A DNA stretch of 64,000 nucleotides, taken from positions 672,001-736,000 of the forward strand of contig CAXXIA010000002.1 of NCBI GenBank assembly GCA_963666985.2, read 5' to 3'. Below are positions 1-64,000 of this stretch, one piece after another (the first letter of the stretch is position 1; every line of letters begins with the position of its first letter). Source of the stretch: Spirochaetia bacterium (GTDB taxonomy: Bacteria > Spirochaetota > Spirochaetia > DSM-2461). A program made the position numbers and the translations under genes. Under the pieces are notes generated by a model, which was not told where the DNA came from, ran no database searches, and saw only the letters and a program-made list of their open reading frames with translations.

Positions 1-1
1 C

Positions 2-649
2 CGGCCCCGCCGCCTCCCTGACGGCGGCGACAAGATTCACCATCCAATCCAATTCACCGGAAGAAAGCGGATAGCCGACGGCGCTGTCGAATCGGCTTCC
101 CGGAACGTCGAGATCAAATTTGAGGAAGTCATATCCTTCCTTCTTCATCATCCGCGCACGCTCGGCCGAAAGACGAATCTCATCCTCGGGATTTTCCGAG
201 TCATCCGATTCACCGGCCCAATCGAAATGCATCGGCTGAAGAACTTCATTCAGGGCCTCAAGAGACGAACCGCCGTGACAATCGGCGTAAACGCGTACGG
301 AGTCGCGCAAACGTCCTCCGAACAACTGCGCCAAGGAAACACCGGCGTATTTTCCGTATGCATCCAAAAGCGCCGCTTCGATTCCCGTAATAACATTAAC
401 CGCCAAACCTCCGTCGGACCCCGCTCCGGAAGCGGCGCTCCGCAGCATATTTACGATTTCCTTCGGCCGACTGATATTTCCGCCAATCAGCAGGGGAATA
501 AAATCCTCGAGGATTCCGGCGAAACCCGGCGTAAGAAAACATTCACCGGTTCCGTAAAGTCCGGCCGCGTCGTCCGTGTAAATACGGATATAATTCCACG
601 GGAAATTCCCGTACAACGTCATACCTTTGACGTCCGTTATTTTCGGCAT
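2..649 (-). CDS. Mandelate racemase/muconate lactonizing (enolase superfamily) enzyme, probable acid-sugar dehydratase; 3' end runs off the window
   Basis: Manual translation from ATG at 649 (GGAG RBS): MPKITDVKGMTLYGNFPWNYIRIYTDDAAGLYGTGECF...ITGIEAALLDAYGK...LFGGRLRDSVRVYADCH...GYDFLKFD. GxGE, 'ALLDxxGK' and KxD motifs. Not in the ORF track because it is truncated. Confidence 0.8.
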   Translation of the reverse strand, partial: MPKITDVKGMTLYGNFPWNYIRIYTDDAAGLYGTGECFLTPGFAGILEDFIPLLIGGNISRPKEIVNMLRSAASGAGSDGGLAVNVITGIEAALLDAYGKYAGVSLAQLFGGRLRDSVRVYADCHGGSSLEALNEVLQPMHFDWAGESDDSENPEDEIRLSAERARMMKKEGYDFLKFDLDVPGSRFDSAVGYPLSSGELDWMVNLVAAVREAAGP

Positions 650-696
650 TCAATAACTCCCGATTCTTGATGCTTCAATGAAATGATTCGGCCGAT

Positions 697-3060
697 TTAT
701 TCCGAGACGGCCGCAATCGCTTGATACAATTCCCAGATTCCCCGCGCCCGCTGATACATCGTGGCTCTGATGGAGGCTCGCTCTTTAATGCTGATGGCTT
801 CCGGAGTGGCGAACCACGATGCCAGAACATCGTCGGTCCAGCAGGCCGAGTACGTATCGAAGGCGGTTTTCAACGCCAAAGCTTCCATGCCGGAGTCGCC
901 CGAATCACGTGCGACGCGAACGGAGAGAGCGGCGAAAAGATATGTTACGCCGACCCAAGACTCATCTTCGTGCGCGGGGAATTCAGCCGTGGATGCGCTT
1001 TCGCCTTTTCCGACACGAGCGATGTTCGCGATGCCCACATCGCCGAATCCGTCTCCGTCGTAGTCGATATTGGGAATAACTCCGTATCGGAAAGCCGCTT
1101 TCACATGGTCACGAATTCTCTGCGGCGGCAGCACATACCCCAAACCGCTTACCAGAGGCATGATTTGACCGACGAACGCGTCGCCCATAATCACATGATT
1201 TTTCTCATTGTATTGATAATATTTCTCACTCTTGTTCCAAAGACGTGATTCAACCGCATCATGAGTCAGGTTCATCTGGGAAACAACGTCCTCTTTCGGC
1301 AGGAATTCGCCCGTCGCATCCTGAATATCGAGAATGGCCTTCAGGGCCCCGAGCCACAGAACCGCGTTGAATAAATGATTGTCCCGGTATTCGGAACTTT
1401 TCATCTCGCTCAAACCGTCGCCGTTCGTATCGGTTGTAAGCTGAAAATGATAGGTCTTGGCGATGGAAGGAAGAACATCTTTCAGAAAAGCATCATCACC
1501 CGTGTGTTTCCAATAGGCATGACACTGCTGGATGAATTTGGGAGAAAACTCCGACCACGGCGTCGTATCGAGTTCGTACTCGTCTTTATGCGGATACGTC
1601 AGATAATAATCGTCAAAAACGAAATACGGATCGTTTCCGGGGCTTCCGGCGTCATGAGGAAGGGCGCCGGTCGGGTTCTTCTCAATAAAATCCGAGTAAG
1701 CAAGAAGAATGTCACGTTCCAATTCCGGCCAAAGTTCACGGACAGCACGGCTTGAATGATGGCGGACATCGAATGTCTCGGCGAAAGGATACTCAAGACA
1801 CTCCATTACAAAAAACAGATGCTGTCCTTCCCTCGCCCCGAACTCCTTCGGTTTGGTAACGCAGCCGTTTTCCCAAAACGTTCCGCCGAAACTCATGTAA
1901 TAAAGCTCGTTAAGAGCTCCTGTTCGCAGCCAGCCGGGAACATTCCGATTTCCCGCAATCGGCTCCATCCAGGAATCGACGAGCACTCTCCAACGGTCCA
2001 TTTCCCGAAGACTCAATTCCGCAAGAGTGTTCAATGCCGTGCGCGTGTCCGGAAAATATTCCGTAAACCTTCGTTTCCAAACGGTTTTCCCGCCGAATTG
2101 AACAAGGGGAAAATTCCACGACAAAGAAAAGCGAAACGATTCCGAAGACTGCCTCGATATGGTTTTCGTCATGCCGACGGCCGCGGACGGACATTCGCCC
2201 TGCCCGCAGAGCGAAACATCTCCGCCGATTTCTTTCCGAGAAAGATATTGAAGAAGATCTCCCCCGTCTCCTTCGGAATCCCAGGTATCAACCGTAAAGC
2301 TCTCGGCTTCAGCGGCGATACACCAGCCGGTTCCCGCCGTTTCCACAGGATTATCCTCACCTGCCAATAATTCAACAGCGGAAAAATTCTCATTCCGGAT
2401 GCTTCGATTAAACAGACCGGAACGCCGAACAAGAAGCCCGGGCTGATATTCAAACATCCGCCGTTCGTCGCGGTTATGATGCAGCCCGTCTTCATCCGTA
2501 TATTGAGCGTTCGGAAACGCCAAGGTTATTCGCGCCGTCAGTTCCGAATCTGATTTATTTTCCACGTTTATGGAAAAACAACCGACGGGAAACGACGTTT
2601 CCTTGTAGTTTTTCGCCACAATCGGAGAAAAGAACTCCATCACCAACCTCAGCGCCTCGTTCTCGTAGACAATCCACCCTTTCGGATAAAGCGCGTGATA
2701 AACCGCCCCCTCGACCTGATGTTCTTTCCAGGCGGGCATGACATGTTCGGTGGACAGCACGATGCATCGAAACGGTTCATCACCCACCCGATAATGCAGA
2801 ATAAACGCGCCTTGGTTCGGAAAACGTTCTTCATAGCGTCCCGGTTTCATATGAAACGGTCCGAAGGAACCTGTCCAATTGAACATTAATGAGCCGGCTC
2901 CGAATCCTCCGAGCGGAATCCCTTTAAGGCTTCGGCGCTCCGTATTTTTTACCTCCGCTTCCCGAACGGAAATATCCGCCGATCCCGAACGATCGGCATC
3001 CATATGCCTCGACCACGCACGCTGATGCGGCCGAAAATCCGAAGTGGTGTTCTGCGACAC
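697..3060 (-). CDS. GH116 family glycoside hydrolase (GBA2/non-lysosomal glucosylceramidase-like), divergent
   Basis: N-terminal GIPLGGFGAG and YHALYPKGW...FFSPIV...YKETSFPV; LFNELY-like GALNELY; MECLEY..ETFDV; PHDAG; ESWVG; FATPEA; MYQR. Confidence 0.85.
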   Translation of the reverse strand: MSQNTTSDFRPHQRAWSRHMDADRSGSADISVREAEVKNTERRSLKGIPLGGFGAGSLMFNWTGSFGPFHMKPGRYEERFPNQGAFILHYRVGDEPFRCIVLSTEHVMPAWKEHQVEGAVYHALYPKGWIVYENEALRLVMEFFSPIVAKNYKETSFPVGCFSINVENKSDSELTARITLAFPNAQYTDEDGLHHNRDERRMFEYQPGLLVRRSGLFNRSIRNENFSAVELLAGEDNPVETAGTGWCIAAEAESFTVDTWDSEGDGGDLLQYLSRKEIGGDVSLCGQGECPSAAVGMTKTISRQSSESFRFSLSWNFPLVQFGGKTVWKRRFTEYFPDTRTALNTLAELSLREMDRWRVLVDSWMEPIAGNRNVPGWLRTGALNELYYMSFGGTFWENGCVTKPKEFGAREGQHLFFVMECLEYPFAETFDVRHHSSRAVRELWPELERDILLAYSDFIEKNPTGALPHDAGSPGNDPYFVFDDYYLTYPHKDEYELDTTPWSEFSPKFIQQCHAYWKHTGDDAFLKDVLPSIAKTYHFQLTTDTNGDGLSEMKSSEYRDNHLFNAVLWLGALKAILDIQDATGEFLPKEDVVSQMNLTHDAVESRLWNKSEKYYQYNEKNHVIMGDAFVGQIMPLVSGLGYVLPPQRIRDHVKAAFRYGVIPNIDYDGDGFGDVGIANIARVGKGESASTAEFPAHEDESWVGVTYLFAALSVRVARDSGDSGMEALALKTAFDTYSACWTDDVLASWFATPEAISIKERASIRATMYQRARGIWELYQAIAAVSE

Positions 3061-3090
3061 TGTGTGTACTCCTTTATTTATGAACAGAAA

Positions 3091-3915
3091 TCATTCTTTA
3101 ATAGCCGTACCGGCAAGACCTTCGATGAGATGCTTTCGGCCGATAATCATGAGAACAATCGTCGGAACGGTACCGACGACCAATGCCATCATCCGTCCGC
3201 CGTAATCGGCTCGAAACATACCGCCGAAAGTCGAGAGGGCGAGAGGAACCGTATACAAGCGACTCTCATTCACCATAACGAGCGGGTAGATATAATTATT
3301 CCAGGACCAAATGTATAACAGCAGGACAACCGTTAATAACGCGGGCTTCAGCATCGGCAGTACAATCCGGAAATAAATCAGCGATTCGGATGCGCCGTCC
3401 GAACGCGCGCTTTCCAATAAAGAGTTAGGGATAGCCCCTTGAGCGTAGCTCCGGACGAAATAAACCCCGACTGCGTATGCCATGGGAGGAATAATGAGGG
3501 GCAGATGAGTATTCATCCAGCCCAAATATTTCATCTCGATCGTAAGCCCCACAAGCGACAGCTGCGGCGGAATCATAACGCTTCCGAGCACCGCCATGAA
3601 CAGAAGATCTTTGTACCGGAACATAAATTTCGCGAAGGCATAACCAGCCATGGAAACAATCAGCGCCCCTCCGATGGAGGTTAAAGCGGCGATGTAAAAA
3701 CTGTTGAAGAAATATCGGGCGAATCCCGCGCTTAAAACGGCACGAAGATTTTCCCCGCCATGAGTTCCCGGCAGCAGCGGAAGTTTTGTCAGAATACGTT
3801 CACTCGTATGAGTACTCATCACGATCATTTCATAAAACGGTAATATTCCGAACAGCGAAATCACGACGATTAAAATAATCACAGGAAGGCGCCTGCGGAG
3901 GTTGTGGTTCATCAT
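3091..3915 (-). CDS. Carbohydrate ABC transporter permease (MalG-like)
   Basis: Multiple TM helices; EAA loop 'LLESARSDGASE'; WSWNNY. Confidence 0.9.
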   Translation of the reverse strand: MMNHNLRRRLPVIILIVVISLFGILPFYEMIVMSTHTSERILTKLPLLPGTHGGENLRAVLSAGFARYFFNSFYIAALTSIGGALIVSMAGYAFAKFMFRYKDLLFMAVLGSVMIPPQLSLVGLTIEMKYLGWMNTHLPLIIPPMAYAVGVYFVRSYAQGAIPNSLLESARSDGASESLIYFRIVLPMLKPALLTVVLLLYIWSWNNYIYPLVMVNESRLYTVPLALSTFGGMFRADYGGRMMALVVGTVPTIVLMIIGRKHLIEGLAGTAIKE

Positions 3916-3930
3916 TTAACTTCCTCCACC

Positions 3931-4836
3931 CTAGTTATTTCGAGTCGTGCGAATCAGTCCGATTGAAAGAACGAACGTAATGACGAACATAATCACGGCA
4001 TTGGCCGCACCATAGCCGAATTCGAAGTTCCGAAAAGAAATGCTGTAAAAATTCATCAGTAACGTAAGAACGGCATCCCGAATGCCGCCGAACGGTAATT
4101 TTGAATATGTCATAACCGCGACGGGTTCGTCGAAAAGCTGCAGTCCGCCGATAATGCTCGTTACCGATAAGAAAATAAGTACGGGACGCAATAGTGGAAT
4201 AACGATATGAAACAGCCGATGATGCCACGAGGCTCCGTCTATCTGCGCCGCTTCCGACAAGGAATCCGGTATCGTCTGAAGACTGGCTATAAGGATAATC
4301 GCCATATATCCGTAGTACCGCCACACAAGGAGGAAAATAACCACCAGCTTTACAAGAACCGGATGCGTAAGCCAGCCGATCGGTTCGTCGGTAAGCCCCA
4401 CATTTAACAAGAACCGATTTACAAAACCGATTTTTCGATCGAAGAAATATTGAAAAAGGATTCCGATTGCAAACGGAATAATCAGATAGGGAAGAAAATT
4501 TAAAATGCGCACCAATGATGTATATTTTCTCAAAAAATCCCACAGAAGAAACGCAATCAGCAAACCAATTCCAATCTGCAGCGGAATCGCCGGAAGAATA
4601 ATCGCCAAAGTAACAAGGAGAGAATTCCAGAAACGAACATCGGTAAAAAGCTTCCCATAATTTGAAAAACCCGCGAATTCCGCACCGGAAATCCCGTTCC
4701 AATCAAAAAGACTAACCCCTATTGAGAACAGCATGGGGAAAACCGCAAACGCGATAAATACCGTAAAAAAAGGAATTAAGAAAAAATAAGCCGTTCGGGC
4801 AAGATTACGTTTCAAAAAGAACCTCCGATGCGACAC
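3931..4836 (-). CDS. Carbohydrate ABC transporter permease (MalF-like)
   Basis: EAA motif 'SEAAQIDGAS'; GxxNY; FEFGYGAA; GTG start. Confidence 0.9.
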   Translation of the reverse strand: MSHRRFFLKRNLARTAYFFLIPFFTVFIAFAVFPMLFSIGVSLFDWNGISGAEFAGFSNYGKLFTDVRFWNSLLVTLAIILPAIPLQIGIGLLIAFLLWDFLRKYTSLVRILNFLPYLIIPFAIGILFQYFFDRKIGFVNRFLLNVGLTDEPIGWLTHPVLVKLVVIFLLVWRYYGYMAIILIASLQTIPDSLSEAAQIDGASWHHRLFHIVIPLLRPVLIFLSVTSIIGGLQLFDEPVAVMTYSKLPFGGIRDAVLTLLMNFYSISFRNFEFGYGAANAVIMFVITFVLSIGLIRTTRNN

Positions 4837-4899
4837 TCATCCATTCGGTAAATCATGGGCCGCCGGGCGGCCCATGAAGAAATCAATTCAAACTTTTTC

Positions 4900-6192
4900 T
4901 CAGCGATTTATAATGCTGTTTCGAACCAAGTTGTCATCCACCATTTCCATGATTCGAGAAACAGTTAATGCAGGATTCTCATTTAATTCCGCAACCGCTT
5001 CTTCTATAACCTCCGAGACTTGACTATCCATCGGATCGGCGGCACGCGACGGCGCCATTTCAGGACGAATATTCTGAGCGAAGAACGCAAGAATATCCTG
5101 TCCTCCAAAAAACGAATCCGGTTCCGAGTAGAAATTCAAATCATCGTAAACGGGAGTGTGTGGTGAAAAATATCCAAGATTATCTCGATTGGATACGGCT
5201 CCCTCCTCGGAGAAATACGTCCATCGAATGTATTCGTATGCGGCTTCTTTATCCTTGGCCTTGGAAGGAATGGCGACTATTGTGCCGCCATACAGGAATC
5301 CGCCGCCCGGAGGAACCATCAAGCCCCACTTCCCGGCAGTATCGGGAGCGTTCGCTTTGAACACCCATGTGGGCCCCCATGTCGCGCAGGGATAAAACAT
5401 GCAGTTCCCTTCAAGAAAGGACTGATTCCACGCTGCGCTGTCACGCAGAATATCATTAACAAGCTCTTCCCGGCGCATCATTACCAGACGTTCCATAACG
5501 GGACGCAGCGCCTTATCCATATTTGATTTTCCATCAATTAGAAACGGCTCAGGACTTTGTGTCTGCATAGCGAAATAGGCATCATCAACTCCGGGAAACA
5601 AGAATGCTTTACCATTCGATTCAGCTTTCATCTTCCGGCCGAATTCAATTAATTTATCCCAAGTGTTAAGAAGAGCGCCAAGTTCTTCCGGATCGTCCGT
5701 ACCGGCGTATTGAAGAGCCAAATCACGTCTGTATGCAAAACCGGCCATCGGAGGTGAAACCTCAAAGCCAACAAGTTTCCCCTTCCAGTAAGAAACCGGC
5801 TCGAGGCAATCCAGCAATTTTGATGTATCGGCATTGTACGGCGCCTTGCTGAGATCTTCCCAAATATCAAGAGCGAGCAGACTGCCGCGCTGACCTCGTT
5901 CCATCCAGATTACATCCGGTAATTCGGAACCCGAAGTGATGGTTGCCTGCAATTTTTGATAAATCTCATCTACGGGAACCGCTGTAAAAGAAACCTCAAT
6001 TCCCGGATGAGTCGTGTAAAAGTCATCAATTACGGATTGCTGATTTTTCTGCGGTTCCCACGTCCATACATTCACCACAGCCGCATCCGACCGATCACCC
6101 GCGTCCTGTTCGCCATTTGCAAAAACAGAGACGAATCCGGCAAGCATCAAGAACAGTAAAAAAACATTCTTGACGACATTTCCCTTTTTCAT
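4900..6192 (-). CDS. Carbohydrate ABC transporter substrate-binding protein
   Basis: ATG at 6192 preceded by GGAGG; signal peptide MKKG...VFANG; 'ELPDV', 'YRRDL', 'GGTIVAIP...KEAAYEYI'. Confidence 0.88.
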   Translation of the reverse strand: MKKGNVVKNVFLLFLMLAGFVSVFANGEQDAGDRSDAAVVNVWTWEPQKNQQSVIDDFYTTHPGIEVSFTAVPVDEIYQKLQATITSGSELPDVIWMERGQRGSLLALDIWEDLSKAPYNADTSKLLDCLEPVSYWKGKLVGFEVSPPMAGFAYRRDLALQYAGTDDPEELGALLNTWDKLIEFGRKMKAESNGKAFLFPGVDDAYFAMQTQSPEPFLIDGKSNMDKALRPVMERLVMMRREELVNDILRDSAAWNQSFLEGNCMFYPCATWGPTWVFKANAPDTAGKWGLMVPPGGGFLYGGTIVAIPSKAKDKEAAYEYIRWTYFSEEGAVSNRDNLGYFSPHTPVYDDLNFYSEPDSFFGGQDILAFFAQNIRPEMAPSRAADPMDSQVSEVIEEAVAELNENPALTVSRIMEMVDDNLVRNSIINR

Positions 6193-6207
6193 TGCTACCT
6201 CCATTAA

Positions 6208-6367
6208 TTTAAACGTTTCAATTAGATTATATTGCAATCTCCACACTGTCAATGCAAAGATATTATAATATTTATCTTATTATATAATAACATTTTAAAT
6301 GTTTTCCCATCCTTGAGCCATATAACCATTCCTCACAATTCAATCAAATACGATTCAAACGTTTTAA
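6208..6367. promoter_or_regulatory. Two LacI-family operator-like palindromes in the divergent promoter region
   Basis: TTTAAACGTTTCAA (6208-6221) and TTCAAACGTTTTAA (6354-6367), both with the AAACGTTT core typical of LacI/GalR sites, between the SBP gene and the LacI gene. Confidence 0.65.
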
Positions 6368-6404
6368 TTAATTTCTCTTTTTCGGCTGTTCGCATTGCGC
6401 GGTA

Positions 6405-7472
6405 ATGCTCTATGATATTCGACAAATGGACGGAGGCGTCAATTCAAAGCAAGAAGTCTCATTACGCGAGGTAGCCAAACTAGCCGATGTTTCAATCGCC
6501 ACGGCATCCCTCGCCCTCAGGAATAAAGCGGGAAGCCTCGCCACGAAGGAAAAAGTCCTGCGCGCCGCAAAGCAGCTGGGGTACGTAGCCTCTTCTGCCG
6601 CAAGAACACTAAAATCAGGAAGAAGTTCCGTAATCGGCATCTACATTTTTTCAAATCCCGACGGCAGAAATTATGCCGATGAAAGTGCGTTCTTCTATCA
6701 ATTCATTAAAAGCGTGGCGGACACGGCCCGCATTAATAACCATGGTGTACTAATCGAAGACATCCCTTGGGACGTCAAAGCCGATGAAAATAACCTGCTG
6801 AAACATATACGGGGCGGCTACGTTGACGGAGTAATCCTGATTCCGCAATTCGACTATCCATACTATTTCCTTGATGAAATCGAAAGAACGGGCATTGCGT
6901 ATTGCATCTGCAATCCGGCGGACACTACGAAAAATCTCTTCTCCATATCGTTTGACAACACCGCCGCCGCACGCTTGGCCGTAACGGAATTGCTGAGTCG
7001 GCCCGTAAAGCATTTGGCAATTGTTCACGGACCGGTCAATCACGTCGAAGCGAAAATGCGCGCCGCCGGGGCCGCCGACATTACCGCCGATCTTAAAGAC
7101 GATATCTCAATAAGCATCCACTATGGCGATTTCACGATTGAAAGCGGATATGAAATCGGCAATCGTATCTTCGCGACTGAAAACCACCCGGATGCGGTCT
7201 ATGCGGCAAACGACTACATGGCCGTCGGCATTATGCGAAGCGCCATAGAACACAGCCTCCGCATCCCGACCGATGTGCGCATCGTAGGAACGGACGACAA
7301 CGAAGTGTGCCGGGCCGTAACTCCGCAGCTTACGACGGTCCGCAACCCGATATACAAAATGGGAGTACTCGCCGTCGAGTCCATCTTCACACAGCTGTCG
7401 CTGGAATCGGAAGCAACGGGAAAAAACGAAAAAACCATAAAGGCTGAGCTGATTATTCGCGGTTCTTGCTGA
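6405..7472 (+). CDS. LacI-family transcriptional regulator
   Basis: HTH 'SLREVAKLADVSIATASLAL'; AANDYMAVG; PQLTTV; true start could be slightly downstream (e.g. 6426). Confidence 0.92.
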   Translation: MLYDIRQMDGGVNSKQEVSLREVAKLADVSIATASLALRNKAGSLATKEKVLRAAKQLGYVASSAARTLKSGRSSVIGIYIFSNPDGRNYADESAFFYQFIKSVADTARINNHGVLIEDIPWDVKADENNLLKHIRGGYVDGVILIPQFDYPYYFLDEIERTGIAYCICNPADTTKNLFSISFDNTAAARLAVTELLSRPVKHLAIVHGPVNHVEAKMRAAGAADITADLKDDISISIHYGDFTIESGYEIGNRIFATENHPDAVYAANDYMAVGIMRSAIEHSLRIPTDVRIVGTDDNEVCRAVTPQLTTVRNPIYKMGVLAVESIFTQLSLESEATGKNEKTIKAELIIRGSC

Positions 7473-7641
7473 AAGATTAATATGGCGGGAAACAACGAAT
7501 CCTTTAAGAAGAATCTGAAGAAATATAATAAAACAGCGGCTTCCGTTATCCACGGATAAGCCGCCGCCGCTTCGGTTGTCATGATTATCCTTATTCTCTT
7601 TAAAACGAACAAGGATAACCTGTATTAATCTCTAAATAACG

Positions 7642-8373
7642 CTAACCGCCCAGATACGCCTTCTTCACCCGCTCGTCGTTCCGAAGTTCCTCCGACGAAC
7701 CTTCCGCGATGATTTCCCCGGTATCCAGAACATACCCCCGGCTCGCGAAGTCCAGCGCGATTTTGGCGTTCTGCTCCACCACGAGGATGGTGGTATGCTT
7801 CAGCTTGTTGATCTCCCGAAGGGCCCGGAACATGTCGTACATCAGCACCGGCGCCAATCCCATGGACGGTTCATCGAGCATGATGAAGGAACTGCCGGTC
7901 ATCAGTGCCCTTCCCACGGCCAGCATCTGCTGTTCACCGCCTGAGAGCGACTCGCTGCGCTGCTTGCGCCGCTCTTTGAGTCTGGGGAACAGGGAATACA
8001 CCATATCCACGGCTTCGTGGATTTCCTCCGTCTCTTCCTTTCGGGCATAGGTGGCCAATTTCAGATTCTCCGCCACGGTCAGGTTGCCGAAAATATGCCG
8101 TCCTTCGGGAACCAAAGAGAGCATTTTCTTCTGAACCAATTCATGCGGTTCTGTTTTCAGAATGCTCGTTCCGTTATAGAGGATGTCCCCGCTTTTCACT
8201 TCCGGCGCTTCCGGACGAGGAAGGCGCGCCAGGGACATCAGCGTCGAGGTTTTGCCGGCACCGTTGGATCCGATGAGGGTAACGATTTCCCCTTCGTCCA
8301 CATGAAACGAAACGCCGTGCAGGGCTTCGATGGCGCCGTAATTAACCACCAGGTCTTTGACTTCGAGCAGCAT
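7642..8373 (-). CDS. livF: Branched-chain amino acid ABC transporter ATP-binding protein
   Basis: GSNGAGKT, VPEGRHIF, LSGGEQQMLA, LDEPSMGLAP. Confidence 0.93.
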   Translation of the reverse strand: MLLEVKDLVVNYGAIEALHGVSFHVDEGEIVTLIGSNGAGKTSTLMSLARLPRPEAPEVKSGDILYNGTSILKTEPHELVQKKMLSLVPEGRHIFGNLTVAENLKLATYARKEETEEIHEAVDMVYSLFPRLKERRKQRSESLSGGEQQMLAVGRALMTGSSFIMLDEPSMGLAPVLMYDMFRALREINKLKHTTILVVEQNAKIALDFASRGYVLDTGEIIAEGSSEELRNDERVKKAYLGG

Positions 8374-9146
8374 CAGATTTCCCCCTCTCCCAGATAGGCC
8401 TTGATGACTTCGGGGTTGCTTTGGACTTCATCGGGCGTACCGGTCATCAGCTCCCGTCCGAAGTCGATCACCTTAATCCGGCTGCACAGGGTCATGATCA
8501 CCTGCATCTGATGCTCGATCATCCAGATCGTTAAATCGAAATTTTCCTTAATCCAGCGGATATAGTGGATCAGCTCCACCACGTCGGCGGAACTTAAACC
8601 CGCCGCGGGTTCGTCGAGCATCAAAAGATCCGGCTGCAGCGAAAGAGCCCGGGCAATTTCAACGCGCCTCTGCACGCCATAAGGCAGATTCTTGGGCATC
8701 TCGTCGGCCAAATCGGCAAGCTGGAATTCCTCAAGCAGTTCCCTGGCAACCCTTTCCAGCTCCTTCTCGCGTTCCTTGTATTTCCGATTGTGCAGCAGAG
8801 CGTCCCACAGACCGTAACCCAGCCGGTAATGCTGAGAAATCTTAATGTTGTCCAGAACGGTCATATCGGACCAAAGCCGAATGTTCTGAAAAGTCCGTCC
8901 GATCTGCCTGGAGGCGATCTGATGAGGCTTTAATCCGTTGATTCGCTCACCTTTATAAAGAACATCTCCTTCGCTGGGAACGTAGAACCCGCTCACCAAG
9001 TTGAATACCGTGGTTTTACCGGCGCCGTTCGGTCCGATAAGGCCGACGATTTCACCTTTTTTAATATCGAAATTCAAATTCGAGACTGCGGTGAGTCCGC
9101 CGAAGCGGTGCGTGAGATCTTTGATTTCAAGGAGTGTTTCAGCCAT
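8373..9146 (-). CDS. livG: Branched-chain amino acid ABC transporter ATP-binding protein
   Basis: FGGLTAV, GPNGAGKTT, RTFQNIRL, LPYG, LDEPAAG. Confidence 0.93.
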   Translation of the reverse strand: MAETLLEIKDLTHRFGGLTAVSNLNFDIKKGEIVGLIGPNGAGKTTVFNLVSGFYVPSEGDVLYKGERINGLKPHQIASRQIGRTFQNIRLWSDMTVLDNIKISQHYRLGYGLWDALLHNRKYKEREKELERVARELLEEFQLADLADEMPKNLPYGVQRRVEIARALSLQPDLLMLDEPAAGLSSADVVELIHYIRWIKENFDLTIWMIEHQMQVIMTLCSRIKVIDFGRELMTGTPDEVQSNPEVIKAYLGEGEI

Positions 9147-10263
9147 TGAACCCCTCCTCCGCAGGTGCTCCGGAAACAGCGTTTCCGCCGCCGGAACTCT
9201 TCCCTGCCCCGCTTCCCGTACCGCGGCCCAAAATCCGCTTTAAAGCCGGAAACACATCGGTCAGCTCCCTGTTTCCAAGCAGTCCTTCGGGCCTGAACTG
9301 CATCAGCAATATGAGCATGAGCGGAATAATAACCCACTTGAGAATCTGCAGAGGCCGCAGGGCTTCCAGCATAAGGGTGAACAGCACCGCCGAAAGCACC
9401 GAACCGCTCAAGGAACCCATACCGCCGAGATAAACCATCACAAGGCCCTCGGTGGACTTGAAAATGTTGAACGAAGCCGGATTCACGAATCCCATGACAT
9501 GGGCGAACAAGCCACCGGCAATCCCGGCGAGGCCGGAAGAAAGCATGAAGGCCACGAGCTTCATATGATTCGTATTAACACTCATAATCTCGGCGGAAAT
9601 TTCATCATAGCGGATGGAAGAAATCCCCTTGCCGAACGTGGAGTTCATCACCCGTCTGATTACCACGACGGTAAGCACCACGAAAACGAAAATCCAGATA
9701 ATCATATAGGGCAAATCGATAACGCCCTCCATGGCCCGGAGAGTTTTCTTCATGCCCATGAAGCCCCTCGAACCACCCACGGCTTCGATATTGTTGATCA
9801 GCGTTACGATGATGAAGTTCGCCGCGATGGTGATGATGGCCAGATAGTCGTCCCGGGTTTTGAATGACGGGATGGCCACCAAAAGACCGAAGACGGCCGC
9901 GACGAGTCCGCCGACGATAATCACGAGGGGAAACAAAATCACCGCAGAACCGGGGGGCAGCAGCGGTTCCCCGGTAAAATCATTCGGCGAAAACAGAATC
10001 ACCGATAATACCGAAGAGACATAGGCCCCGACGGCCATGAACCCGCCGTGACCGCAGGCGAACTCTCCCATATAGCCGTTCACGATGTTCAAACTGGCCG
10101 AAAAGATAATGTTGATGCCGATGAACATCAGCACCGACTGGATGTACTTGTTGATCACCCCGCCCATGGTCAGGCCGAGGATAAGAATAAAAAGCCCAAG
10201 AACGGCAAGAGTTCCGACGGGCAGGCGCGTTTTGCGCTTCGCAAGTGCAGGTATATCGTTCAT
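9139..10263 (-). CDS. livM: Branched-chain amino acid ABC transporter permease
   Basis: SLNIVNGYMG..GHGGFMAVGAY, DYLAIIT, GGMGSLSG, FRPEGLLG. Confidence 0.9.
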   Translation of the reverse strand: MNDIPALAKRKTRLPVGTLAVLGLFILILGLTMGGVINKYIQSVLMFIGINIIFSASLNIVNGYMGEFACGHGGFMAVGAYVSSVLSVILFSPNDFTGEPLLPPGSAVILFPLVIIVGGLVAAVFGLLVAIPSFKTRDDYLAIITIAANFIIVTLINNIEAVGGSRGFMGMKKTLRAMEGVIDLPYMIIWIFVFVVLTVVVIRRVMNSTFGKGISSIRYDEISAEIMSVNTNHMKLVAFMLSSGLAGIAGGLFAHVMGFVNPASFNIFKSTEGLVMVYLGGMGSLSGSVLSAVLFTLMLEALRPLQILKWVIIPLMLILLMQFRPEGLLGNRELTDVFPALKRILGRGTGSGAGKSSGGGNAVSGAPAEEGFNG

Positions 10264-10273
10264 GCCGCGCCTC

Positions 10274-11188
10274 CTATATTTTCGTGCTCTTGGCGATGCC
10301 GAAGAAGCCGGTTGGTTTCAGTGTGAGAATGACGAGCAGAATCACAAAGGAAATCAGATCCTTGTAGCTCGAAGGGAAAAAGGTAATAACGAATATCTCA
10401 ATGAATCCCAAAAGAAATCCGCCGATGAAAGCGCCCTTGATGTCGCCGATACCGCCGACGACGGCCGCGATAAAGGCTTTCCACCCGATGATCATTCCCA
10501 TATAGGGATTCAGCACGGGATATGAGAGTCCGAAAAGCATTCCGGCAACGGCGGCCAGAGACGAGCCCAGGACAAAAGTAACGACAATAATGCGGTTAAC
10601 GGGAATGCCCATCAGCGGGATGGCGAACTTGTCGTAGGAAATGGCCCGCATGGCCATGCCGATCTGGGTTCTGGTAACGAAGAACTGCAGAAAGGCGAAA
10701 ACAACAAAGGAGGCGATGATAACAAGGATTCTCAGGTTCGTCAGATGAATACCGCCGAACTCGATGATGTTCTTGCCGATTATCTCGGGGAACCGAAGAG
10801 CGCTGGCGCCGAGAACGGCCAGGTTCCCGTTCTCCAGAATGAATCCCACCATCAGGGCCGTAATAACGACATAAAGCCTGTGGGCGCCTTTTTTCCGTAA
10901 AGGACGGTATGCAACCCTTTCGATGAACACGCCCAGGCCCGCGGTCAGTCCCATGGTGGCCACGAGAGTGAGGAAGAACACAACGGTGCCCGGCAGGGGG
11001 ATCGCCAAGCCCAACAGGCCCGTACCGATGAAGAAGGCGAAATAACAGGCCATCATGAAGATGTCACCGTGGGCGAAATTGATCAGCCTTAATACGCCGT
11101 AGACCAGACAGTAGCCCAGGGCGATCATGGAATAGAAGCTTCCCCACTGAAGACCGTTGAAGACGTTTTGAAGCAGTGTTTGCAACAT
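10274..11188 (-). CDS. livH: Branched-chain amino acid ABC transporter permease
   Basis: ALGYCLVYGVLRLINFAHGD, GMAMRA, KAFIAAVVGGIG, KPTGFFG. Confidence 0.92.
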   Translation of the reverse strand: MLQTLLQNVFNGLQWGSFYSMIALGYCLVYGVLRLINFAHGDIFMMACYFAFFIGTGLLGLAIPLPGTVVFFLTLVATMGLTAGLGVFIERVAYRPLRKKGAHRLYVVITALMVGFILENGNLAVLGASALRFPEIIGKNIIEFGGIHLTNLRILVIIASFVVFAFLQFFVTRTQIGMAMRAISYDKFAIPLMGIPVNRIIVVTFVLGSSLAAVAGMLFGLSYPVLNPYMGMIIGWKAFIAAVVGGIGDIKGAFIGGFLLGFIEIFVITFFPSSYKDLISFVILLVILTLKPTGFFGIAKSTKI

Positions 11189-11355
11189 AATTAACAGTTA
11201 TCTCTTAGGTAGTGGTTTTATACGTTCGGACACAGGCCGAACGCGATGATGAGGCCGCCGGAGCGGCCTCCGTATCGGATCGATTATACACGATTGTCGG
11301 TTCGGCGCCGCAAAATCGAGTAAAAACCCGGTTTGCGCGCCGAATCGGCCGATTG

Positions 11356-12537
11356 TTACGGACTTAAAGTCTTTACGAACTCGAACTCGCCTTTATCGTT
11401 CACCTGAACAACAACCGCGTCCTTGATGGGATCGCCGTCGGGAGTAAAGGTCATCTTGCCGGTAATTCCGGGATAGTCCTTGATGGACGCGATGGCATCT
11501 TTAATGGCTGTTCTGTCGGCTTCAAGATCGCCGGTCAGTCCCGCGTTCTGAATGGCCGTAAGAACGATGTTCACCGCATCGTAGGTCAGCGCGGCGACAT
11601 CGTCGGGCGTATAGCCGTAGGCCGCTTCATACGCGTCGATGAATTCTTTGGTTTCGCCTTTGGCACCGGCCGCGGCGTAATGAGTGGTGAAGTAATATCC
11701 CTTCACGGCACCGTTGGAAAGTTTCCAAAGGTCGGCGGAGCCCCATGCGTCGGCGCCGAAAACCACGCCGTCCCAGCCCAATTCCTGAGCCTGGGGAACA
11801 ATCAGTCCGACGAAGTTGTAGTAGCAGGGCAGATAGAGCATTTCGGCTCCGCTGGCGATGATTTTCGTCAGCTGGACCGAGAAGTCCTGATCTTTCTGAC
11901 CAAAGCTCTCGAACGCCAGAACCGAACCGGCTCCGTTGGCCTTTTCCCAGGCGCCTTTAAACAATTCGGCAAGAGTTTTGGAATAGTCGGATTCCAGGTT
12001 GTACAGAACGGCGCAGGTATCGACGTCGAACTGTTCCTCGGCGAACTTCACGGCCACGGGAGCCTGGAAGGGATCCAGGAAGCAGGCCCGGAAAACATAA
12101 GGTCTGTCCAGGGTGGTGTTGGGGTTGGTGGACCAAGGGCTGATCAGCGGAACGCCGTTTTCCTCGGCAACGCCGCCGGCGGGAATGGCCTGGCTGGAGC
12201 CGTCGGGTCCGACAATGGCCAGAACTTCATCCTGCTCAATGAGTTTATAGGCGGCGGTAACGGCCGTATCGGGCTTGAAGGCATTATCTTCGTAGATAAA
12301 CTCAAGCATGTAGCGTTCGCCGCCCACGAGGAGACCGCCCTCGCCGTTGATTTTTTCTTTCACCAGCTCGGCGGCATACTTGGATCCTTCTCCAACCTTC
12401 GGACTGTCGCCGGTCAGGGGAATGTCGAACCCGATCTTGATGGTATCAGGCTCTTTTTTGCACCCGGTAAAAAAAAGTCCGGTAACGGCAAGACATAAAA
12501 GGGTTAGTAAAAAAAGAAACCTCTTCGCTGTGCTCAT
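11356..12537 (-). CDS. Leu/Ile/Val-family ABC transporter substrate-binding lipoprotein
   Basis: Lipobox-like FFTGC; IKIGFDIPLTG; YVFRACFLDPFQ; QDFSVQLTKI; GITGKMTF; first gene of the liv operon. Confidence 0.9.
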   Translation of the reverse strand: MSTAKRFLFLLTLLCLAVTGLFFTGCKKEPDTIKIGFDIPLTGDSPKVGEGSKYAAELVKEKINGEGGLLVGGERYMLEFIYEDNAFKPDTAVTAAYKLIEQDEVLAIVGPDGSSQAIPAGGVAEENGVPLISPWSTNPNTTLDRPYVFRACFLDPFQAPVAVKFAEEQFDVDTCAVLYNLESDYSKTLAELFKGAWEKANGAGSVLAFESFGQKDQDFSVQLTKIIASGAEMLYLPCYYNFVGLIVPQAQELGWDGVVFGADAWGSADLWKLSNGAVKGYYFTTHYAAAGAKGETKEFIDAYEAAYGYTPDDVAALTYDAVNIVLTAIQNAGLTGDLEADRTAIKDAIASIKDYPGITGKMTFTPDGDPIKDAVVVQVNDKGEFEFVKTLSP

Positions 12538-12581
12538 AGTGATCCTCCAAGAGCAATAAAATTAGTGTGATATTTTATATG

Positions 12582-12597
12582 AGCATTAATTGTGCCA
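12582..12597 (-). promoter_or_regulatory. Sigma-54 (-24/-12) promoter of the liv operon
   Basis: Minus strand TGGCACAATTAATGCT = GG-N10-GC, about 45 nt upstream of the ATG at 12537. Confidence 0.7.
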
Positions 12598-12731
12598 ACA
12601 ACTTTTTTCTTCTCCGAAACCCTTCAAAACCCCTTTTTTCGATGGACATTCGACAATTAACGACAATATTGTAGGTTATTGCGCCGGTTTCTTACGATGA
12701 GGTAACTTGCCGGCGGAGTCTCGAAGCACCG

Positions 12732-13949
12732 TTATTCCGCCGTTTCAACAGCCTGCACATCCTTCATCCGGCTTACGAAAAATACACCGATGATAAGCAG
12801 ACATACGGCCAACAGAAGCGAAGGAGTAAAGGCTCCCTCGTCATTTTTCATGGCTTCCATCACATAAACGAACACAACCGCGCCCTGACCGAAAAGCTGA
12901 ATCAGTCCGTTCGACGTTCCTTCCGGAGTGGGACGGGTTACCTCGGCCGCGTACTGTATGGCCACGGGAAGAGCACTCACGAGAAAAAAGCCCAGCACGG
13001 CGGCGGAAATCAAAAGAAGCGGAAGATTCGTCGCGAAGGTAACTCCCAGCAAACCCGGTACGGCGCCTATAAGGGAAATATAAAGGAATCTCTGCCGCCG
13101 CCCCTGCCGGTCCGAAAGAGCGGGAATAACCACGGCTCCGACCAAGCCCCCGCCTATCATGACGGCGCCCAAAGTTCCCGCCGCCGACGGACCGAATCCC
13201 CTGGGGCGGATAATCCCTTCCACCCATGTGGAGACTCCGTTGAAAATCCCCAGGCCCACGAAAGCGACGGCCAGCGTGAAGAGAAAGGGAACGGATGAAA
13301 AAGCGTTTTTCAGTCCGTCCAGCATCAAGGCCCTCTCCTGCGCCGCGTCCTCGCAGGGCGGTATTTTCGGCTCCTCGCGAGCCAACACAAGAAACAGCGC
13401 GGCCGAGATCGCCGCGGCAATTCCGAAAAGAAACTGAACCCGGTCAATACCCATCCCCGATTCCGTCATCATCGGAGGAACCACCATTCCGAGGGCCGTG
13501 CCGATGAGATTCGCCAAAGTAATCATTCCCACAGCCGTCGCCCGCTGATCCTGCGGAAACCATTTTGCCGGCATCGTCGTCCAGGAGTTCAGTAAAAGAG
13601 GCTGAATAGCCGCGATACAAAACGTTGAAATCAGTACCATCGGATAACGGCTTCCCGCCAGTCCCCGAAGAACGGCGAAAAGCCCCATGACGACGGCGCC
13701 GAATGCCACCGATTTCCGGGCGCCCAGAGTATCGATGGCCCAGGAAGCCGGTATGGATAACGGGATAAAAGCAATCATGAAGCTCATCGACAAAAGACCG
13801 ATCTTCAAATCCGTTACGCCGTAGAATTCCGCGGCAAGACCCGTAACGGGCGCAAAGCTGATCCACAGCATTTGTATCGTAAGGTTAACGAACATGTACG
13901 CGGCAAGGACCGCCCAGCGATAGGGAAGCGGTTTATAGGATGGATTCAT
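12732..13949 (-). CDS. MFS transporter
   Basis: About 12 hydrophobic segments; 'YRWAVLAAY', 'KWFPQDQRATAVG', 'LSDRQGRR'; likely start MNPSYK at 13949. Confidence 0.85.
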   Translation of the reverse strand: MNPSYKPLPYRWAVLAAYMFVNLTIQMLWISFAPVTGLAAEFYGVTDLKIGLLSMSFMIAFIPLSIPASWAIDTLGARKSVAFGAVVMGLFAVLRGLAGSRYPMVLISTFCIAAIQPLLLNSWTTMPAKWFPQDQRATAVGMITLANLIGTALGMVVPPMMTESGMGIDRVQFLFGIAAAISAALFLVLAREEPKIPPCEDAAQERALMLDGLKNAFSSVPFLFTLAVAFVGLGIFNGVSTWVEGIIRPRGFGPSAAGTLGAVMIGGGLVGAVVIPALSDRQGRRQRFLYISLIGAVPGLLGVTFATNLPLLLISAAVLGFFLVSALPVAIQYAAEVTRPTPEGTSNGLIQLFGQGAVVFVYVMEAMKNDEGAFTPSLLLAVCLLIIGVFFVSRMKDVQAVETAE

Positions 13950-14185
13950 GCGAATTACATTAACCGGCGTTTCGTGAGCGGTCAACGTGAAAGATTCATG
14001 GAAACCGCCGCGGACTCCTCTTTTCCCGCCTAAAATGCCACTCATGAAAAGCGGACCGCCGGCGAATCCCTCTTAATGAGGAATGCGCCTCCTGCCTCAT
14101 TAGAGCCCCATTACATCCTCTTTAACTGGATACCTGTTTACCGATATGCAATAATGAATCAGCTCATACGGAATAAGGAGGCATT

Positions 14186-15052
14186 ATGTCGAAACTGCGT
14201 GGCGGATTAATACAGATGGGACTCAAGGAGTCCGCGGAGAAACACCCGGAAACCATCCGGAAGGCCATGGTGGAAGCCCATATTCCTTTCATTGAAGAGG
14301 CGGGAAAGAGGGGCGTTCAAGTCCTTTGCATGCAGGAAGTGTTCAACCAGCCCTACTTCTGTCCCAGTCAGGACAAGAAATGGTATGACGCCGCCGAAAA
14401 AGTTCCCGAAGGTCCGACGACGAGCCTGATGAAAGAATACGCGAAAAAATATCAAATGGTCATCGTCGCGCCCATCTACGAGGAAACAATTACAGGCGTT
14501 TACTACAATACGGCCGCCGTCATCGACGCCGACGGAACCTACCTGGGCAAATACCACAAAACGCATATTCCGCACGTCGGCGGATTCTGGGAAAAGTTCT
14601 TCTTCAAACCCGGCGCGTCCGGCTGGCCGGTATTCAGCACCCAGTATGTAAAACTCGGCGTGTACATCTGCTACGACCGCCACTTTCCCGAAGGCTGGCG
14701 CGCCCTGGCCCTGAACGGCGCCGAATACATCGTGAATCCCTCGGCCACCTGCGCCGGAATCTCGGAATACCTCTGGAAACTGGAACAGCCGGCCTCCGCC
14801 GTGGCCAACGGCTGCTGGATCGGCGCCATCAACCGCGTCGGACGCGAACAGCCCTGGAACATCGGCGAATTCTACGGATCAAGCTATTTCGTGAATCCCC
14901 GCGGAGAAATCGAAGCCATCGCCTCCCGCGACAAAGACGAACTCATCGTCCACGACATGAACATGGACATGGTGAAAGAAATCCGGAGCAACTGGCAGTT
15001 CTTCCGCGACCGCCGTCCCGACGCTTACGATCGATTAACCGCGCTGGAATAG
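14186..15052 (+). CDS. Nitrilase-superfamily carbon-nitrogen hydrolase, beta-ureidopropionase-like
   Basis: E-K-C triad contexts QEVF, YHKTHIP, ICYDRHFPE; FWEKFFFKPG; WQFFRDRRPD; AAGGAGG RBS. Confidence 0.85.
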   Translation: MSKLRGGLIQMGLKESAEKHPETIRKAMVEAHIPFIEEAGKRGVQVLCMQEVFNQPYFCPSQDKKWYDAAEKVPEGPTTSLMKEYAKKYQMVIVAPIYEETITGVYYNTAAVIDADGTYLGKYHKTHIPHVGGFWEKFFFKPGASGWPVFSTQYVKLGVYICYDRHFPEGWRALALNGAEYIVNPSATCAGISEYLWKLEQPASAVANGCWIGAINRVGREQPWNIGEFYGSSYFVNPRGEIEAIASRDKDELIVHDMNMDMVKEIRSNWQFFRDRRPDAYDRLTALE

Positions 15053-15146
15053 TCTCCCGCTCAAGATGTTTTTGGGCAAATTTTCGCCCCTCCGCCGTCC
15101 GCGGCCGCGGGGCGAAAACCGCGCTTTTCGGGGGTTCCGTCCGGCA

Positions 15147-15258
15147 CAGCTGTTGAGGCTCGCGATTCGCCGCTGTCGAACCGCTGTTGAGCTCGCTATT
15201 TCGCATTGCGAAACAGCTGTTGAGGCTCGCTATTTCGCTTTGCGAAACAGCTGTTGGG
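15147..15258 (+). repeat. Tandem ~34-bp REP-like repeats (three units plus a partial)
   Basis: GCTGTTG recurs at 15149, 15183, 15216 and 15250; unit GCTGTTGAGGCTCGC-(TATTTCGCNTTGCGAAA)-CA with internal hairpin; lies between convergent genes. Confidence 0.8.
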
Positions 15259-15324
15259 GACCGCCTGCGGCGCCCCTGCAATCGCTTTTGCGTTTCTTCC
15301 GCCGTATGCGGCTCAACCCGTCGT

Positions 15325-15945
15325 TCAAGACTCCGCCAGCCAGCCTCCGACGACCTTTTCCGCGAAAGCACGAATTTCACTGTTCGATTCTTCGGAAGAC
15401 GGCTCGATTAATTTTCGGATAATCAGCCCGTCCAGAAAGGCCATGATGGTCCGGGAAATCTCTTCGATTTCCCTCACTTCCATGAAACGGAATTCCCCGC
15501 TGCCCACCCCGTATTCCACAATTTCCCGAATCCCCCGATTGTACCCGGCGTAAAACTCCCGAACCAGCCGGGCGATATCGGCGTCCCTGTCGACCGCCGC
15601 GTACAGCTGGAGCATCAGATTCCGCCTTGCGGATGATGGAATACCGAAATGTTCACTTCCAGGAGAGGGGGGCAGAAAAAGCAAATCGAGAACGTAGTTG
15701 AGCACTTCCCCGGCGCCCGCCTTTCCGTCGGTCCTTTCCAGAAAATAAGAGAGGAACGCCTTGCAGGCCTCGTAAACAACGGACCTTTTGCTCCCGAAGT
15801 AGTAACTCACGATTCCCTTGGAAACGCCGCAATCCCGGGAAATATCCTCCAGCCGCACACCGTCAATCCCCTTATCCGCGATCTGCCGGAGTGCGGCGTC
15901 GATAATCTGTTTTCGCCGAATCGGCTCCATTCCTACTTTCGGCAT
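15325..15945 (-). CDS. TetR/AcrR-family regulator (BetI-like N-terminus)
   Basis: MPKVGMEPIRRKQIIDAAL...GVSKGIVSYYFGSK. Confidence 0.88.
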   Translation of the reverse strand: MPKVGMEPIRRKQIIDAALRQIADKGIDGVRLEDISRDCGVSKGIVSYYFGSKRSVVYEACKAFLSYFLERTDGKAGAGEVLNYVLDLLFLPPSPGSEHFGIPSSARRNLMLQLYAAVDRDADIARLVREFYAGYNRGIREIVEYGVGSGEFRFMEVREIEEISRTIMAFLDGLIIRKLIEPSSEESNSEIRAFAEKVVGGWLAES

Positions 15946-16008
15946 TGCTCAATTCTCCTCGTCTTCAGTCCCGGCATCCCCGGCCGACCTCCGGGGCGCA
16001 CTTCAATT

Positions 16009-16893
16009 TCAGGCTCTCGGATTTTCAAGATATTCCGCGGATTGCTTTCGCAGCTTCTCCAATTTTTCTCTCGGCTCGCCGGTATCCGGCTCTGTTCCTA
16101 TCGCTTTAGGATCGTACCCGCCTTCAAGAACGGCCGACTTCAAAAAACGCGGGATAATGGCCTTTTGAGGACAGCCATAAACGCAGCGCATGCACCATTG
16201 ACAGTTCCAGCCGAAAGAAACACGGCCGTTCCGATCCTTTGTGATATTCTCCATCGGACATCTTTTTACGCAAAGACCGCAGCCGTTGCAATTCTCATTC
16301 GCCTTTAACAGGCGTCCCCAAAGACGCGCACCGAACTGATCCTCATGAAACGAAACGAATGAAGTCATCGCGTTCAACAGAGGCCTTTTCGGAAGTCGGC
16401 GCTTCTCTCCCGCCGCGACGGCTTCGGCGGCATCGGCGCATTTAGCCGGAAGAACCCGCATCAAGTCCCTGGTAAAATCATCCGGGAAACGGACCAGCCA
16501 ATTCGATCCCATCTTCAAAATTCTTACATACGGAACTTCATATCCCCTGCGGACCAAAAGCCTTGAGATCTTACCTGCGGCGGCCGAATTCACATCAACC
16601 TCACCGCCGGCCGCGCTGAGCAGAAGAAAAAATCGCCGGCCTTCCCCTTTGGGAAGACTCCTCACCCAGTCGATAACACTTCTCGGTGCCCCGAATCCCA
16701 ATACCGGATAGAATAGTCCGATCAAATCCGCCTCCGCATCGATTCGATCGAAACCTGTTTCCTCTCCTCCGCCGGAAAGAGTCTTGATTTCGGTTTCCAA
16801 ACCAAACCGAACGGCCTGACGCTCAAACTCCCGGGCCGCCATCAACGTATTTCCCGTACCCGAAAACACGTAAAGAGGCACGTTCTTAGCCAT
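16009..16893 (-). CDS. EFR1-family ferrodoxin (flavodoxin fold plus 2x[4Fe-4S])
   Basis: FSGTGNT at the N-terminus; CNGCGLCVKRCP and CQWCMRCVYGCP; GGAGG RBS before ATG 16893. Confidence 0.85.
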   Translation of the reverse strand: MAKNVPLYVFSGTGNTLMAAREFERQAVRFGLETEIKTLSGGGEETGFDRIDAEADLIGLFYPVLGFGAPRSVIDWVRSLPKGEGRRFFLLLSAAGGEVDVNSAAAGKISRLLVRRGYEVPYVRILKMGSNWLVRFPDDFTRDLMRVLPAKCADAAEAVAAGEKRRLPKRPLLNAMTSFVSFHEDQFGARLWGRLLKANENCNGCGLCVKRCPMENITKDRNGRVSFGWNCQWCMRCVYGCPQKAIIPRFLKSAVLEGGYDPKAIGTEPDTGEPREKLEKLRKQSAEYLENPRA

Positions 16894-16934
16894 ATCCACC
16901 TCCAAAAGACCGTTATCGGACTCAATCGATTTTA

Positions 16935-16959
16935 TTTTATCTGACCGGTCAGTTTAAAA
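16935..16959. promoter_or_regulatory. Probable TetR operator
   Basis: Perfect palindrome CTGACCGGTCAG (16941-16952) with AT-rich flanks, just upstream of the EFR1-TetR operon. Confidence 0.6.
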
Positions 16960-17066
16960 TATAATCCCATTTGCAAAAAAATAAAGAGTTTTCGGCGTCG
17001 AAATTGTTATCAAGCGGTTAAAAATCAGGGAAACGCCTCAAAGCGAATCTCCGTGATGCCAAACCC

Positions 17067-17095
17067 TTGACCAAAAATCATCATGCCGTTAGGTT
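17067..17095 (+). promoter_or_regulatory. Sigma-70 promoter of the leuA leader
   Basis: TTGACC-17 bp-TAGGTT. Confidence 0.55.
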
Positions 17096-17102
17096 GTTTC
17101 AA

Positions 17103-17195
17103 ATGACACGAATCATCGATTCGACAGCTTCCATCCTCCGGAATCTCCTACTCGCTCTACAAAGGCCCGCCGGGACCGAAGGATCGGATGCATGA
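17103..17195 (+). CDS. leuA leader peptide (30 aa, Leu-rich)
   Basis: MTRIIDSTASILRNLLLALQRPAGTEGSDA*; five Leu in eight codons (CTC, CTC CTA CTC, CTA); followed by a terminator and then leuA. Confidence 0.7.
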   Translation: MTRIIDSTASILRNLLLALQRPAGTEGSDA

Positions 17196-17231
17196 ATCGC
17201 TGAAAAGCGACTCATCAGGATTGGGAATTAC

Positions 17232-17268
17232 AGCCCGCCGCCGAACCTTCGGCGGCGGGCTTTTTTTT
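17232..17268 (+). terminator. Attenuator terminator upstream of leuA
   Basis: AGCCCGCCGCCGAA-CC-TTCGGCGGCGGGCT followed by a T-run. Confidence 0.85.
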
Positions 17269-17439
17269 GGTTCCGCCGGACAAGGTTCGCCCCATTCCGG
17301 CGGATGGAATAAACGGAAATACGGATTGGGACCGTGATGTCCGAAGAGTCACGGCCTATGCCGTTCGGTCCGAATTGGGCCGACAAATCAAAACGAAACG
17401 GACGGGGAAAAAGTCCCCGAAAAAAAACAAGGAGCGAAC

Positions 17440-19101
17440 ATGCCGAAGTACACCCCTTTTAAAACAGTGAATCTCCCGGACCGCACCTGGCCGGATAAAG
17501 TGATCGATTTCGCGCCGCAGTGGTGCAGCGTCGACTTACGCGACGGGAATCAAGCCCTGGCGATTCCCATGAGCGTTGCGGAAAAATGCGAGCTTTTCAA
17601 TCTGCTGGTAAAGGTCGGATTCAAGGAAATCGAAGTGGGATTCCCATCGGCCTCCCAAATCGATTTTGATTTTGTCCGCAAACTCATCGACGATCAGCTC
17701 ATTCCGAACGACGTCTCCATCCAAGTGCTCACGCAGTCCCGCGAGCATTTAATCCGCCGCACTTATGAGGCCGTCGACGGAGCGCCCAACGTCATCATGC
17801 ATCTTTACAACTCCACCTCGGCTCTTCAGCGCGAAATCACCTTCGGCATGAGCAAGGAAGAAATCAAAGACATCGCCGTCGAAGGCGCCAAGCTGGTCAA
17901 ACAGCTCTCAACATCCATCAAATCCAATGTCCGGATGGAATACTCGCCGGAAAGCTTCTCCGATACCGAAACCGAATACGCCCTGGAAGTCTGCGAAGCG
18001 GTTATGGAGATCTGGGGCGCCACACCGGAGAACAAAATCATCCTGAATCTGCCGAACACGGTGGAATGGATTCCGGCGAACAAGCATGCCGACCAGATTG
18101 AATGGTTCTGCCGCAATATGAAAAACCGGGACTCGGCCGTTATCAGTCTTCATACGCACAACGACCGGGGAACCGGCGTGGCCGCCTGCGAACTGGGGAT
18201 TCTGGCCGGCGCCGATCGGGTGGAAGGCACCCTTTTCGGCAACGGAGAGAGAACCGGGAACCTGGATATCGTGAACGTCGCCCTGAACCGTCTGGCCGAC
18301 GGAATCGATCCCGGACTCGATTTCTCCGATCTGCCGGAAGTCCGGCGCGTTTACGAACGGGTTACGCGGATGCCGGTTCATCCGCGGCACCCCTACGCCG
18401 GTGATTTGGTCTTCACCGCTTTTTCAGGCTCGCATCAGGACGCCATTAAGAAAGGCATGGATAAACGGGGCGGCGATGAAGCGGGTGACGCGCCGTGGAA
18501 AGTTCCCTATCTTCACATCGATCCGCAGGATATCGGCCGAACCTACGAGTCCATCGTCCGCATCAACAGTCAGAGCGGCAAAGGCGGCGTGGCCTATGTG
18601 ATGTCCCGCGAATACGGCTTTGAAATGCCCAAGAGCATGCACGCGGAGATGGGCGCCGTGGTTAATGAAATGGCGGATAAAATCGGCCGGGAACTCACTT
18701 CCGCGGAAATCTACGAAGCGTTCAACAGGGAATATTTATCCTTGAAGAAGCCGCTGGATGTGCTGGATGTTGAATTCGAATATGTTAAGAGCGATCCCCG
18801 CACGCTTCGGTGTTCGGCCAAAGTCATCTTCGAAGGGAAAACCGCCGAAGTCGAAGGTCAAGGGAACGGACCCATCAGCGCTTTCGTTCACGCGTTAAGG
18901 GACAAAGGGTATCTTCAGGCAACCCTGACGGATTTCCACGAACACTCCATCGGCAGCGGCGCCGAGACCGAGGCCGTGGGCTACATCCAGATAAAAACTC
19001 CGGACGGAAGTCTCTATTGGGGCGCCGGCATCGATTCGAATATCGATCTTGCCGGAACCAAAGCCTTTATCAGCGCCTACAACAGAAGCAGAAAAAGCTG
19101 A
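17440..19101 (+). CDS. leuA: 2-isopropylmalate synthase (yeast/actinobacterial-type LeuA)
   Basis: WCSVDLRDGNQAL, GFKEIEVGFPSAS, YSPESFS, SLHTHNDRG, GERTGN, RINSQSGKGG, GNGPISAF. Confidence 0.96.
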   Translation: MPKYTPFKTVNLPDRTWPDKVIDFAPQWCSVDLRDGNQALAIPMSVAEKCELFNLLVKVGFKEIEVGFPSASQIDFDFVRKLIDDQLIPNDVSIQVLTQSREHLIRRTYEAVDGAPNVIMHLYNSTSALQREITFGMSKEEIKDIAVEGAKLVKQLSTSIKSNVRMEYSPESFSDTETEYALEVCEAVMEIWGATPENKIILNLPNTVEWIPANKHADQIEWFCRNMKNRDSAVISLHTHNDRGTGVAACELGILAGADRVEGTLFGNGERTGNLDIVNVALNRLADGIDPGLDFSDLPEVRRVYERVTRMPVHPRHPYAGDLVFTAFSGSHQDAIKKGMDKRGGDEAGDAPWKVPYLHIDPQDIGRTYESIVRINSQSGKGGVAYVMSREYGFEMPKSMHAEMGAVVNEMADKIGRELTSAEIYEAFNREYLSLKKPLDVLDVEFEYVKSDPRTLRCSAKVIFEGKTAEVEGQGNGPISAFVHALRDKGYLQATLTDFHEHSIGSGAETEAVGYIQIKTPDGSLYWGAGIDSNIDLAGTKAFISAYNRSRKS

Positions 19102-19107
19102 TCGGAT

Positions 19108-19140
19108 AACCGCCTCTCGGGATATCCCGAGAGGCGGTTA
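19108..19140 (+). terminator. Long inverted repeat after leuA
   Basis: TAACCGCCTCTCGGG-ATAT-CCCGAGAGGCGGTTA immediately after the stop. Confidence 0.7.
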
Positions 19141-19372
19141 TTGCCGCCGGAAGCGTTCCCATCGGCGGCGCCGGGGGGAACGCTTCATCTCGGGGATTTC
19201 ATTCTCTTAAGGGGATTCGCCGATACGGCGGGGCCTTTCTCCGAAACACAGAAGAAAAAAATCAATTTTCAGCATATCTCCGGCAATTTCTCACTCTTAA
19301 TTCATCAAAAATATTATATTCTTCGATAATTCGTTCCTTCAGTGAATCCAACGTTTCCCATATTGAGCGCTC

Positions 19373-20929
19373 ATGAATTATAAATACTTGGTTGTATCCA
19401 TATTAATTCTCACGACGTTTATCAGCCTGTCACTTGCTTTTTATTCATCAAGAAAATTAAGCAATAAAATCTCATTACCATACATGCTGCTCATGATCGC
19501 AATCGCTTTATATACATCCGGTTATGCCGTTCGATTATGGAGTACAAGCCTCGCGGGAATCTTCTTGGGAATCAGAATAGTCTATATCGGGGCGGCTTTT
19601 TTAGGCCCAATCTGGCTCATTCTTGCGCTTAGGTATAGCGGCTATGATAACTTACTGAATAAATATACTTATCTTATACTTTTAGTCATCCCCATAATCA
19701 CCATAGTCATGGTGAACACAAATAATTTTCATCATTTATATTACACGGATATTGAGATACGGAAAGTCGGTCCTTTCTATCTGGCCATAACGGACGGAGG
19801 ACTTTGGCATTATGTTCATGTATTGAACAATACCATCACCATGGTCGGGGGAACCGCCGCCTACTTATCCATGGCCTATAAAACATCGGGCCGATACAGA
19901 AAACAGGCAATTCTGATGTTTATCACATCGACAATTCCTTGGATCGGATATGTGCTTTATCGGCTGGGTATAAGTTATCACCATATAGATTACATGCCGT
20001 TTACCTTTTTCTTCGTTTCACCGCTATTCGCCATTTTTCTCTTCCATTTTAAGATGTTCGACCTGGTTCCTATCGCGAGAAGTCTTGTTTTTGAAAAAAT
20101 GAGAAATCCCGTATTTGTTCTTGATAATAGAAACAGAATCGTTGATTGGAATAATGAAGCGGGAACCGTATTTGCCGAGCAAATAAACGGAGGGCTGAAA
20201 GGGAAAACGATGGATGCCGTTTTTAAATCTTTTGATGATTTACACCTTCAATTCCATACCGATTCGGATAAAAAAGCGGAGATTCGATTTCCCGGAACTA
20301 ATGGCGATAAATATTATAACTTTTTTTCAATACCGATTTATTCGAGATCAAAAGAATTAATCGGAAGAACTTTAAATTTCCAAGATATAACATCGGAAAG
20401 ATTGCTTATTGAAGAACTTCATCTTATGGCAACAACGGATGCTTTGACGGGTTTATGCAACAGAAGAAAATTTCTTGAGATTTGCGACTATGAAATTAAA
20501 AAGCATAAACGGAAGACAAATTCCCTTTCCATAATCATGATGGATCTCGATCACTTTAAAAAAATTAATGACCGATATGGACATCAAGCCGGCGACATCG
20601 TACTTCAGAATACGGCTCAATGTTTTTCCCGTATTCTCAGATCCGGCAGCACGGCGGCCCGTTACGGGGGAGAAGAATTTATTATTATCTTGCTTCCGGA
20701 AACCGATGAAGAGGGAGCTTTGATCCTGGCAGATCGATGCCGCATGAGTATTGCGGCGATGGAAATACCATATGAGAATAAGACTCTGACTATTACCGCA
20801 AGTATCGGCGTCGCTACTTCTTTCGAATTCGAAAACAACAGTATCGATACGATCATATCCAGAGCCGATAAAGCACTGTATATGGCTAAAGAAAGCGGAC
20901 GAAATCGTGTCGTTGCTTATACACCCTAA
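19373..20929 (+). CDS. Diguanylate cyclase with N-terminal 7TM (HisKA_7TM) and PAS-like domains
   Basis: Hydrophobic N-terminus with TNNFHHLYY; 'VLDNRNRIVDWN'; TDALTGLCNRR, DLDHFKKINDRYGHQAGD, RYGGEEF, ADKALYMAKESGRN. Confidence 0.92.
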   Translation: MNYKYLVVSILILTTFISLSLAFYSSRKLSNKISLPYMLLMIAIALYTSGYAVRLWSTSLAGIFLGIRIVYIGAAFLGPIWLILALRYSGYDNLLNKYTYLILLVIPIITIVMVNTNNFHHLYYTDIEIRKVGPFYLAITDGGLWHYVHVLNNTITMVGGTAAYLSMAYKTSGRYRKQAILMFITSTIPWIGYVLYRLGISYHHIDYMPFTFFFVSPLFAIFLFHFKMFDLVPIARSLVFEKMRNPVFVLDNRNRIVDWNNEAGTVFAEQINGGLKGKTMDAVFKSFDDLHLQFHTDSDKKAEIRFPGTNGDKYYNFFSIPIYSRSKELIGRTLNFQDITSERLLIEELHLMATTDALTGLCNRRKFLEICDYEIKKHKRKTNSLSIIMMDLDHFKKINDRYGHQAGDIVLQNTAQCFSRILRSGSTAARYGGEEFIIILLPETDEEGALILADRCRMSIAAMEIPYENKTLTITASIGVATSFEFENNSIDTIISRADKALYMAKESGRNRVVAYTP

Positions 20930-21053
20930 GCTTTTCGCGCCTGCCCCTCGCATCGTGTAAGAACGGATTCTCATTCTGAGAAGACACCGGAGAAAGTCTC
21001 CTGAGATTCTCTCGGCTCTTGTGAAGCGGCGCTTTTTTACGGCTTATGAAAAA

Positions 21054-21098
21054 GTTGCTCGCTATTTCGCGAAATAGCGAGCAACAACCGCTGTTGGG
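21054..21098. repeat. 32-bp perfect palindrome related to the 15.2-kb REP-like repeat
   Basis: GTTGCTCGCTATTTCG|CGAAATAGCGAGCAAC followed by AACCGCTGTTGGG, between convergent DGC and purC. Confidence 0.75.
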
Positions 21099-21113
21099 CA
21101 GACTTGAACCCAA

Positions 21114-22085
21114 TCAGCCCCGAACGGAATTCGCAAGATTTCGAGAAATCCTCTCTCGGATATCACTCGACGAATCGATTTCGAAAGAACTTCCGGTGAT
21201 CATCTCAAAAAGCCTGACGTACCGGGAAGAGAGCTCCACGACCAAATCTTCCGGTGCTTCGGGAAGAACCTCGTCGGCATAGGGGTCGCAGTTGTCCCGG
21301 AACCAGAGCCGCAGGAATTCCTTGTCGATGTTCTCAGGTTCTTTAGCGGCCGCGAAACGCTCTTCATAACCGTCGGCCAGCCAATAACGCGACGAATCCG
21401 GGGTATGGATTTCGTCGATCAGCATGATGTTCCCCTTGTCATCGGTTCCGAGTTCGTATTTGGTGTCCACGAGGATAAGACCGTGCTCCGCGGCAATCTT
21501 TTGCCCTCGTTCAAAGAGCGCGAAAACGATTCGCGACAGTTTCTCCCATACGGCTTCGCCGATCAGCCCCCGTCCGAGGATTTCTTCGGCGGAGATGGAC
21601 TCGTCATGTTCGTCGTCTTTGGTTGTGGGGGTCAGGATGGGAGAAGGAAACTTCTGGTTCTTCACCATGCCGTCGGGAAGAAGATTCCCGCAGATATTCC
21701 GCTCACCCGCCGCGTATTGAGTCCAGGCGGAGGTACTCGTGGAACCGGTGAGATAGCCGCGCATCACGAATTCAATAGGGAACACCGTACATTTTTTGGC
21801 GACGGTAACGTTCGGATCGGGAACGGAGAGAACATGATTCGGAACGATGTCCTTCGTGCGATCGAACCAGAAGGCGCTGACCTGGTTGAGGACCTGTCCC
21901 TTGAAGGGGACCTCGGCAAGGACGCGGTCGAAGGCGCTTTGACGATCGGTCGTAATCAGAATAAGCCGGTCGCCGAGGTCGAAGGTGTCCCGGACCTTGC
22001 CCTGCCGGCGGTTCGGAAGATCTAAAAAAGAGGTTTCGGCGAGACAGTTTTTAAGATTCGCGCGGATTATGTCTGAGGGAATCAT
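21114..22085 (-). CDS. purC: Phosphoribosylaminoimidazolesuccinocarboxamide (SAICAR) synthase
   Basis: GKVRD, TDRQSAFD, RGYLTGST, LTPTTK, ILVDTKYELG, DEIHTPDSSRYW, DKEFLR. Confidence 0.95.
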   Translation of the reverse strand: MIPSDIIRANLKNCLAETSFLDLPNRRQGKVRDTFDLGDRLILITTDRQSAFDRVLAEVPFKGQVLNQVSAFWFDRTKDIVPNHVLSVPDPNVTVAKKCTVFPIEFVMRGYLTGSTSTSAWTQYAAGERNICGNLLPDGMVKNQKFPSPILTPTTKDDEHDESISAEEILGRGLIGEAVWEKLSRIVFALFERGQKIAAEHGLILVDTKYELGTDDKGNIMLIDEIHTPDSSRYWLADGYEERFAAAKEPENIDKEFLRLWFRDNCDPYADEVLPEAPEDLVVELSSRYVRLFEMITGSSFEIDSSSDIRERISRNLANSVRG

Positions 22086-22348
22086 CTGGAGGCTCCTTGT
22101 CGAAAAGCAGAATATCCCGCGGGGGATGAAAAAGTAAATGACGGGAAGGGCGGATGGGAGCCGGATATCGGCGCGGCCGCCGAGGTAAAAACGCGAATCG
22201 CGGCAAAACGGCGGGGCGATTTACCGCGGGAAGGCGGAGAATCACGATAAACGGCGGGACTCCTCAGAGATCTCTCGGGAAGCACTCCGTCAATGATGAA
22301 TCGGCCGCGGGAAAGGACAAATTCGAGAATCCGGTGTGTAATATATGT

Positions 22349-22714
22349 ATGAAAAAAATAATTCCGAAGGCGGCATTCTTCTCGGCCGCGGCATGCCTCG
22401 CGTTATCCTCCTGCTCCAGTACTTCGGCTTTGGGCTTGGCCAAGGCATCGTTCGTGAATGAAGAACTGGAAAAACTGAACGAGAGAACGGCGGAAATGGA
22501 ATCCTTGGAATCCAGGATCGATGTGCTGTCCGCTCTTGAAGAAAAAATTACAGACCTGGATGAATCCATGGCGGAAGCTCAAGCCGCCGATGAAGAATTA
22601 CGAAACATGGCCGCCGATTTCGCCGCGAGGCTGGAGGGGCTCTCCAGGGATACACTTTTGGAACTCGTCGAGGCCATCATGGAGCATGTGGAAAGTACAC
22701 CGGCGGCCGAGTAA
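22349..22714 (+). CDS. Small coiled-coil lipoprotein, unknown function
   Basis: MKKIIPKAAFFSAAACLALSSC lipoprotein signal; acidic heptad-like body. Confidence 0.7.
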   Translation: MKKIIPKAAFFSAAACLALSSCSSTSALGLAKASFVNEELEKLNERTAEMESLESRIDVLSALEEKITDLDESMAEAQAADEELRNMAADFAARLEGLSRDTLLELVEAIMEHVESTPAAE

Positions 22715-23113
22715 GAATTAAGTTTCTCCGAAAGAGTCGCCCGGAAGCGCCAAGGACCGACACCTCTATCCGCGTCAGCTCCGCCGAAGCCAGCCCGTCT
22801 TAGGGATTGCGAACAAAGCGCCGGCTTTCTCCGAAAAACAGAGTAGGGATTTCGTGCCGAAAACCCAAATCCCGGAACTCCGCATCCCAACTTTCTCCGT
22901 TATTGGGGAATACGGATGAATTGACAGGTAAGGCATTTTCCAGCGCCCCGCGCAGCAATCGAAAAAACAACGGCATGCGTCACGGGAAAAAACGGACTCA
23001 GCCGATTAGCGCATCATCAATTCGCTGAGAACTATTTTCCCGGGTTCTTGATTTCCGCCTCTTTTCCGGAGAAGCTGTTGAAAAGAATCATCACATCATC
23101 CGGAGAAACCGTA

Positions 23114-23881
23114 ATGAACCGAAACCGAATGGAGTCTCTATTCCGAATTCTCGTAACCGTATCGTCTCTTTTCGGTGTAGGCTCCCGAATCGCCGTACGG
23201 ATTCCCGGAGAATCAAGGATGGGAGCTCTGCTGTTCTTCACAATCCAGAGCAACCTGATGGTCGCTCTTTATCTGCTGATCGATATCTCCGCGGGAAGCA
23301 AACACCGGTTTGCTAAGATTGGAACCGCCGCGGGAAAAAATCGCCAAGTCCGGCCCGAGCCCGCGATCAATACCCCAAAGAACACGGCCGGCATGGGAAG
23401 AGACGGAAGCGGAAGAAAAGACAAATTGTCGGGCAATCCTCATTGGCACGCGGTTCACGGAGCCGTTCTGCTCTATATCTCAATGACCGGTCTGATCTAC
23501 AACATCATGCTCGCATCGGACATGAATGCCTCCGGATTCAATGGCGTCGTGCTGTTCGTCAACCACACGGTAACGCCCGTTCTGTTCCTTATCTTCTGGC
23601 TGCTCGGAGAGTACCGCTATTCTTATTCGCCGAAACTGATTCTTCCCTGGCTGATCTATCCCATTGTCTATCTTCTGCTCGGCAGCATCCGAGGTGCCGC
23701 CACGGGAGAATTCCGATACCCTTTTTTGGATTTTACATCCCAAAGCCCCGCCCGCTACGCCGCCGGATTGACCATGGTAACGGCATTTTTCGTTGCGGCC
23801 GCCTGGATTATTATATCCGTGAACAAATGGACAGGGAAAAAAACGGCGGGCGGGCATTTGAGCCCGACCGCCGAGAAATGA
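23114..23881 (+). CDS. Pr6Pr-family (FAR-17a/AIG1-like) membrane protein
   Basis: FFTIQSN, HTVTP, WLIYPIVY, YPFLD motifs. Confidence 0.75.
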   Translation: MNRNRMESLFRILVTVSSLFGVGSRIAVRIPGESRMGALLFFTIQSNLMVALYLLIDISAGSKHRFAKIGTAAGKNRQVRPEPAINTPKNTAGMGRDGSGRKDKLSGNPHWHAVHGAVLLYISMTGLIYNIMLASDMNASGFNGVVLFVNHTVTPVLFLIFWLLGEYRYSYSPKLILPWLIYPIVYLLLGSIRGAATGEFRYPFLDFTSQSPARYAAGLTMVTAFFVAAAWIIISVNKWTGKKTAGGHLSPTAEK

Positions 23882-23993
23882 AGAATATCAGCGATCCGGA
23901 ACAATCATACGCCGTACCGCCGGGTGAGGACGAAGTTTTCCCAAGAGGAAGTCTTATTCCCCGCCCAAACGGCGGATCGGCTCAAACCATGCA

Positions 23994-25376
23994 TCAGCCC
24001 CGCGTGTCTCTTCGAAGAAGCCGCCCCCTGCCCTTCTCACCGACGAATTTTCCGTTCCGAACCTGAATCTTTCCGCGAACGGTTACCGCCGAAGGCGCGC
24101 CGTCGCGCTCCATGCCTTCGAAGCCGTTGTAATCGACGTTCATACTCTGGGTTTTAACGCTGAAAACACCCTTGGCATTCGGATCGTACACAACCACATC
24201 CGCGTCCGCGCCGACTCGCAGCGTGCCCTTTTTCGGGAAAAGTCCGAACAGCCTCGCCGCGTTGGTGGAGCCTACTTCGACGAACCTTTCCAGCGACAGC
24301 GCGCCGCGGGACACGCCGTAGGTATAAAGAAGGTTGATGCGGTCCTCGATGGCCGGAATACCGTTGGGAATCTTGGTAAAATCATCCAAGCCCATGACTT
24401 TCTGATCGGCGAAATCGAAAGGAGCATGATCGGTGCCCACCGTATCCACCAGTCCGGAGGCCAAACCGTTCCACAGAGCCTCATTGTCGGCAATCGTCCG
24501 AAGCGGCGGACTCATAATGTACTTCGCACCCTCGAAATTCGGCCGCTCGGCGAACGTTTTATTTAAAATCAGATGCGGAATCACCGCTTCAACTCCGACT
24601 TTCACACCCCGCTCCCGGGCCCGCATGGCCGCCCGGAGAGATTTGGCGTTGGAAAGATGAACAATGTACCCTTCCGCGCCTGTCAGCTGCAGGAAGGTGG
24701 TGAAATGATCCACCCCGGAAGCTTCGACGAAATCCGGCCGGCTCATCTCGTGGTATTTCGGTTTCCTCTTGCCTTCCGCTAAAAACTTGGCCTGCATTTG
24801 CGCCACGGCCTCTTCGTTTTCGGTATGCGCCGTGGTAATCACGCCCTTTTTCGCGGCAAAACCAAGCAGTTTGAAAAGCTCATCATCATGCACGCCGAAG
24901 AAGTTTTTATAGGCCAGGAAAATCTTAAATGACGACATGCCGTCGGCGATGATTTTCTCCAATTGAGATTCGCTTTTTCCTTCTTCCCATTTGGTTACGC
25001 CGATGTGGAATGTGTAGTCGCAGGACGACTTTTCCGCGGCGAGTTCCCGCCAATGTTCATAGGCTTCCACAATATCCGTGTTCCGATCCGGCGCGCACAT
25101 TTCTATAAAAGCGGTTGTTCCGCCCATCAGGGCCGCCAGAGATCCGGTTTCATGGGTATCCTTGGCGAAGGTTCCCATAAAAGGCAGATGAATATGAACG
25201 TGGGGATCGATGAAGCCGGGAAAAACATACTTTCCTTCGGCATCGATTACCTCGGTTTCCGCCGAAACCTCCAGGTTCTCTCCGATGCGGGTAATGGTTT
25301 CATTCTCGCAATAAAGATCCGCCTTGCGGCGGCCGTCGAAATCAACCAGCAATCCGTTCTTAATCAGCAGAGACAT
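23994..25376 (-). CDS. hydA: Dihydropyrimidinase / D-hydantoinase
   Basis: PGFIDPHVH, GGTT, SFKIFLAY, HTEN, YIVHLS, MSPPLR, GTDHAPF, KIPNG. Confidence 0.9.
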   Translation of the reverse strand: MSLLIKNGLLVDFDGRRKADLYCENETITRIGENLEVSAETEVIDAEGKYVFPGFIDPHVHIHLPFMGTFAKDTHETGSLAALMGGTTAFIEMCAPDRNTDIVEAYEHWRELAAEKSSCDYTFHIGVTKWEEGKSESQLEKIIADGMSSFKIFLAYKNFFGVHDDELFKLLGFAAKKGVITTAHTENEEAVAQMQAKFLAEGKRKPKYHEMSRPDFVEASGVDHFTTFLQLTGAEGYIVHLSNAKSLRAAMRARERGVKVGVEAVIPHLILNKTFAERPNFEGAKYIMSPPLRTIADNEALWNGLASGLVDTVGTDHAPFDFADQKVMGLDDFTKIPNGIPAIEDRINLLYTYGVSRGALSLERFVEVGSTNAARLFGLFPKKGTLRVGADADVVVYDPNAKGVFSVKTQSMNVDYNGFEGMERDGAPSAVTVRGKIQVRNGKFVGEKGRGRLLRRDTRG

Positions 25377-25591
25377 CGAAACCTCCTTTGCTTGCGGCCG
25401 TTTTCGCGGACGTCATAAAACGGCGTTCAAAGCAAGTTAGAATTACCTTAATTAGTCATATCTAATATTATATAATTATGATACCCCCCGCGCAACAGGG
25501 GCACAGGATTCTTCGTAAAATCAGGCGGAAACTTTTCCTTTTGCGGCGGCGCGGACGTTCCGCCTCGCGTTCCAAGATCCGGCTGCTTTCG

Positions 25592-28500
25592 TTATGAATC
25601 CGCGTTCTCTCGTCTTAATCCCGCGGGTTCCAGAAGCCGGCGCCGGTAATGAGAAAAGACGCGGCCGTTCGCGGCATCAACGGCGTTCAACAAATCATCC
25701 GCGCCCGATCCCGGGCCGAGCGTACGGATGGCGATGGGCTCCAGCCGCTCGGCGCCGGAGGGAAGATGATGAACCTGCCGGTCGTCGAAAATCTGAAGCA
25801 GATGTTCGATGCGCCGAAGCAGAATGTAATCCGCGGCCAGTTCTTCCCGGGCATCATCCTCCAAAAGACCCGCCTCCGCCAGCCGCCCAAGCGCTTCCAG
25901 CGTATTGCCCGTCTTCAGTTCCGGATGCTCCGGCAGATACTTCAGCTGCAGCCCCTGAACCAGGAATTCAATGTCTCTGATGCCCCCATGCCCGTCCTTG
26001 ATATCCTTTTCACCGGCTCTTAAAGGTGATGTGCATCGATCGATCGCGGCGCGGCGGTTCTTCTCAATGGCCTCGGCTATGAGGAAAAAGTCGACGGGAC
26101 GGGAGAAAACCGCTCCCGCGCGGGATAAAAATTCCTCTCCGAGTTCCCGGTCTCCGGCCACGGGGCGAAGTTTCAGAAAGGCTTGGATTTCCCATTGGGC
26201 GGCATGTTCCTCGTAATAACGCACCATGGCGTCCATCCTCTGAACCAACTCTCCGCTCCGTCCCCAAGGGCGAAGCCGCATGTCCACACGGTATCCCGCT
26301 CCCTCGGAGGTTGCGACCGAAAGGTCGCTTCGGAGTGCTTCCTGAATCCCGCGGCGCTTTAGCGGTTCTTCGGCCAAGCCGAGGATATCGATATCCGAAC
26401 TGTAATTCAGTTCGCGTCCTCCGAGTTTTCCAAAAGCCAGAACGCAGTATCCTTCGGGCCCCTGTTCCGCTTCTCGGAGAATGCGTTTCAGCGCCGCTTC
26501 GATAACGGCTTCGGCAAGATTCGCCAATTCACCGGTAATCTCTCCGAGAGGTGTTTTCAAGGCAAGATCGCGCGTTCCGATACGCAGGATTTCCTGTCGG
26601 CGGTAAGCGCGCAGGGCGTTCCGCCACGCTTCGCGGTCGCGGCTTCGCCCGTCGAGCTCGGCAAGCGATTCCAAATGGGACTCGACCGATCTGGAGCGGG
26701 ACAGAAGCACGGGATCGGTGGCGCGATCGAAAAGGGAAGGATTGCGAATCAGACTGTCGGCAAGAAACTGACTGCCCGCAAGAAGCTTATGGAGGATTTC
26801 CAGCCTCGTCGGCTGCGCGAGCAGCTCATCATAATGATCCTCCGGATCATCCAGGTTCGCCACCAGCCGCTCCCAATTATTCAGCGCCATATCGGAATCG
26901 GCGGATTGATAAGTGGTGTCGGTGGCAAGAACCATCAGTCTGGCGAATCTGCGTCGGCGTCTCCCGTCTCCCGCCAGGGCGGCCAGATTCGTCCGGGCGC
27001 GGCGTGTGTCCCTGAATCCCGATCGGGAGAGAATCTCGTTCGCCCGTTCTTCGGGAATGTCCGGAGAAAGCACGAGATCCGCGATGTTTCCCGCGGCGGG
27101 CCCGGGAAGGGATTCCCGCCCGAGAGCGGTTTCGACGAAAGTCCGCACCTGTGCCGTTCGTGTTTCGAATTCCAAGCGGAGCTTTCGTTCGGGAGTCAAA
27201 TCACCTCCGTCCCGATACCCCATGCGCCGGGCCAAATGACGGTATTCCTCACTGAAGGGCTCGGGAAGATCCAGATCCTTCGCGGAGCCGCGAAGCATCC
27301 GCAGGGCGTTGATAAGATTCCTTAAGAAGTCGTAGGCTTCGCTCAGCTGGGAAGCTTCTTCGCTCGTCAGAACCGAAGATCGGCCCAGGACGGAAAGAGC
27401 CTCGTGAACGCTGGGCGTTCGAAGCGACACGTCCGATTTCCCGTGCTCAGCCTGAAGGATTTGAACCGTCGATTCCAAATCCACCAGAGCGCCGATGGAA
27501 AACTTCGCGTTAACGCGCCCCGGCCGTGTTTTATCCGCAAGCTGCCGCCGCCGCAGTTCCGTCAATTCAGCCCTGTCAAGACTTCCTTCCGTGTAAATGA
27601 TGTCGTCTCGTATCCGCTCAACCCGGGCGCCGAGCTGCGCATCTCCGCCGATGCGCCGAAGCCTGACGAGCGCCAGCTTTTCCAAACTCGCCGCTTCCCC
27701 GTCCGCCGCATAGTAAGAACAGAATGCCTCAAGAGATGTCGCCAGGATACCGGATTTCCCGTAGGGTCTCAGCCGCAGATCAACCTGGAAGATTCCTTCT
27801 CTTTTGGCGTCTATCAGAGAGACTCCGTCCCGAAGCAGTCTTTCGAAATAATCGGCGTTGGTGGTTGGGGTTTCTCCGTCGGTACCGCCGCTGTCGGAAT
27901 ACACAAAAAGAAGCTCGATATCGGAAGCGTATCCGAGAGCGGAACCTCCGAGTTTGCCGAGTCCGAAAATCGCCCACGTCGCCTCAATTCCCGCGGCCCC
28001 CCGAGGCCGGCCGTACCGTTCGATCTGGCGTTCCTCCGAAATCCCCATGGCCGCCCTCACCACGACGTCCGCCAAGGATGAAAGTCCTCGGCTCATGCGG
28101 CGAAAATCGAAGCCGTCCACCAGAATATGATCAAGGTCCACGCGAAAGATTTCCTTGTCCTTGAAGGCGTTCAGGACGCGCTTTTTCTCCTCCCATCCCG
28201 AAACGTTCTCCAGTTCCTTCTTCAGACGATTTTCCAGCTCTTCTCCGGCCTTGCTGAACGACCGATGCCCGATATGGGGTTTGAGCATCGGAAGAAGCGT
28301 TTCGTACTGACACCGTATGAAATCCTCCCAGAGGAAATCGCTGGCGCCGAGAAGAGCGGCCAAATCACGCATAACCAGAGGGTTTCCCAGAAGATCGAGC
28401 CAGCGGTTTCCGGAACCTTGTTCAATCACATCGCGCACCAGAATCTCAAAGCGTTCCAGAGCCGCCAGAGGGTCGGGAGATTCAGCGAGGAAATACGTGA

Positions 28501-29356
28501 ACTGTTTGGTCAGCAATACCGCCATCTTTACGCGGTCAAGGCGGTCCGCGTCGTTAATCCGGGCCCCGGCATCGTCCGTGAAATCAATCGTATCCTCAAT
28601 CCGGCCTTCAAGAGTTCTGATGGCGACACGTTCGATGGAGATTCCTTCGAGCGCCATTGCCGTTCCCAGCGCATAAAGGAAAAAGGGCGTGTCCTCGGCC
28701 AGAACCGTCATACGATTCATATCCTCGGGACTTTCTTCCATTACAAGTTCCACCGGCTGCAGATATCCCGAAGCCACGGCGGAATCCTTTTCAATGGCTT
28801 CGGCCACCCACCGCTGTACCTTGGCTCGAGCTTTACGGCGTCCGTCCTTATCACCGGGACCGAGCAGCAGGCCGATCTGAGCGAATTTTTTTTCAACTTC
28901 CCGAAACCATCGATCGCCGCTTTCGCCGCTCTCAAGCCGGCCGTGAAACACATCGACAACCACACGGTTGCGTCTTGCCTTCTCCCTGGAACCGCCGCTG
29001 CGGCGGCGATTTCCGGCGGTTCCGCCGCTTTCTTTTGCGGCCGGCGATCGTACCGTAAAGGCATCGCCGCTTAAAATATTGAACCCCGAAACCGCGAGAA
29101 TGCCGGAAATCAGGGAAAACAGTCCTCCGGCGTTCCAGGTTACCACCGATAACGTCGGCTCCAAGCCGCCCTCGTAATACAGAGAAAAGGGAGAATCGGC
29201 CGTAAGAGACGAAGCGCCTTCCAGATGCCGCATCAAAAATTCGTCGCCGTAGCTGTCGAACCAGCGGTCGTCCATCCCCTCCGCGAATGCGGCGGCAACG
29301 GATTCGGAAACGGCGGGACGGGAACGTGCGGCGGGAATGAGTTCTTCACGGGTCAT
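25592..29356 (-). CDS. glnE: Glutamine synthetase adenylyltransferase/deadenylase with N-terminal ACT-like extension
   Basis: Two NTase modules (GLGKLGGSALGYASDIEL...VDLRLRPYG; AFGKLGGRELNYSSDID...VDMRLRPWG...DIKDGHGGIRDIEF); directly downstream of glnA. Confidence 0.9.
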   Translation of the reverse strand: MTREELIPAARSRPAVSESVAAAFAEGMDDRWFDSYGDEFLMRHLEGASSLTADSPFSLYYEGGLEPTLSVVTWNAGGLFSLISGILAVSGFNILSGDAFTVRSPAAKESGGTAGNRRRSGGSREKARRNRVVVDVFHGRLESGESGDRWFREVEKKFAQIGLLLGPGDKDGRRKARAKVQRWVAEAIEKDSAVASGYLQPVELVMEESPEDMNRMTVLAEDTPFFLYALGTAMALEGISIERVAIRTLEGRIEDTIDFTDDAGARINDADRLDRVKMAVLLTKQFTYFLAESPDPLAALERFEILVRDVIEQGSGNRWLDLLGNPLVMRDLAALLGASDFLWEDFIRCQYETLLPMLKPHIGHRSFSKAGEELENRLKKELENVSGWEEKKRVLNAFKDKEIFRVDLDHILVDGFDFRRMSRGLSSLADVVVRAAMGISEERQIERYGRPRGAAGIEATWAIFGLGKLGGSALGYASDIELLFVYSDSGGTDGETPTTNADYFERLLRDGVSLIDAKREGIFQVDLRLRPYGKSGILATSLEAFCSYYAADGEAASLEKLALVRLRRIGGDAQLGARVERIRDDIIYTEGSLDRAELTELRRRQLADKTRPGRVNAKFSIGALVDLESTVQILQAEHGKSDVSLRTPSVHEALSVLGRSSVLTSEEASQLSEAYDFLRNLINALRMLRGSAKDLDLPEPFSEEYRHLARRMGYRDGGDLTPERKLRLEFETRTAQVRTFVETALGRESLPGPAAGNIADLVLSPDIPEERANEILSRSGFRDTRRARTNLAALAGDGRRRRRFARLMVLATDTTYQSADSDMALNNWERLVANLDDPEDHYDELLAQPTRLEILHKLLAGSQFLADSLIRNPSLFDRATDPVLLSRSRSVESHLESLAELDGRSRDREAWRNALRAYRRQEILRIGTRDLALKTPLGEITGELANLAEAVIEAALKRILREAEQGPEGYCVLAFGKLGGRELNYSSDIDILGLAEEPLKRRGIQEALRSDLSVATSEGAGYRVDMRLRPWGRSGELVQRMDAMVRYYEEHAAQWEIQAFLKLRPVAGDRELGEEFLSRAGAVFSRPVDFFLIAEAIEKNRRAAIDRCTSPLRAGEKDIKDGHGGIRDIEFLVQGLQLKYLPEHPELKTGNTLEALGRLAEAGLLEDDAREELAADYILLRRIEHLLQIFDDRQVHHLPSGAERLEPIAIRTLGPGSGADDLLNAVDAANGRVFSHYRRRLLEPAGLRRENADS

Positions 29357-29424
29357 TAAGAATCATTATAGACCGCCGAAGGGATACGGAGGTAAAGATC
29401 CGCCGCCGATTTTGGGAAGTCTTT

Positions 29425-29462
29425 AAAAAAAGAAAAGGGGCCGCCCCTTAAGGACAGCCCCC
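29425..29462 (-). terminator. Rho-independent terminator after glnA
   Basis: Minus strand GGGGGCTGTCC-TTAA-GGGGCGGCCCC followed by TTTTCTTTTTTT. Confidence 0.7.
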
Positions 29463-29506
29463 GATCCGCTTTTTGAACACCAAGTGAGGTGTTGCGTATG
29501 AAGCGT

Positions 29507-29595
29507 GTTCGACAGTGCCGAACCGCGAGCCCACACAGCTGAATTACTCAATAATTAAACGGGCCTAAACCGCTATTCGGCAACGCCGAATAGCG
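29507..29595 (-). repeat. REP-like copy in the glnA 3' region
   Basis: Minus strand CAGCTGTGTGGGCTCGCGGTTCGGCACTGTCGAAC closely matches 15147-15181; adjacent hairpin CGCTATTCGGC-AAC-GCCGAATAGCG (29571-29595). Confidence 0.7.
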
Positions 29596-29628
29596 AACAG
29601 TTCAGAAATTTCCTGCCGATGAGACCTT

Positions 29629-31056
29629 CTAGATATCGTAGTACAGGGCGAATTCCCACGGATGGGGCCGGAGAGCCAGAGCGGCGACTTCGGCTTCCCT
29701 CTTGTAGGAAATCCAGGTTTCAATAACATCCGCCGTAAACACATCACCTTTCAGCAGGAACTCATGATCCGCTTCGAGAGCGCTCAGAGCTTCGGCAAGA
29801 GATGCCGGTGTGGTGGGAACCGCGGCCAGTTCTTCGGGCGGCAGATCGTAGATGTCCTTATCGAGCGGCTGGCCGGGATCGATCTTATTGACGATACCGT
29901 CGATGGCGGCCATGACCATGGCGGAGAAGCCCAAATAGGGGTTGGAGCTGGCATCGGGACAGCGGAACTCGAACCTCTTGGCTTTCTCGGACTGGGAGTA
30001 CATCGGAATACGGACGGCGGCGGAACGGTTCCGGCTGGAGTAAGCCAGGTTCACCGGGGCTTCGAAACCGGGCACCAAACGCTTGTAGCTGTTGGTGGTG
30101 GGGTTGGTAAAAGCCAGAATGGCCGGAGCGTGCTTCAAAATACCGCCGATGGCATAAAGGGCGATCTGGCTCATGCCCGCGTACTGATCACCGGCAAAAA
30201 GGTTTTTGCCGTTCTTCCAGAAGGACATGTGGCAGTGCATGCCCGAACCGTTGTCGTTCCAGAGCGGCTTGGGCATGAAGGTGACCGTCTTGCCGGCGGC
30301 TCTGGCGGCGTTCTTGATGACATACTTGTACTTCAGCAGGTTATCGGCCATATCCACCAGTTCGCCGAAGCGCATGTCGATTTCACACTGACCGCCGGTG
30401 GCGACTTCATGATGCTGGGCTTCAATGGCAATTCCGAGGCTTTCGAGAATAAGGGTCATCTCGCTCCGAAGATCCTGGAGGCTGTCCGTCGGCGGTACGG
30501 GGAAGTAGCCTTCCTTGTACCGGGGCTTATAAGCGAGGTTCGGCTTCTCATCCCTACCGGTGTTCCAGCGGCCTTCCGATGAATCCACATGGTAGTAGCC
30601 TTCATGCTCGTTCTGATCGAAGCGCACGTCGTCGAAAATAAAGAACTCGGCCTCGGGACCGAAATAAGCGATGTCGGCAAGGCCGGTGCTCTTCAGGTAA
30701 GCCACCGTCTTGCGGGCGATGTTCCGGGGATCCCTTGTGTAATCCTCGCCGGTAATCGGATCGCAGATGTTGCAGATCAGGTTCAGTGTTTTGTGCTGAG
30801 TGAACGGATCCAGGAACGCCGTATCGGCAACGGGCTTCACCAGCATGTCGGACTCATTGATGGCCTGCCATCCGCGAATGGAGGAACCGTCGAATCCGAG
30901 ACCTTCTTCGAACATGTCGATGTCGAATTCCCGGGACGGTATGGAAAAGTGCTGCCACAGTCCGGGAAAGTCCATAAAACGAAAATCGACGATCTGAACC
31001 CCTTCTTTCTTGACGAGGTCCATCACGTCCTGAGGTGTTTTACAAAGTGTACTCAT
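29629..31056 (-). CDS. glnA: Type I glutamine synthetase
   Basis: [56 protein letters not shown], adenylylation site [11 protein letters not shown]. Confidence 0.97.
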
Positions 31057-31100
31057 TAAAAAATGATCTCCTTAGGCGATTTATTGTCTTTATATTTACT

Positions 31101-31116
31101 AGCAAGTTAGATGCCA
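31101..31116 (-). promoter_or_regulatory. Sigma-54 (-24/-12) promoter of glnA
   Basis: Minus strand TGGCATCTAACTTGCT, near-consensus TGGCAY-N5-TTGCW, about 45 nt upstream of the ATG. Confidence 0.8.
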
Positions 31117-31533
31117 AAAAAAGTGAAAAAAGCTAAATATCTATCCTGTAAAAGAATGATCAAGTTAAGTAACTGTTGCCGCACGAGGATATCGGCAAAT
31201 CCTACATTTATGTATATTTCAAAAGGGAAAAAACTACAATAGTGTTCTTTCCGAAACCGCGGAAGGCCGATATTCTTCGATCGCCCGTGCCGCCAAACGA
31301 TTTCCATAAAATCTCTTCATTGAGGTGATTTCAAAAATCAGCGATTTTTGAAACAAAGCCCTTCCAAAGCGGGCTCTGAGGGATTTCGGCTGTCGGATTG
31401 AAGCGATTTCATGAATTATGAAATTGCCTCCGCTTAAAAAACGTATGGATATCACACTCCCGATCATGTAGATTATTGAGCATTAGTAAACAAAACCACT
31501 TTATGGGAACAAACCTCTAAAAAGGATCGGTCA

Positions 31534-31971
31534 ATGAAAAAAACAATCGCCATTTGGTTATTCCTTTCGACTCTCGTGATGATTCCGGCTCTCTGGAGTC
31601 AGGATAATCCGCAGCTTCTTTCCGCCGAAAACCTCCGAAGTCTGATGATTGGGAAATGGGACGTTAAGCACGTTGCTCTGGAAGGTACGGAAGAAGCGGA
31701 GAAGAACGGATTCGAGCTTTGGGACGAAAGAGCCGTATTTTACGATGACGGAGATTTCTTCAAAGCATGGGTAAACGCGAAAGGCGGCGGTGATTTTGTA
31801 TCATGGGAAATCACCGAGCCCTGTTATCAAGGACGGCCCTTTACCATCACGACGCCATACGGTACCTACGAGATACTCGTTATCGATAATGAAACCCTCC
31901 TCGTTTCGGATCTCTTCTCCGGAAAGGAACCGACGAAAATAGAAGTTTGGAAGAAGACGGACCCCAAATAG
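31534..31971 (+). CDS. Exported hypothetical protein (possibly lipocalin-like beta fold)
   Basis: Signal peptide MKKTIAIWLFL; 'MIGKW' motif; AAGGA RBS. Confidence 0.65.
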   Translation: MKKTIAIWLFLSTLVMIPALWSQDNPQLLSAENLRSLMIGKWDVKHVALEGTEEAEKNGFELWDERAVFYDDGDFFKAWVNAKGGGDFVSWEITEPCYQGRPFTITTPYGTYEILVIDNETLLVSDLFSGKEPTKIEVWKKTDPK

Positions 31972-32052
31972 CACTTGATTCGCGGTACCTCATCTTCCGG
32001 CCTGGATTCCTCCGCAAACCGCCGATAGACTCTACTGCGGAGGAAAGAAATA

Positions 32053-34482
32053 ATGAGGAGAATCACGTTCTCAGCTCTGCTCACGGTTCTTTTTATACCG
32101 TTGACGGCAGGCACAATCGGAGCACAATCGGAGATTCGGTGGCACGAAACGCCCCGGGTCGGTATCGCCGTCGAAGATACGGCTTCCGCTCCGCTGGTGA
32201 ATCTGGCGGCCGTCGGCGTCGGCAATTCGGCCGGACTCGGATGGTCGGGCTACTACGACGGGTCCGGAAATCCGGACAACACGTTTCACGCTTCTCTGGG
32301 ACTCTTCAGCTATGCGCTGCGCCGCTTCGAGGGTGTAAACGACCATGAAATCGGCTTGGGATTTCCCATCGCCGACGGAATGTACCTCGGCTCCGGAGTC
32401 AGGTGGATTCCCGGAGACGGAGCCGGCGTCAACGTCCATATGCTCTACCGGCCGGCCGATTGGCTCTCGGTGGGCGTGAAGGGCGAATCGCTCAACCAAG
32501 GGCCCTGGATGGATTTCGGCGCGGCCCTGCGACCGCTCATGTTCAGCGATTATTGGCGCAGCCGATGCACCCTCTTTTACGACGGCCGTGTCAATCCTTC
32601 CGGCGGATACGAGAACATCGCCGCGGGGCTCCGCGCCTCGCCGATCGACGGGATTGAACTCTACGGTCACTGGGATTTCCGATATGAAAAAATGGTGACC
32701 GGAGTCAATTTTTCGTGGAACCGCCTTATGACCGGCGGTGAAATTACAGCTCTGGGCGATCAAGCCCTCTCCGAAGGAAATGCACAGCTGTTCGTCTCGG
32801 CGAAAACCATGCGCGGATTCGGAGAAAACCGGAAGACGCTGGTGGTGTACGATACGGCGCAAATCATCACCGATACGCCGAGACTCTTCCGTGCGATGGG
32901 AACCGATACCCCCAATCCCGGAGCGGTCCGCTCTCTATACGAATTTCTCTCGGATATCGAACTTCTTATACAGGCTCCGGAAGTGAACGCCGTGCTGTTC
33001 GACAGACAGGCCTTCATCACTTCTTTCTCAAACCTTGTGGAAATTGAAGCGGCTCTGAAGCGTCTGAAAGAAGCGGGAAAAGAAATTTACTTCTATGATG
33101 ATGTGATTCACAGCGGGAAATACGCCATGGCCGCCTCCGTGGCCGACGGCATCTTCATGAGTCCTCAAGGATACTTGGATATAAGCGGATTCGGCGTAAC
33201 CAAACTCTATTTTAAAGACCTCTTGGCCGAATACGGCGTGGACATCCGTAATTTCCGAAGCCACGACTATAAAACCGCCTACGATTTCCTTTCCGAATCA
33301 TCCATGAGCGATGCCCAAAGAGAATCTTTGGAATCGGTGTACGGCGAACTGCAGAACCTGATGGACGGAATGATTCTCGGCGGCCGGGCAAACAAGCTCT
33401 CCGGCGGATTGGAAGCACTCTATGAAGAAGGCTTTTGGATGTCCGCGGGCCGGGCGGAAAAAGCGGGCCTGATAGACACTCTGATGTACCCCGACCAACT
33501 GGAAGAATGGATGAAGGAAAAGCAGTGGAAAGTTGAGTTTTCCTCCAATTCACGCTGGAAGGCGAATCCCGAATGGCGACCGGTCTCCAGGCCCAATATC
33601 GCCGTGATCTATGCCAACGGCGGTATTTCCCAGGGTGAAGGCCGACGAAACGAAAGCATCGGTTCCGACAGTCTGGCCGCGGCGATCCGCGAGGCCCGTC
33701 TGAGTCCCTTCGTGGATGCCGTCGTTCTTCGCGTCAACTCCGGCGGCGGTTCCGCATTGGCCTCGGACCTGATTGCCCGTGAAGTGGCTCTGTGCATCGA
33801 TGGAGAGAACCCAAAACCCGTCGTGGTTTCCATGGGAGGAATGGCCGCCTCCGGCGGTTACATGATCTCGGCTCCCGCCTCCCGCATCATCGCGACTCCC
33901 GCAACCCTTACCGGTTCCATCGGCGTTATCGTCATCTTCCCGGACATTTCGGGCCTTCTGGAGAAATTCCATGTCGCCTCAAATCGGGTAACGGCCGAAG
34001 GCGCATCCGATACTCCCGATATTTTCCGGCCGCTTACTTCCGCCGAAGAAGAATATCTTCATAATTCGGTTATGGAACGCTACGATTCCTTCGTCGAACT
34101 CGTGGCGGACAACCGAAATCTGACCATTGAAGAGACGGACGCGGCGGCCCGGGGACGCGTCTGGACCGGGGCTCAAGCAAAGGAGAAAGGCCTTGTGGAC
34201 GAACTCGGAGGCCTCACCGAAGCCATTGAAGCCGCCCGAACACTCATCGGCGCCGAGAATGCGCGTATTCTGGAAATAAATCCCGGCCGAATGGGAGGCA
34301 TTATGCCCGGCATCGTTTCAAGTTTTCTGGGAACCGAACGCTCCGGAGCAAAGGATTTTCTTCCCGACGAACTGAACGATCTCTTGACGTTCTACGGAAA
34401 CCTTACCGAATACGATGAAGGCGAAGCACTCTTTCTGCTGCCCTACACTCTTAAGGAAATGGGCCTGGAAGAAACGAAATAA
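32053..34482 (+). CDS. sppA: Signal peptide peptidase SppA (S49), long form with N-terminal beta-rich domain
   Basis: Two S49 modules; LRVNSGGGSALASD, PVVVSMGGMAASGGY, TLTGSIGV, GRVWTGAQAKEKGLVD. Confidence 0.9.
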   Translation: MRRITFSALLTVLFIPLTAGTIGAQSEIRWHETPRVGIAVEDTASAPLVNLAAVGVGNSAGLGWSGYYDGSGNPDNTFHASLGLFSYALRRFEGVNDHEIGLGFPIADGMYLGSGVRWIPGDGAGVNVHMLYRPADWLSVGVKGESLNQGPWMDFGAALRPLMFSDYWRSRCTLFYDGRVNPSGGYENIAAGLRASPIDGIELYGHWDFRYEKMVTGVNFSWNRLMTGGEITALGDQALSEGNAQLFVSAKTMRGFGENRKTLVVYDTAQIITDTPRLFRAMGTDTPNPGAVRSLYEFLSDIELLIQAPEVNAVLFDRQAFITSFSNLVEIEAALKRLKEAGKEIYFYDDVIHSGKYAMAASVADGIFMSPQGYLDISGFGVTKLYFKDLLAEYGVDIRNFRSHDYKTAYDFLSESSMSDAQRESLESVYGELQNLMDGMILGGRANKLSGGLEALYEEGFWMSAGRAEKAGLIDTLMYPDQLEEWMKEKQWKVEFSSNSRWKANPEWRPVSRPNIAVIYANGGISQGEGRRNESIGSDSLAAAIREARLSPFVDAVVLRVNSGGGSALASDLIAREVALCIDGENPKPVVVSMGGMAASGGYMISAPASRIIATPATLTGSIGVIVIFPDISGLLEKFHVASNRVTAEGASDTPDIFRPLTSAEEEYLHNSVMERYDSFVELVADNRNLTIEETDAAARGRVWTGAQAKEKGLVDELGGLTEAIEAARTLIGAENARILEINPGRMGGIMPGIVSSFLGTERSGAKDFLPDELNDLLTFYGNLTEYDEGEALFLLPYTLKEMGLEETK

Positions 34483-34494
34483 ACAGGACCTGAG

Positions 34495-34526
34495 CGGACA
34501 TCGGGCCGAAAGCGGCCCGATGTCCG
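34495..34526 (+). terminator. Hairpin after sppA
   Basis: CGGACATCGGGCCG-AAAG-CGGCCCGATGTCCG. Confidence 0.6.
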
Positions 34527-34667
34527 TATGTTCGATGCCGAACACCGAGACTCAGGGCAGCGGAGTCGAGGATTCACAGGAAGAGGCTTCTCGGTCCATT
34601 CTTATTGATCTGTTCTATATCTATCTCAATCAACACGATATAATTCGCATGAAAAAAAGGAGAAAGG

Positions 34668-35672
34668 ATGCCGTCAATACGAGATGTCGCGAAACGAGCC
34701 AATGTCTCCATTTCCACGGTTTCTCGTGTCATTACGAAAAGCGCTCCGGTTGATGAAGCGACAAAGGAACGAGTCGTATCGGCGATATCGGAAATAGGAT
34801 ACAGACCCAATATCATAGCTCAAAGTCTACGCTCGAAAAGCGGACAAATGATCGGGCTTCTAGTTCCCGGTCTGGGAAATCCGTCTTTTACCAGGCTTAT
34901 AGACTCCTTAGCCGGCGCCGCGAATTCTCATGGACTCGGTCTGATCATCGCAGATACGAAAAACGACCAGAAGCAGGAATCGGAAGCCATCGATATGATG
35001 CTGAGACGCAATGTGGACGGGATTATTCTCTCCCGCGTTTCCGATAAAAGCCAGGTCGTCAGACAGTTCATGAAGAACAAACAAAATTCGATTCCTTTGG
35101 TTGTCATCGACCGAGCACTGGCTCATGAAGGCATTCCGAATGTTGTGGCGGATAATTACGGTTCGGGTCTTCTTGCCGGCCGTCATTTGGTTTCCATCGG
35201 CTGTCGAAAGATCGCATGTGTCTGCGGTCCCAGAGTTATTTCCCTCGTACGCGACCGGATTTCAGGTTTTGCGGATGCTCTCAAAGAAAACGGGACGACC
35301 TTGGAAGAATCCATGATTTTCGAAGGAGATTTCACCTTTGATAGCGGAATAAAAATGGTGGAACAGATCCTCTCGAATCATATCGAAGTCGATGGAATCT
35401 GGTGCCACGACGACATTATTGCTCTCGGAGTTCTTTCCGCGCTTCAGCGCCGGGGCGTTCATGTCCCCGGCGACATCGCTCTGATGGGAATGGACGACAT
35501 CCAATATTCCCGAATGAGTTATCCGACTTTAACGACAATCGCCCAGCCTTTTACCGAAATGAGCGAAAAAGTCATCGAACTCATCGAAAGTATAAAAAAT
35601 GGGCAAAATCCTGAAAAGAAACATATAGTCTTGAATGTCAATCTCGTTAAAAGAGAATCGACGGCCCGCTGA
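34668..35672 (+). CDS. LacI-family regulator (RbsR-like)
   Basis: SIRDVAKRANVSISTVSRVI; GYRPN; GMDDI; PTLTTIAQP. Confidence 0.93.
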   Translation: MPSIRDVAKRANVSISTVSRVITKSAPVDEATKERVVSAISEIGYRPNIIAQSLRSKSGQMIGLLVPGLGNPSFTRLIDSLAGAANSHGLGLIIADTKNDQKQESEAIDMMLRRNVDGIILSRVSDKSQVVRQFMKNKQNSIPLVVIDRALAHEGIPNVVADNYGSGLLAGRHLVSIGCRKIACVCGPRVISLVRDRISGFADALKENGTTLEESMIFEGDFTFDSGIKMVEQILSNHIEVDGIWCHDDIIALGVLSALQRRGVHVPGDIALMGMDDIQYSRMSYPTLTTIAQPFTEMSEKVIELIESIKNGQNPEKKHIVLNVNLVKRESTAR

Positions 35673-35674
35673 TT

Positions 35675-36616
35675 TTATCCCTTCCCTGAGAAAAATGCGT
35701 CGAACGAAACAACGGTGATTAAAATCAATCCCTTAATAACATCCTGCCAGTTCGCTTGAACACCTAATATCAAGAGTGCATTAAAAAGCACTCCGATAAC
35801 GAGCATTCCGAGAAAGGTTTTAATGGCGCTTCCGCGCCCTCCCGACAAACTGGTACCCCCGATAACGACTGCGGCAACGACTGACATAGCCAAATCGTTT
35901 CCAAAAAGTGAGTTCCCGGAATTCAACCGGCACGCCATGATCATACCGGCGAAGGAAGTGACCAGACCGAGAATAACGAAAATGATGAACTTGTAATAAA
36001 CGACGTTAATTCCGGCCATTTTCGCAACATTCATATTCCCGCCGGTAGCGAAGAGATTCCTTCCGAATTTTGTATACTTCAGAACAATATGACTTACGGC
36101 GATAAACCCGAAAAACATATAAACGATATACGGAAGCCCCAGAAACGAACCGTTTCCGAGGTTGTACATTCCATCATGCACATAATTAATCGGCTTTCCG
36201 TTCGTGTAGAAAAGAGCCAGTCCTTTCAGCGACACCATAAGGCTTAAAGTGGCGACGAACGCACTGATTTTCACCCGGGAAACAAGGAATCCGTTGATAA
36301 CACCGACAAGCGCGCCAATCAATAATGAAGCGGCAACGGCGGCGATGAAACCATAATTTTTAGCCATATCGATGAAGACAATCGTCACGACGGCCAGGAG
36401 AGAACCGACGCTCAAATCGAATTCACCGCAGATTATCGCGAACGTCATGGCGCAGGCGACGATTCCGTATATTGAAACCTGCGTCAGGATATTGATGATG
36501 TTGGAAACCGTCAGAAAGGATTTCGAAAGAATACTCATAATCAGCACAAGCCCGATGAGGGCCAGCACGACAATGTTGTTTTTGATCGTATTGAGAATCG
36601 AGGCTTTTTCAAGCAT
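35675..36616 (-). CDS. Monosaccharide ABC transporter permease (RbsC-like)
   Basis: GEFDLSVG, FGRNLFATGGN, AAVVIGGTSLSGGRG. Confidence 0.9.
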   Translation of the reverse strand: MLEKASILNTIKNNIVVLALIGLVLIMSILSKSFLTVSNIINILTQVSIYGIVACAMTFAIICGEFDLSVGSLLAVVTIVFIDMAKNYGFIAAVAASLLIGALVGVINGFLVSRVKISAFVATLSLMVSLKGLALFYTNGKPINYVHDGMYNLGNGSFLGLPYIVYMFFGFIAVSHIVLKYTKFGRNLFATGGNMNVAKMAGINVVYYKFIIFVILGLVTSFAGMIMACRLNSGNSLFGNDLAMSVVAAVVIGGTSLSGGRGSAIKTFLGMLVIGVLFNALLILGVQANWQDVIKGLILITVVSFDAFFSGKG

Positions 36617-37616
36617 TCTTCAGAATCTCCTTCCCCTCTGAAATCGAACGATTCCACATATCCAAACTTACCGCGGCCGCAATAACGATGCCTTTAATAA
36701 TCATCTGAGGATAAGAGGTTACATTCATGATATTCAAAGCGTTTCCAAGTACTCCGATAACGATAACTCCCATGAGTGTATTCAAGAAAGTTCCGCTTCC
36801 ACCGCTCATACTGATACCGCCGACAACAACGGCCGCGATGGCATCCAGTTCGTAGCCGACGCCCGCGGTCGGATTGGCCGCGGCGACTCGCGAAGGAAGG
36901 ACGATTCCCGCCAAGGCGGCGATGGCACCGCTCAAAGTAAAAATTAAAACCCTATATCGACCGATATTAATCCCGGAAAGCTTCGCCGCTTCAGGGTTGG
37001 CGCCGAGAAAATAAATATTTCTTCCGAATGTCGTGCGTTTAATAAAAACCTGACAAATCAGTATCAGCGCAAGGAAAATAACAATGGGGTTGGCTCCTTT
37101 TCCGATACGGCTGAAAAAGCCGAATGTATCGCTCATAAGGAACAGACCGCCTGAAACGATCATAGCCAATCCCGCAAGCGCCGTCTGTGCTCCATAGGTT
37201 ACCATGAATGATTCGCCGAGACGTCCGTTGATTCGGGCCATAACCAGCCCGATTAAAAAACCGAAAAGGGCCCCGAGCATAAGAGCCATGATTATTCCCG
37301 GAAAATCACCGAACCGCTTCACCATCTTAATCACCACAATACCGGTAATGGAAATAACGGATCCTACGGACAAATCAATACAGCCGGTAATGATTACAAA
37401 CGTCATACCGCACGCCAAAATCCCTATTACGGAAACCTGATTCAGCACGTTCCGTATGTTTTGGAAAGAAATAAAACGCGGCTCGATGAAAGCGGCAACG
37501 ATAATAAGAATGATTAAGGCCACGATAAGTGCGTATTTGCGGAGAATCCCCACAATTCGATCGAGGTAATCATACGATTGAACCGACTTTTTCGGCGACA
37601 CTGTACTGGATTTCAC
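36609..37616 (-). CDS. Monosaccharide ABC transporter permease (RbsC-like)
   Basis: GCIDLSVG, GANPEAAKLSGI, YELDAIAAVVVGG. Confidence 0.9.
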   Translation of the reverse strand: MKSSTVSPKKSVQSYDYLDRIVGILRKYALIVALIILIIVAAFIEPRFISFQNIRNVLNQVSVIGILACGMTFVIITGCIDLSVGSVISITGIVVIKMVKRFGDFPGIIMALMLGALFGFLIGLVMARINGRLGESFMVTYGAQTALAGLAMIVSGGLFLMSDTFGFFSRIGKGANPIVIFLALILICQVFIKRTTFGRNIYFLGANPEAAKLSGINIGRYRVLIFTLSGAIAALAGIVLPSRVAAANPTAGVGYELDAIAAVVVGGISMSGGSGTFLNTLMGVIVIGVLGNALNIMNVTSYPQMIIKGIVIAAAVSLDMWNRSISEGKEILKNA

Positions 37617-37632
37617 TGCCCGCTCCTCATCT

Positions 37633-39123
37633 TCAGCCTATAGCCATTTCCATAAGAATCTCAGGCGTGGCTTTATCTTTGTCGACACATCCCTTCAAAC
37701 GGCCCTCATGCATAACGAGGATACGATCGCTCAGAGCGAAAATCTCAGGCAGTTCCGAAGATATCATGATGATCGATTTCCCCCGCTTCACCAATTCGTT
37801 CATCAAAACGTAAATTTCAAACTTCGCGCCGACATCAATTCCTCTGGTCGGTTCATCCAGAATTAGGATATCCGCATCGGCATGAAGCCATTTCGAAAGA
37901 ACCACCTTTTGCTGATTTCCTCCGCTCAGATTCTGAACCTTCTGAAAAATAGAAGGAGTTTTAATTCCGAGTTCTTTGACATAATGTTCGGCGATTGATT
38001 GTTCTTTCCGCCGATTCAGGAATATTTTCCCGGAAACGACTTTTGATAGATTTGTAACGGAAATGTTCCGGCTCACATTAAAATCGACGGCTAAGCCCTC
38101 TTCTTTTCGGTCTTCGGGGACAAGTCCCAAAGAATTGTGTTTCGCGAGAACCGTCGAATGGAATTTCACATTCCGCCCATTAATGGACATTGTTCCCTTT
38201 TCCACCTTATCGGCTCCGAAAATTGCACGCGCGACTTCCGTTCTGCCGGATCCCACCAGGCCGGAGATTCCGAGGATTTCTCCTTTCCGCAAGGAAAAAC
38301 TGATATCCCGCAAAAAGCCGGGAGTGAAGAGATCCTTGACTTCCAACACCGCATCTCCGGGAGAATAGTCCCGAGGAGGGAATTCCACGTCGATCTTCCG
38401 ACCTACCATCTTCTCGATAATTTCCGTTCTTGAAGTATCAGAAACATCCGTCGTATCAATGACGCGTCCGTCGCGCAGTACCGTCACCTTTTGGCAAATC
38501 TGGAAGATTTCCTCCAAACGATGGGAAATATAAATAACAGTAATTCCATGCCGTTCAAGGTTTCTGATGATATTGAAAAGCTTATCAATCTCATTACTTG
38601 TAAGGGTGGCCGTCGGTTCATCCATTACCAAGATTTTTGAATCAATGAGCAAGGCTTTGGCAATTTCCACCATCTGCTTTTCGGCGATACTGAGCCGGCC
38701 GACGGGAACGTCGACATCAAGAGCGAAATCAAGACCGTCCAAAAAAGAAACGAACTTCCGGCGCTGTTCCTTCCATTTAACAAATCCAAAACGATCGGTC
38801 GTCAATCTTCCAAGAAACGCATTTTCAACGGCCGAGAGAGTAGGAACAAGATTCAATTCCTGGAATATCAAACTGATTCCCGCTGCCGCGGCATCTCGGG
38901 TGTTCCCCATGACGACCGGCTCACCGTCAATGCGAATCGTTCCTTCATCCGGACGGTAAACACCGTCGAGAATCTTCATAAGAGTGGATTTGCCCGCTCC
39001 GTTCTCGCCGACCAAACCATGAACGCTCCCTTTTTCCACGCGGAAGGTTACGTCCTGCAACGCCTTGACTCCGCCGACAAAGGTTTTCGAAATATGCACC
39101 ATTTCCAAAGTCGTTTCGTTCAT
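37633..39123 (-). CDS. Monosaccharide ABC transporter ATP-binding protein (RbsA-like)
   Basis: GENGAGKST, MDEPT, PEDRKEEG, LSGGNQQK, DEPTRGIDVGAK; likely start MNETT at 39123. Confidence 0.92.
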   Translation of the reverse strand: MNETTLEMVHISKTFVGGVKALQDVTFRVEKGSVHGLVGENGAGKSTLMKILDGVYRPDEGTIRIDGEPVVMGNTRDAAAAGISLIFQELNLVPTLSAVENAFLGRLTTDRFGFVKWKEQRRKFVSFLDGLDFALDVDVPVGRLSIAEKQMVEIAKALLIDSKILVMDEPTATLTSNEIDKLFNIIRNLERHGITVIYISHRLEEIFQICQKVTVLRDGRVIDTTDVSDTSRTEIIEKMVGRKIDVEFPPRDYSPGDAVLEVKDLFTPGFLRDISFSLRKGEILGISGLVGSGRTEVARAIFGADKVEKGTMSINGRNVKFHSTVLAKHNSLGLVPEDRKEEGLAVDFNVSRNISVTNLSKVVSGKIFLNRRKEQSIAEHYVKELGIKTPSIFQKVQNLSGGNQQKVVLSKWLHADADILILDEPTRGIDVGAKFEIYVLMNELVKRGKSIIMISSELPEIFALSDRILVMHEGRLKGCVDKDKATPEILMEMAIG

Positions 39124-39196
39124 CAGATCCTGCCAAAAAACAGCCGGGAAAACCGTGAGGTTTCCCCGGCATGCTCTCAATTATAAGCTTGGCCGA

Positions 39197-40150
39197 TTAC
39201 CAGCCGAAGCCCCTCCATTCCTCAAGGTTCTCACGAGTAACAAACGGAGAAGAGCACTTCACCCATTTATCGACGGGCTGTCCGGTTAAAAGCTTATGAA
39301 TGGCTTCAACACCGAACTGTCCTTCTTCTTTGGCCGAGTGAAGAACCGAACCGTAAAGGGTGCCGGCTTCTATAGCCGCACAGCCGACGTTGTTGGCGCC
39401 CGTTGAAATACCGACAATGTCATCCAGTAATCCGGCCGCTTCCATAGCCTGGGAAGCACCTTGATAAATACCGTCGTCATGAGTATACAAGAGATCAATA
39501 TCGTCACCGTATTTCGTGATGTAATCCTGCATAATGTTCATGGCTTTCGCAGGATCCCAACCGTCGACGGTCTGTGTTTGCAGAATCTTGATATCCGGAT
39601 ACTTCTTTACGATATTCATGAAGCCCTGCTGCCTGTTTCGAGCCGGGTCGGTTCCGGCGGCCCCTTCGAGAATAACGACATTCCCTTTCCCTCCGAGAAC
39701 ATCAACGGCGGCCTGACCGCAAATCTCTCCCATTTTCACATTATCGGGACCGACGAATACGGGAACCGTATCCATAACCGAAGGATCGACCATGGAATCA
39801 AGAACAATATAAGTAATACCGGATTCATTCAGTCTCTTAACCACGGCGACACTCGATTCCTTATCGGCCGGGAAATAAATAACACCATTATAACCTTGGG
39901 TAATGGCGTTGTTTACCTGATCCAGCTGAACTTGGGCATCGGCTTTTCCGTCGACAATATCCAACTTGATGCCTAAGCTCTTGGCGGTTTCGGTTGCGGC
40001 GGCATTCAGAGGCGCGCAAAACGGAGCCGTATTAAAAGCATTCGTGAACAGAACACGATATTCCGCATCACCGGCGCTCTCTTTATCTCCCCCCGCGAAT
40101 AAGACCGCTCCGATCAGAACGAGGACCATTAACAGAAAACCTTTTTTCAT
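39197..40150 (-). CDS. Monosaccharide ABC transporter substrate-binding protein
   Basis: MKKG...LFAGG signal; periplasmic binding protein type I pattern (VGPDN, GNVVILEG, HDDG). Confidence 0.88.
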   Translation of the reverse strand: MKKGFLLMVLVLIGAVLFAGGDKESAGDAEYRVLFTNAFNTAPFCAPLNAAATETAKSLGIKLDIVDGKADAQVQLDQVNNAITQGYNGVIYFPADKESSVAVVKRLNESGITYIVLDSMVDPSVMDTVPVFVGPDNVKMGEICGQAAVDVLGGKGNVVILEGAAGTDPARNRQQGFMNIVKKYPDIKILQTQTVDGWDPAKAMNIMQDYITKYGDDIDLLYTHDDGIYQGASQAMEAAGLLDDIVGISTGANNVGCAAIEAGTLYGSVLHSAKEEGQFGVEAIHKLLTGQPVDKWVKCSSPFVTRENLEEWRGFGW

Positions 40151-40251
40151 AACTCCCCCTTTAAGGAAAATAACCTTCCGCGTTTTCTAAAAGACAAATC
40201 CCTGAAGAACAGCCGATTTGGGATGATTCGGCTGGACATCAGCCGCTTCGC

Positions 40252-40299
40252 GAAAACGTTTTCATGGATGATAGTAAATCTGCAAAATTCCGTTGTCAA
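40252..40299 (-). promoter_or_regulatory. Sigma-70 promoter with downstream LacI-type operator
   Basis: Minus strand TTGACA(40299-40294)-17 bp-TACTAT(40276-40271); perfect palindrome GAAAACGTTTTC at 40252-40263. Confidence 0.75.
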
Positions 40300-40424
40300 G
40301 CTTTAATTTATCCAAAGTAGAAACTGAAACTCAAAGGAGGAGAAATTTCTTGAAACCAAAAGAGAAGATATATACAAAACACCATACAGGAAGGAAATAA
40401 GTTCAATTGCATTAAGTTTCCCGC

Positions 40425-41558
40425 TTAATCAATATCAACCCATCGTCTCGATTTCGCCGAAGCCAATACGGCCTCGCAGACTTTCTGCGTTTCAAGAGCG
40501 TCCCGAAAAGTCGGACCGGCAGGTTTATTCGCGGCAATGCCGCCGAAGAAATCGGCAAGCTGATGGACGAAAGTACTCTCGTAGCCGATTTGCAGACCGG
40601 GAACCCACCAATGGTCCATGTACGGATGCTTGCCGTCGGTTACATGAATGGACTTCCAACCGCGGACGATATCTTCATCTTCATGGTCAAACCAGGAAAG
40701 TCTGTTCATGTCATGCAAATCCCAAGCGATAGAGGCGTCCTCACCATTTATTTCGAATGTATACAGAGCCTTATGTCCGCGGGCATAACGTGTTGATTCA
40801 AAAACGGCAATTGATCCATTCTCGAACCGTGCCAGGAAAGCGCAAGCATCATCGATTCCAACCGGTCTCATTTCTCCGGTATCCGCATCGGCCCGCTCCT
40901 TAATAAACGTCTCGGTCATGGCGCTCACTTCACGAATAGGACCGTTGAGCCAAAGAGCCGTATCGATGCAATGGGCCAGAAGGTCTCCTGTTACGCCGCT
41001 TCCCGAAATAGTCGAATCCATGCGCCACTGAGAATCACCGCCCTGCGGCACATCGGCGGAAATCGTCCAATCCTGGAGAAAATTCGCCCGATAGTGAAAA
41101 ATCCGTCCGAGCTTCTCTTCGTCTATAAGGTTTTTCGCCAGACAAACGGCCGGAATGCGTCGGTAATTGAACGACACCAGATTGGAAACTCCGGCATTTT
41201 CAACCGCTTCCACCATTCGCCGCCCTTGAGCGACATCCATAGCAAGCGGCTTTTCGCAGATAATCATTTTCCCCGCTTCCGCGGCGGCGATTGCGATATC
41301 CGCATGAAGGTTGTTGGGTGTGCAGATATCAATCAAATCGATATCGTCGCGTTCGACGATACGGCGCCAATCGGTTTCAATCGATTCATAGCCCCATCGG
41401 GATGCAAACTCCCGAACATGCGCTTCATTCCGGGAACAAGCGGCTTTTAAAACAGGCATGCGGTCCAAATCAAAAAATCGGCCGACGCGTAAATAAGCGT
41501 CCGAATGGGCTCGACTCATAAAGCCCCGGCCGATCATTCCGACATTGATGGTCTTCAT
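40425..41558 (-). CDS. Gfo/Idh/MocA family oxidoreductase
   Basis: [39 protein letters not shown] before MKTINV. Confidence 0.9.
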
Positions 41559-41832
41559 AACAGTACTCCTCATCTTCAAATTTTTGCCGTAACGCACCGA
41601 TCACGAGTTCCGTACATTCCTCTCCCGAAATCGCATGCGGTTCTTTCGGCAAACAACATCGAACCCATAGTGCGTCAAGGCACATAGCAGGTCAAGAATG
41701 CTTTTCATCGGAAGATACGCCTACCGACAAATATGAGATGTTTAATAAATATCTAATAGATAAGGATTTGTTTCTCTGATAATCATCCGGACGGCCGCGG
41801 GATTCGTGAATTGAATCCAAATCCGGAAAAAC

Positions 41833-42765
41833 TTATAACGCGGAAGGGCGCCGAATCACCGCTCTGGCGTCCGTTCCCCGGCCGGGTTCCGAAACAAGGG
41901 TAAAGTCATCGGAAACCCTCTTAACGTTCGGCAGTCCCATACCGGCGCCGAATCCCAAGGAACGAATCCACTCGTTGGCCGTGGAGAATCCTTCCTCAAG
42001 CGCTTTATCCACATCCGGGATTCCGGGACCGCTGTCGGAAGATCTGATGGTGATCTTCTCATCATCCATCCGGAACTCCATTTTCCCGCCGGTGGAATGA
42101 ACCACCAAGTTCATCTCCAGCTCGTAACAGGCCACGGCCGCACGGCGGACCGTTTCTCTGTCGAGTCCCTGTCCTTTGAGAATCTTCTTAATCTCCGTAG
42201 AAGCCCGGCCGGCGTTCTCAAAATCATAAGCGACAATATAGAACTGCCGTGAATTCACCCCTTGCCCCTCCGGAGTATTCCTGTTGAGCTCGTCTTCCAG
42301 ACTTTCGACAATACGATTGACTTCCCGTAAAAGCGTTGTGTTGATATCGCGAATGGTGATGATGCCGGAGAGCTCGCGGTCTTTGTTCAATACGGGGAAA
42401 CGGCCGAAACGGAATTTATTGAAATAATTCACGGCGAAGGAAAGGGGCATATCGTCCTCCAGCACTTTGAGGGAACGCGTCATATGCCTTTCAGCCGGTT
42501 CGTCGATCGTTCCTTCGTCAAAAGCGGTGAGAATATCATGCATGCTCACCAGCCCCAAAAGCCGTTTATCCTCCACGATGGGAACCCCGGTAATATTCTC
42601 TGCCTTCATCCGATGCTGAATCGTCCGGAGAGATTCCGTCTTCGAAGCGGTGATAACCTTTCGAGACATTACGTCCTTGATTTTAAGACGAAAAATGAGC
42701 TCGGTCAGAACCGACGGAATATTTTGAGAATCGAAGGAAACCGGACGACGATTCGGATCGGACAC
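41833..42765 (-). CDS. Tandem CBS-domain protein fused to an RsbT-like HATPase (anti-sigma/Ser kinase) domain
   Basis: N-terminal CBS pairs (IKDVMSR, GVPIV, RFPVL); C-terminal YELEMNLVVH, DSGPGIPD, GFGAGMGLPNVKR. Confidence 0.8.
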   Translation of the reverse strand: MSDPNRRPVSFDSQNIPSVLTELIFRLKIKDVMSRKVITASKTESLRTIQHRMKAENITGVPIVEDKRLLGLVSMHDILTAFDEGTIDEPAERHMTRSLKVLEDDMPLSFAVNYFNKFRFGRFPVLNKDRELSGIITIRDINTTLLREVNRIVESLEDELNRNTPEGQGVNSRQFYIVAYDFENAGRASTEIKKILKGQGLDRETVRRAAVACYELEMNLVVHSTGGKMEFRMDDEKITIRSSDSGPGIPDVDKALEEGFSTANEWIRSLGFGAGMGLPNVKRVSDDFTLVSEPGRGTDARAVIRRPSAL

Positions 42766-42767
42766 CG

Positions 42768-43112
42768 TTACCGATCCCCGTTAAGAAGGGAGTGCAGGAT
42801 CGCGCAGGCTTCGAACATCGACTGCGCGGTATTCAGCAGAGTAATTCCCATATCTCCGGCCAAAATCTTCATTGCCTGAGTCGGTTCCTTCTCATTAACC
42901 AGAACCACTCCGACGGCGTCCACCATGTCGGCCGTCCGCAGAACCTGTTCGGAATTCAGAGAAGTAACCAGAAGCATTTTCTCAAGATCAAAAACCAGAA
43001 CTTCGCTCATAAGATCACCGGCGGTGACGTTTCGTACATCCACATCGGAGAAATCTTTACCGCGATTGTATTCCTTGCAGTTAAGGGCCCGGCAGATCTC
43101 GGGAAAATGCAT
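42768..43112 (-). CDS. DRTGG-domain-like small protein
   Basis: AGDLMSEVL, LLVTSLNSEQVLRTADM, SMFEAC. Confidence 0.72.
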   Translation of the reverse strand: MHFPEICRALNCKEYNRGKDFSDVDVRNVTAGDLMSEVLVFDLEKMLLVTSLNSEQVLRTADMVDAVGVVLVNEKEPTQAMKILAGDMGITLLNTAQSMFEACAILHSLLNGDR

Positions 43113-43237
43113 CTATATTCCTCCTGGCGACATAATCAGTTTAGAGAATCCTTGGAGTGATGAACAGCGGCCCGGCCATAATCCCGATCTTAAGATTGAA
43201 TCGATACGGCGGCGATGTCGAATCACATCCCCGCCGG

Positions 43238-44431
43238 CTAACGGATTCTCTTGGTTCCGGCCTTCAAAAGATCCCCCAGAGTCTTCGCCGGATCGGCGAA
43301 TTTCGATGTCAGTATCATGGCCGCGATGATATACGGCTTAAAACTGGCCTGTTTATAAAGGGGCACCCGGTATCGGTCGAATACGGTGGCGGCCACTTCG
43401 CCTTCGGAACAGCTCACGCCGCTGATGTCCGCGGGCAGGCAGTGGAGATAGAGAGCCTTGCCGCCGGATGTTTTGGACATCATCTCCTCGGTGCATTCCC
43501 AATCCTTATGATTCGCGTTCTGAGTCAAAAGCTCCTTTTCCAAAGACTTAATGCCCGCATCGTCGCCTGCGGCATACAAATCGGTCCTCTTTTCCATGAC
43601 GGCGTAAGGAGCCCAGGATTTGGGATAAACAATGTCGGCATTCTCGAAAGCCTCGGCCATGGAATAGGTTTTGGTGAACGAACCGCCGGAGTTCTCGGCG
43701 TTGGTCGTCGCCACTTGTTCCACATCCCCCATGATTTCATATCCTTCGGGATGCGCCAGAGCCACATCCATTCCGAATCGGGTCATGAGTCCGATAACGC
43801 CCTGGGGAACCGAAAGGGGTTTTCCGTATGAGGGAGAATAGGCCCAGGTCATGGCGACTTTCTTGCCTTTCAGATTTTCCACTCCGCCGAAATGCTCAAT
43901 AAGATGAAGGGTATCGGCCATGATTTGCGTGGGGTGGTCGATATCGCACTGAAGGTTCACCAGGGTAGGACGCTGTTCCAGAACACCGTCGTCAAAACCT
44001 TCTTGAACCGCTTGGGCGACATTCCTCATGTAAGTGTTGCCTTTGCCGATGTACATATCGTCCCGGATGCCGATAACGTCGGCCATGAACGAAATCATGT
44101 TGGCCGTTTCCCGTACGGTCTCGCCGTGGGCGATCTGACTCTTGCCTTCATCCAGATCCTGAACTTCCAGTCCCAGCATATTCGCCGCGCTGGCGTAGCT
44201 GAAACGGGTTCTGGTTGAATTATCCCGGAACAAACTGATGGCCAAACCGGAGTCGAAAAGCTTCGACGAAATGTTCCGCTCCCGAAGCGTCCGAAGGATT
44301 TGCGCCGTCTTGAAAGTCGCGGCAATCTCGTCGTCGGTTTTCTCCCAAGTCAGGAAGAAATCGTTCAAATACATGGCCGAGGTATCCAGAGCGGCCAGTT
44401 CCTTAATCATCGTTTTCGCATCATTTTTCAT
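43238..44431 (-). CDS. ygeW: Knotted carbamoyltransferase YgeW
   Basis: FRDNSTRTRFS, SQIAHGETVRETA, NLQCDIDHPTQ, WAYSPSYGKPLSVPQG, LHCLPAD. Confidence 0.93.
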   Translation of the reverse strand: MKNDAKTMIKELAALDTSAMYLNDFFLTWEKTDDEIAATFKTAQILRTLRERNISSKLFDSGLAISLFRDNSTRTRFSYASAANMLGLEVQDLDEGKSQIAHGETVRETANMISFMADVIGIRDDMYIGKGNTYMRNVAQAVQEGFDDGVLEQRPTLVNLQCDIDHPTQIMADTLHLIEHFGGVENLKGKKVAMTWAYSPSYGKPLSVPQGVIGLMTRFGMDVALAHPEGYEIMGDVEQVATTNAENSGGSFTKTYSMAEAFENADIVYPKSWAPYAVMEKRTDLYAAGDDAGIKSLEKELLTQNANHKDWECTEEMMSKTSGGKALYLHCLPADISGVSCSEGEVAATVFDRYRVPLYKQASFKPYIIAAMILTSKFADPAKTLGDLLKAGTKRIR

Positions 44432-44491
44432 TGCGTGTATCCTTTTCTGCCCCTCGGCGGCATTTTCGCTCCGGGTTTTTTTAGCGGAATG

Positions 44492-47371
44492 TCAAATATT
44501 TCCCAATGCCCGAAGAATATTCTCAGGACTGAAGGGCCATTTTCTCATCCAAATCCCGCAGGCGTCATGGATGGCGTTGGCCAGGACGGGAGCGGCGCCG
44601 TTCACCGAAATCTCGGAAACGGATTTCGCCCCGAAAGGCCCGTGGGGATCGTCGGTTTCCACCAGATCCACGCGGAAATCATCGGGCACATCTCCGATCA
44701 TGGGCACCCCATAGCTCCTTAAATCCGGATTCAGGCACCGGCCTTCTCCGTCAAAAAGCATTTCTTCGTACATGGCGTGGCCGATGGATTTCATCACGGC
44801 ACCGAAAACCTGCCCCTTGGCCAATTCGGGATTCACCGGAACACCGCAGTCCTGAAGGGCATAATACTTTTCAATCTTAACCTTGCCGGTCCGGATATTC
44901 ACCGCGACCTGGGCGAAGTGAGCCCCGTAGGGAAAGGAAAACTTGTCGGTAACGAAGCTGGACGACGCGATAATCTGTCCGGAGCCCTCACCGCCCTGAG
45001 TGTGCCAGGCCAGCTTGGAAAAATCCATCAGCTTTTCACCGCTTGCGGCATCCGCGATGATTCCGGGGAATTCCAAATGCAGATCTTCGGGGAACCGTTC
45101 CAGAATCGCGGCGGACTCCATAAGAATTTTCTCCCGCATCTTCTCGGCGGCATTGTACGCCGCGCCTCCGGAGAAATAAGTACCGCTTGAAGCGTAAGCA
45201 CCTTTATCGAAAGGCGCCGTATCGGTATCGCCGGAATTGACGGTGACGTTTTTTATGTCGGCTTTAAGGATTTCGGCCACCATTTTTGTCACCACGGTAT
45301 CCAAACCCGTTCCCAAATCGGCACCTCCGGATTGAACAAGGAACGTTCCGTCGCCGAGCATCTTAATGGTGCAGTTCCCCTGATCCAAACCCGGAAGACC
45401 CGATCCCTGCTGGATAATGCACAGCCCCTTGCCGATTTTAATGTCGGGATTATCGGAAACTTCTTTCTTACCCCATTCGATGAGCTTAATGCCCTTTTTC
45501 AGAGCCTCATCCAGTCCGCAGCTGTCTACGGCCGCCGCGGCGCCTTCACGGCCCTCACCGAGGCATTTGAGGATTTCCAGCACCGAACCTTTGCGCACCC
45601 GATTCTTTTCAATCAGCGCGTAATGGTCCATGCCGAGTTCCACGGCCAACTCTTTCACAGCCATCTGCATGGCGTAATTGCCCTTCGGCGCGCCGTATCC
45701 CTGATAAGCACCGGTAGGCGGGATGTTCGAATAATAGGCCGTAACGGTAAAGAAAGCGTTGTCGCAGAGGAAAAGCGGCAGACTTTTGGAAACACCGTTC
45801 ATCGGAACGGTCAGCGCATGGGCTCCGTAGGCACCCTGATTGGATTCCACATCCATCCGCATCGCGGTAAGCTTTCCATCCTTTTTGGCCCCCAGCTTCA
45901 CCCTGATACGCATGGGCTTCCGGGTGCTGCAGGCGATGAATTCCTCGCGGCGGGTGTATTGATGAAACACCGGCCGGGCCGTCGTCCAAGCCGCCCAGGC
46001 CGCGAGTTCATCCAGAAGGATGTCCTGTTTGGATCCGTAGCCGCCGCCGACACGCTCTTTGATAACACGAACCTTATTTTCCGGGATTCCCAACTGAGTG
46101 GCGACGATGCGCCGCAAGTGATAGGGAACCTGCGTGGAGGCGTGAATGATAATGCGATCACCTTCGGGTTTAACGTAGGTTGTATGCATTTCCAAAGGCG
46201 TGCATTGGATTTGGGAAGTCTCATACGTGCGCTCGATAACGACATCCGCCTCGGAAAAGCCCTTTTCCACATCGCCGATGCCGCCTTCCACCGAGGCCGC
46301 GATGTTCTTTCTCGGATTCCCGCCGATGGGGAACTGGTAGATAACCGGCGTTTCATTGGGATCGGCGGCCGCGTTCAGTTCTTCCAAGTTATCCGGCGCT
46401 CCGTTAACGTACCGAATCGGTCCGTCGTGAAGAAGCGGGGCGTCTTCGGCCTTTGCCTCGTCATAAGTCATGACATGGGGAAGCACTTCGTAATCCACTT
46501 CGATGAGATTCAGCGCATTCAGAGCCGTTTCTTCATCTTCGGCCAGCACCGCCGCCACTCTGTCGCCGTAATGCCGAACCTTCGTATCCAGAAGGACTCT
46601 GTCGTACGGCGAGGGTTCGGGGAACCCCTGTCCGGCCTGGCTGTAGGGTCTTTGCGGTACGTTGGCATGCGTAAAAACAGCCACCACTCCGTCCAAATCT
46701 TCGGCGGCCGATGTATCGATACGGACGATGTTCGCGTGGGCGTGAGGGCTGCGGAGAACTTTCAGGATGCAGGCGTCTTTTTCCACCCTGTCTTCGACGA
46801 AGGCCTTCTCTCCGGCGACGAGCCGAGCGGCATCCACCTTGGGGATTCTCTTGCCGATGTAGCGGGATGTTCCGCCGAAAGAGGGAGAAGGAGGCATGGC
46901 GTATTCGGTTTCGTGCTTTTTCGCAACGGCGATCCGCACCGCTTCGAAGAACTGTTCGTATCCGGTGGCTCTGTTGAATAGTCCCGAAAGAGCATCCACG
47001 ACATCGGCTCTCGTGGGCGCCGGAACACGCTCGATCAAATCGGCTATCATCAGGGCCGCGGCGGGGGAATTGTATCCGGACTGCACGCACCCGGCTTCGA
47101 TAAGGGCCTTCTGGACGAAAGAAAGCGTCCGCCCCGTTCGCTGGGAATTCACGGTTTTCACGTCTCGGCCGTCAAGCTGGCCCGCTATAAGCAGATTCGC
47201 ACCGACAATTTTCCCGTCGAGCAGAATGGTATCGGATCCGGCGAATCCGTGCCCGTCGTCGCTGTTCCGCACCGAATCGATTCCCATATCTTTGAGAAGT
47301 TTAACCGCGCAGAGACCCGGATCGGCATGAACCGTGCGCTCCGCTCCGTCCAAAACAAACGTGATCTTCAT
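44492..47371 (-). CDS. xdhD: Molybdopterin-dependent oxidoreductase Mo/Fe-S subunit (XdhD-like)
   Basis: Degenerate Fe-S domain SVRNSDDGHGFAGSD as in XdhD; GGGYGSKQ; GAYQGYG; DLGTG; GAYASSG; GPFGAKS; ATG 47371 overlaps the upstream stop. Confidence 0.88.
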   Translation of the reverse strand: MKITFVLDGAERTVHADPGLCAVKLLKDMGIDSVRNSDDGHGFAGSDTILLDGKIVGANLLIAGQLDGRDVKTVNSQRTGRTLSFVQKALIEAGCVQSGYNSPAAALMIADLIERVPAPTRADVVDALSGLFNRATGYEQFFEAVRIAVAKKHETEYAMPPSPSFGGTSRYIGKRIPKVDAARLVAGEKAFVEDRVEKDACILKVLRSPHAHANIVRIDTSAAEDLDGVVAVFTHANVPQRPYSQAGQGFPEPSPYDRVLLDTKVRHYGDRVAAVLAEDEETALNALNLIEVDYEVLPHVMTYDEAKAEDAPLLHDGPIRYVNGAPDNLEELNAAADPNETPVIYQFPIGGNPRKNIAASVEGGIGDVEKGFSEADVVIERTYETSQIQCTPLEMHTTYVKPEGDRIIIHASTQVPYHLRRIVATQLGIPENKVRVIKERVGGGYGSKQDILLDELAAWAAWTTARPVFHQYTRREEFIACSTRKPMRIRVKLGAKKDGKLTAMRMDVESNQGAYGAHALTVPMNGVSKSLPLFLCDNAFFTVTAYYSNIPPTGAYQGYGAPKGNYAMQMAVKELAVELGMDHYALIEKNRVRKGSVLEILKCLGEGREGAAAAVDSCGLDEALKKGIKLIEWGKKEVSDNPDIKIGKGLCIIQQGSGLPGLDQGNCTIKMLGDGTFLVQSGGADLGTGLDTVVTKMVAEILKADIKNVTVNSGDTDTAPFDKGAYASSGTYFSGGAAYNAAEKMREKILMESAAILERFPEDLHLEFPGIIADAASGEKLMDFSKLAWHTQGGEGSGQIIASSSFVTDKFSFPYGAHFAQVAVNIRTGKVKIEKYYALQDCGVPVNPELAKGQVFGAVMKSIGHAMYEEMLFDGEGRCLNPDLRSYGVPMIGDVPDDFRVDLVETDDPHGPFGAKSVSEISVNGAAPVLANAIHDACGIWMRKWPFSPENILRALGNI

Positions 47372-48168
47372 GAAAGCGCCTCCAGAGAGCAAATGAGGGC
47401 GCCGGCAACGACGACTCCGTTGATATAGGTTTTATATTCGGCGGATCCGAGAATATCGGCTTCGGGCCGAATCTCCGCCCGGACGGCTTCTTCGATGGAC
47501 GCGCGGTCCGTAAGAGTTCCCGAAACGATTCCCTCTTCCACGGCGGTAAGCCGAATGGTTTTCGAAGCGACGCATCCCACGGCGACACATGCACCCGAGG
47601 GAGCTCCTTTGGAGGCTTCATTCCCCGGAACCATGGATACGGCGGCGCTCACAACCGGCAACGCCAAATGAGAACGCGACTCTTTCACGACGATGCAGGG
47701 ACCGATAGGAAGGGGAACATACACATCCAGAATGAGTTCCCTGCGGTTATCCCGGATATATTCTTCAATGGAGAAACTCCCCTCGGCCGTTCTGACCGTT
47801 CCGGAAAGGGCGATGAGCGCCGGAATAAGGTAGGAATCGGCCCGGCCCGCGGCTATATTGCCGCCGATGGTTGCCTGATTGCGGATACTGCGCGTGGGAA
47901 TGAATCCGGCCGCTTTCCGCAGCGCCGGAGGAACCGCTTCCGAATCGGCGATTTCTTGCAGCGTGGCCATCGCTCCGATAACCACATCGGTTCCTTCCCG
48001 AACAATGTTTCCCGAAACGGCGTCTCTGATATCGATTACGGAGGAAGGCCGTCCCTGTTCCAGAGGTGCTCGATTGATTTGGGTTCCTCCGGCGAGAAAA
48101 ACGGCATCGGGCCGTTCTTTCATCGCATCCAAAGCCTCGGTAACGCCGGCCGGTCTTACATACATCAT
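47368..48168 (-). CDS. ygfM: FAD-binding subunit of molybdenum hydroxylase (YgfM-like)
   Basis: FLAGGT, IGAMATL, IRNQATIGGN, DILGSAEYK. Confidence 0.8.
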   Translation of the reverse strand: MMYVRPAGVTEALDAMKERPDAVFLAGGTQINRAPLEQGRPSSVIDIRDAVSGNIVREGTDVVIGAMATLQEIADSEAVPPALRKAAGFIPTRSIRNQATIGGNIAAGRADSYLIPALIALSGTVRTAEGSFSIEEYIRDNRRELILDVYVPLPIGPCIVVKESRSHLALPVVSAAVSMVPGNEASKGAPSGACVAVGCVASKTIRLTAVEEGIVSGTLTDRASIEEAVRAEIRPEADILGSAEYKTYINGVVVAGALICSLEALS

Positions 48169-49532
48169 ATTCCCGCCCTCCCGTACAAAGCATTCACAGC
48201 TTCGGCCGCTTTCGCGGTCAGTTCCTCATCTTCCATTCCGACAAGCCGGCCGTTTTCCACAACGATGCGGCCGTTCACGATGGTATAGGCGGCCCGATGA
48301 TCGTATCCGGAAAAAATCAGAGCCGCGGCCGGATCGCTCAAGGCACCGACATAAGGAATATCGTTTACATCGAAGAGAGCCAGATCCGCGGCCCAGTCGG
48401 CCTTAATGCGCCCGATTTTCTCAAAACCCAAAAGTTTCGCGCCGTTCTCGCCGGCCAAACGCCAAGCTTCCCGGGCGCTTAAAGCCTTGGCCCCCTTGGC
48501 AACCCTCTGAAGAAGCAGGGCCTGACGGACTTCTCCGAGCATATCGGACGTGTCGTTGGAAGCCGAGCCGTCCACTCCCAGAGCGACATTCACTCCGCGA
48601 TCAAGCATTTCCCGAACCCGGCAAACTCCGGACCCCAGACGCATGTTGGAACTCGGACAATGACTCACACCGGTACCGGAGGAAGCCAGCAAGTCCAATT
48701 CGGCGTCATTGAAGAAAATGCCGTGAGCAAACCAGACATCATCGCCGATGAAATCACAATCTTCCATCAGCTTCAGCGGCCGCCTCTTGTACATTTCCAC
48801 GCAATAGTCTTCTTCATCACGCGTTTCGGCCAGATGCGTATGCAGCCGGGCACCGTACCTGCGGGCCAGCGCCGCCGAATCCTTCATCAAAGCTTCCGAC
48901 ACCGAAAAAGGGCTGCAGGGCGCCAAGGCCACCTTGCGCATGGCCCAGGGATTCGGATCGTGAAATTCCCTGATAACCCGTTCAGAGTCCCTCAAAATCG
49001 TCTTTTCGTCCTGCACCGTCGAATCCGGCGGCAGACCGCCGTCCTTCTTGGAACGGCTCATGCTTCCGCGCGTCGGCGCGAAACGAATTCCGGTAACCGC
49101 GGCGGCGTCGAACTGGAGCGCCATGATGTCCGCGCCGATTCCTTCCGGATAGAGATAATGATGATCCGAAGCCGTCGTACAGCCGGTCTTCAACAGCTCG
49201 GCCGTCGCCAGAGCGGTGGACCACCAAACGGTTTCGGAGTCCATGTTTTTCCAGATTTCATAGAGATAGGTGAGCCAATCGAAAAGTTCGGCATCCTGCG
49301 CGGCAGGCAGATTTCGGGTAAACGTCTGATAAAAATGATGATGCGTATTCACCAGTCCCGGAACAGCCACCATTCCGGACGCATCAATGGTTTCCACATT
49401 CGAATCCGGCGGCGGAGTTAAATTGCGGCCGACTTCGAGGATGCGCGTTCCCTTAATGAGCACATCGGCATCCCTCAGGACTTCACCGTCGGCGCTGGTA
49501 AGAACGGCTAAGGCGTTTTGAATATGAATCAT
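48165..49532 (-). CDS. Amidohydrolase, 8-oxoguanine deaminase / SsnA-Atz-like
   Basis: PGLVNTHHHFYQTFTR, SDHHY, APCSPFSV, HTHLAET, HCPSSNMRLGSG, GVDGSASND. Confidence 0.88.
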   Translation of the reverse strand: MIHIQNALAVLTSADGEVLRDADVLIKGTRILEVGRNLTPPPDSNVETIDASGMVAVPGLVNTHHHFYQTFTRNLPAAQDAELFDWLTYLYEIWKNMDSETVWWSTALATAELLKTGCTTASDHHYLYPEGIGADIMALQFDAAAVTGIRFAPTRGSMSRSKKDGGLPPDSTVQDEKTILRDSERVIREFHDPNPWAMRKVALAPCSPFSVSEALMKDSAALARRYGARLHTHLAETRDEEDYCVEMYKRRPLKLMEDCDFIGDDVWFAHGIFFNDAELDLLASSGTGVSHCPSSNMRLGSGVCRVREMLDRGVNVALGVDGSASNDTSDMLGEVRQALLLQRVAKGAKALSAREAWRLAGENGAKLLGFEKIGRIKADWAADLALFDVNDIPYVGALSDPAAALIFSGYDHRAAYTIVNGRIVVENGRLVGMEDEELTAKAAEAVNALYGRAGI

Positions 49533-49742
49533 TATGCTCCCCTCATCTGGTTGGCACTGGGATATAATGATACTTCGCCGCGTATCCTTCTACAAGGAAT
49601 CCCGCGATTTCCCGGCGAGAAAAGACTCATTTCAAAAGACTGGGCGTTTCCCCAACCTCCGGTTTAAGGGGCTGGGCAGGCATGGGCGTTTACACGCACC
49701 ACAGATCCGGACATGCGAATTCCCCGCATCCGCCTCCTCATG

Positions 49743-49969
49743 TAGAACATTCACATGTTCAGCGCCCTCGACTTTTTCGTTGAGCTTACCCAGCACATCC
49801 CGCCGAAGGGTTTACAACTTATCCGACGATACGGTTATACGTATCACGCACTAAGAGGCAAGAGGAAGATATGCCATGGATTTCACAACGGGCCCCTGAT
49901 GAGTGGAAGGGTTCGCATCCGGGTGCTGCCTATGATGTCTCGCAAAATCTAGGCCATGAACCGTTTTCA
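49743..49969 (+). pseudogene. IS91-family (rolling-circle) transposase C-terminal remnant
   Basis: FSALDFFVELTQHIPPKGLQLIRRYG, then frameshifted continuation (Y.SRTK...MPWISQRAPDEWK); no start or N-terminal domain. Confidence 0.7.
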
Positions 49970-50071
49970 GAGGCTGCGTCCGTTCAAGCAATTATCGACA
50001 AAGTCGAAATGGTCACTAATAATAACTTGGGACTCTATCAACTGGATAAAGAAGTCTCCGCCCGGCAGTAA
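49970..50071 (+). pseudogene. Ferritin (FtnA-type) 3' fragment
   Basis: EAASVQAIIDKVEMVTNNNLGLYQLDKEVSARQ* resembles the ferritin C-terminus; 5' part absent. Confidence 0.6.
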
Positions 50072-50117
50072 GTGTCGCGGAACCTGATTCGCCCTCGGGC
50101 GATATAGGAGTCCATTA

Positions 50118-50283
50118 ATGAAGAAATATGTATGTGATATGTGAGGTTACATTTACGATCCGGCTGAAGGAGATCCTGATAACGACATAGCTGCAGGAAT
50201 CCCCTTTTGATGCATTGCCTGATGACTGGGTTTGCCCGCTGTGCGGGACCGAGAAGTCCGGATTCTCGGAGATGGACGACTGC
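50118..50283 (+). pseudogene. Rubredoxin pseudogene
   Basis: [37 protein letters not shown] / +1 shift / [19 protein letters not shown]; second Cys codon is TGA. Confidence 0.85.
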
Positions 50284-50454
50284 TTCGTCTTTCTGCTTTG
50301 TAGCCAACCCCCTGCAAAAAGGGCGGAAGAGGACCAATCTTGAGGTGTCGGTCCTTTTTGGATCAATTCCCTCCAGAATCGAGACGCCATAACCTCGACC
50401 ATGATCTCTTGTAGGTTTTTATCGAGAAATCATGAAAAAGGTCATCCTTTATTT

Positions 50455-50518
50455 GTCGGAAAAATAAAATAGATTAGTCGTATTCCAGGTGGCGGGCCAT
50501 TTTCTGCGGTTCTACCAT
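50455..50518 (+). promoter_or_regulatory. Island regulon promoter 1 (direct repeat plus -35/-10)
   Basis: GTCGGA-N16-GTCGT-N7-GTGGCG-N18-TACCAT upstream of the SBP gene. Confidence 0.7.
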
Positions 50519-50553
50519 TACTTCACATTTTCACACAAACGAGGAGGTTAAGT

Positions 50554-52062
50554 ATGAAAAAGGGAATCCCACTGTTAACAGTTCTTCTGGGAATGGTTTT
50601 CCTAACACCCATATTCGCCAATGGCGATATGGAACAAAATGCGAATGGTGATGGGATACAGGAAGTTAATGTTGTTTTTGTTCAGCTGTCTGCATCTCTG
50701 CCGGATCTCAGTATTGTCGAAGCGGCCATTAATGAGAGAACGGAATCGGAAATCAATGCTCATATCAATCTGGTAGGCCTGCCAATTTCCAATTACAGCC
50801 AGCAGATCAGATTGATGCTGGCCTCCCGGGAAAAAATGGATCTGTTCCTGACCGGAACGCTCCCTTTCTTTGATTTTCCCGGACAGCTGGCAAACAAACA
50901 GCTTCTTCCCTTGAATGAGCCTTTGAATGCCTACGGTCAGGAACTCCAGGATACCGTCGGCGATTTCCTCAACGTGTCCAAGGCCGGTGGAAATATTTAT
51001 GCGGTTCCCACGTTCCGGGATGAAGCCAAAGCCCCCGGATACGGGATTCGCGCCGATCTTGTTGAGAAATATAATATTGATCTTTCCCAAATCCGCTCAA
51101 TTGAAGATATTGAGCCAATTCTTGCTCTAATTCGTGAAAATGAGCCGGATTTAATACCTTTCAATCCTTGTCAGGAAATGAGCACCGGCCTTGATGTATC
51201 CATACATATTCCCGGTGGAGATCCCCTGAGCAGTGATCATTACTTTACGGGCGTTCTTATGGATGCGGACAACGGCAACACCAAGTTGGTCAACTATTAT
51301 GAGACCCCTCAGGCAAAGAACCTTTTCGAGATGACAAGAAGGTGGTATCAGGCCGGGTATATCGGAAAGAGCTTCCTGACCGGAACAGAGTCCGGAACTC
51401 AGCTTGTTCAGGCCGGAAGGTTGGCATCACTAATTCAGGATGTGAAGCCCGGCGTGGAGTCGCAACTCAGCAACCAATGCGGAATGCCGATGCGAGTAGT
51501 ACCATTAGCCGAGCCTATTTCCTACACTGGGGTTGTTGGAGCTTTTATGTGGGCAGTTCCGAATTATACAGACGTTCCGGAGGCTGCCGTAAGATTTCTC
51601 AATATGATGTACTCCGATGAAGATATAATAAACAAGCTAATCTGGGGCATTGAGGGGCGTCATTACGTTATAACCGACGATGGAACCATCGACTATCCGG
51701 AAGGTATCGATGCCAACACCTCCGGATATCCCATGTTTTCAAGTTTCCTGTGGGGTAACTCCCTAAAATCCCATATTTTCAAAGGCGATTCCATCACATT
51801 GTGGGATGACACTCAGGAATTTAATGACACAGCCGTTAAATCCGTAGGTTTGGGCTTCATTTTCGATCCTACTCCGGTGAAGACCGAGTACGCGGCTTGT
51901 ACCAATGTTTGGCAGCAATATGAAAAGGTGCTGGGCATCGGAGCCGCAGATCCTGATGAATTACTGGAGGAATTTATCAGCAACCTCAAAGACGCCGGTG
52001 TCGATGCGATTATCACCGAGAAACAGAGACAGTTTGACGCATGGCTTAAACTGAACAACTGA
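50554..52062 (+). CDS. ABC transporter substrate-binding protein (LplA/DUF3502 type)
   Basis: GAGGAGG RBS; IFANG signal; 'WGIEGRHY', 'GFIFDPTPVKTE', 'EKQRQFDAW'. Confidence 0.88.
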   Translation: MKKGIPLLTVLLGMVFLTPIFANGDMEQNANGDGIQEVNVVFVQLSASLPDLSIVEAAINERTESEINAHINLVGLPISNYSQQIRLMLASREKMDLFLTGTLPFFDFPGQLANKQLLPLNEPLNAYGQELQDTVGDFLNVSKAGGNIYAVPTFRDEAKAPGYGIRADLVEKYNIDLSQIRSIEDIEPILALIRENEPDLIPFNPCQEMSTGLDVSIHIPGGDPLSSDHYFTGVLMDADNGNTKLVNYYETPQAKNLFEMTRRWYQAGYIGKSFLTGTESGTQLVQAGRLASLIQDVKPGVESQLSNQCGMPMRVVPLAEPISYTGVVGAFMWAVPNYTDVPEAAVRFLNMMYSDEDIINKLIWGIEGRHYVITDDGTIDYPEGIDANTSGYPMFSSFLWGNSLKSHIFKGDSITLWDDTQEFNDTAVKSVGLGFIFDPTPVKTEYAACTNVWQQYEKVLGIGAADPDELLEEFISNLKDAGVDAIITEKQRQFDAWLKLNN

Positions 52063-52088
52063 TTATAATTCACAGAATATAAAAACAT

Positions 52089-52120
52089 ACCGTTCCGGAT
52101 TCAAGGAAATCCGGAACGGT
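52089..52120 (+). other. Intercistronic hairpin after the SBP gene
   Basis: ACCGTTCCGGATT-CAAGGA-AATCCGGAACGGT. Confidence 0.55.
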
Positions 52121-52202
52121 TCGGAAGGGTCTATTTTTCACATCGCCCAACAGCGGATGAACGAATTAAGCCATGCCCGTAAAGATAAGCAAATAAGGAC
52201 GA

Positions 52203-53135
52203 ATGATGAAGCCTCCAGCGCTGAAAAATAAATCCAGTTTTCGGAGATACCTGCCGCTGTTTCTGATGATGATACCGGGACTCCTATATCTTTTAATCAA
52301 CAATTACATACCTATGGCCGGTTTGGTAATCGCATTTAAGGACATTGACTATTCCGTGGGGATACTGAAAAGCCCTTGGTGCGGATTGAAGAATTTTGAG
52401 TATCTCTTCAAGACCTCCGACGCAATGATTATTACGAGGAATACCATTTGCTACAATGCGGTGTTTATCGCCCTGACGACGTTTTTTGCGGTGATTACGG
52501 CTGTCTTGTTGAATGAATTAAAGAGCCGCTTCCTTCTGAAGCTCTATCAAAGCCTGATACTGCTTCCGTATTTGATATCCATGATTATCGTTGCTTACTT
52601 GGTTTATGCTGTGCTCAGTGTTGATACGGGGTTTTTTAACAACAGTATTCTTCCCTTTCTGGGACTTGATGGTATCGACTGGTACAGCCGACCCGAATTT
52701 TGGCCTTTCATCCTGACATTTGTGAATCTTTGGAAGAATGTCGGATACCTGTGCATCATATATTTCGCATCCCTTGTCGGTATCGATCAGGAATGTTACG
52801 AAGCCGCCATGCTGGACGGTGCGTCCAGGCTCCAGCAGATCCGGCATATAACAATTCCCCTTCTGAAGCCGGTCATCATAACGATGGTCCTCCTTCAAAT
52901 CGGGCGAATCTTTTATGCCGACTTCGGCCTTTTCTACCAGGTTCCGATGAACTCAGGACTTCTGTACAGAACCACGAACGTCATCGACACCTATGTCTAT
53001 CGTGGACTCCTTCAAATCGGGGATATCGGCATGGCTTCGGCGGCAGGCATGTATCAATCCATTGTCGGTTTCTGTCTTGTGATGCTGGCCAACACTCTGG
53101 TTCGAAAAATCGACCCCGATAACGCATTGTTCTAA
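52203..53135 (+). CDS. Carbohydrate ABC transporter permease (LplB-like)
   Basis: NNYIPMAGLVIAFKD, SPWCGLKNF, YEAAMLDGAS, VIDTYVYR. Confidence 0.9.
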   Translation: MMKPPALKNKSSFRRYLPLFLMMIPGLLYLLINNYIPMAGLVIAFKDIDYSVGILKSPWCGLKNFEYLFKTSDAMIITRNTICYNAVFIALTTFFAVITAVLLNELKSRFLLKLYQSLILLPYLISMIIVAYLVYAVLSVDTGFFNNSILPFLGLDGIDWYSRPEFWPFILTFVNLWKNVGYLCIIYFASLVGIDQECYEAAMLDGASRLQQIRHITIPLLKPVIITMVLLQIGRIFYADFGLFYQVPMNSGLLYRTTNVIDTYVYRGLLQIGDIGMASAAGMYQSIVGFCLVMLANTLVRKIDPDNALF

Positions 53136-53156
53136 TACGAAAGGAAGACGGAAAAT

Positions 53157-54044
53157 ATGCGCAAACGAAAAACACCCCTGGAAATTGTATCTATTGTACT
53201 GTTGGGGCTGGCATCGCTGGCAGCAGTTCTCCCTTTCATCCTGTTGATCGTATCATCCTTTGCGGACAACAATACGCTGATTAAAGAAGGGTATTCATTC
53301 TTTCCTTCGAAGCTCAGTATGGCCGCTTATAATTACCTGCGGGTACAGGGGCACGTTATATTCCGGGCTTACAGCATTACCATCATCGTGACGGTATTAG
53401 GAACCGTTGTCAGTTTGGCCATTTCTTCAATGCTGGCCTATGTGCTGTCTCGAAAAGATTTTCCCATGAGCCGTGTTATTACTTTCATCGTCTTTTTCAC
53501 CATGCTTTTTAATGGTGGACTTGTACCGACATATCTCCTTTATGCCAGCTACCTGAAAATTAAGAATACGATCTGGGCATTGATGATGCCTATGTTGTTG
53601 ATGAACGGGTTCAATGTTCTCATTATGAGAACCTATTATCGAACGAATGTCCCTGGAGCGGTGATTGAATCGGCAATCATCGACGGCGCCGGGGAATTCA
53701 GGATCTTCATGCAGATTGTCATGCCGCTTTCGGTGCCGATCATTGCGACCATCGGGCTTTTTGTCGGAATCGCATACTGGAATGATTGGTTTAACGGTCT
53801 GATTTATCTGACAAAGCCGAGTTTATTCAATATCCAGAATCTGCTTAATCGAATCCTTATGAACGTTCAATTCTTATCAACGACTACTGTCGGCAGTGAT
53901 GCTTCCGCAGCGATATCGAAACTACCGACTGTGTCGGTGAGAATGGCCATTGCGGTTATCGGTATTCTTCCGGTGCTGATTGCCTATCCGTTTTTTCAGA
54001 AATATTTCGTAAAAGGATTGGTTGTAGGAGCGGTGAAAGGATGA
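53157..54044 (+). CDS. Carbohydrate ABC transporter permease (LplC-like)
   Basis: TMLFNGGLVPTY, IESAIIDGAGE, YWNDWF, YPFFQKYFVKGLVVGAVKG. Confidence 0.9.
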   Translation: MRKRKTPLEIVSIVLLGLASLAAVLPFILLIVSSFADNNTLIKEGYSFFPSKLSMAAYNYLRVQGHVIFRAYSITIIVTVLGTVVSLAISSMLAYVLSRKDFPMSRVITFIVFFTMLFNGGLVPTYLLYASYLKIKNTIWALMMPMLLMNGFNVLIMRTYYRTNVPGAVIESAIIDGAGEFRIFMQIVMPLSVPIIATIGLFVGIAYWNDWFNGLIYLTKPSLFNIQNLLNRILMNVQFLSTTTVGSDASAAISKLPTVSVRMAIAVIGILPVLIAYPFFQKYFVKGLVVGAVKG

Positions 54045-54083
54045 GACCTGTCATTTTTGCAAAAAAAACATTTGGAGGAACAT

Positions 54084-54500
54084 ATGTTTGATGAATTTAA
54101 CAAACTGATGGTGGCTGAATCCGACATCAGTAACATTAAAGCCGGTGAATCTGTTGTCGGTTATGAATTCAACGTTCAATACCCGTCTTACAGAGGGACT
54201 TTCTTGAGTTGTATTGAGGCCTTTACTGTAGACGTTGATGGTGAGGAAATCGCTCCTGATGAAATGGCATTCTTTATTAACGGCAAAGAGGTTTTGATCG
54301 AAGAATTGCATGAACTGTTCAGGGAATACTGGTTCATCTTGGATTATGCAAAGGTGAGAGTGTACCGGAAGGGAGGTCTGCCCCAGGGATCCACTCACAA
54401 GGTTCATGTCTTTATGAAGCATCGGATTCCCTATACGGGATATTTCGGGAACTACATGGTACTGGATGCGCATTGTCAGAAAGAACTCGCCGTAGGTTGA
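54084..54500 (+). CDS. dgpB: C-glycoside deglycosidase beta subunit (DUF6379; DgpB/DfgB-like)
   Basis: GGAGG RBS; GYEFNVQYPSYRGTFLSCIE..VDGE...EYWFI...KGGL...HRIPY match the DUF6379 pattern; directly upstream of the alpha subunit. Confidence 0.8.
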   Translation: MFDEFNKLMVAESDISNIKAGESVVGYEFNVQYPSYRGTFLSCIEAFTVDVDGEEIAPDEMAFFINGKEVLIEELHELFREYWFILDYAKVRVYRKGGLPQGSTHKVHVFMKHRIPYTGYFGNYMVLDAHCQKELAVG

Positions 54501-54524
54501 TTCGGCAGCGAAGAGGAGAAGAAT

Positions 54525-55487
54525 ATGAATAGCGATATCAAACTCGGCGTAACATTATTCAGTTTTTCAGGTGTCTATTCTCAGCGGAGAATGGATCTGG
54601 AAGGTATTCTTAAAACGGTTCATGAGATGGGGTACAAAGGCATCGAACTGGTGGCGGCTCAGATGGTGCCCGAATATCCCGATCCCTCGGATCGATGGAT
54701 CGGCGAGTTCCGGAATCTTCTGGAGAAGTACAGCCTGGAGCTGGTTACCTGGAGTGCTTACATCGATATGGGGATACGATCCGACAGAGACCTGAGCCCT
54801 GCAGAGATCATCCAGTATACCCGGAACGATATGATTTACGCAAAAAGGGCAGGAGCCTCCATTGTTCGGACTCAGCATGCGATCACACCTGAAATCTTCA
54901 AGAGAATGATCCCGTTCTGCAAGGAGCTGGATATGAATTTGTCCATCGAGATGCATTCGCCTCATCATCCTGATGTTCCGGTATGGAAGGAATATCTGGA
55001 AATTATGGCATCTCCGGATTCGGAAGGTTATCTGGGGGTGGTTCCCGATTTCAGTATTTTCCAGCATACCCCCCATGAACCGGCGAAAAAGGAATTCATG
55101 GAAGGAGGATTTGATGAGGAGAAGCTGATGAGGGTTATCGCCCTTCATGATGCTGGGAAGAGCGAGGAAGAAATTCTATCTACTGAAAGTTTCACGGACT
55201 TCGAGAAACGGAGCGTACACGACATCAAGCACCGGTTTTCCGCACCTGCGAAGGTTGAAGATCTCGGAAACCTCTTGCCGTATGCGCCTTATATTCACGG
55301 CAAATTCCATTATCTTCCCGCAAATTGCGTGGACCCGACCATCCCGTTTGAGAAATTGATTCCCATCATCAAGGAATCTGGATTCAAAGGATATATCGCC
55401 AGTGAATACGAAGGCGGCGATGCGGAGCATACCGTTGAGCAGCTGTCGCGGTTTGTTAAGATGAACACGGCGTTGCTGAATTCATAG
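54525..55487 (+). CDS. dgpC: C-glycoside deglycosidase alpha subunit (TIM barrel; DgpC/DfgA-like)
   Basis: KLGVTLFSF, ELVAAQMVPEYP, IEMHSP, LGVVPDF, YIHGKFHY, IPFE, GYIASEYE. Confidence 0.82.
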   Translation: MNSDIKLGVTLFSFSGVYSQRRMDLEGILKTVHEMGYKGIELVAAQMVPEYPDPSDRWIGEFRNLLEKYSLELVTWSAYIDMGIRSDRDLSPAEIIQYTRNDMIYAKRAGASIVRTQHAITPEIFKRMIPFCKELDMNLSIEMHSPHHPDVPVWKEYLEIMASPDSEGYLGVVPDFSIFQHTPHEPAKKEFMEGGFDEEKLMRVIALHDAGKSEEEILSTESFTDFEKRSVHDIKHRFSAPAKVEDLGNLLPYAPYIHGKFHYLPANCVDPTIPFEKLIPIIKESGFKGYIASEYEGGDAEHTVEQLSRFVKMNTALLNS

Positions 55488-55509
55488 CTCTGGATATCTT
55501 AGTAGCCAT

Positions 55510-55543
55510 GGCCGCTGTTTCTTCAAGAGACGGCGGCCGTTTT
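55510..55543 (+). terminator. Terminator after the transporter-deglycosidase operon
   Basis: GGCCGCTGTTTCT-TCA-AGAGACGGCGGCC-GTTTT. Confidence 0.6.
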
Positions 55544-55602
55544 ATCTTAGGGGCGCGATCGCCTTGAAAGAAACATTGGCAACAGCCTAAACGTCATTTA
55601 AC

Positions 55603-57456
55603 ATGGATCAAGCTTATCTGATGAATATATTAAACCTGCGGTATGTGAAAGGATCTCTTAAGTTCAAGTTCACGATCATAATATTGGCAACGGCGTTTCC
55701 TTTAACAGCCTTGCTTGTCTTTCAGAATTTTTACTCGGTAACGCTTCTGCATGATCAAGTCGCTCGATCTCAGCAGAAGGTTCTTTCCCTATACATGAAT
55801 AAGATTGATATGGAATTGGATAATCTCGGCAGCTACATACACGGATTTCTTTCTTCCAGCCTGGATCTCGATTTTCTGGAGGATTCAACACCTGAAGATG
55901 CGGACTACCAGTTGGCAAAGATGCGGGTAGCGAATCTTTTTTCCAACGACATCATGCTTTACCACACCGCAGGAGGCTTCTTTACTTACTTGAGTACACA
56001 GGACGAACTCGTTTACAGGTATGACAACACTAGAGTCTGCTATGAAATGAAAGAATTACCAGAAATTAAGGCAACGCTTCAGAGGCCCCAGTGTTATCCT
56101 CCGGGAGTTTGGTCCATTGTTCTTGCCGGAAAAAGACCTATCCTGATACGGGTTGTGCAGACCGGCAATGTGTATGTCGGCGCCTGGATAGACGTGAAGG
56201 GCCTTCTTTCTCCCGATACCGGACTCATGGGCTATGAAGAAGGCGAGATCCTGTTTTTAGACAGAGACGGCCGATCTTATCCCGAATCGGAATTAATTAG
56301 GAAGAACCGAATCCGTCTCGAGAGCTTTTCGGAACCTTATGCCATCACAGGAAGTCCGGAGAAATATCTTGTGGTGGAGGAAGAGTCGCAATTTGGACTT
56401 TTCAGCCTTGTCGCCCTGATTCCGGATCGAAACATTCTCAGGCAATTGCCGTTTATCAGAGGATTGAACTGGGGCATCATCGTCATCGTCTTGCTGATAC
56501 TGGTCTTTTTCTACATTCTTCAGAACAGAATCCTGTTAAAACCCCTTTTTAATCTTATTTCGGCCATGGACCAGCTGAAAGACGGCGATTTCTCCGTGCG
56601 AATTTCAATGGAGAAGACAAGTCTTGAGTTCAATCAGCTTCATGAAACCTTCAATCTGATGGCTTCAAGAATCAAGGATCTGAAGATTGAAGTCTATGAA
56701 GAAAAGATGGAACTTCAGAAAGCAGAGCTTGCTTTCTTACGGGTTCAAATCAATCCGCATTTTTTCCTGAACAGCCTCAATATTCTCTATCAACTTGCGG
56801 AGATCGGAGAAAAGGACCTGCTGCAGCATATGGTGATGAATCTTTCCAAGTATTTTCAATTCGTCTTCAGGAGTACTTCTACGGTGGTGCTGATCGAAGA
56901 GGAACTGAAGCATGTCGAGACGTACCTGGACATACAAAAAATGAGGTATCCCTTAAGACTCTCGGTCAGTCTGGAAAGACCGGTTGCCATTCCGCAAGTG
57001 AGCGTTCCGCCGTTATTGCTTCAGACGTTCATAGAAAATAGCATTATGCACGGTTTTCTTCAGGATGAAGATTTGGAGATATCGATCAATATACGGGAAG
57101 AAGGAGATGATTTAAGCATTACCATCGCCGATACGGGATGCGGGTTTCCGGAGACGATCCTGAAAGCTTTTTCCGATCCGAAGGTCTCAGAGGGTCATGA
57201 CAGGTATAGCCATATCGGGCTGGAAAATGCAAGACGGAGGCTGCAGCTGATATACGGAGAGAGAGGGTGCATGAAAATCCGGAATCGAGGGAAGCCGGAG
57301 AAAGGCGCCATTGTACATATCCGCATTCCCCTTTCTCCAGCGGCGTTCAATGCCGATGGGGCCCGAATGCTTCACTTAATGAATAGTAATGCGGTACGGG
57401 TTCAGGACATCGTTTACACGAGAGTACCAGGACATCCTTTACACGACAAGAACTAA
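55603..57456 (+). CDS. YesM-like sensor histidine kinase; C-terminal tail now read from the IS end
   Basis: Two TM, HAMP, QINPHFFLNSLN, EEELKHV, LQTFIENSIMHG, DTGCGF, HIGLEN. Confidence 0.9.
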   Translation: MDQAYLMNILNLRYVKGSLKFKFTIIILATAFPLTALLVFQNFYSVTLLHDQVARSQQKVLSLYMNKIDMELDNLGSYIHGFLSSSLDLDFLEDSTPEDADYQLAKMRVANLFSNDIMLYHTAGGFFTYLSTQDELVYRYDNTRVCYEMKELPEIKATLQRPQCYPPGVWSIVLAGKRPILIRVVQTGNVYVGAWIDVKGLLSPDTGLMGYEEGEILFLDRDGRSYPESELIRKNRIRLESFSEPYAITGSPEKYLVVEEESQFGLFSLVALIPDRNILRQLPFIRGLNWGIIVIVLLILVFFYILQNRILLKPLFNLISAMDQLKDGDFSVRISMEKTSLEFNQLHETFNLMASRIKDLKIEVYEEKMELQKAELAFLRVQINPHFFLNSLNILYQLAEIGEKDLLQHMVMNLSKYFQFVFRSTSTVVLIEEELKHVETYLDIQKMRYPLRLSVSLERPVAIPQVSVPPLLLQTFIENSIMHGFLQDEDLEISINIREEGDDLSITIADTGCGFPETILKAFSDPKVSEGHDRYSHIGLENARRRLQLIYGERGCMKIRNRGKPEKGAIVHIRIPLSPAAFNADGARMLHLMNSNAVRVQDIVYTRVPGHPLHDKN

Positions 57457-58735
57457 AATGATCAGCACTTTCCCTTATCGAGGTGCTGGTTATGCCGTGG
57501 AAGGAGACCAATATTATGGACGTCAAATTCGAGTTCGCCCTCAAGGCCATGGATCCCCATGTCTGTATGAAAGACCTCTGTGCTGAGTACGGGATCTCCC
57601 GGCCGACAGGCCTTAAATGGAAAAACCGGTTTATCCAGGAAGGGCTCGCCGGGTTGAAGGAACGACCCCGTAGACCTCGCAGCAGCCCCAACCAAACGCC
57701 TGAAGACGTTATATGCGGTATTATCCGGATCAAGACGTTGCACAACTCCAGCTGGGGGCCAAAAAAGATTCTCGAGATCTACCAGAAGACCCATCCTCAT
57801 AATAATCCCCCAAGCCTCACCACCGTCAAACGCATCCTTGATAAAGCAGGACTGGTTCATCATCGAAAGAAACGGCAGCAGACCAAAGGCAGCCGAATCC
57901 AAACACATCTGCAGGCCAAAGCCCCTAATGATATCTGGACGGTCGACTTCAAAGGATGGTGGTACACTCCCGATAATGAAAAGTGTGAACCTCTGACGGT
58001 TCGGGATGAATACTCCAAATACATCTTCACCATCAAAGCTCTCCAAAAGGCTGACACACAAGAAGTTAGAACAGAGTTCGAAAAGCTCTTTTTTCTCTAT
58101 GGAATCCCTCGGGTAATCCGCTCCGATAACGGACCACCCTTTGCTTCCATGAAGGGATTACTCGGACTCACCCGCTTAAGTGTTTGGTGGCTGGCCTTGG
58201 GAATTGAACTTGATCGCATCACTCCAGGAAGGCCTTGTGAAAACGGAGGGCATGAAAGAATGCATGCCGATATCAAACGCGAATTGCAGGGACAGATTCA
58301 AGGGAACCTCTCAGAACATCAGGCACACTTTGATGTTTGGAGAAATCAATTCAACAGTGTTCGTCCGCATGAAGCTCTCAAAATGCAGACTCCCGGAAGT
58401 ATTTACACAAAGTCCAATCGGCCTTTCCCTCCTCGAATCCCTCAGGTGATCTACCCGGCCGGGTATCTGGTGAGAATGGTGAATAATCGGGGAGCCGTTA
58501 CTATCGACAGGCATAGAGTCTTTGTCAGTTATGTCTTTTCAGGATACCAAGTTGGACTTCGGGAGAATGAGGATGAGAGCTTCACCGTATGGTTTGACAA
58601 TCTCAGATTGGGAGAAATTGATTTGAAAACCTATGCCTTTCTCCCTTCAGTTGATGGATTCAAATGCTTCGTTTAAGCTTGTTTTGTGTAAACGATGTCC
58701 TGAACCTAAAATGTAAAGGATGTCCTGGTCGCTCA
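57395..58735 (+). mobile_element. IS481-family insertion sequence (~1.34 kb)
   Basis: Each end has two copies of CAGGACATC(G/C)TTTACA at 25-bp spacing, inverted between the ends; right end ...GCTCA; ATGC lies at both flanks (left boundary uncertain by ~2 bp). Confidence 0.88.
57492..58676 (+). CDS. IS481-family transposase (HTH plus rve integrase core)
   Basis: MPWKET...YGISRPTGLKWKNRF; WTVDFKG; IRSDNGPPF; ENGGHERMH; RPHEAL. Confidence 0.92.
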   Translation: MPWKETNIMDVKFEFALKAMDPHVCMKDLCAEYGISRPTGLKWKNRFIQEGLAGLKERPRRPRSSPNQTPEDVICGIIRIKTLHNSSWGPKKILEIYQKTHPHNNPPSLTTVKRILDKAGLVHHRKKRQQTKGSRIQTHLQAKAPNDIWTVDFKGWWYTPDNEKCEPLTVRDEYSKYIFTIKALQKADTQEVRTEFEKLFFLYGIPRVIRSDNGPPFASMKGLLGLTRLSVWWLALGIELDRITPGRPCENGGHERMHADIKRELQGQIQGNLSEHQAHFDVWRNQFNSVRPHEALKMQTPGSIYTKSNRPFPPRIPQVIYPAGYLVRMVNNRGAVTIDRHRVFVSYVFSGYQVGLRENEDESFTVWFDNLRLGEIDLKTYAFLPSVDGFKCFV

Positions 58736-58738
58736 ATG

Positions 58739-59878
58739 CTACCCGCTGACGGCACTGACCGCACAGCGGGTATTACGGAAATTAATGGGCGTATCGTTAA
58801 CAATCTTTTTGAAGGTGCAGGAAAAATGAGCCGGATTATCATAACCGCAGAGTGCGGCAATCTCACCGACAAGGAATTTTGAATTCACGAGAAGATCTTT
58901 GGCGAAGTCTATACGTTTCTGTATGATAAAGCCTGACGTGGAGACGCCCAATTCCTTCTTGAAAAGGCGCGTCAGATAATCGGGATTGACGCTGACATAA
59001 GCTGCGATTTCTTCGCATGTAATCTCTTCGGACAGATGCTGCTCTATGTATTCCATGGCCCTTCCCACATAGGAGTCTGATCTTCTCGCGTTTGAAAACG
59101 TGTTCATTGCATCATCGAGCGCGGAGTCTATCCAGCGGAGGAGTTCCGAAGTGCTTTCGCAGGCATCATGGTACTGAGCGACTTTTTCTTCCGTATCCAG
59201 CAGGCTGTGCGGCGATATATCCCTGGAATTGAGGATAGAGAGGAGAACGTACTGGAAATCCAGAAGGATCTTCTCCAGCAGGACTCGGTCCCGGCTTCTT
59301 TCTAGCGGAATCTTGCCGATCCAGTTCCTGACTTCAGAGCGCACCTTTTCAACCGCTCCTCCCTGTAGGAGAATGACCCAGCGTTTAACGTCTTGAGAGA
59401 AAAGGTTCTCCTCGTTTTCAGTCTCTGCGGCTTCAGTTTCGTAACAACTGAACAGTTGATCCCTGTATGATGGTACAGGAACCTGATGAACTGGCATCAC
59501 GCCCAGGGCCTGAAGAATGACCTGCCGGAGTTCAGATGACGCGACGGGCTTCACCAGATAATCAAAGCTCTTCAAGTGGATTGCCTTCTGGGCGAAATTG
59601 AAGTCCGAATGACAGGAGAGAATGATGAACTTTGTCTCCAATGAGTTTTCCTTCACCCATTGGAGAAGAGATAGCCCACTTTCCTGTGGCATTTCTATAT
59701 CACAGAGAATGACATCAACAGGATAGGATGTGAGTATATCCCTGGCCTGGGCGGCATTGAATGCCGTATGGATGCGTTCAATGCCTATTCTCTTCCAGTC
59801 CAGACATGATTTTATGCCTTCAACCGTATAAATCTCATCGTCAACAATAAGAATTGATTTCCCTGATGTATCGATCAT
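58739..59878 (-). CDS. YesN-like response regulator (REC plus AraC HTH)
   Basis: ILIVDDE, CDIEMP, YLVKP; C-terminal NPDYLTRLFKKE...CGYDNPAHFSCTFKK. Confidence 0.92.
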   Translation of the reverse strand: MIDTSGKSILIVDDEIYTVEGIKSCLDWKRIGIERIHTAFNAAQARDILTSYPVDVILCDIEMPQESGLSLLQWVKENSLETKFIILSCHSDFNFAQKAIHLKSFDYLVKPVASSELRQVILQALGVMPVHQVPVPSYRDQLFSCYETEAAETENEENLFSQDVKRWVILLQGGAVEKVRSEVRNWIGKIPLERSRDRVLLEKILLDFQYVLLSILNSRDISPHSLLDTEEKVAQYHDACESTSELLRWIDSALDDAMNTFSNARRSDSYVGRAMEYIEQHLSEEITCEEIAAYVSVNPDYLTRLFKKELGVSTSGFIIQKRIDFAKDLLVNSKFLVGEIAALCGYDNPAHFSCTFKKIVNDTPINFRNTRCAVSAVSG

Positions 59879-59922
59879 AACAGTATCCTGGCGGAGGGGA
59901 ATCTCCGCTGATTCATTATACC

Positions 59923-60858
59923 TTACAGATTGGGGCCGAACGCATTATTTCCGAGCTGTTTCAAGTAGTCACGGCTCCGGATCAATGATTCCTGCCTGGA
60001 CGATAGAGAGCCTTCGAAATCGGCATCTTCAACTTCAATGCAGGCATGTCCGTTGTAGCCGATATCCTGCAGCGCATTGATGAACGCCTTCCAGTCGACG
60101 TCACCCCGGCCGGGGATGACAGGTGACATGTACTTGAGAGGTGTCGCCATGATGCCGACCCTGTCCAGTTTTTCTCGCCAGACCTTGATGTCCTTGAAGT
60201 GAATCTGAAATATCCGATCGGCGAATTCCCTGATGGGAGCGATGTATTCCATTTTCTGCCAGATGAAATGGGACGGATCATAGTTAAGGCCGAAATACGG
60301 GCTGGGAATAAGGCTGAACATTTCCTCCCAGATTTCGGGTGTTGTCGCCAGATTCAGCCCGCCCGGCCATTCATCGTTTGTAAACAGCATCGGACAGTTC
60401 TCAATGGCAATCCGGATCTCTCGCTCTTCCGCGTATTGAATGATCGGAGTCCAAACTGCCGGGAAGACTTTCAGATTTTCCTCGATGGTTTTGCTTTTAT
60501 CCCTGCCTATGAACGTGCCAACAGTATCGATTCCCATGAGCTTGGCCGAATCAATCAGCTTGTGGATGTGGGAAAGAAAAACAGACTGTCTTTCTTTCTC
60601 CGGATCCATGGGGTTGGGGTAGTAGCCGAGCGAAGCTATTTCGACGGAATTTTCCTTCAGAGTCATTTTGATATCATCCATGGCTTCCGGAGTGAGCGTT
60701 TCCATGTCGATGTGCGTGACACCGGCATACTTCCGTTCAATCTTTCCCTTTGGCCAGCACATGACTTCAATGCTGCTGAATCCATTCCGGGAAGCGAACT
60801 CGACGATGCCCTTGAAATCCATGTCCGACAGAATTGCACTTACGAACCCGAGTTTCAT
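59923..60858 (-). CDS. Sugar phosphate isomerase/epimerase-family TIM barrel protein
   Basis: IAIENCP, GLNYDPSH, IHFKD, PGRGDVDW, CIEVED. Confidence 0.85.
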   Translation of the reverse strand: MKLGFVSAILSDMDFKGIVEFASRNGFSSIEVMCWPKGKIERKYAGVTHIDMETLTPEAMDDIKMTLKENSVEIASLGYYPNPMDPEKERQSVFLSHIHKLIDSAKLMGIDTVGTFIGRDKSKTIEENLKVFPAVWTPIIQYAEEREIRIAIENCPMLFTNDEWPGGLNLATTPEIWEEMFSLIPSPYFGLNYDPSHFIWQKMEYIAPIREFADRIFQIHFKDIKVWREKLDRVGIMATPLKYMSPVIPGRGDVDWKAFINALQDIGYNGHACIEVEDADFEGSLSSRQESLIRSRDYLKQLGNNAFGPNL

Positions 60859-60869
60859 GGTCTACTCCC

Positions 60870-61967
60870 TTAGAAATTGATGATGGTTCCGTCTTTTTCT
60901 GAGTTGTAAATGCCCTCGAGGATTCGAGTTACAACCAAGGCCTCTTCCGGCTTCACAAGAGGGTCCGTATCGTTAATGACGGCGTTCAGCCACTGACGGG
61001 CTTCAAGATCCCCAGGTGCGGATGAATCAGAGTCGAAATAGGCGACACCTCCGGTGCCGGAGACGTGTTCCTCCATCATCTGTCCATACTGGGTTTTATT
61101 GAGAATCAGTTCGTAGGGAGGAGCCATGCCGCCGCGCAGTTCCGCGCCGCCCTCGGTGCCGCAGAGAGTCGTACAGGCTTCACGAGATTCAAGAACATTC
61201 AGAACCCAGGACGACTCAAGGAACACCGTGGCTCCGTTTTCGAACTTGATGAATCCGAAGGCCGAGTCTTCAACCTCATAGGTGGTAGGATCCCAGGGGC
61301 CGAAGACGTTTCCTTCAACCTTGTCCGCCATCTTGTAAAACACCGATCCGGTGACACTCTTCGGCTTGTAGTTGTTCATCATCCAGAGGGTGATGTCCAG
61401 AGCATGGGTGCCGAGATCGATCAGCGGTCCGCCGCCCTGCTGAGCCTTGTCCATGAACACTCCCCAGGTCGGAACGGCCTTTCTCCGGATGGCGTGGGCC
61501 TTGGCGAAATAAATGTCGCCGAGATTCCCGGACGCGCAGGCCTTCTTCAGAGTCAGCACGTCTTGCCTGAATCGGTTTTGATACCCGATGGTGAGTTTCT
61601 TCCCTGTTTTCTTCGCAGCATCCAGCATCTTCTTGGCGTCCTCATAAGTATGAGCCATGGGTTTTTCGCACATGACATGCTTCCCGGCATTTAACGCGTC
61701 GACCGTAATTTTCGAATGAAGGACGTTGGGGGTAAGGACATGAATGACGTCGATGGAATCGTCATTCAGGAGTTCCATATAGTCGGCGGAAATCTTCGCA
61801 TAGCCATCGGCATACTCCTTATTCGCTTTTTCCGCCCGTTCAATTTTTATATCGCAGAATGCAACCAACTCACAAAGATCCGATTGATGAGACAGGGAAG
61901 GAAGGTGTTTTTGATTGGCGATTCCTCCGCACCCTACAAGACCTATTTTCAATTTCTTGTTGTTCAT
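60870..61967 (-). CDS. dgpA: Gfo/Idh/MocA oxidoreductase, DgpA-like glycoside 3-oxidoreductase
   Basis: AAGGAG RBS; GCGGIANQKH, CEKPM, IGYQNRFR, AIRRKAVPTWGVFMDK..QGGGPLID.GTHALD, FGPWDP..EVEDSA, PLVKPEEAL; strongly resembles DgpA as recalled. Confidence 0.78.
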   Translation of the reverse strand: MNNKKLKIGLVGCGGIANQKHLPSLSHQSDLCELVAFCDIKIERAEKANKEYADGYAKISADYMELLNDDSIDVIHVLTPNVLHSKITVDALNAGKHVMCEKPMAHTYEDAKKMLDAAKKTGKKLTIGYQNRFRQDVLTLKKACASGNLGDIYFAKAHAIRRKAVPTWGVFMDKAQQGGGPLIDLGTHALDITLWMMNNYKPKSVTGSVFYKMADKVEGNVFGPWDPTTYEVEDSAFGFIKFENGATVFLESSWVLNVLESREACTTLCGTEGGAELRGGMAPPYELILNKTQYGQMMEEHVSGTGGVAYFDSDSSAPGDLEARQWLNAVINDTDPLVKPEEALVVTRILEGIYNSEKDGTIINF

Positions 61968-61995
61968 AACTATCTCCTTACTTATCGTGATATCG

Positions 61996-62060
61996 ATGAT
62001 ACTCTGGCGAAATTCCCGGTCGCCACCTAAGAAACGACCACTTGATTTCAACTATCCGAC
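61996..62060 (-). promoter_or_regulatory. Island regulon promoter 2
   Basis: Minus strand GTCGGA-N16-GTCGT-N7-GTGGCG-N19-TATCAT. Confidence 0.7.
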
Positions 62061-62157
62061 CCTGATTGGTCGATCGATCAGGTTTTATTGAGTCGGTGTC
62101 TTGCTTCCGGTCCTCTGCAAAGCCTCATGAGACCAGCCGGTTATTTATTCCTGTGTC

Positions 62158-63273
62158 CTACAGGTTGATCTTCCGTCCTTCCCTTCCCGATTGATAGATG
62201 GCGCAGATCATCTGCTGCGTCTTGAAGGCTTCCGCAGCGGTTATGTCCGGCGTCTTGCCCGCGGCTAGGCTGGAATAGAAATTGTCAATCTGAATATGAT
62301 GCGTTTTTCCCCAGTAGGGTCGTGGCGTTCTCCAGGTGACCGGGAACATCTCGACGCCCCATTCGTCCAGCGTTCTCATGGCTGTATCAGAGGTCTTCTC
62401 GTCAAAGAAAGAGGCGTAGTCCTCCTCGCTCACCGAATCCAGCGGGTTGTTGACGATAGTGACCTCCCGGCCGTCCAGATACGTGATAACCGCCTTGTCG
62501 AACTCCATGACGGCCGTGCCGTTTTCGCACTGGGTTTCGATGACAACCGGAGCGTTGTAGGTGAAGTTGTTGGAGGCAAAAAACACAGAGGTAACGCCGC
62601 TGGTGTAGGTAATCAGTCCTTCGGCGGTATCCTCGGTTTCGATTTCAGGATGATTCCGATTGTAGAAGGACGACTGAATATTGGCAATCGGTTCGTCGAT
62701 GAACCAGCGGGCAACGTCCATGACATGGATGGCCTGATCGATCATCAGCGATCCGCCTTCCTTGTCCCAGGTGCCGTGCCAATCGCTTCTCTTGTAGTAC
62801 TCCGCCGGCTTTGACCAGGTCAGGATAATCCTCTGGCCGATGATTCGGCCAAGATCCTCGGCCAGGGCTTTCTTGATTCCCATGGATGCCGCGGTATAAC
62901 GGTTCTGGCTAATGATGCCGATGGTCACTCTGTTGCGGGAACCGGCATCAAGGATGCCCTGAGCCTGCTCCATGTTGATCGCCATAGGTTTTTCGGAGAG
63001 TACATGCTTCCCGAGATTCGCTGCATCGATAACCATCGGCGCGTGCAGATAATGGGGCGTCAGGACATGAACCACATCGATGTCGTCTCTGGCCAACAGT
63101 TCATGGTAGTCGCTGTAGCTATCGCATTGAAAAAGTTTCGCAGCCATTTCCCTGGAGGTCGGATTGATGTCGCAGACGGCCTTGATTTCAACCATTTTCT
63201 GCTTGTGAAGCGGATAGGCGTGCATGGAGAATATTGCTCCGCACCCGATGATTCCTACACGGTATTTGTTCAT
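62158..63273 (-). CDS. Gfo/Idh/MocA family oxidoreductase
   Basis: VGIIGCGAI, SEKPMA, QNRY, WHGTWDKEGGSLMIDQAIH, ETEDTA. Confidence 0.9.
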   Translation of the reverse strand: MNKYRVGIIGCGAIFSMHAYPLHKQKMVEIKAVCDINPTSREMAAKLFQCDSYSDYHELLARDDIDVVHVLTPHYLHAPMVIDAANLGKHVLSEKPMAINMEQAQGILDAGSRNRVTIGIISQNRYTAASMGIKKALAEDLGRIIGQRIILTWSKPAEYYKRSDWHGTWDKEGGSLMIDQAIHVMDVARWFIDEPIANIQSSFYNRNHPEIETEDTAEGLITYTSGVTSVFFASNNFTYNAPVVIETQCENGTAVMEFDKAVITYLDGREVTIVNNPLDSVSEEDYASFFDEKTSDTAMRTLDEWGVEMFPVTWRTPRPYWGKTHHIQIDNFYSSLAAGKTPDITAAEAFKTQQMICAIYQSGREGRKINL

Positions 63274-63356
63274 ATTCTGTCCTCAAAGTGTTTCGATTCT
63301 GTCCGGATACGGACGTATCGGCAGATCCATTGGCTTTAGGAAATCCGACATAAATG

Positions 63357-63421
63357 ATGGTACACCCCGGATTCAGGCGGGCGCCACAAACGAGACGACT
63401 ATTTGCTTTCGACTATCCGAC
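63357..63421 (-). promoter_or_regulatory. Island regulon promoter 3
   Basis: Minus strand GTCGGA-N16-GTCGT-N7-GTGGCG-N19-TACCAT. Confidence 0.7.
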
Positions 63422-63529
63422 TCAGCCGAATGCGGCTGAGGCCCATGGTTCAGGTGCCATGGGCTTCCTAAGAGGATCTCAGCGGTTCGTGTCGGGTTCA
63501 AAGCCCCGCAGAGCCCTGAAGGCCAGCCG

Positions 63530-63745
63530 GTGTGATCCATGAATACCAGCGCGGTCAGAGCCTCGATTACCGGGAACGATGCGCGGACAGATGATAGGAG
63601 CATGACGTCCTTCTGTGAGGATTTCAGCGGTTTTTCCGGCAATATTTCGTGTAGTCTGCGGCCTGCTGATGGAACTGGTGGGCCTGATCGCGACTCGGAA
63701 GATCTCCCATCCCGTATTGATGCCTCCGGCAGTATTGGAAAGAAC
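63530..63745 (-). pseudogene. aroC: Chorismate synthase C-terminal remnant
   Basis: SNTAGGINTG..IFRVAIRPTSSISRPQTT...EGRHAPIICPRIVP / frameshift / VIEALTALVFMDH; RHD signature degraded to RHA; N-terminus absent. Confidence 0.75.
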
Positions 63746-63816
63746 CATCCGATATGAATTAAAACATATACGGCAATCGTATATCCTCTACAAAACATAA
63801 CACCGACAGGAAATCC

Positions 63817-64000
63817 ATGATTAAAAAAGAAGAATTGAAATCCCGTATCGAAGAAATCAGCCAAAAATGTAAAGAAGCAGGCCTCGATGCTTTCGTCGTT
63901 ACATCCGGAGACAACCTGTATTATCTTACCGGGAAATCCATCATGCCGTTTGAACGACCCTTCATCCTGATTATTCCTTCTGATGGAGATCCTGTGTTCC
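63817..64000 (+). CDS. Xaa-Pro peptidase (M24) family protein, N-terminal creatinase domain; truncated by window end
   Basis: MIKKEELKSRIEEISQKCKEAGLDAFVVTSGDNLYYLTG..MPFERPFILII. Confidence 0.7.
   Translation, partial: MIKKEELKSRIEEISQKCKEAGLDAFVVTSGDNLYYLTGKSIMPFERPFILIIPSDGDPVF

What the first reader, a model, noticed from the sequence alone, without database searches (positions are those of the whole stretch)
50554..63273. Apparently complete C-glycoside C-C cleavage (Dgp/Dfg-like) locus on an island in a probable spirochaete
Seen: a DUF6379 protein (54084-54500) sits next to a TIM-barrel protein with IEMH/PDF/HGK/SEYE motifs (54525-55487), directly behind an LplABC-type importer. A Gfo/Idh/MocA enzyme (60870-61967) shares long motif blocks with DgpA. 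Known: in gut Firmicutes (DgpABC of strain PUE, DfgAB of Eubacterium cellulosolvens), the oxidoreductase makes a 3-keto-glycoside and the metal-dependent alpha/beta heterocomplex cleaves the C-C bond by elimination. Inference: this host imports and cleaves aryl C-glycosides or other 3-keto-activated glycosides. The Firmicutes-style transporter and two-component pair suggest acquisition as a unit. I do not know of a described example in spirochaetes, and the substrate is unknown.
Basis: partly seen in the sequence, partly recalled or inferred. Interest (0 to 1): 0.85.

Follow-up and report, generated by a model that had tools for sequence, protein, structure and literature searches.

The report
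Spirochaete C-glycoside cleavage gene cassette
A spirochaete carries an intact ten-gene cassette, related to ones in Clostridia, whose enzymes keep the catalytic residues of known carbon-sugar bond cutters and likely strip the sugar from plant C-glycosides; the chemistry is known, and only the host group and the cassette's history are unusual.

Summary
Observation confirmed. 54084-54500 is a PF19906 beta subunit and 54525-55487 a DgpC-like alpha subunit with all five Mn ligands, the catalytic His/Glu and the beta Tyr that C-C cleavage needs; 60870-61967 is a DgpA orthologue. A TIM-barrel gene (59923-60858) that accompanies such pairs in 44 of 80 related loci is the likely hydratase. The host is a spirochaete (three FlaA, spiro-SPASM). 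The alpha subunit nests among Bacillota and is only about 32% identical to DgpC; the substrate is unknown. It is not unique: 2 of 401 genomes of another spirochaete family carry a separately acquired cassette (AU p 0.0016). New here: the cassette lies between decayed copies of the host genus's ferritin-rubredoxin and aroC genes, so its last move was probably within the genus and long ago; its ten genes stayed intact, and its binding protein has a host-type signal peptide. The IS481 inside is a recent resident insertion. The scan noted a similar operon earlier in another genome (e1-5151197). Verdict: new member of a known kind; interest 0.38.

The parts
49746..49850 (+). Fragment resembling an IS91-family (Y2) transposase; below the Pfam cut-off
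   Evidence: PF04986 E 0.0011, 19.5 bits against cut-off 20.9; weak
49958..50070 (+). Decayed 3' end of a ferritin gene; left flank relic
   Evidence: 61% aa to the intact ferritin at G000:C2:1105756-1106268
50118..50290 (+). Rubredoxin pseudogene (in-frame stop at the second Cys, one extra base); left flank relic
   Evidence: PF00301 E 7.8e-07 on a 21-aa piece; aligned with the intact copy at C2:1105542-1105706
50554..52062 (+). ABC solute-binding protein, LplA type (SBP_bac_1 + DUF3502), with host-type FA-x-G signal end and no lipobox Cys
52203..53135 (+). ABC permease (LplB type)
   Evidence: PF00528; 58-63% to permeases beside four related Bacillota CGD loci
53157..54044 (+). ABC permease (LplC type)
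   Evidence: PF00528; 49-61% to the same four loci
54084..54500 (+). C-glycoside deglycosidase beta subunit (DgpB/DfgB-like), 138 aa; keeps the Tyr39-beta equivalent
   Evidence: PF19906 108.6 bits; PDB 9m3a_B E 1.6e-24, DgpB E 4.9e-18; start site
54525..55487 (+). C-glycoside deglycosidase alpha subunit (DgpC-like TIM barrel with helical lid), 320 aa
55508..55550 (+). Terminator-like 15-pair hairpin with T-rich tail after the alpha gene
   Evidence: the scan's total count was not above shuffles
55603..57456 (+). Sensor histidine kinase; its last codons are replaced by IS sequence, catalytic domains intact
   Evidence: domains end at residue 578 of 617; pre-insertion frame 599 aa
57393..58735 (+). 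IS481-family element, 1343 bp, 4-bp target duplication; recent host-resident insertion
   Evidence: NF033577 E 1.8e-59, 201.6 bits, under the 224 cut-off; six more full-length copies at 99.9% and two at 85% on the same contig
58739..59878 (-). Response regulator, receiver + AraC
59923..60858 (-). TIM-barrel (AP_endonuc_2) protein; likely 2-hydroxy-3-keto-glucal hydratase
   Evidence: orthologues at >=40% in 44 of 80 related CGD loci; role inferred
60870..61967 (-). DgpA orthologue, NAD(H)-dependent glycoside 3-dehydrogenase
   Evidence: 7xr9 E 3.8e-156; pocket residues; start site
62158..63273 (-). Second Gfo/Idh/MocA oxidoreductase; possible 3-keto-sugar reductase or second 3-dehydrogenase
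   Evidence: no close counterpart in related loci, best 35%
63503..63728 (-). Decayed 3' end of chorismate synthase (aroC); right flank relic
   Evidence: 72% nt to C2:1101674-1101899 inside the intact aroC

Best explanation
This is an intact ten-gene cassette encoding an ABC importer, a DgpA-type sugar 3-dehydrogenase and a DgpB/DgpC-type subunit pair with all known catalytic residues, which likely imports plant aryl C-glycosides and would release the aglycone by oxidation and elimination. Steps: (1) the binding protein and two permeases, probably driven by the host's single MalK-type ATPase elsewhere in the genome, import the glycoside (inferred). (2) DgpA oxidises C3 of the sugar with bound NAD+ (homology shown, activity inferred). 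(3) The Mn-dependent alpha/beta complex removes H2 with His144 while the beta Tyr stabilises the aglycone oxyanion, breaking the C-C (or C-O) bond to give aglycone plus 2-hydroxy-3-keto-glucal (residues shown, reaction inferred from PuCGD). (4) The second TIM barrel hydrates the glucal to 3-keto-glucose, which DgpA or the second Gfo enzyme reduces, recycling the cofactor and feeding glycolysis (inferred from synteny only). (5) The kinase/AraC pair induces both operons (inferred). History: the enzymes come ultimately from Clostridia; the cassette was inserted between rubredoxin and aroC in a spirochaete of the host's genus, and that segment was later copied or transferred to its present site, where the flanks decayed while the cassette was kept.
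For: Best PDB sequence and fold matches are all CGD alpha subunits (Foldseek ranks 1-16, TM 0.88 to 9m3a and 7exz, against E>=4e-11 for other TIM barrels; model pLDDT 93.4). E142, H144, D175, H258, K260, E294, E296 align with the ligands and catalytic residues in PMC8563793 and are invariant in 82 of 82 relatives. The beta Tyr aligns with DgpB Tyr39, whose change to Phe removes C-glycoside but not O-glycoside cleavage in PMC10628242; it is invariant in 81 of 81. Seven of eight DgpA pocket residues in PMC9939296 map identically. Alpha/beta model: score 0.89, best control 0.00, runs agree in >=84% of contacts, partner pLDDT 89; the mark was reached by 116 of 157 solved and 2 of 215 mismatched pairs; like complexes are solved, so this shows likeness, not binding. 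DgpA orthologues (>=50%) lie within the fetched DNA in 46 of 80 related loci and the second TIM barrel in 44 of 80. Retention: ten open frames between relics that carry stops and indels; binding protein with a host-type signal end where three Bacillota homologues have a lipobox Cys. The genome also encodes a pyrogallol transhydroxylase homologue (4v4c E 1.2e-228).
Against: No activity or expression data. Identity to any characterised alpha subunit is only 30-33% structure-based. The aglycone pocket differs: DgpC Tyr303 is Gly298 here (His in 70, Trp in 12 of 82 relatives), Tyr11 is Phe12 (Tyr in 79 of 82), Asn144 is Ser145. PuCGD also cleaves O-glycosides, so the residues do not fix the natural substrate. 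DgpA orthologues are very common (7819 of 8000 scored candidates at E<=1e-100) and so are not specific to C-glycosides. The hydratase and reductase roles were not tested against DgpD or DgpF sequences. No phloretin-hydrolase family match in this 93% complete genome, in a search with no positive control.
Confidence: 0.68

Rival explanations
1. The same enzymes and chemistry, but the natural substrates are O-glycosides of plant phenolics; C-C cleavage is a side activity or absent.
For: PuCGD cleaves 3-keto-O- and C-glucosides and the authors suggest a generalist role; DgpA/B/C cleaves daidzin and genistin; the Tyr303 half of the oxyanion pocket is Gly here.
Against: The beta subunit and its C-specific Tyr are kept; O-specific eliminases such as AtOGE need no beta subunit; EuCGD has Ala at the Tyr303 position in the alignment and still cleaves C6-glycosides.
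Confidence: 0.18
2. The cassette handles a non-flavonoid C-glycosyl or other 3-keto-activated compound for which no enzyme is yet described.
For: The alpha subunit belongs to a group at 48-69% identity with no solved member; three pocket positions differ from DgpC; the second Gfo enzyme has no counterpart in related loci.
Against: Two of the nearest loci carry GH106 rhamnosidase-like genes and one an FMN reductase, which fits flavonoid glycosides; known CGDs already differ from each other by as much (34% DfgA to DgpC).
Confidence: 0.09
3. The cassette is a recently stranded, no longer functional island, silenced by the IS insertion in its two-component pair.
For: An IS481 element sits at the kinase-regulator junction and the flanks are pseudogenes.
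Against: The IS alters only the kinase tail after residue 596, beyond the ATPase domain, and the regulator frame is whole; all ten frames are open although the aroC relic has taken 9 second-position changes in 65 codons on its own lineage.
Confidence: 0.05

Closest known systems
dgpABC of strain PUE (DgpA; PuCGD = DgpB/DgpC; PDB 7xr9, 7bvr, 7xrf)
   Same: DgpA orthologue with the sugar pocket conserved; beta gene directly before alpha; lid-bearing alpha; five metal-site residues, His143, Glu301 and Tyr39-beta equivalents.
   Different: Alpha about 32% identical; Tyr303 is Gly, Tyr11 is Phe, Asn144 is Ser; dgpA lies in a separate, convergent operon; LplABC importer and two-component pair; spirochaete host.
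DgpB2/C2 and DgpA1 of strain W974-1 (PDB 9m3a, 9m3d)
   Same: Best PDB match of the beta subunit (E 1.6e-24) and top fold match of the alpha model (TM 0.88); DgpA1 E 7e-146.
   Different: 30% alpha identity; no paper on these entries was found in the library, so substrates could not be compared.
DfgAB/DfgE of Eubacterium cellulosolvens (EuCGD; PDB 7bvs)
   Same: Same fold and metal site; small residue (Ala there, Gly here) at the Tyr303 position.
   Different: EuCGD lacks the lid domain; alpha match much weaker (E 2e-32).
3-keto-glycoside oxidation-elimination-hydration pathways (AtOGE/AtHYD, BT2156-2160, levoglucosan Lgd)
   Same: Same four-step logic with a 3-dehydrogenase, an eliminase, a hydratase and a reductase.
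   Different: Those eliminases are single-chain and O/S-specific; AL1 and BT1 are remote fold matches only (E about 1e-8).

Membership tests
C-glycoside deglycosidase (CGD/CGE, DgpB-DgpC type) | Beta subunit of family PF19906 | tested here: met
   108.6 bits, cut-off 27.6, full profile
C-glycoside deglycosidase (CGD/CGE, DgpB-DgpC type) | TIM-barrel alpha subunit closest to CGD alpha chains | tested here: met
   All 8 PDB sequence hits and Foldseek ranks 1-16 are CGDs
C-glycoside deglycosidase (CGD/CGE, DgpB-DgpC type) | Alpha and beta genes side by side | tested here: met
   54500 to 54525, 24-bp gap; beta beside alpha in 79 of 80 related loci
C-glycoside deglycosidase (CGD/CGE, DgpB-DgpC type) | Mn site 2Glu/Asp/His/Lys (AgCGD2 E147, D179, H269, K271, E305) | tested here: met
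   E142, D175, H258, K260, E294 by alignment through DgpC
C-glycoside deglycosidase (CGD/CGE, DgpB-DgpC type) | Catalytic His143 and Glu301 (PuCGD) | tested here: met
   H144 and E296
C-glycoside deglycosidase (CGD/CGE, DgpB-DgpC type) | Tyr39-beta, required for C- but not O-glycoside cleavage | tested here: met
   Y45 of the 147-aa frame (Y36 from the 54084 start) aligns without gaps to DgpB Y39
C-glycoside deglycosidase (CGD/CGE, DgpB-DgpC type) | Alpha/beta heterocomplex | tested here: inconclusive
   Predicted 0.89 against 0.00 control, but like complexes are solved
C-glycoside deglycosidase (CGD/CGE, DgpB-DgpC type) | C-C cleavage of a 3-oxo-C-glycoside | not testable with these tools
   Needs an enzyme assay
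PuCGD puerarin/C8-specific subtype | Tyr303-alpha and Tyr11-alpha aglycone pocket | tested here: not met
   G298 and F12; an indel follows position 298, so that assignment is less sure
DgpA glycoside 3-dehydrogenase | Pocket K100, R159, W166, D182, H186, F223, E264 (F189 also listed) | tested here: met
   K102, R161, W168, D184, H188, F222, E263; F189 maps to Asp in both the PDB chain and the query, so it could not be checked
DgpD / AtHYD hydratase | Sequence orthology to a characterised hydratase | not tested
   No reference sequence was available in the tools; the PDB search gave only remote TIM barrels; the role rests on synteny
DgpF-type reductase | Orthology to the second Gfo/Idh/MocA gene of dgp loci | tested here: inconclusive
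   Best 35% among related loci; best PDB hits 3q2i and 8tdi are remote
Genomic island | Absent from relatives, with an empty site | tested here: met
   Alpha 0 of 37 family genomes, DgpA 0 of 37; rubredoxin and aroC relic matches lie 100-230 bp apart in 6 congeners
Genomic island | Integrase, tRNA site or strongly foreign composition | tested here: not met
   No tRNA in the window; no integrase family among the cassette proteins other than the resident IS; GC3 from the 11th to the 96th percentile

The most novel reading that the evidence does not exclude
Free-living and gut spirochaetes are an unrecognised group of C-glycoside cleavers that took the pathway from Clostridia at least twice, and this enzyme, from an uncharacterised subfamily of 80 or more loci with a remodelled aglycone pocket, cleaves a class of C-glycosides that known CGDs do not accept (for example galloyl-type C-glucosides that would feed the host's pyrogallol transhydroxylase route).
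Probability: 0.12. Interest if true: 0.62.

Novelty: new member of a known kind. Interest (0 to 1): 0.38.

Why it matters
C-C deglycosylation has been shown in Bacillota and Actinomycetota, with homologues listed in Proteobacteria (PMC8563793) and solved in Deinococcus (PDB 8qvc). This adds Spirochaetota, by two separate gains. It gives a candidate enzyme from a large unstudied subfamily with a different aglycone pocket, useful for substrate-range work and C-glycoside biocatalysis. The flank relics are a clear record of how a catabolic cassette moves through a fixed insertion slot in a genus and is then fitted to a diderm host. The mechanism itself is not new.

Tried and rejected
No RNA holder was listed for the locus; this says nothing on expression. 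The taxa of the nearest unnamed alpha homologues (P0002, P0004, P0006, P0007) stayed unknown. IS481 as the vehicle of acquisition: rejected, as it is a multi-copy resident element with a fresh 4-bp duplication inside the cassette. The in-frame TGA in rubredoxin as selenocysteine: rejected, because a frameshift follows it. One shared spirochaete origin for this alpha gene and the G758/G768 gene: rejected by the AU test (p 0.0016; the group is taxonomic but was named after a quick tree had been seen). Promoter and terminator scans were not above shuffles (18 against 16.5; 9 against 12.8). A transfer from a distant congener with long selection on all flanks: only rubredoxin shows third-position bias on the window lineage (12 of 15, p 0.0003); aroC (12 of 27, p 0.15) and ferritin (4 of 13, p 0.68) do not, so an old duplication within the host lineage fits as well. 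The first attempt to read the pre-insertion kinase end kept both target-site copies and was out of frame; corrected. A weak alpha hit in G464 (E 1.5e-4, 70 aa) and a below-cut-off PF19906 hit in a 920-aa protein of G684 were not counted. NCBI titles of six Bacteroidota and one Moraxellaceae bins among the 80 loci scatter within Bacillota clades; I treated them as doubtful bin labels and did not test that.
Full report
Observation. The region holds ten cassette genes in two convergent operons plus an insertion sequence. On the plus strand: binding protein (50554-52062), two permeases, beta subunit (54084-54500), alpha subunit (54525-55487), histidine kinase (55603-57456). On the minus strand: second Gfo/Idh/MocA enzyme (62158-63273), DgpA orthologue (60870-61967), second TIM barrel (59923-60858), receiver-AraC regulator (58739-59878). 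Pfam assignments are, NCBIfam. The beta gene passes PF19906 at 108.6 bits and is the only match in the genome. The labels LplABC and MalK-type ATPase as a shared motor are recalled, not from a call; the genome has one OB_MalK match at C2:1128383.

Enzyme identity. All 8 PDB sequence hits of the alpha subunit are CGD chains, best DgpC at E 4.6e-57. An AlphaFold model (pLDDT 93.4, 35-row alignment) has a helical insert at residues 185-238 and matches CGD alpha chains at Foldseek ranks 1-16 (TM 0.88, 30-32% identity for the top four); other TIM barrels start at E 4e-11. PMC8563793 (passages; sections 11 and 7) names the metal ligands and the catalytic His and Glu. Through the DgpC alignment they map to E142, D175, H258, K260, E294, H144 and E296, invariant in 82 of 82 relatives at >=45% identity. 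PMC10628242 (passages) shows Tyr39-beta is needed for C- but not O-glycoside cleavage; the equivalent Tyr is present and invariant in 81 of 81 relatives at >=40%. The pocket differs from PuCGD at Tyr303 (Gly), Tyr11 (Phe) and Asn144 (Ser). EuCGD has Ala at the Tyr303 position in the alignment and takes C6-glycosides, so a C6 preference is a weak prediction. The predicted alpha/beta complex scored 0.89 against a best control of 0.00 (116 of 157 solved and 2 of 215 mismatched pairs reach the mark; runs agree in >=84% of contacts; partner pLDDT 89); this shows likeness to solved complexes. The DgpA orthologue matches 7xr9 at E 3.8e-156 and keeps seven of the eight pocket residues listed in PMC9939296 (parts 2-4 of 6 read; mapping).

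Companions. A scan of the species-genome collection found 145 relatives of the alpha gene and returned the best 80. A beta gene lies beside it in 79 of 80. A DgpA orthologue (>=50%) is in the fetched DNA in 46 of 80, the second TIM barrel (>=40%) in 44 of 80, a close permease (>=45%) in 4 of 80, and the second Gfo enzyme has no match above 35%. Many loci are cut by contig ends, so these are lower bounds. The four-step scheme of oxidation, elimination, hydration and reduction is described in PMC10628242, bioRxiv 10.1101/816074 (passages) and 10.1101/2024.03.25.586180 (passages). Assigning hydration to 59923-60858 is inference from synteny; its PDB hits are remote.

Host and distribution. The genome has three FlaA matches and a spiro-SPASM protein at 490 bits, none over cut-off in 14 control genomes, so it is a spirochaete. 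PF19906 was found in 0 of 400 other genomes sampled from the phylum and 0 of 114 of family f20; the alpha profile in 0 of 400 sampled from the class, including all 37 of the host's family; the DgpA orthologue in 0 of 37 at E<=1e-60. These samples overlap and many genomes are incomplete. In family f2, 2 of 401 genomes (G758, G768; both with three FlaA) carry two beta genes each, in a shared locus with two alpha/beta pairs, DgpA (60-62%), the TIM barrel (53%), a different ABC importer and a LacI regulator. So the system is rare in spirochaetes but not confined to this host.

Origin. In a 111-row quick tree and a 47-row careful tree thinned from it, the window's alpha subunit lies in an 18-row clade (100/100) whose named members are Bacillota; its nearest genome-placed relative, L014 (66%), has Spo0A and no FlaA. 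The G758/G768 genes branch elsewhere and a single spirochaete clade is rejected (p-AU 0.0016). Characterised CGDs were not in the trees, as their sequences were not held as stored proteins. The permeases closest to the window's (58-63%) lie beside CGD genes in L011, L014, L015 and L090, above the best match in the host's family (55%), which supports importer and CGD travelling together. The kinase and regulator have no close match there.

Edges and last move. The DNA left of the cassette (49979-50359) is 75% identical to C2:1105848-1105443 and the DNA right of it (63503-63728) 72% identical to C2:1101899-1101674. At that native site lie intact ferritin, rubredoxin and chorismate synthase genes with a GntR, DHDPS-family and transporter trio between them. 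In the host's genus, matches to the two flanks lie on one contig in 8 of 13 genomes, 100-230 bp apart in six and 824 and 1411 bp apart in two. The rubredoxin-aroC junction is therefore ancestral and takes insertions; the cassette fills that slot in a second, decayed copy. The left relic is sister to the host's own copy (96/88); the right relic is unresolved within the genus. On the window lineage rubredoxin changes are third-position biased (12 of 15), while aroC and ferritin changes are not. The truncated pieces have thus decayed for a long time and rubredoxin broke more recently. An old duplication in the host lineage and a transfer from a then close relative both fit. All ten cassette frames remained open over that time. 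The binding protein ends its signal in FA-x-G without a Cys, like many host proteins (54 of 2858 long frames match the pattern, 17 at a control offset; about two-thirds of the 25 printed look like true signals), whereas three Bacillota homologues have a lipobox Cys. Composition is near the host range. A weak IS91-like fragment lies just left of the relics; its role is unknown.

IS481. The element spans 57393-58735 with a 4-bp duplication and has six further full-length copies at 99.9% on this contig. It changes only the kinase tail (599 aa before, 617 after).

Ecology.

Literature. Eight searches listed no paper whose title or abstract start concerns a spirochaete CGD; the three hits holding 'spirochaet' are unrelated reviews seen as listings only. 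'Spiroch' occurs 0 times in the main text of PMC8563793 and in the supplementary text held for it (19,232 characters) and for PMC10628242; the phylogeny figure in the first supplement could not be seen and may list more taxa. PMC11170127 (passages) shows that multiple, diverse dgpBC clusters and separate dgpA genes are ordinary in Lachnospiraceae. The library lacks most subscription papers.

Verdict. A real and probably functional DgpABC-type pathway: a new member of a known kind, in a phylum where I found it undescribed. Family membership is well supported by sequence; the substrate class is inferred (C-glycosides 0.68). Interest 0.38.

Noticed in passing
G000:C2:1100736-1107307 (L157) and window 49958-50359, 63503-63728: The rubredoxin-aroC junction is an insertion slot in this genus: nearly empty in six congeners, 0.8-1.4 kb in two, a GntR/DHDPS-family/transporter trio at the host's native site and the CGD cassette in the decayed copy.
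   Followed up: yes
L097:7922-20000 (G768:C7) and L099:44-11106 (G758:C85): Two genomes of another spirochaete family carry a CGD cassette with two alpha/beta pairs, DgpA, the TIM barrel, a ribose-type ABC importer and LacI.
   Followed up: partly
G000:C2:1798000-1935000: Most copies of the IS481-family element (two subtypes, 99.9% and 85%) cluster in this 140-kb stretch, some interrupted.
   Followed up: no
window 43238-49532 (-): Genes resembling an anaerobic purine or ring-catabolism cluster: carbamoyltransferase-like, xanthine-dehydrogenase-like subunits and an amidohydrolase (only the last checked by Pfam; other labels recalled).
   Followed up: no
L001:4574-13103 (just beyond the window's right end): Sugar locus with two xylose-isomerase-like TIM barrels, a 407-aa protein with no Pfam match, a ribose-type ABC transporter and LacI.
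   Followed up: no
L011:7254-8594; L047:3937-5346: Fused beta-alpha CGD genes in Clostridia loci, like the fused Microbacterium testaceum enzyme (PDB 8qrz).
   Followed up: no
L014:762-20938: A Spo0A-bearing genome with three divergent CGD pairs, three Gfo enzymes, a GH106-like gene, FMN reductase and the closest importer; a good model for the donor locus.
   Followed up: partly
L156:2730-13873 (G000:C2:2689001-2709000): Two large molybdoenzyme genes with small iron-sulphur partners; one is a pyrogallol transhydroxylase homologue.
   Followed up: partly
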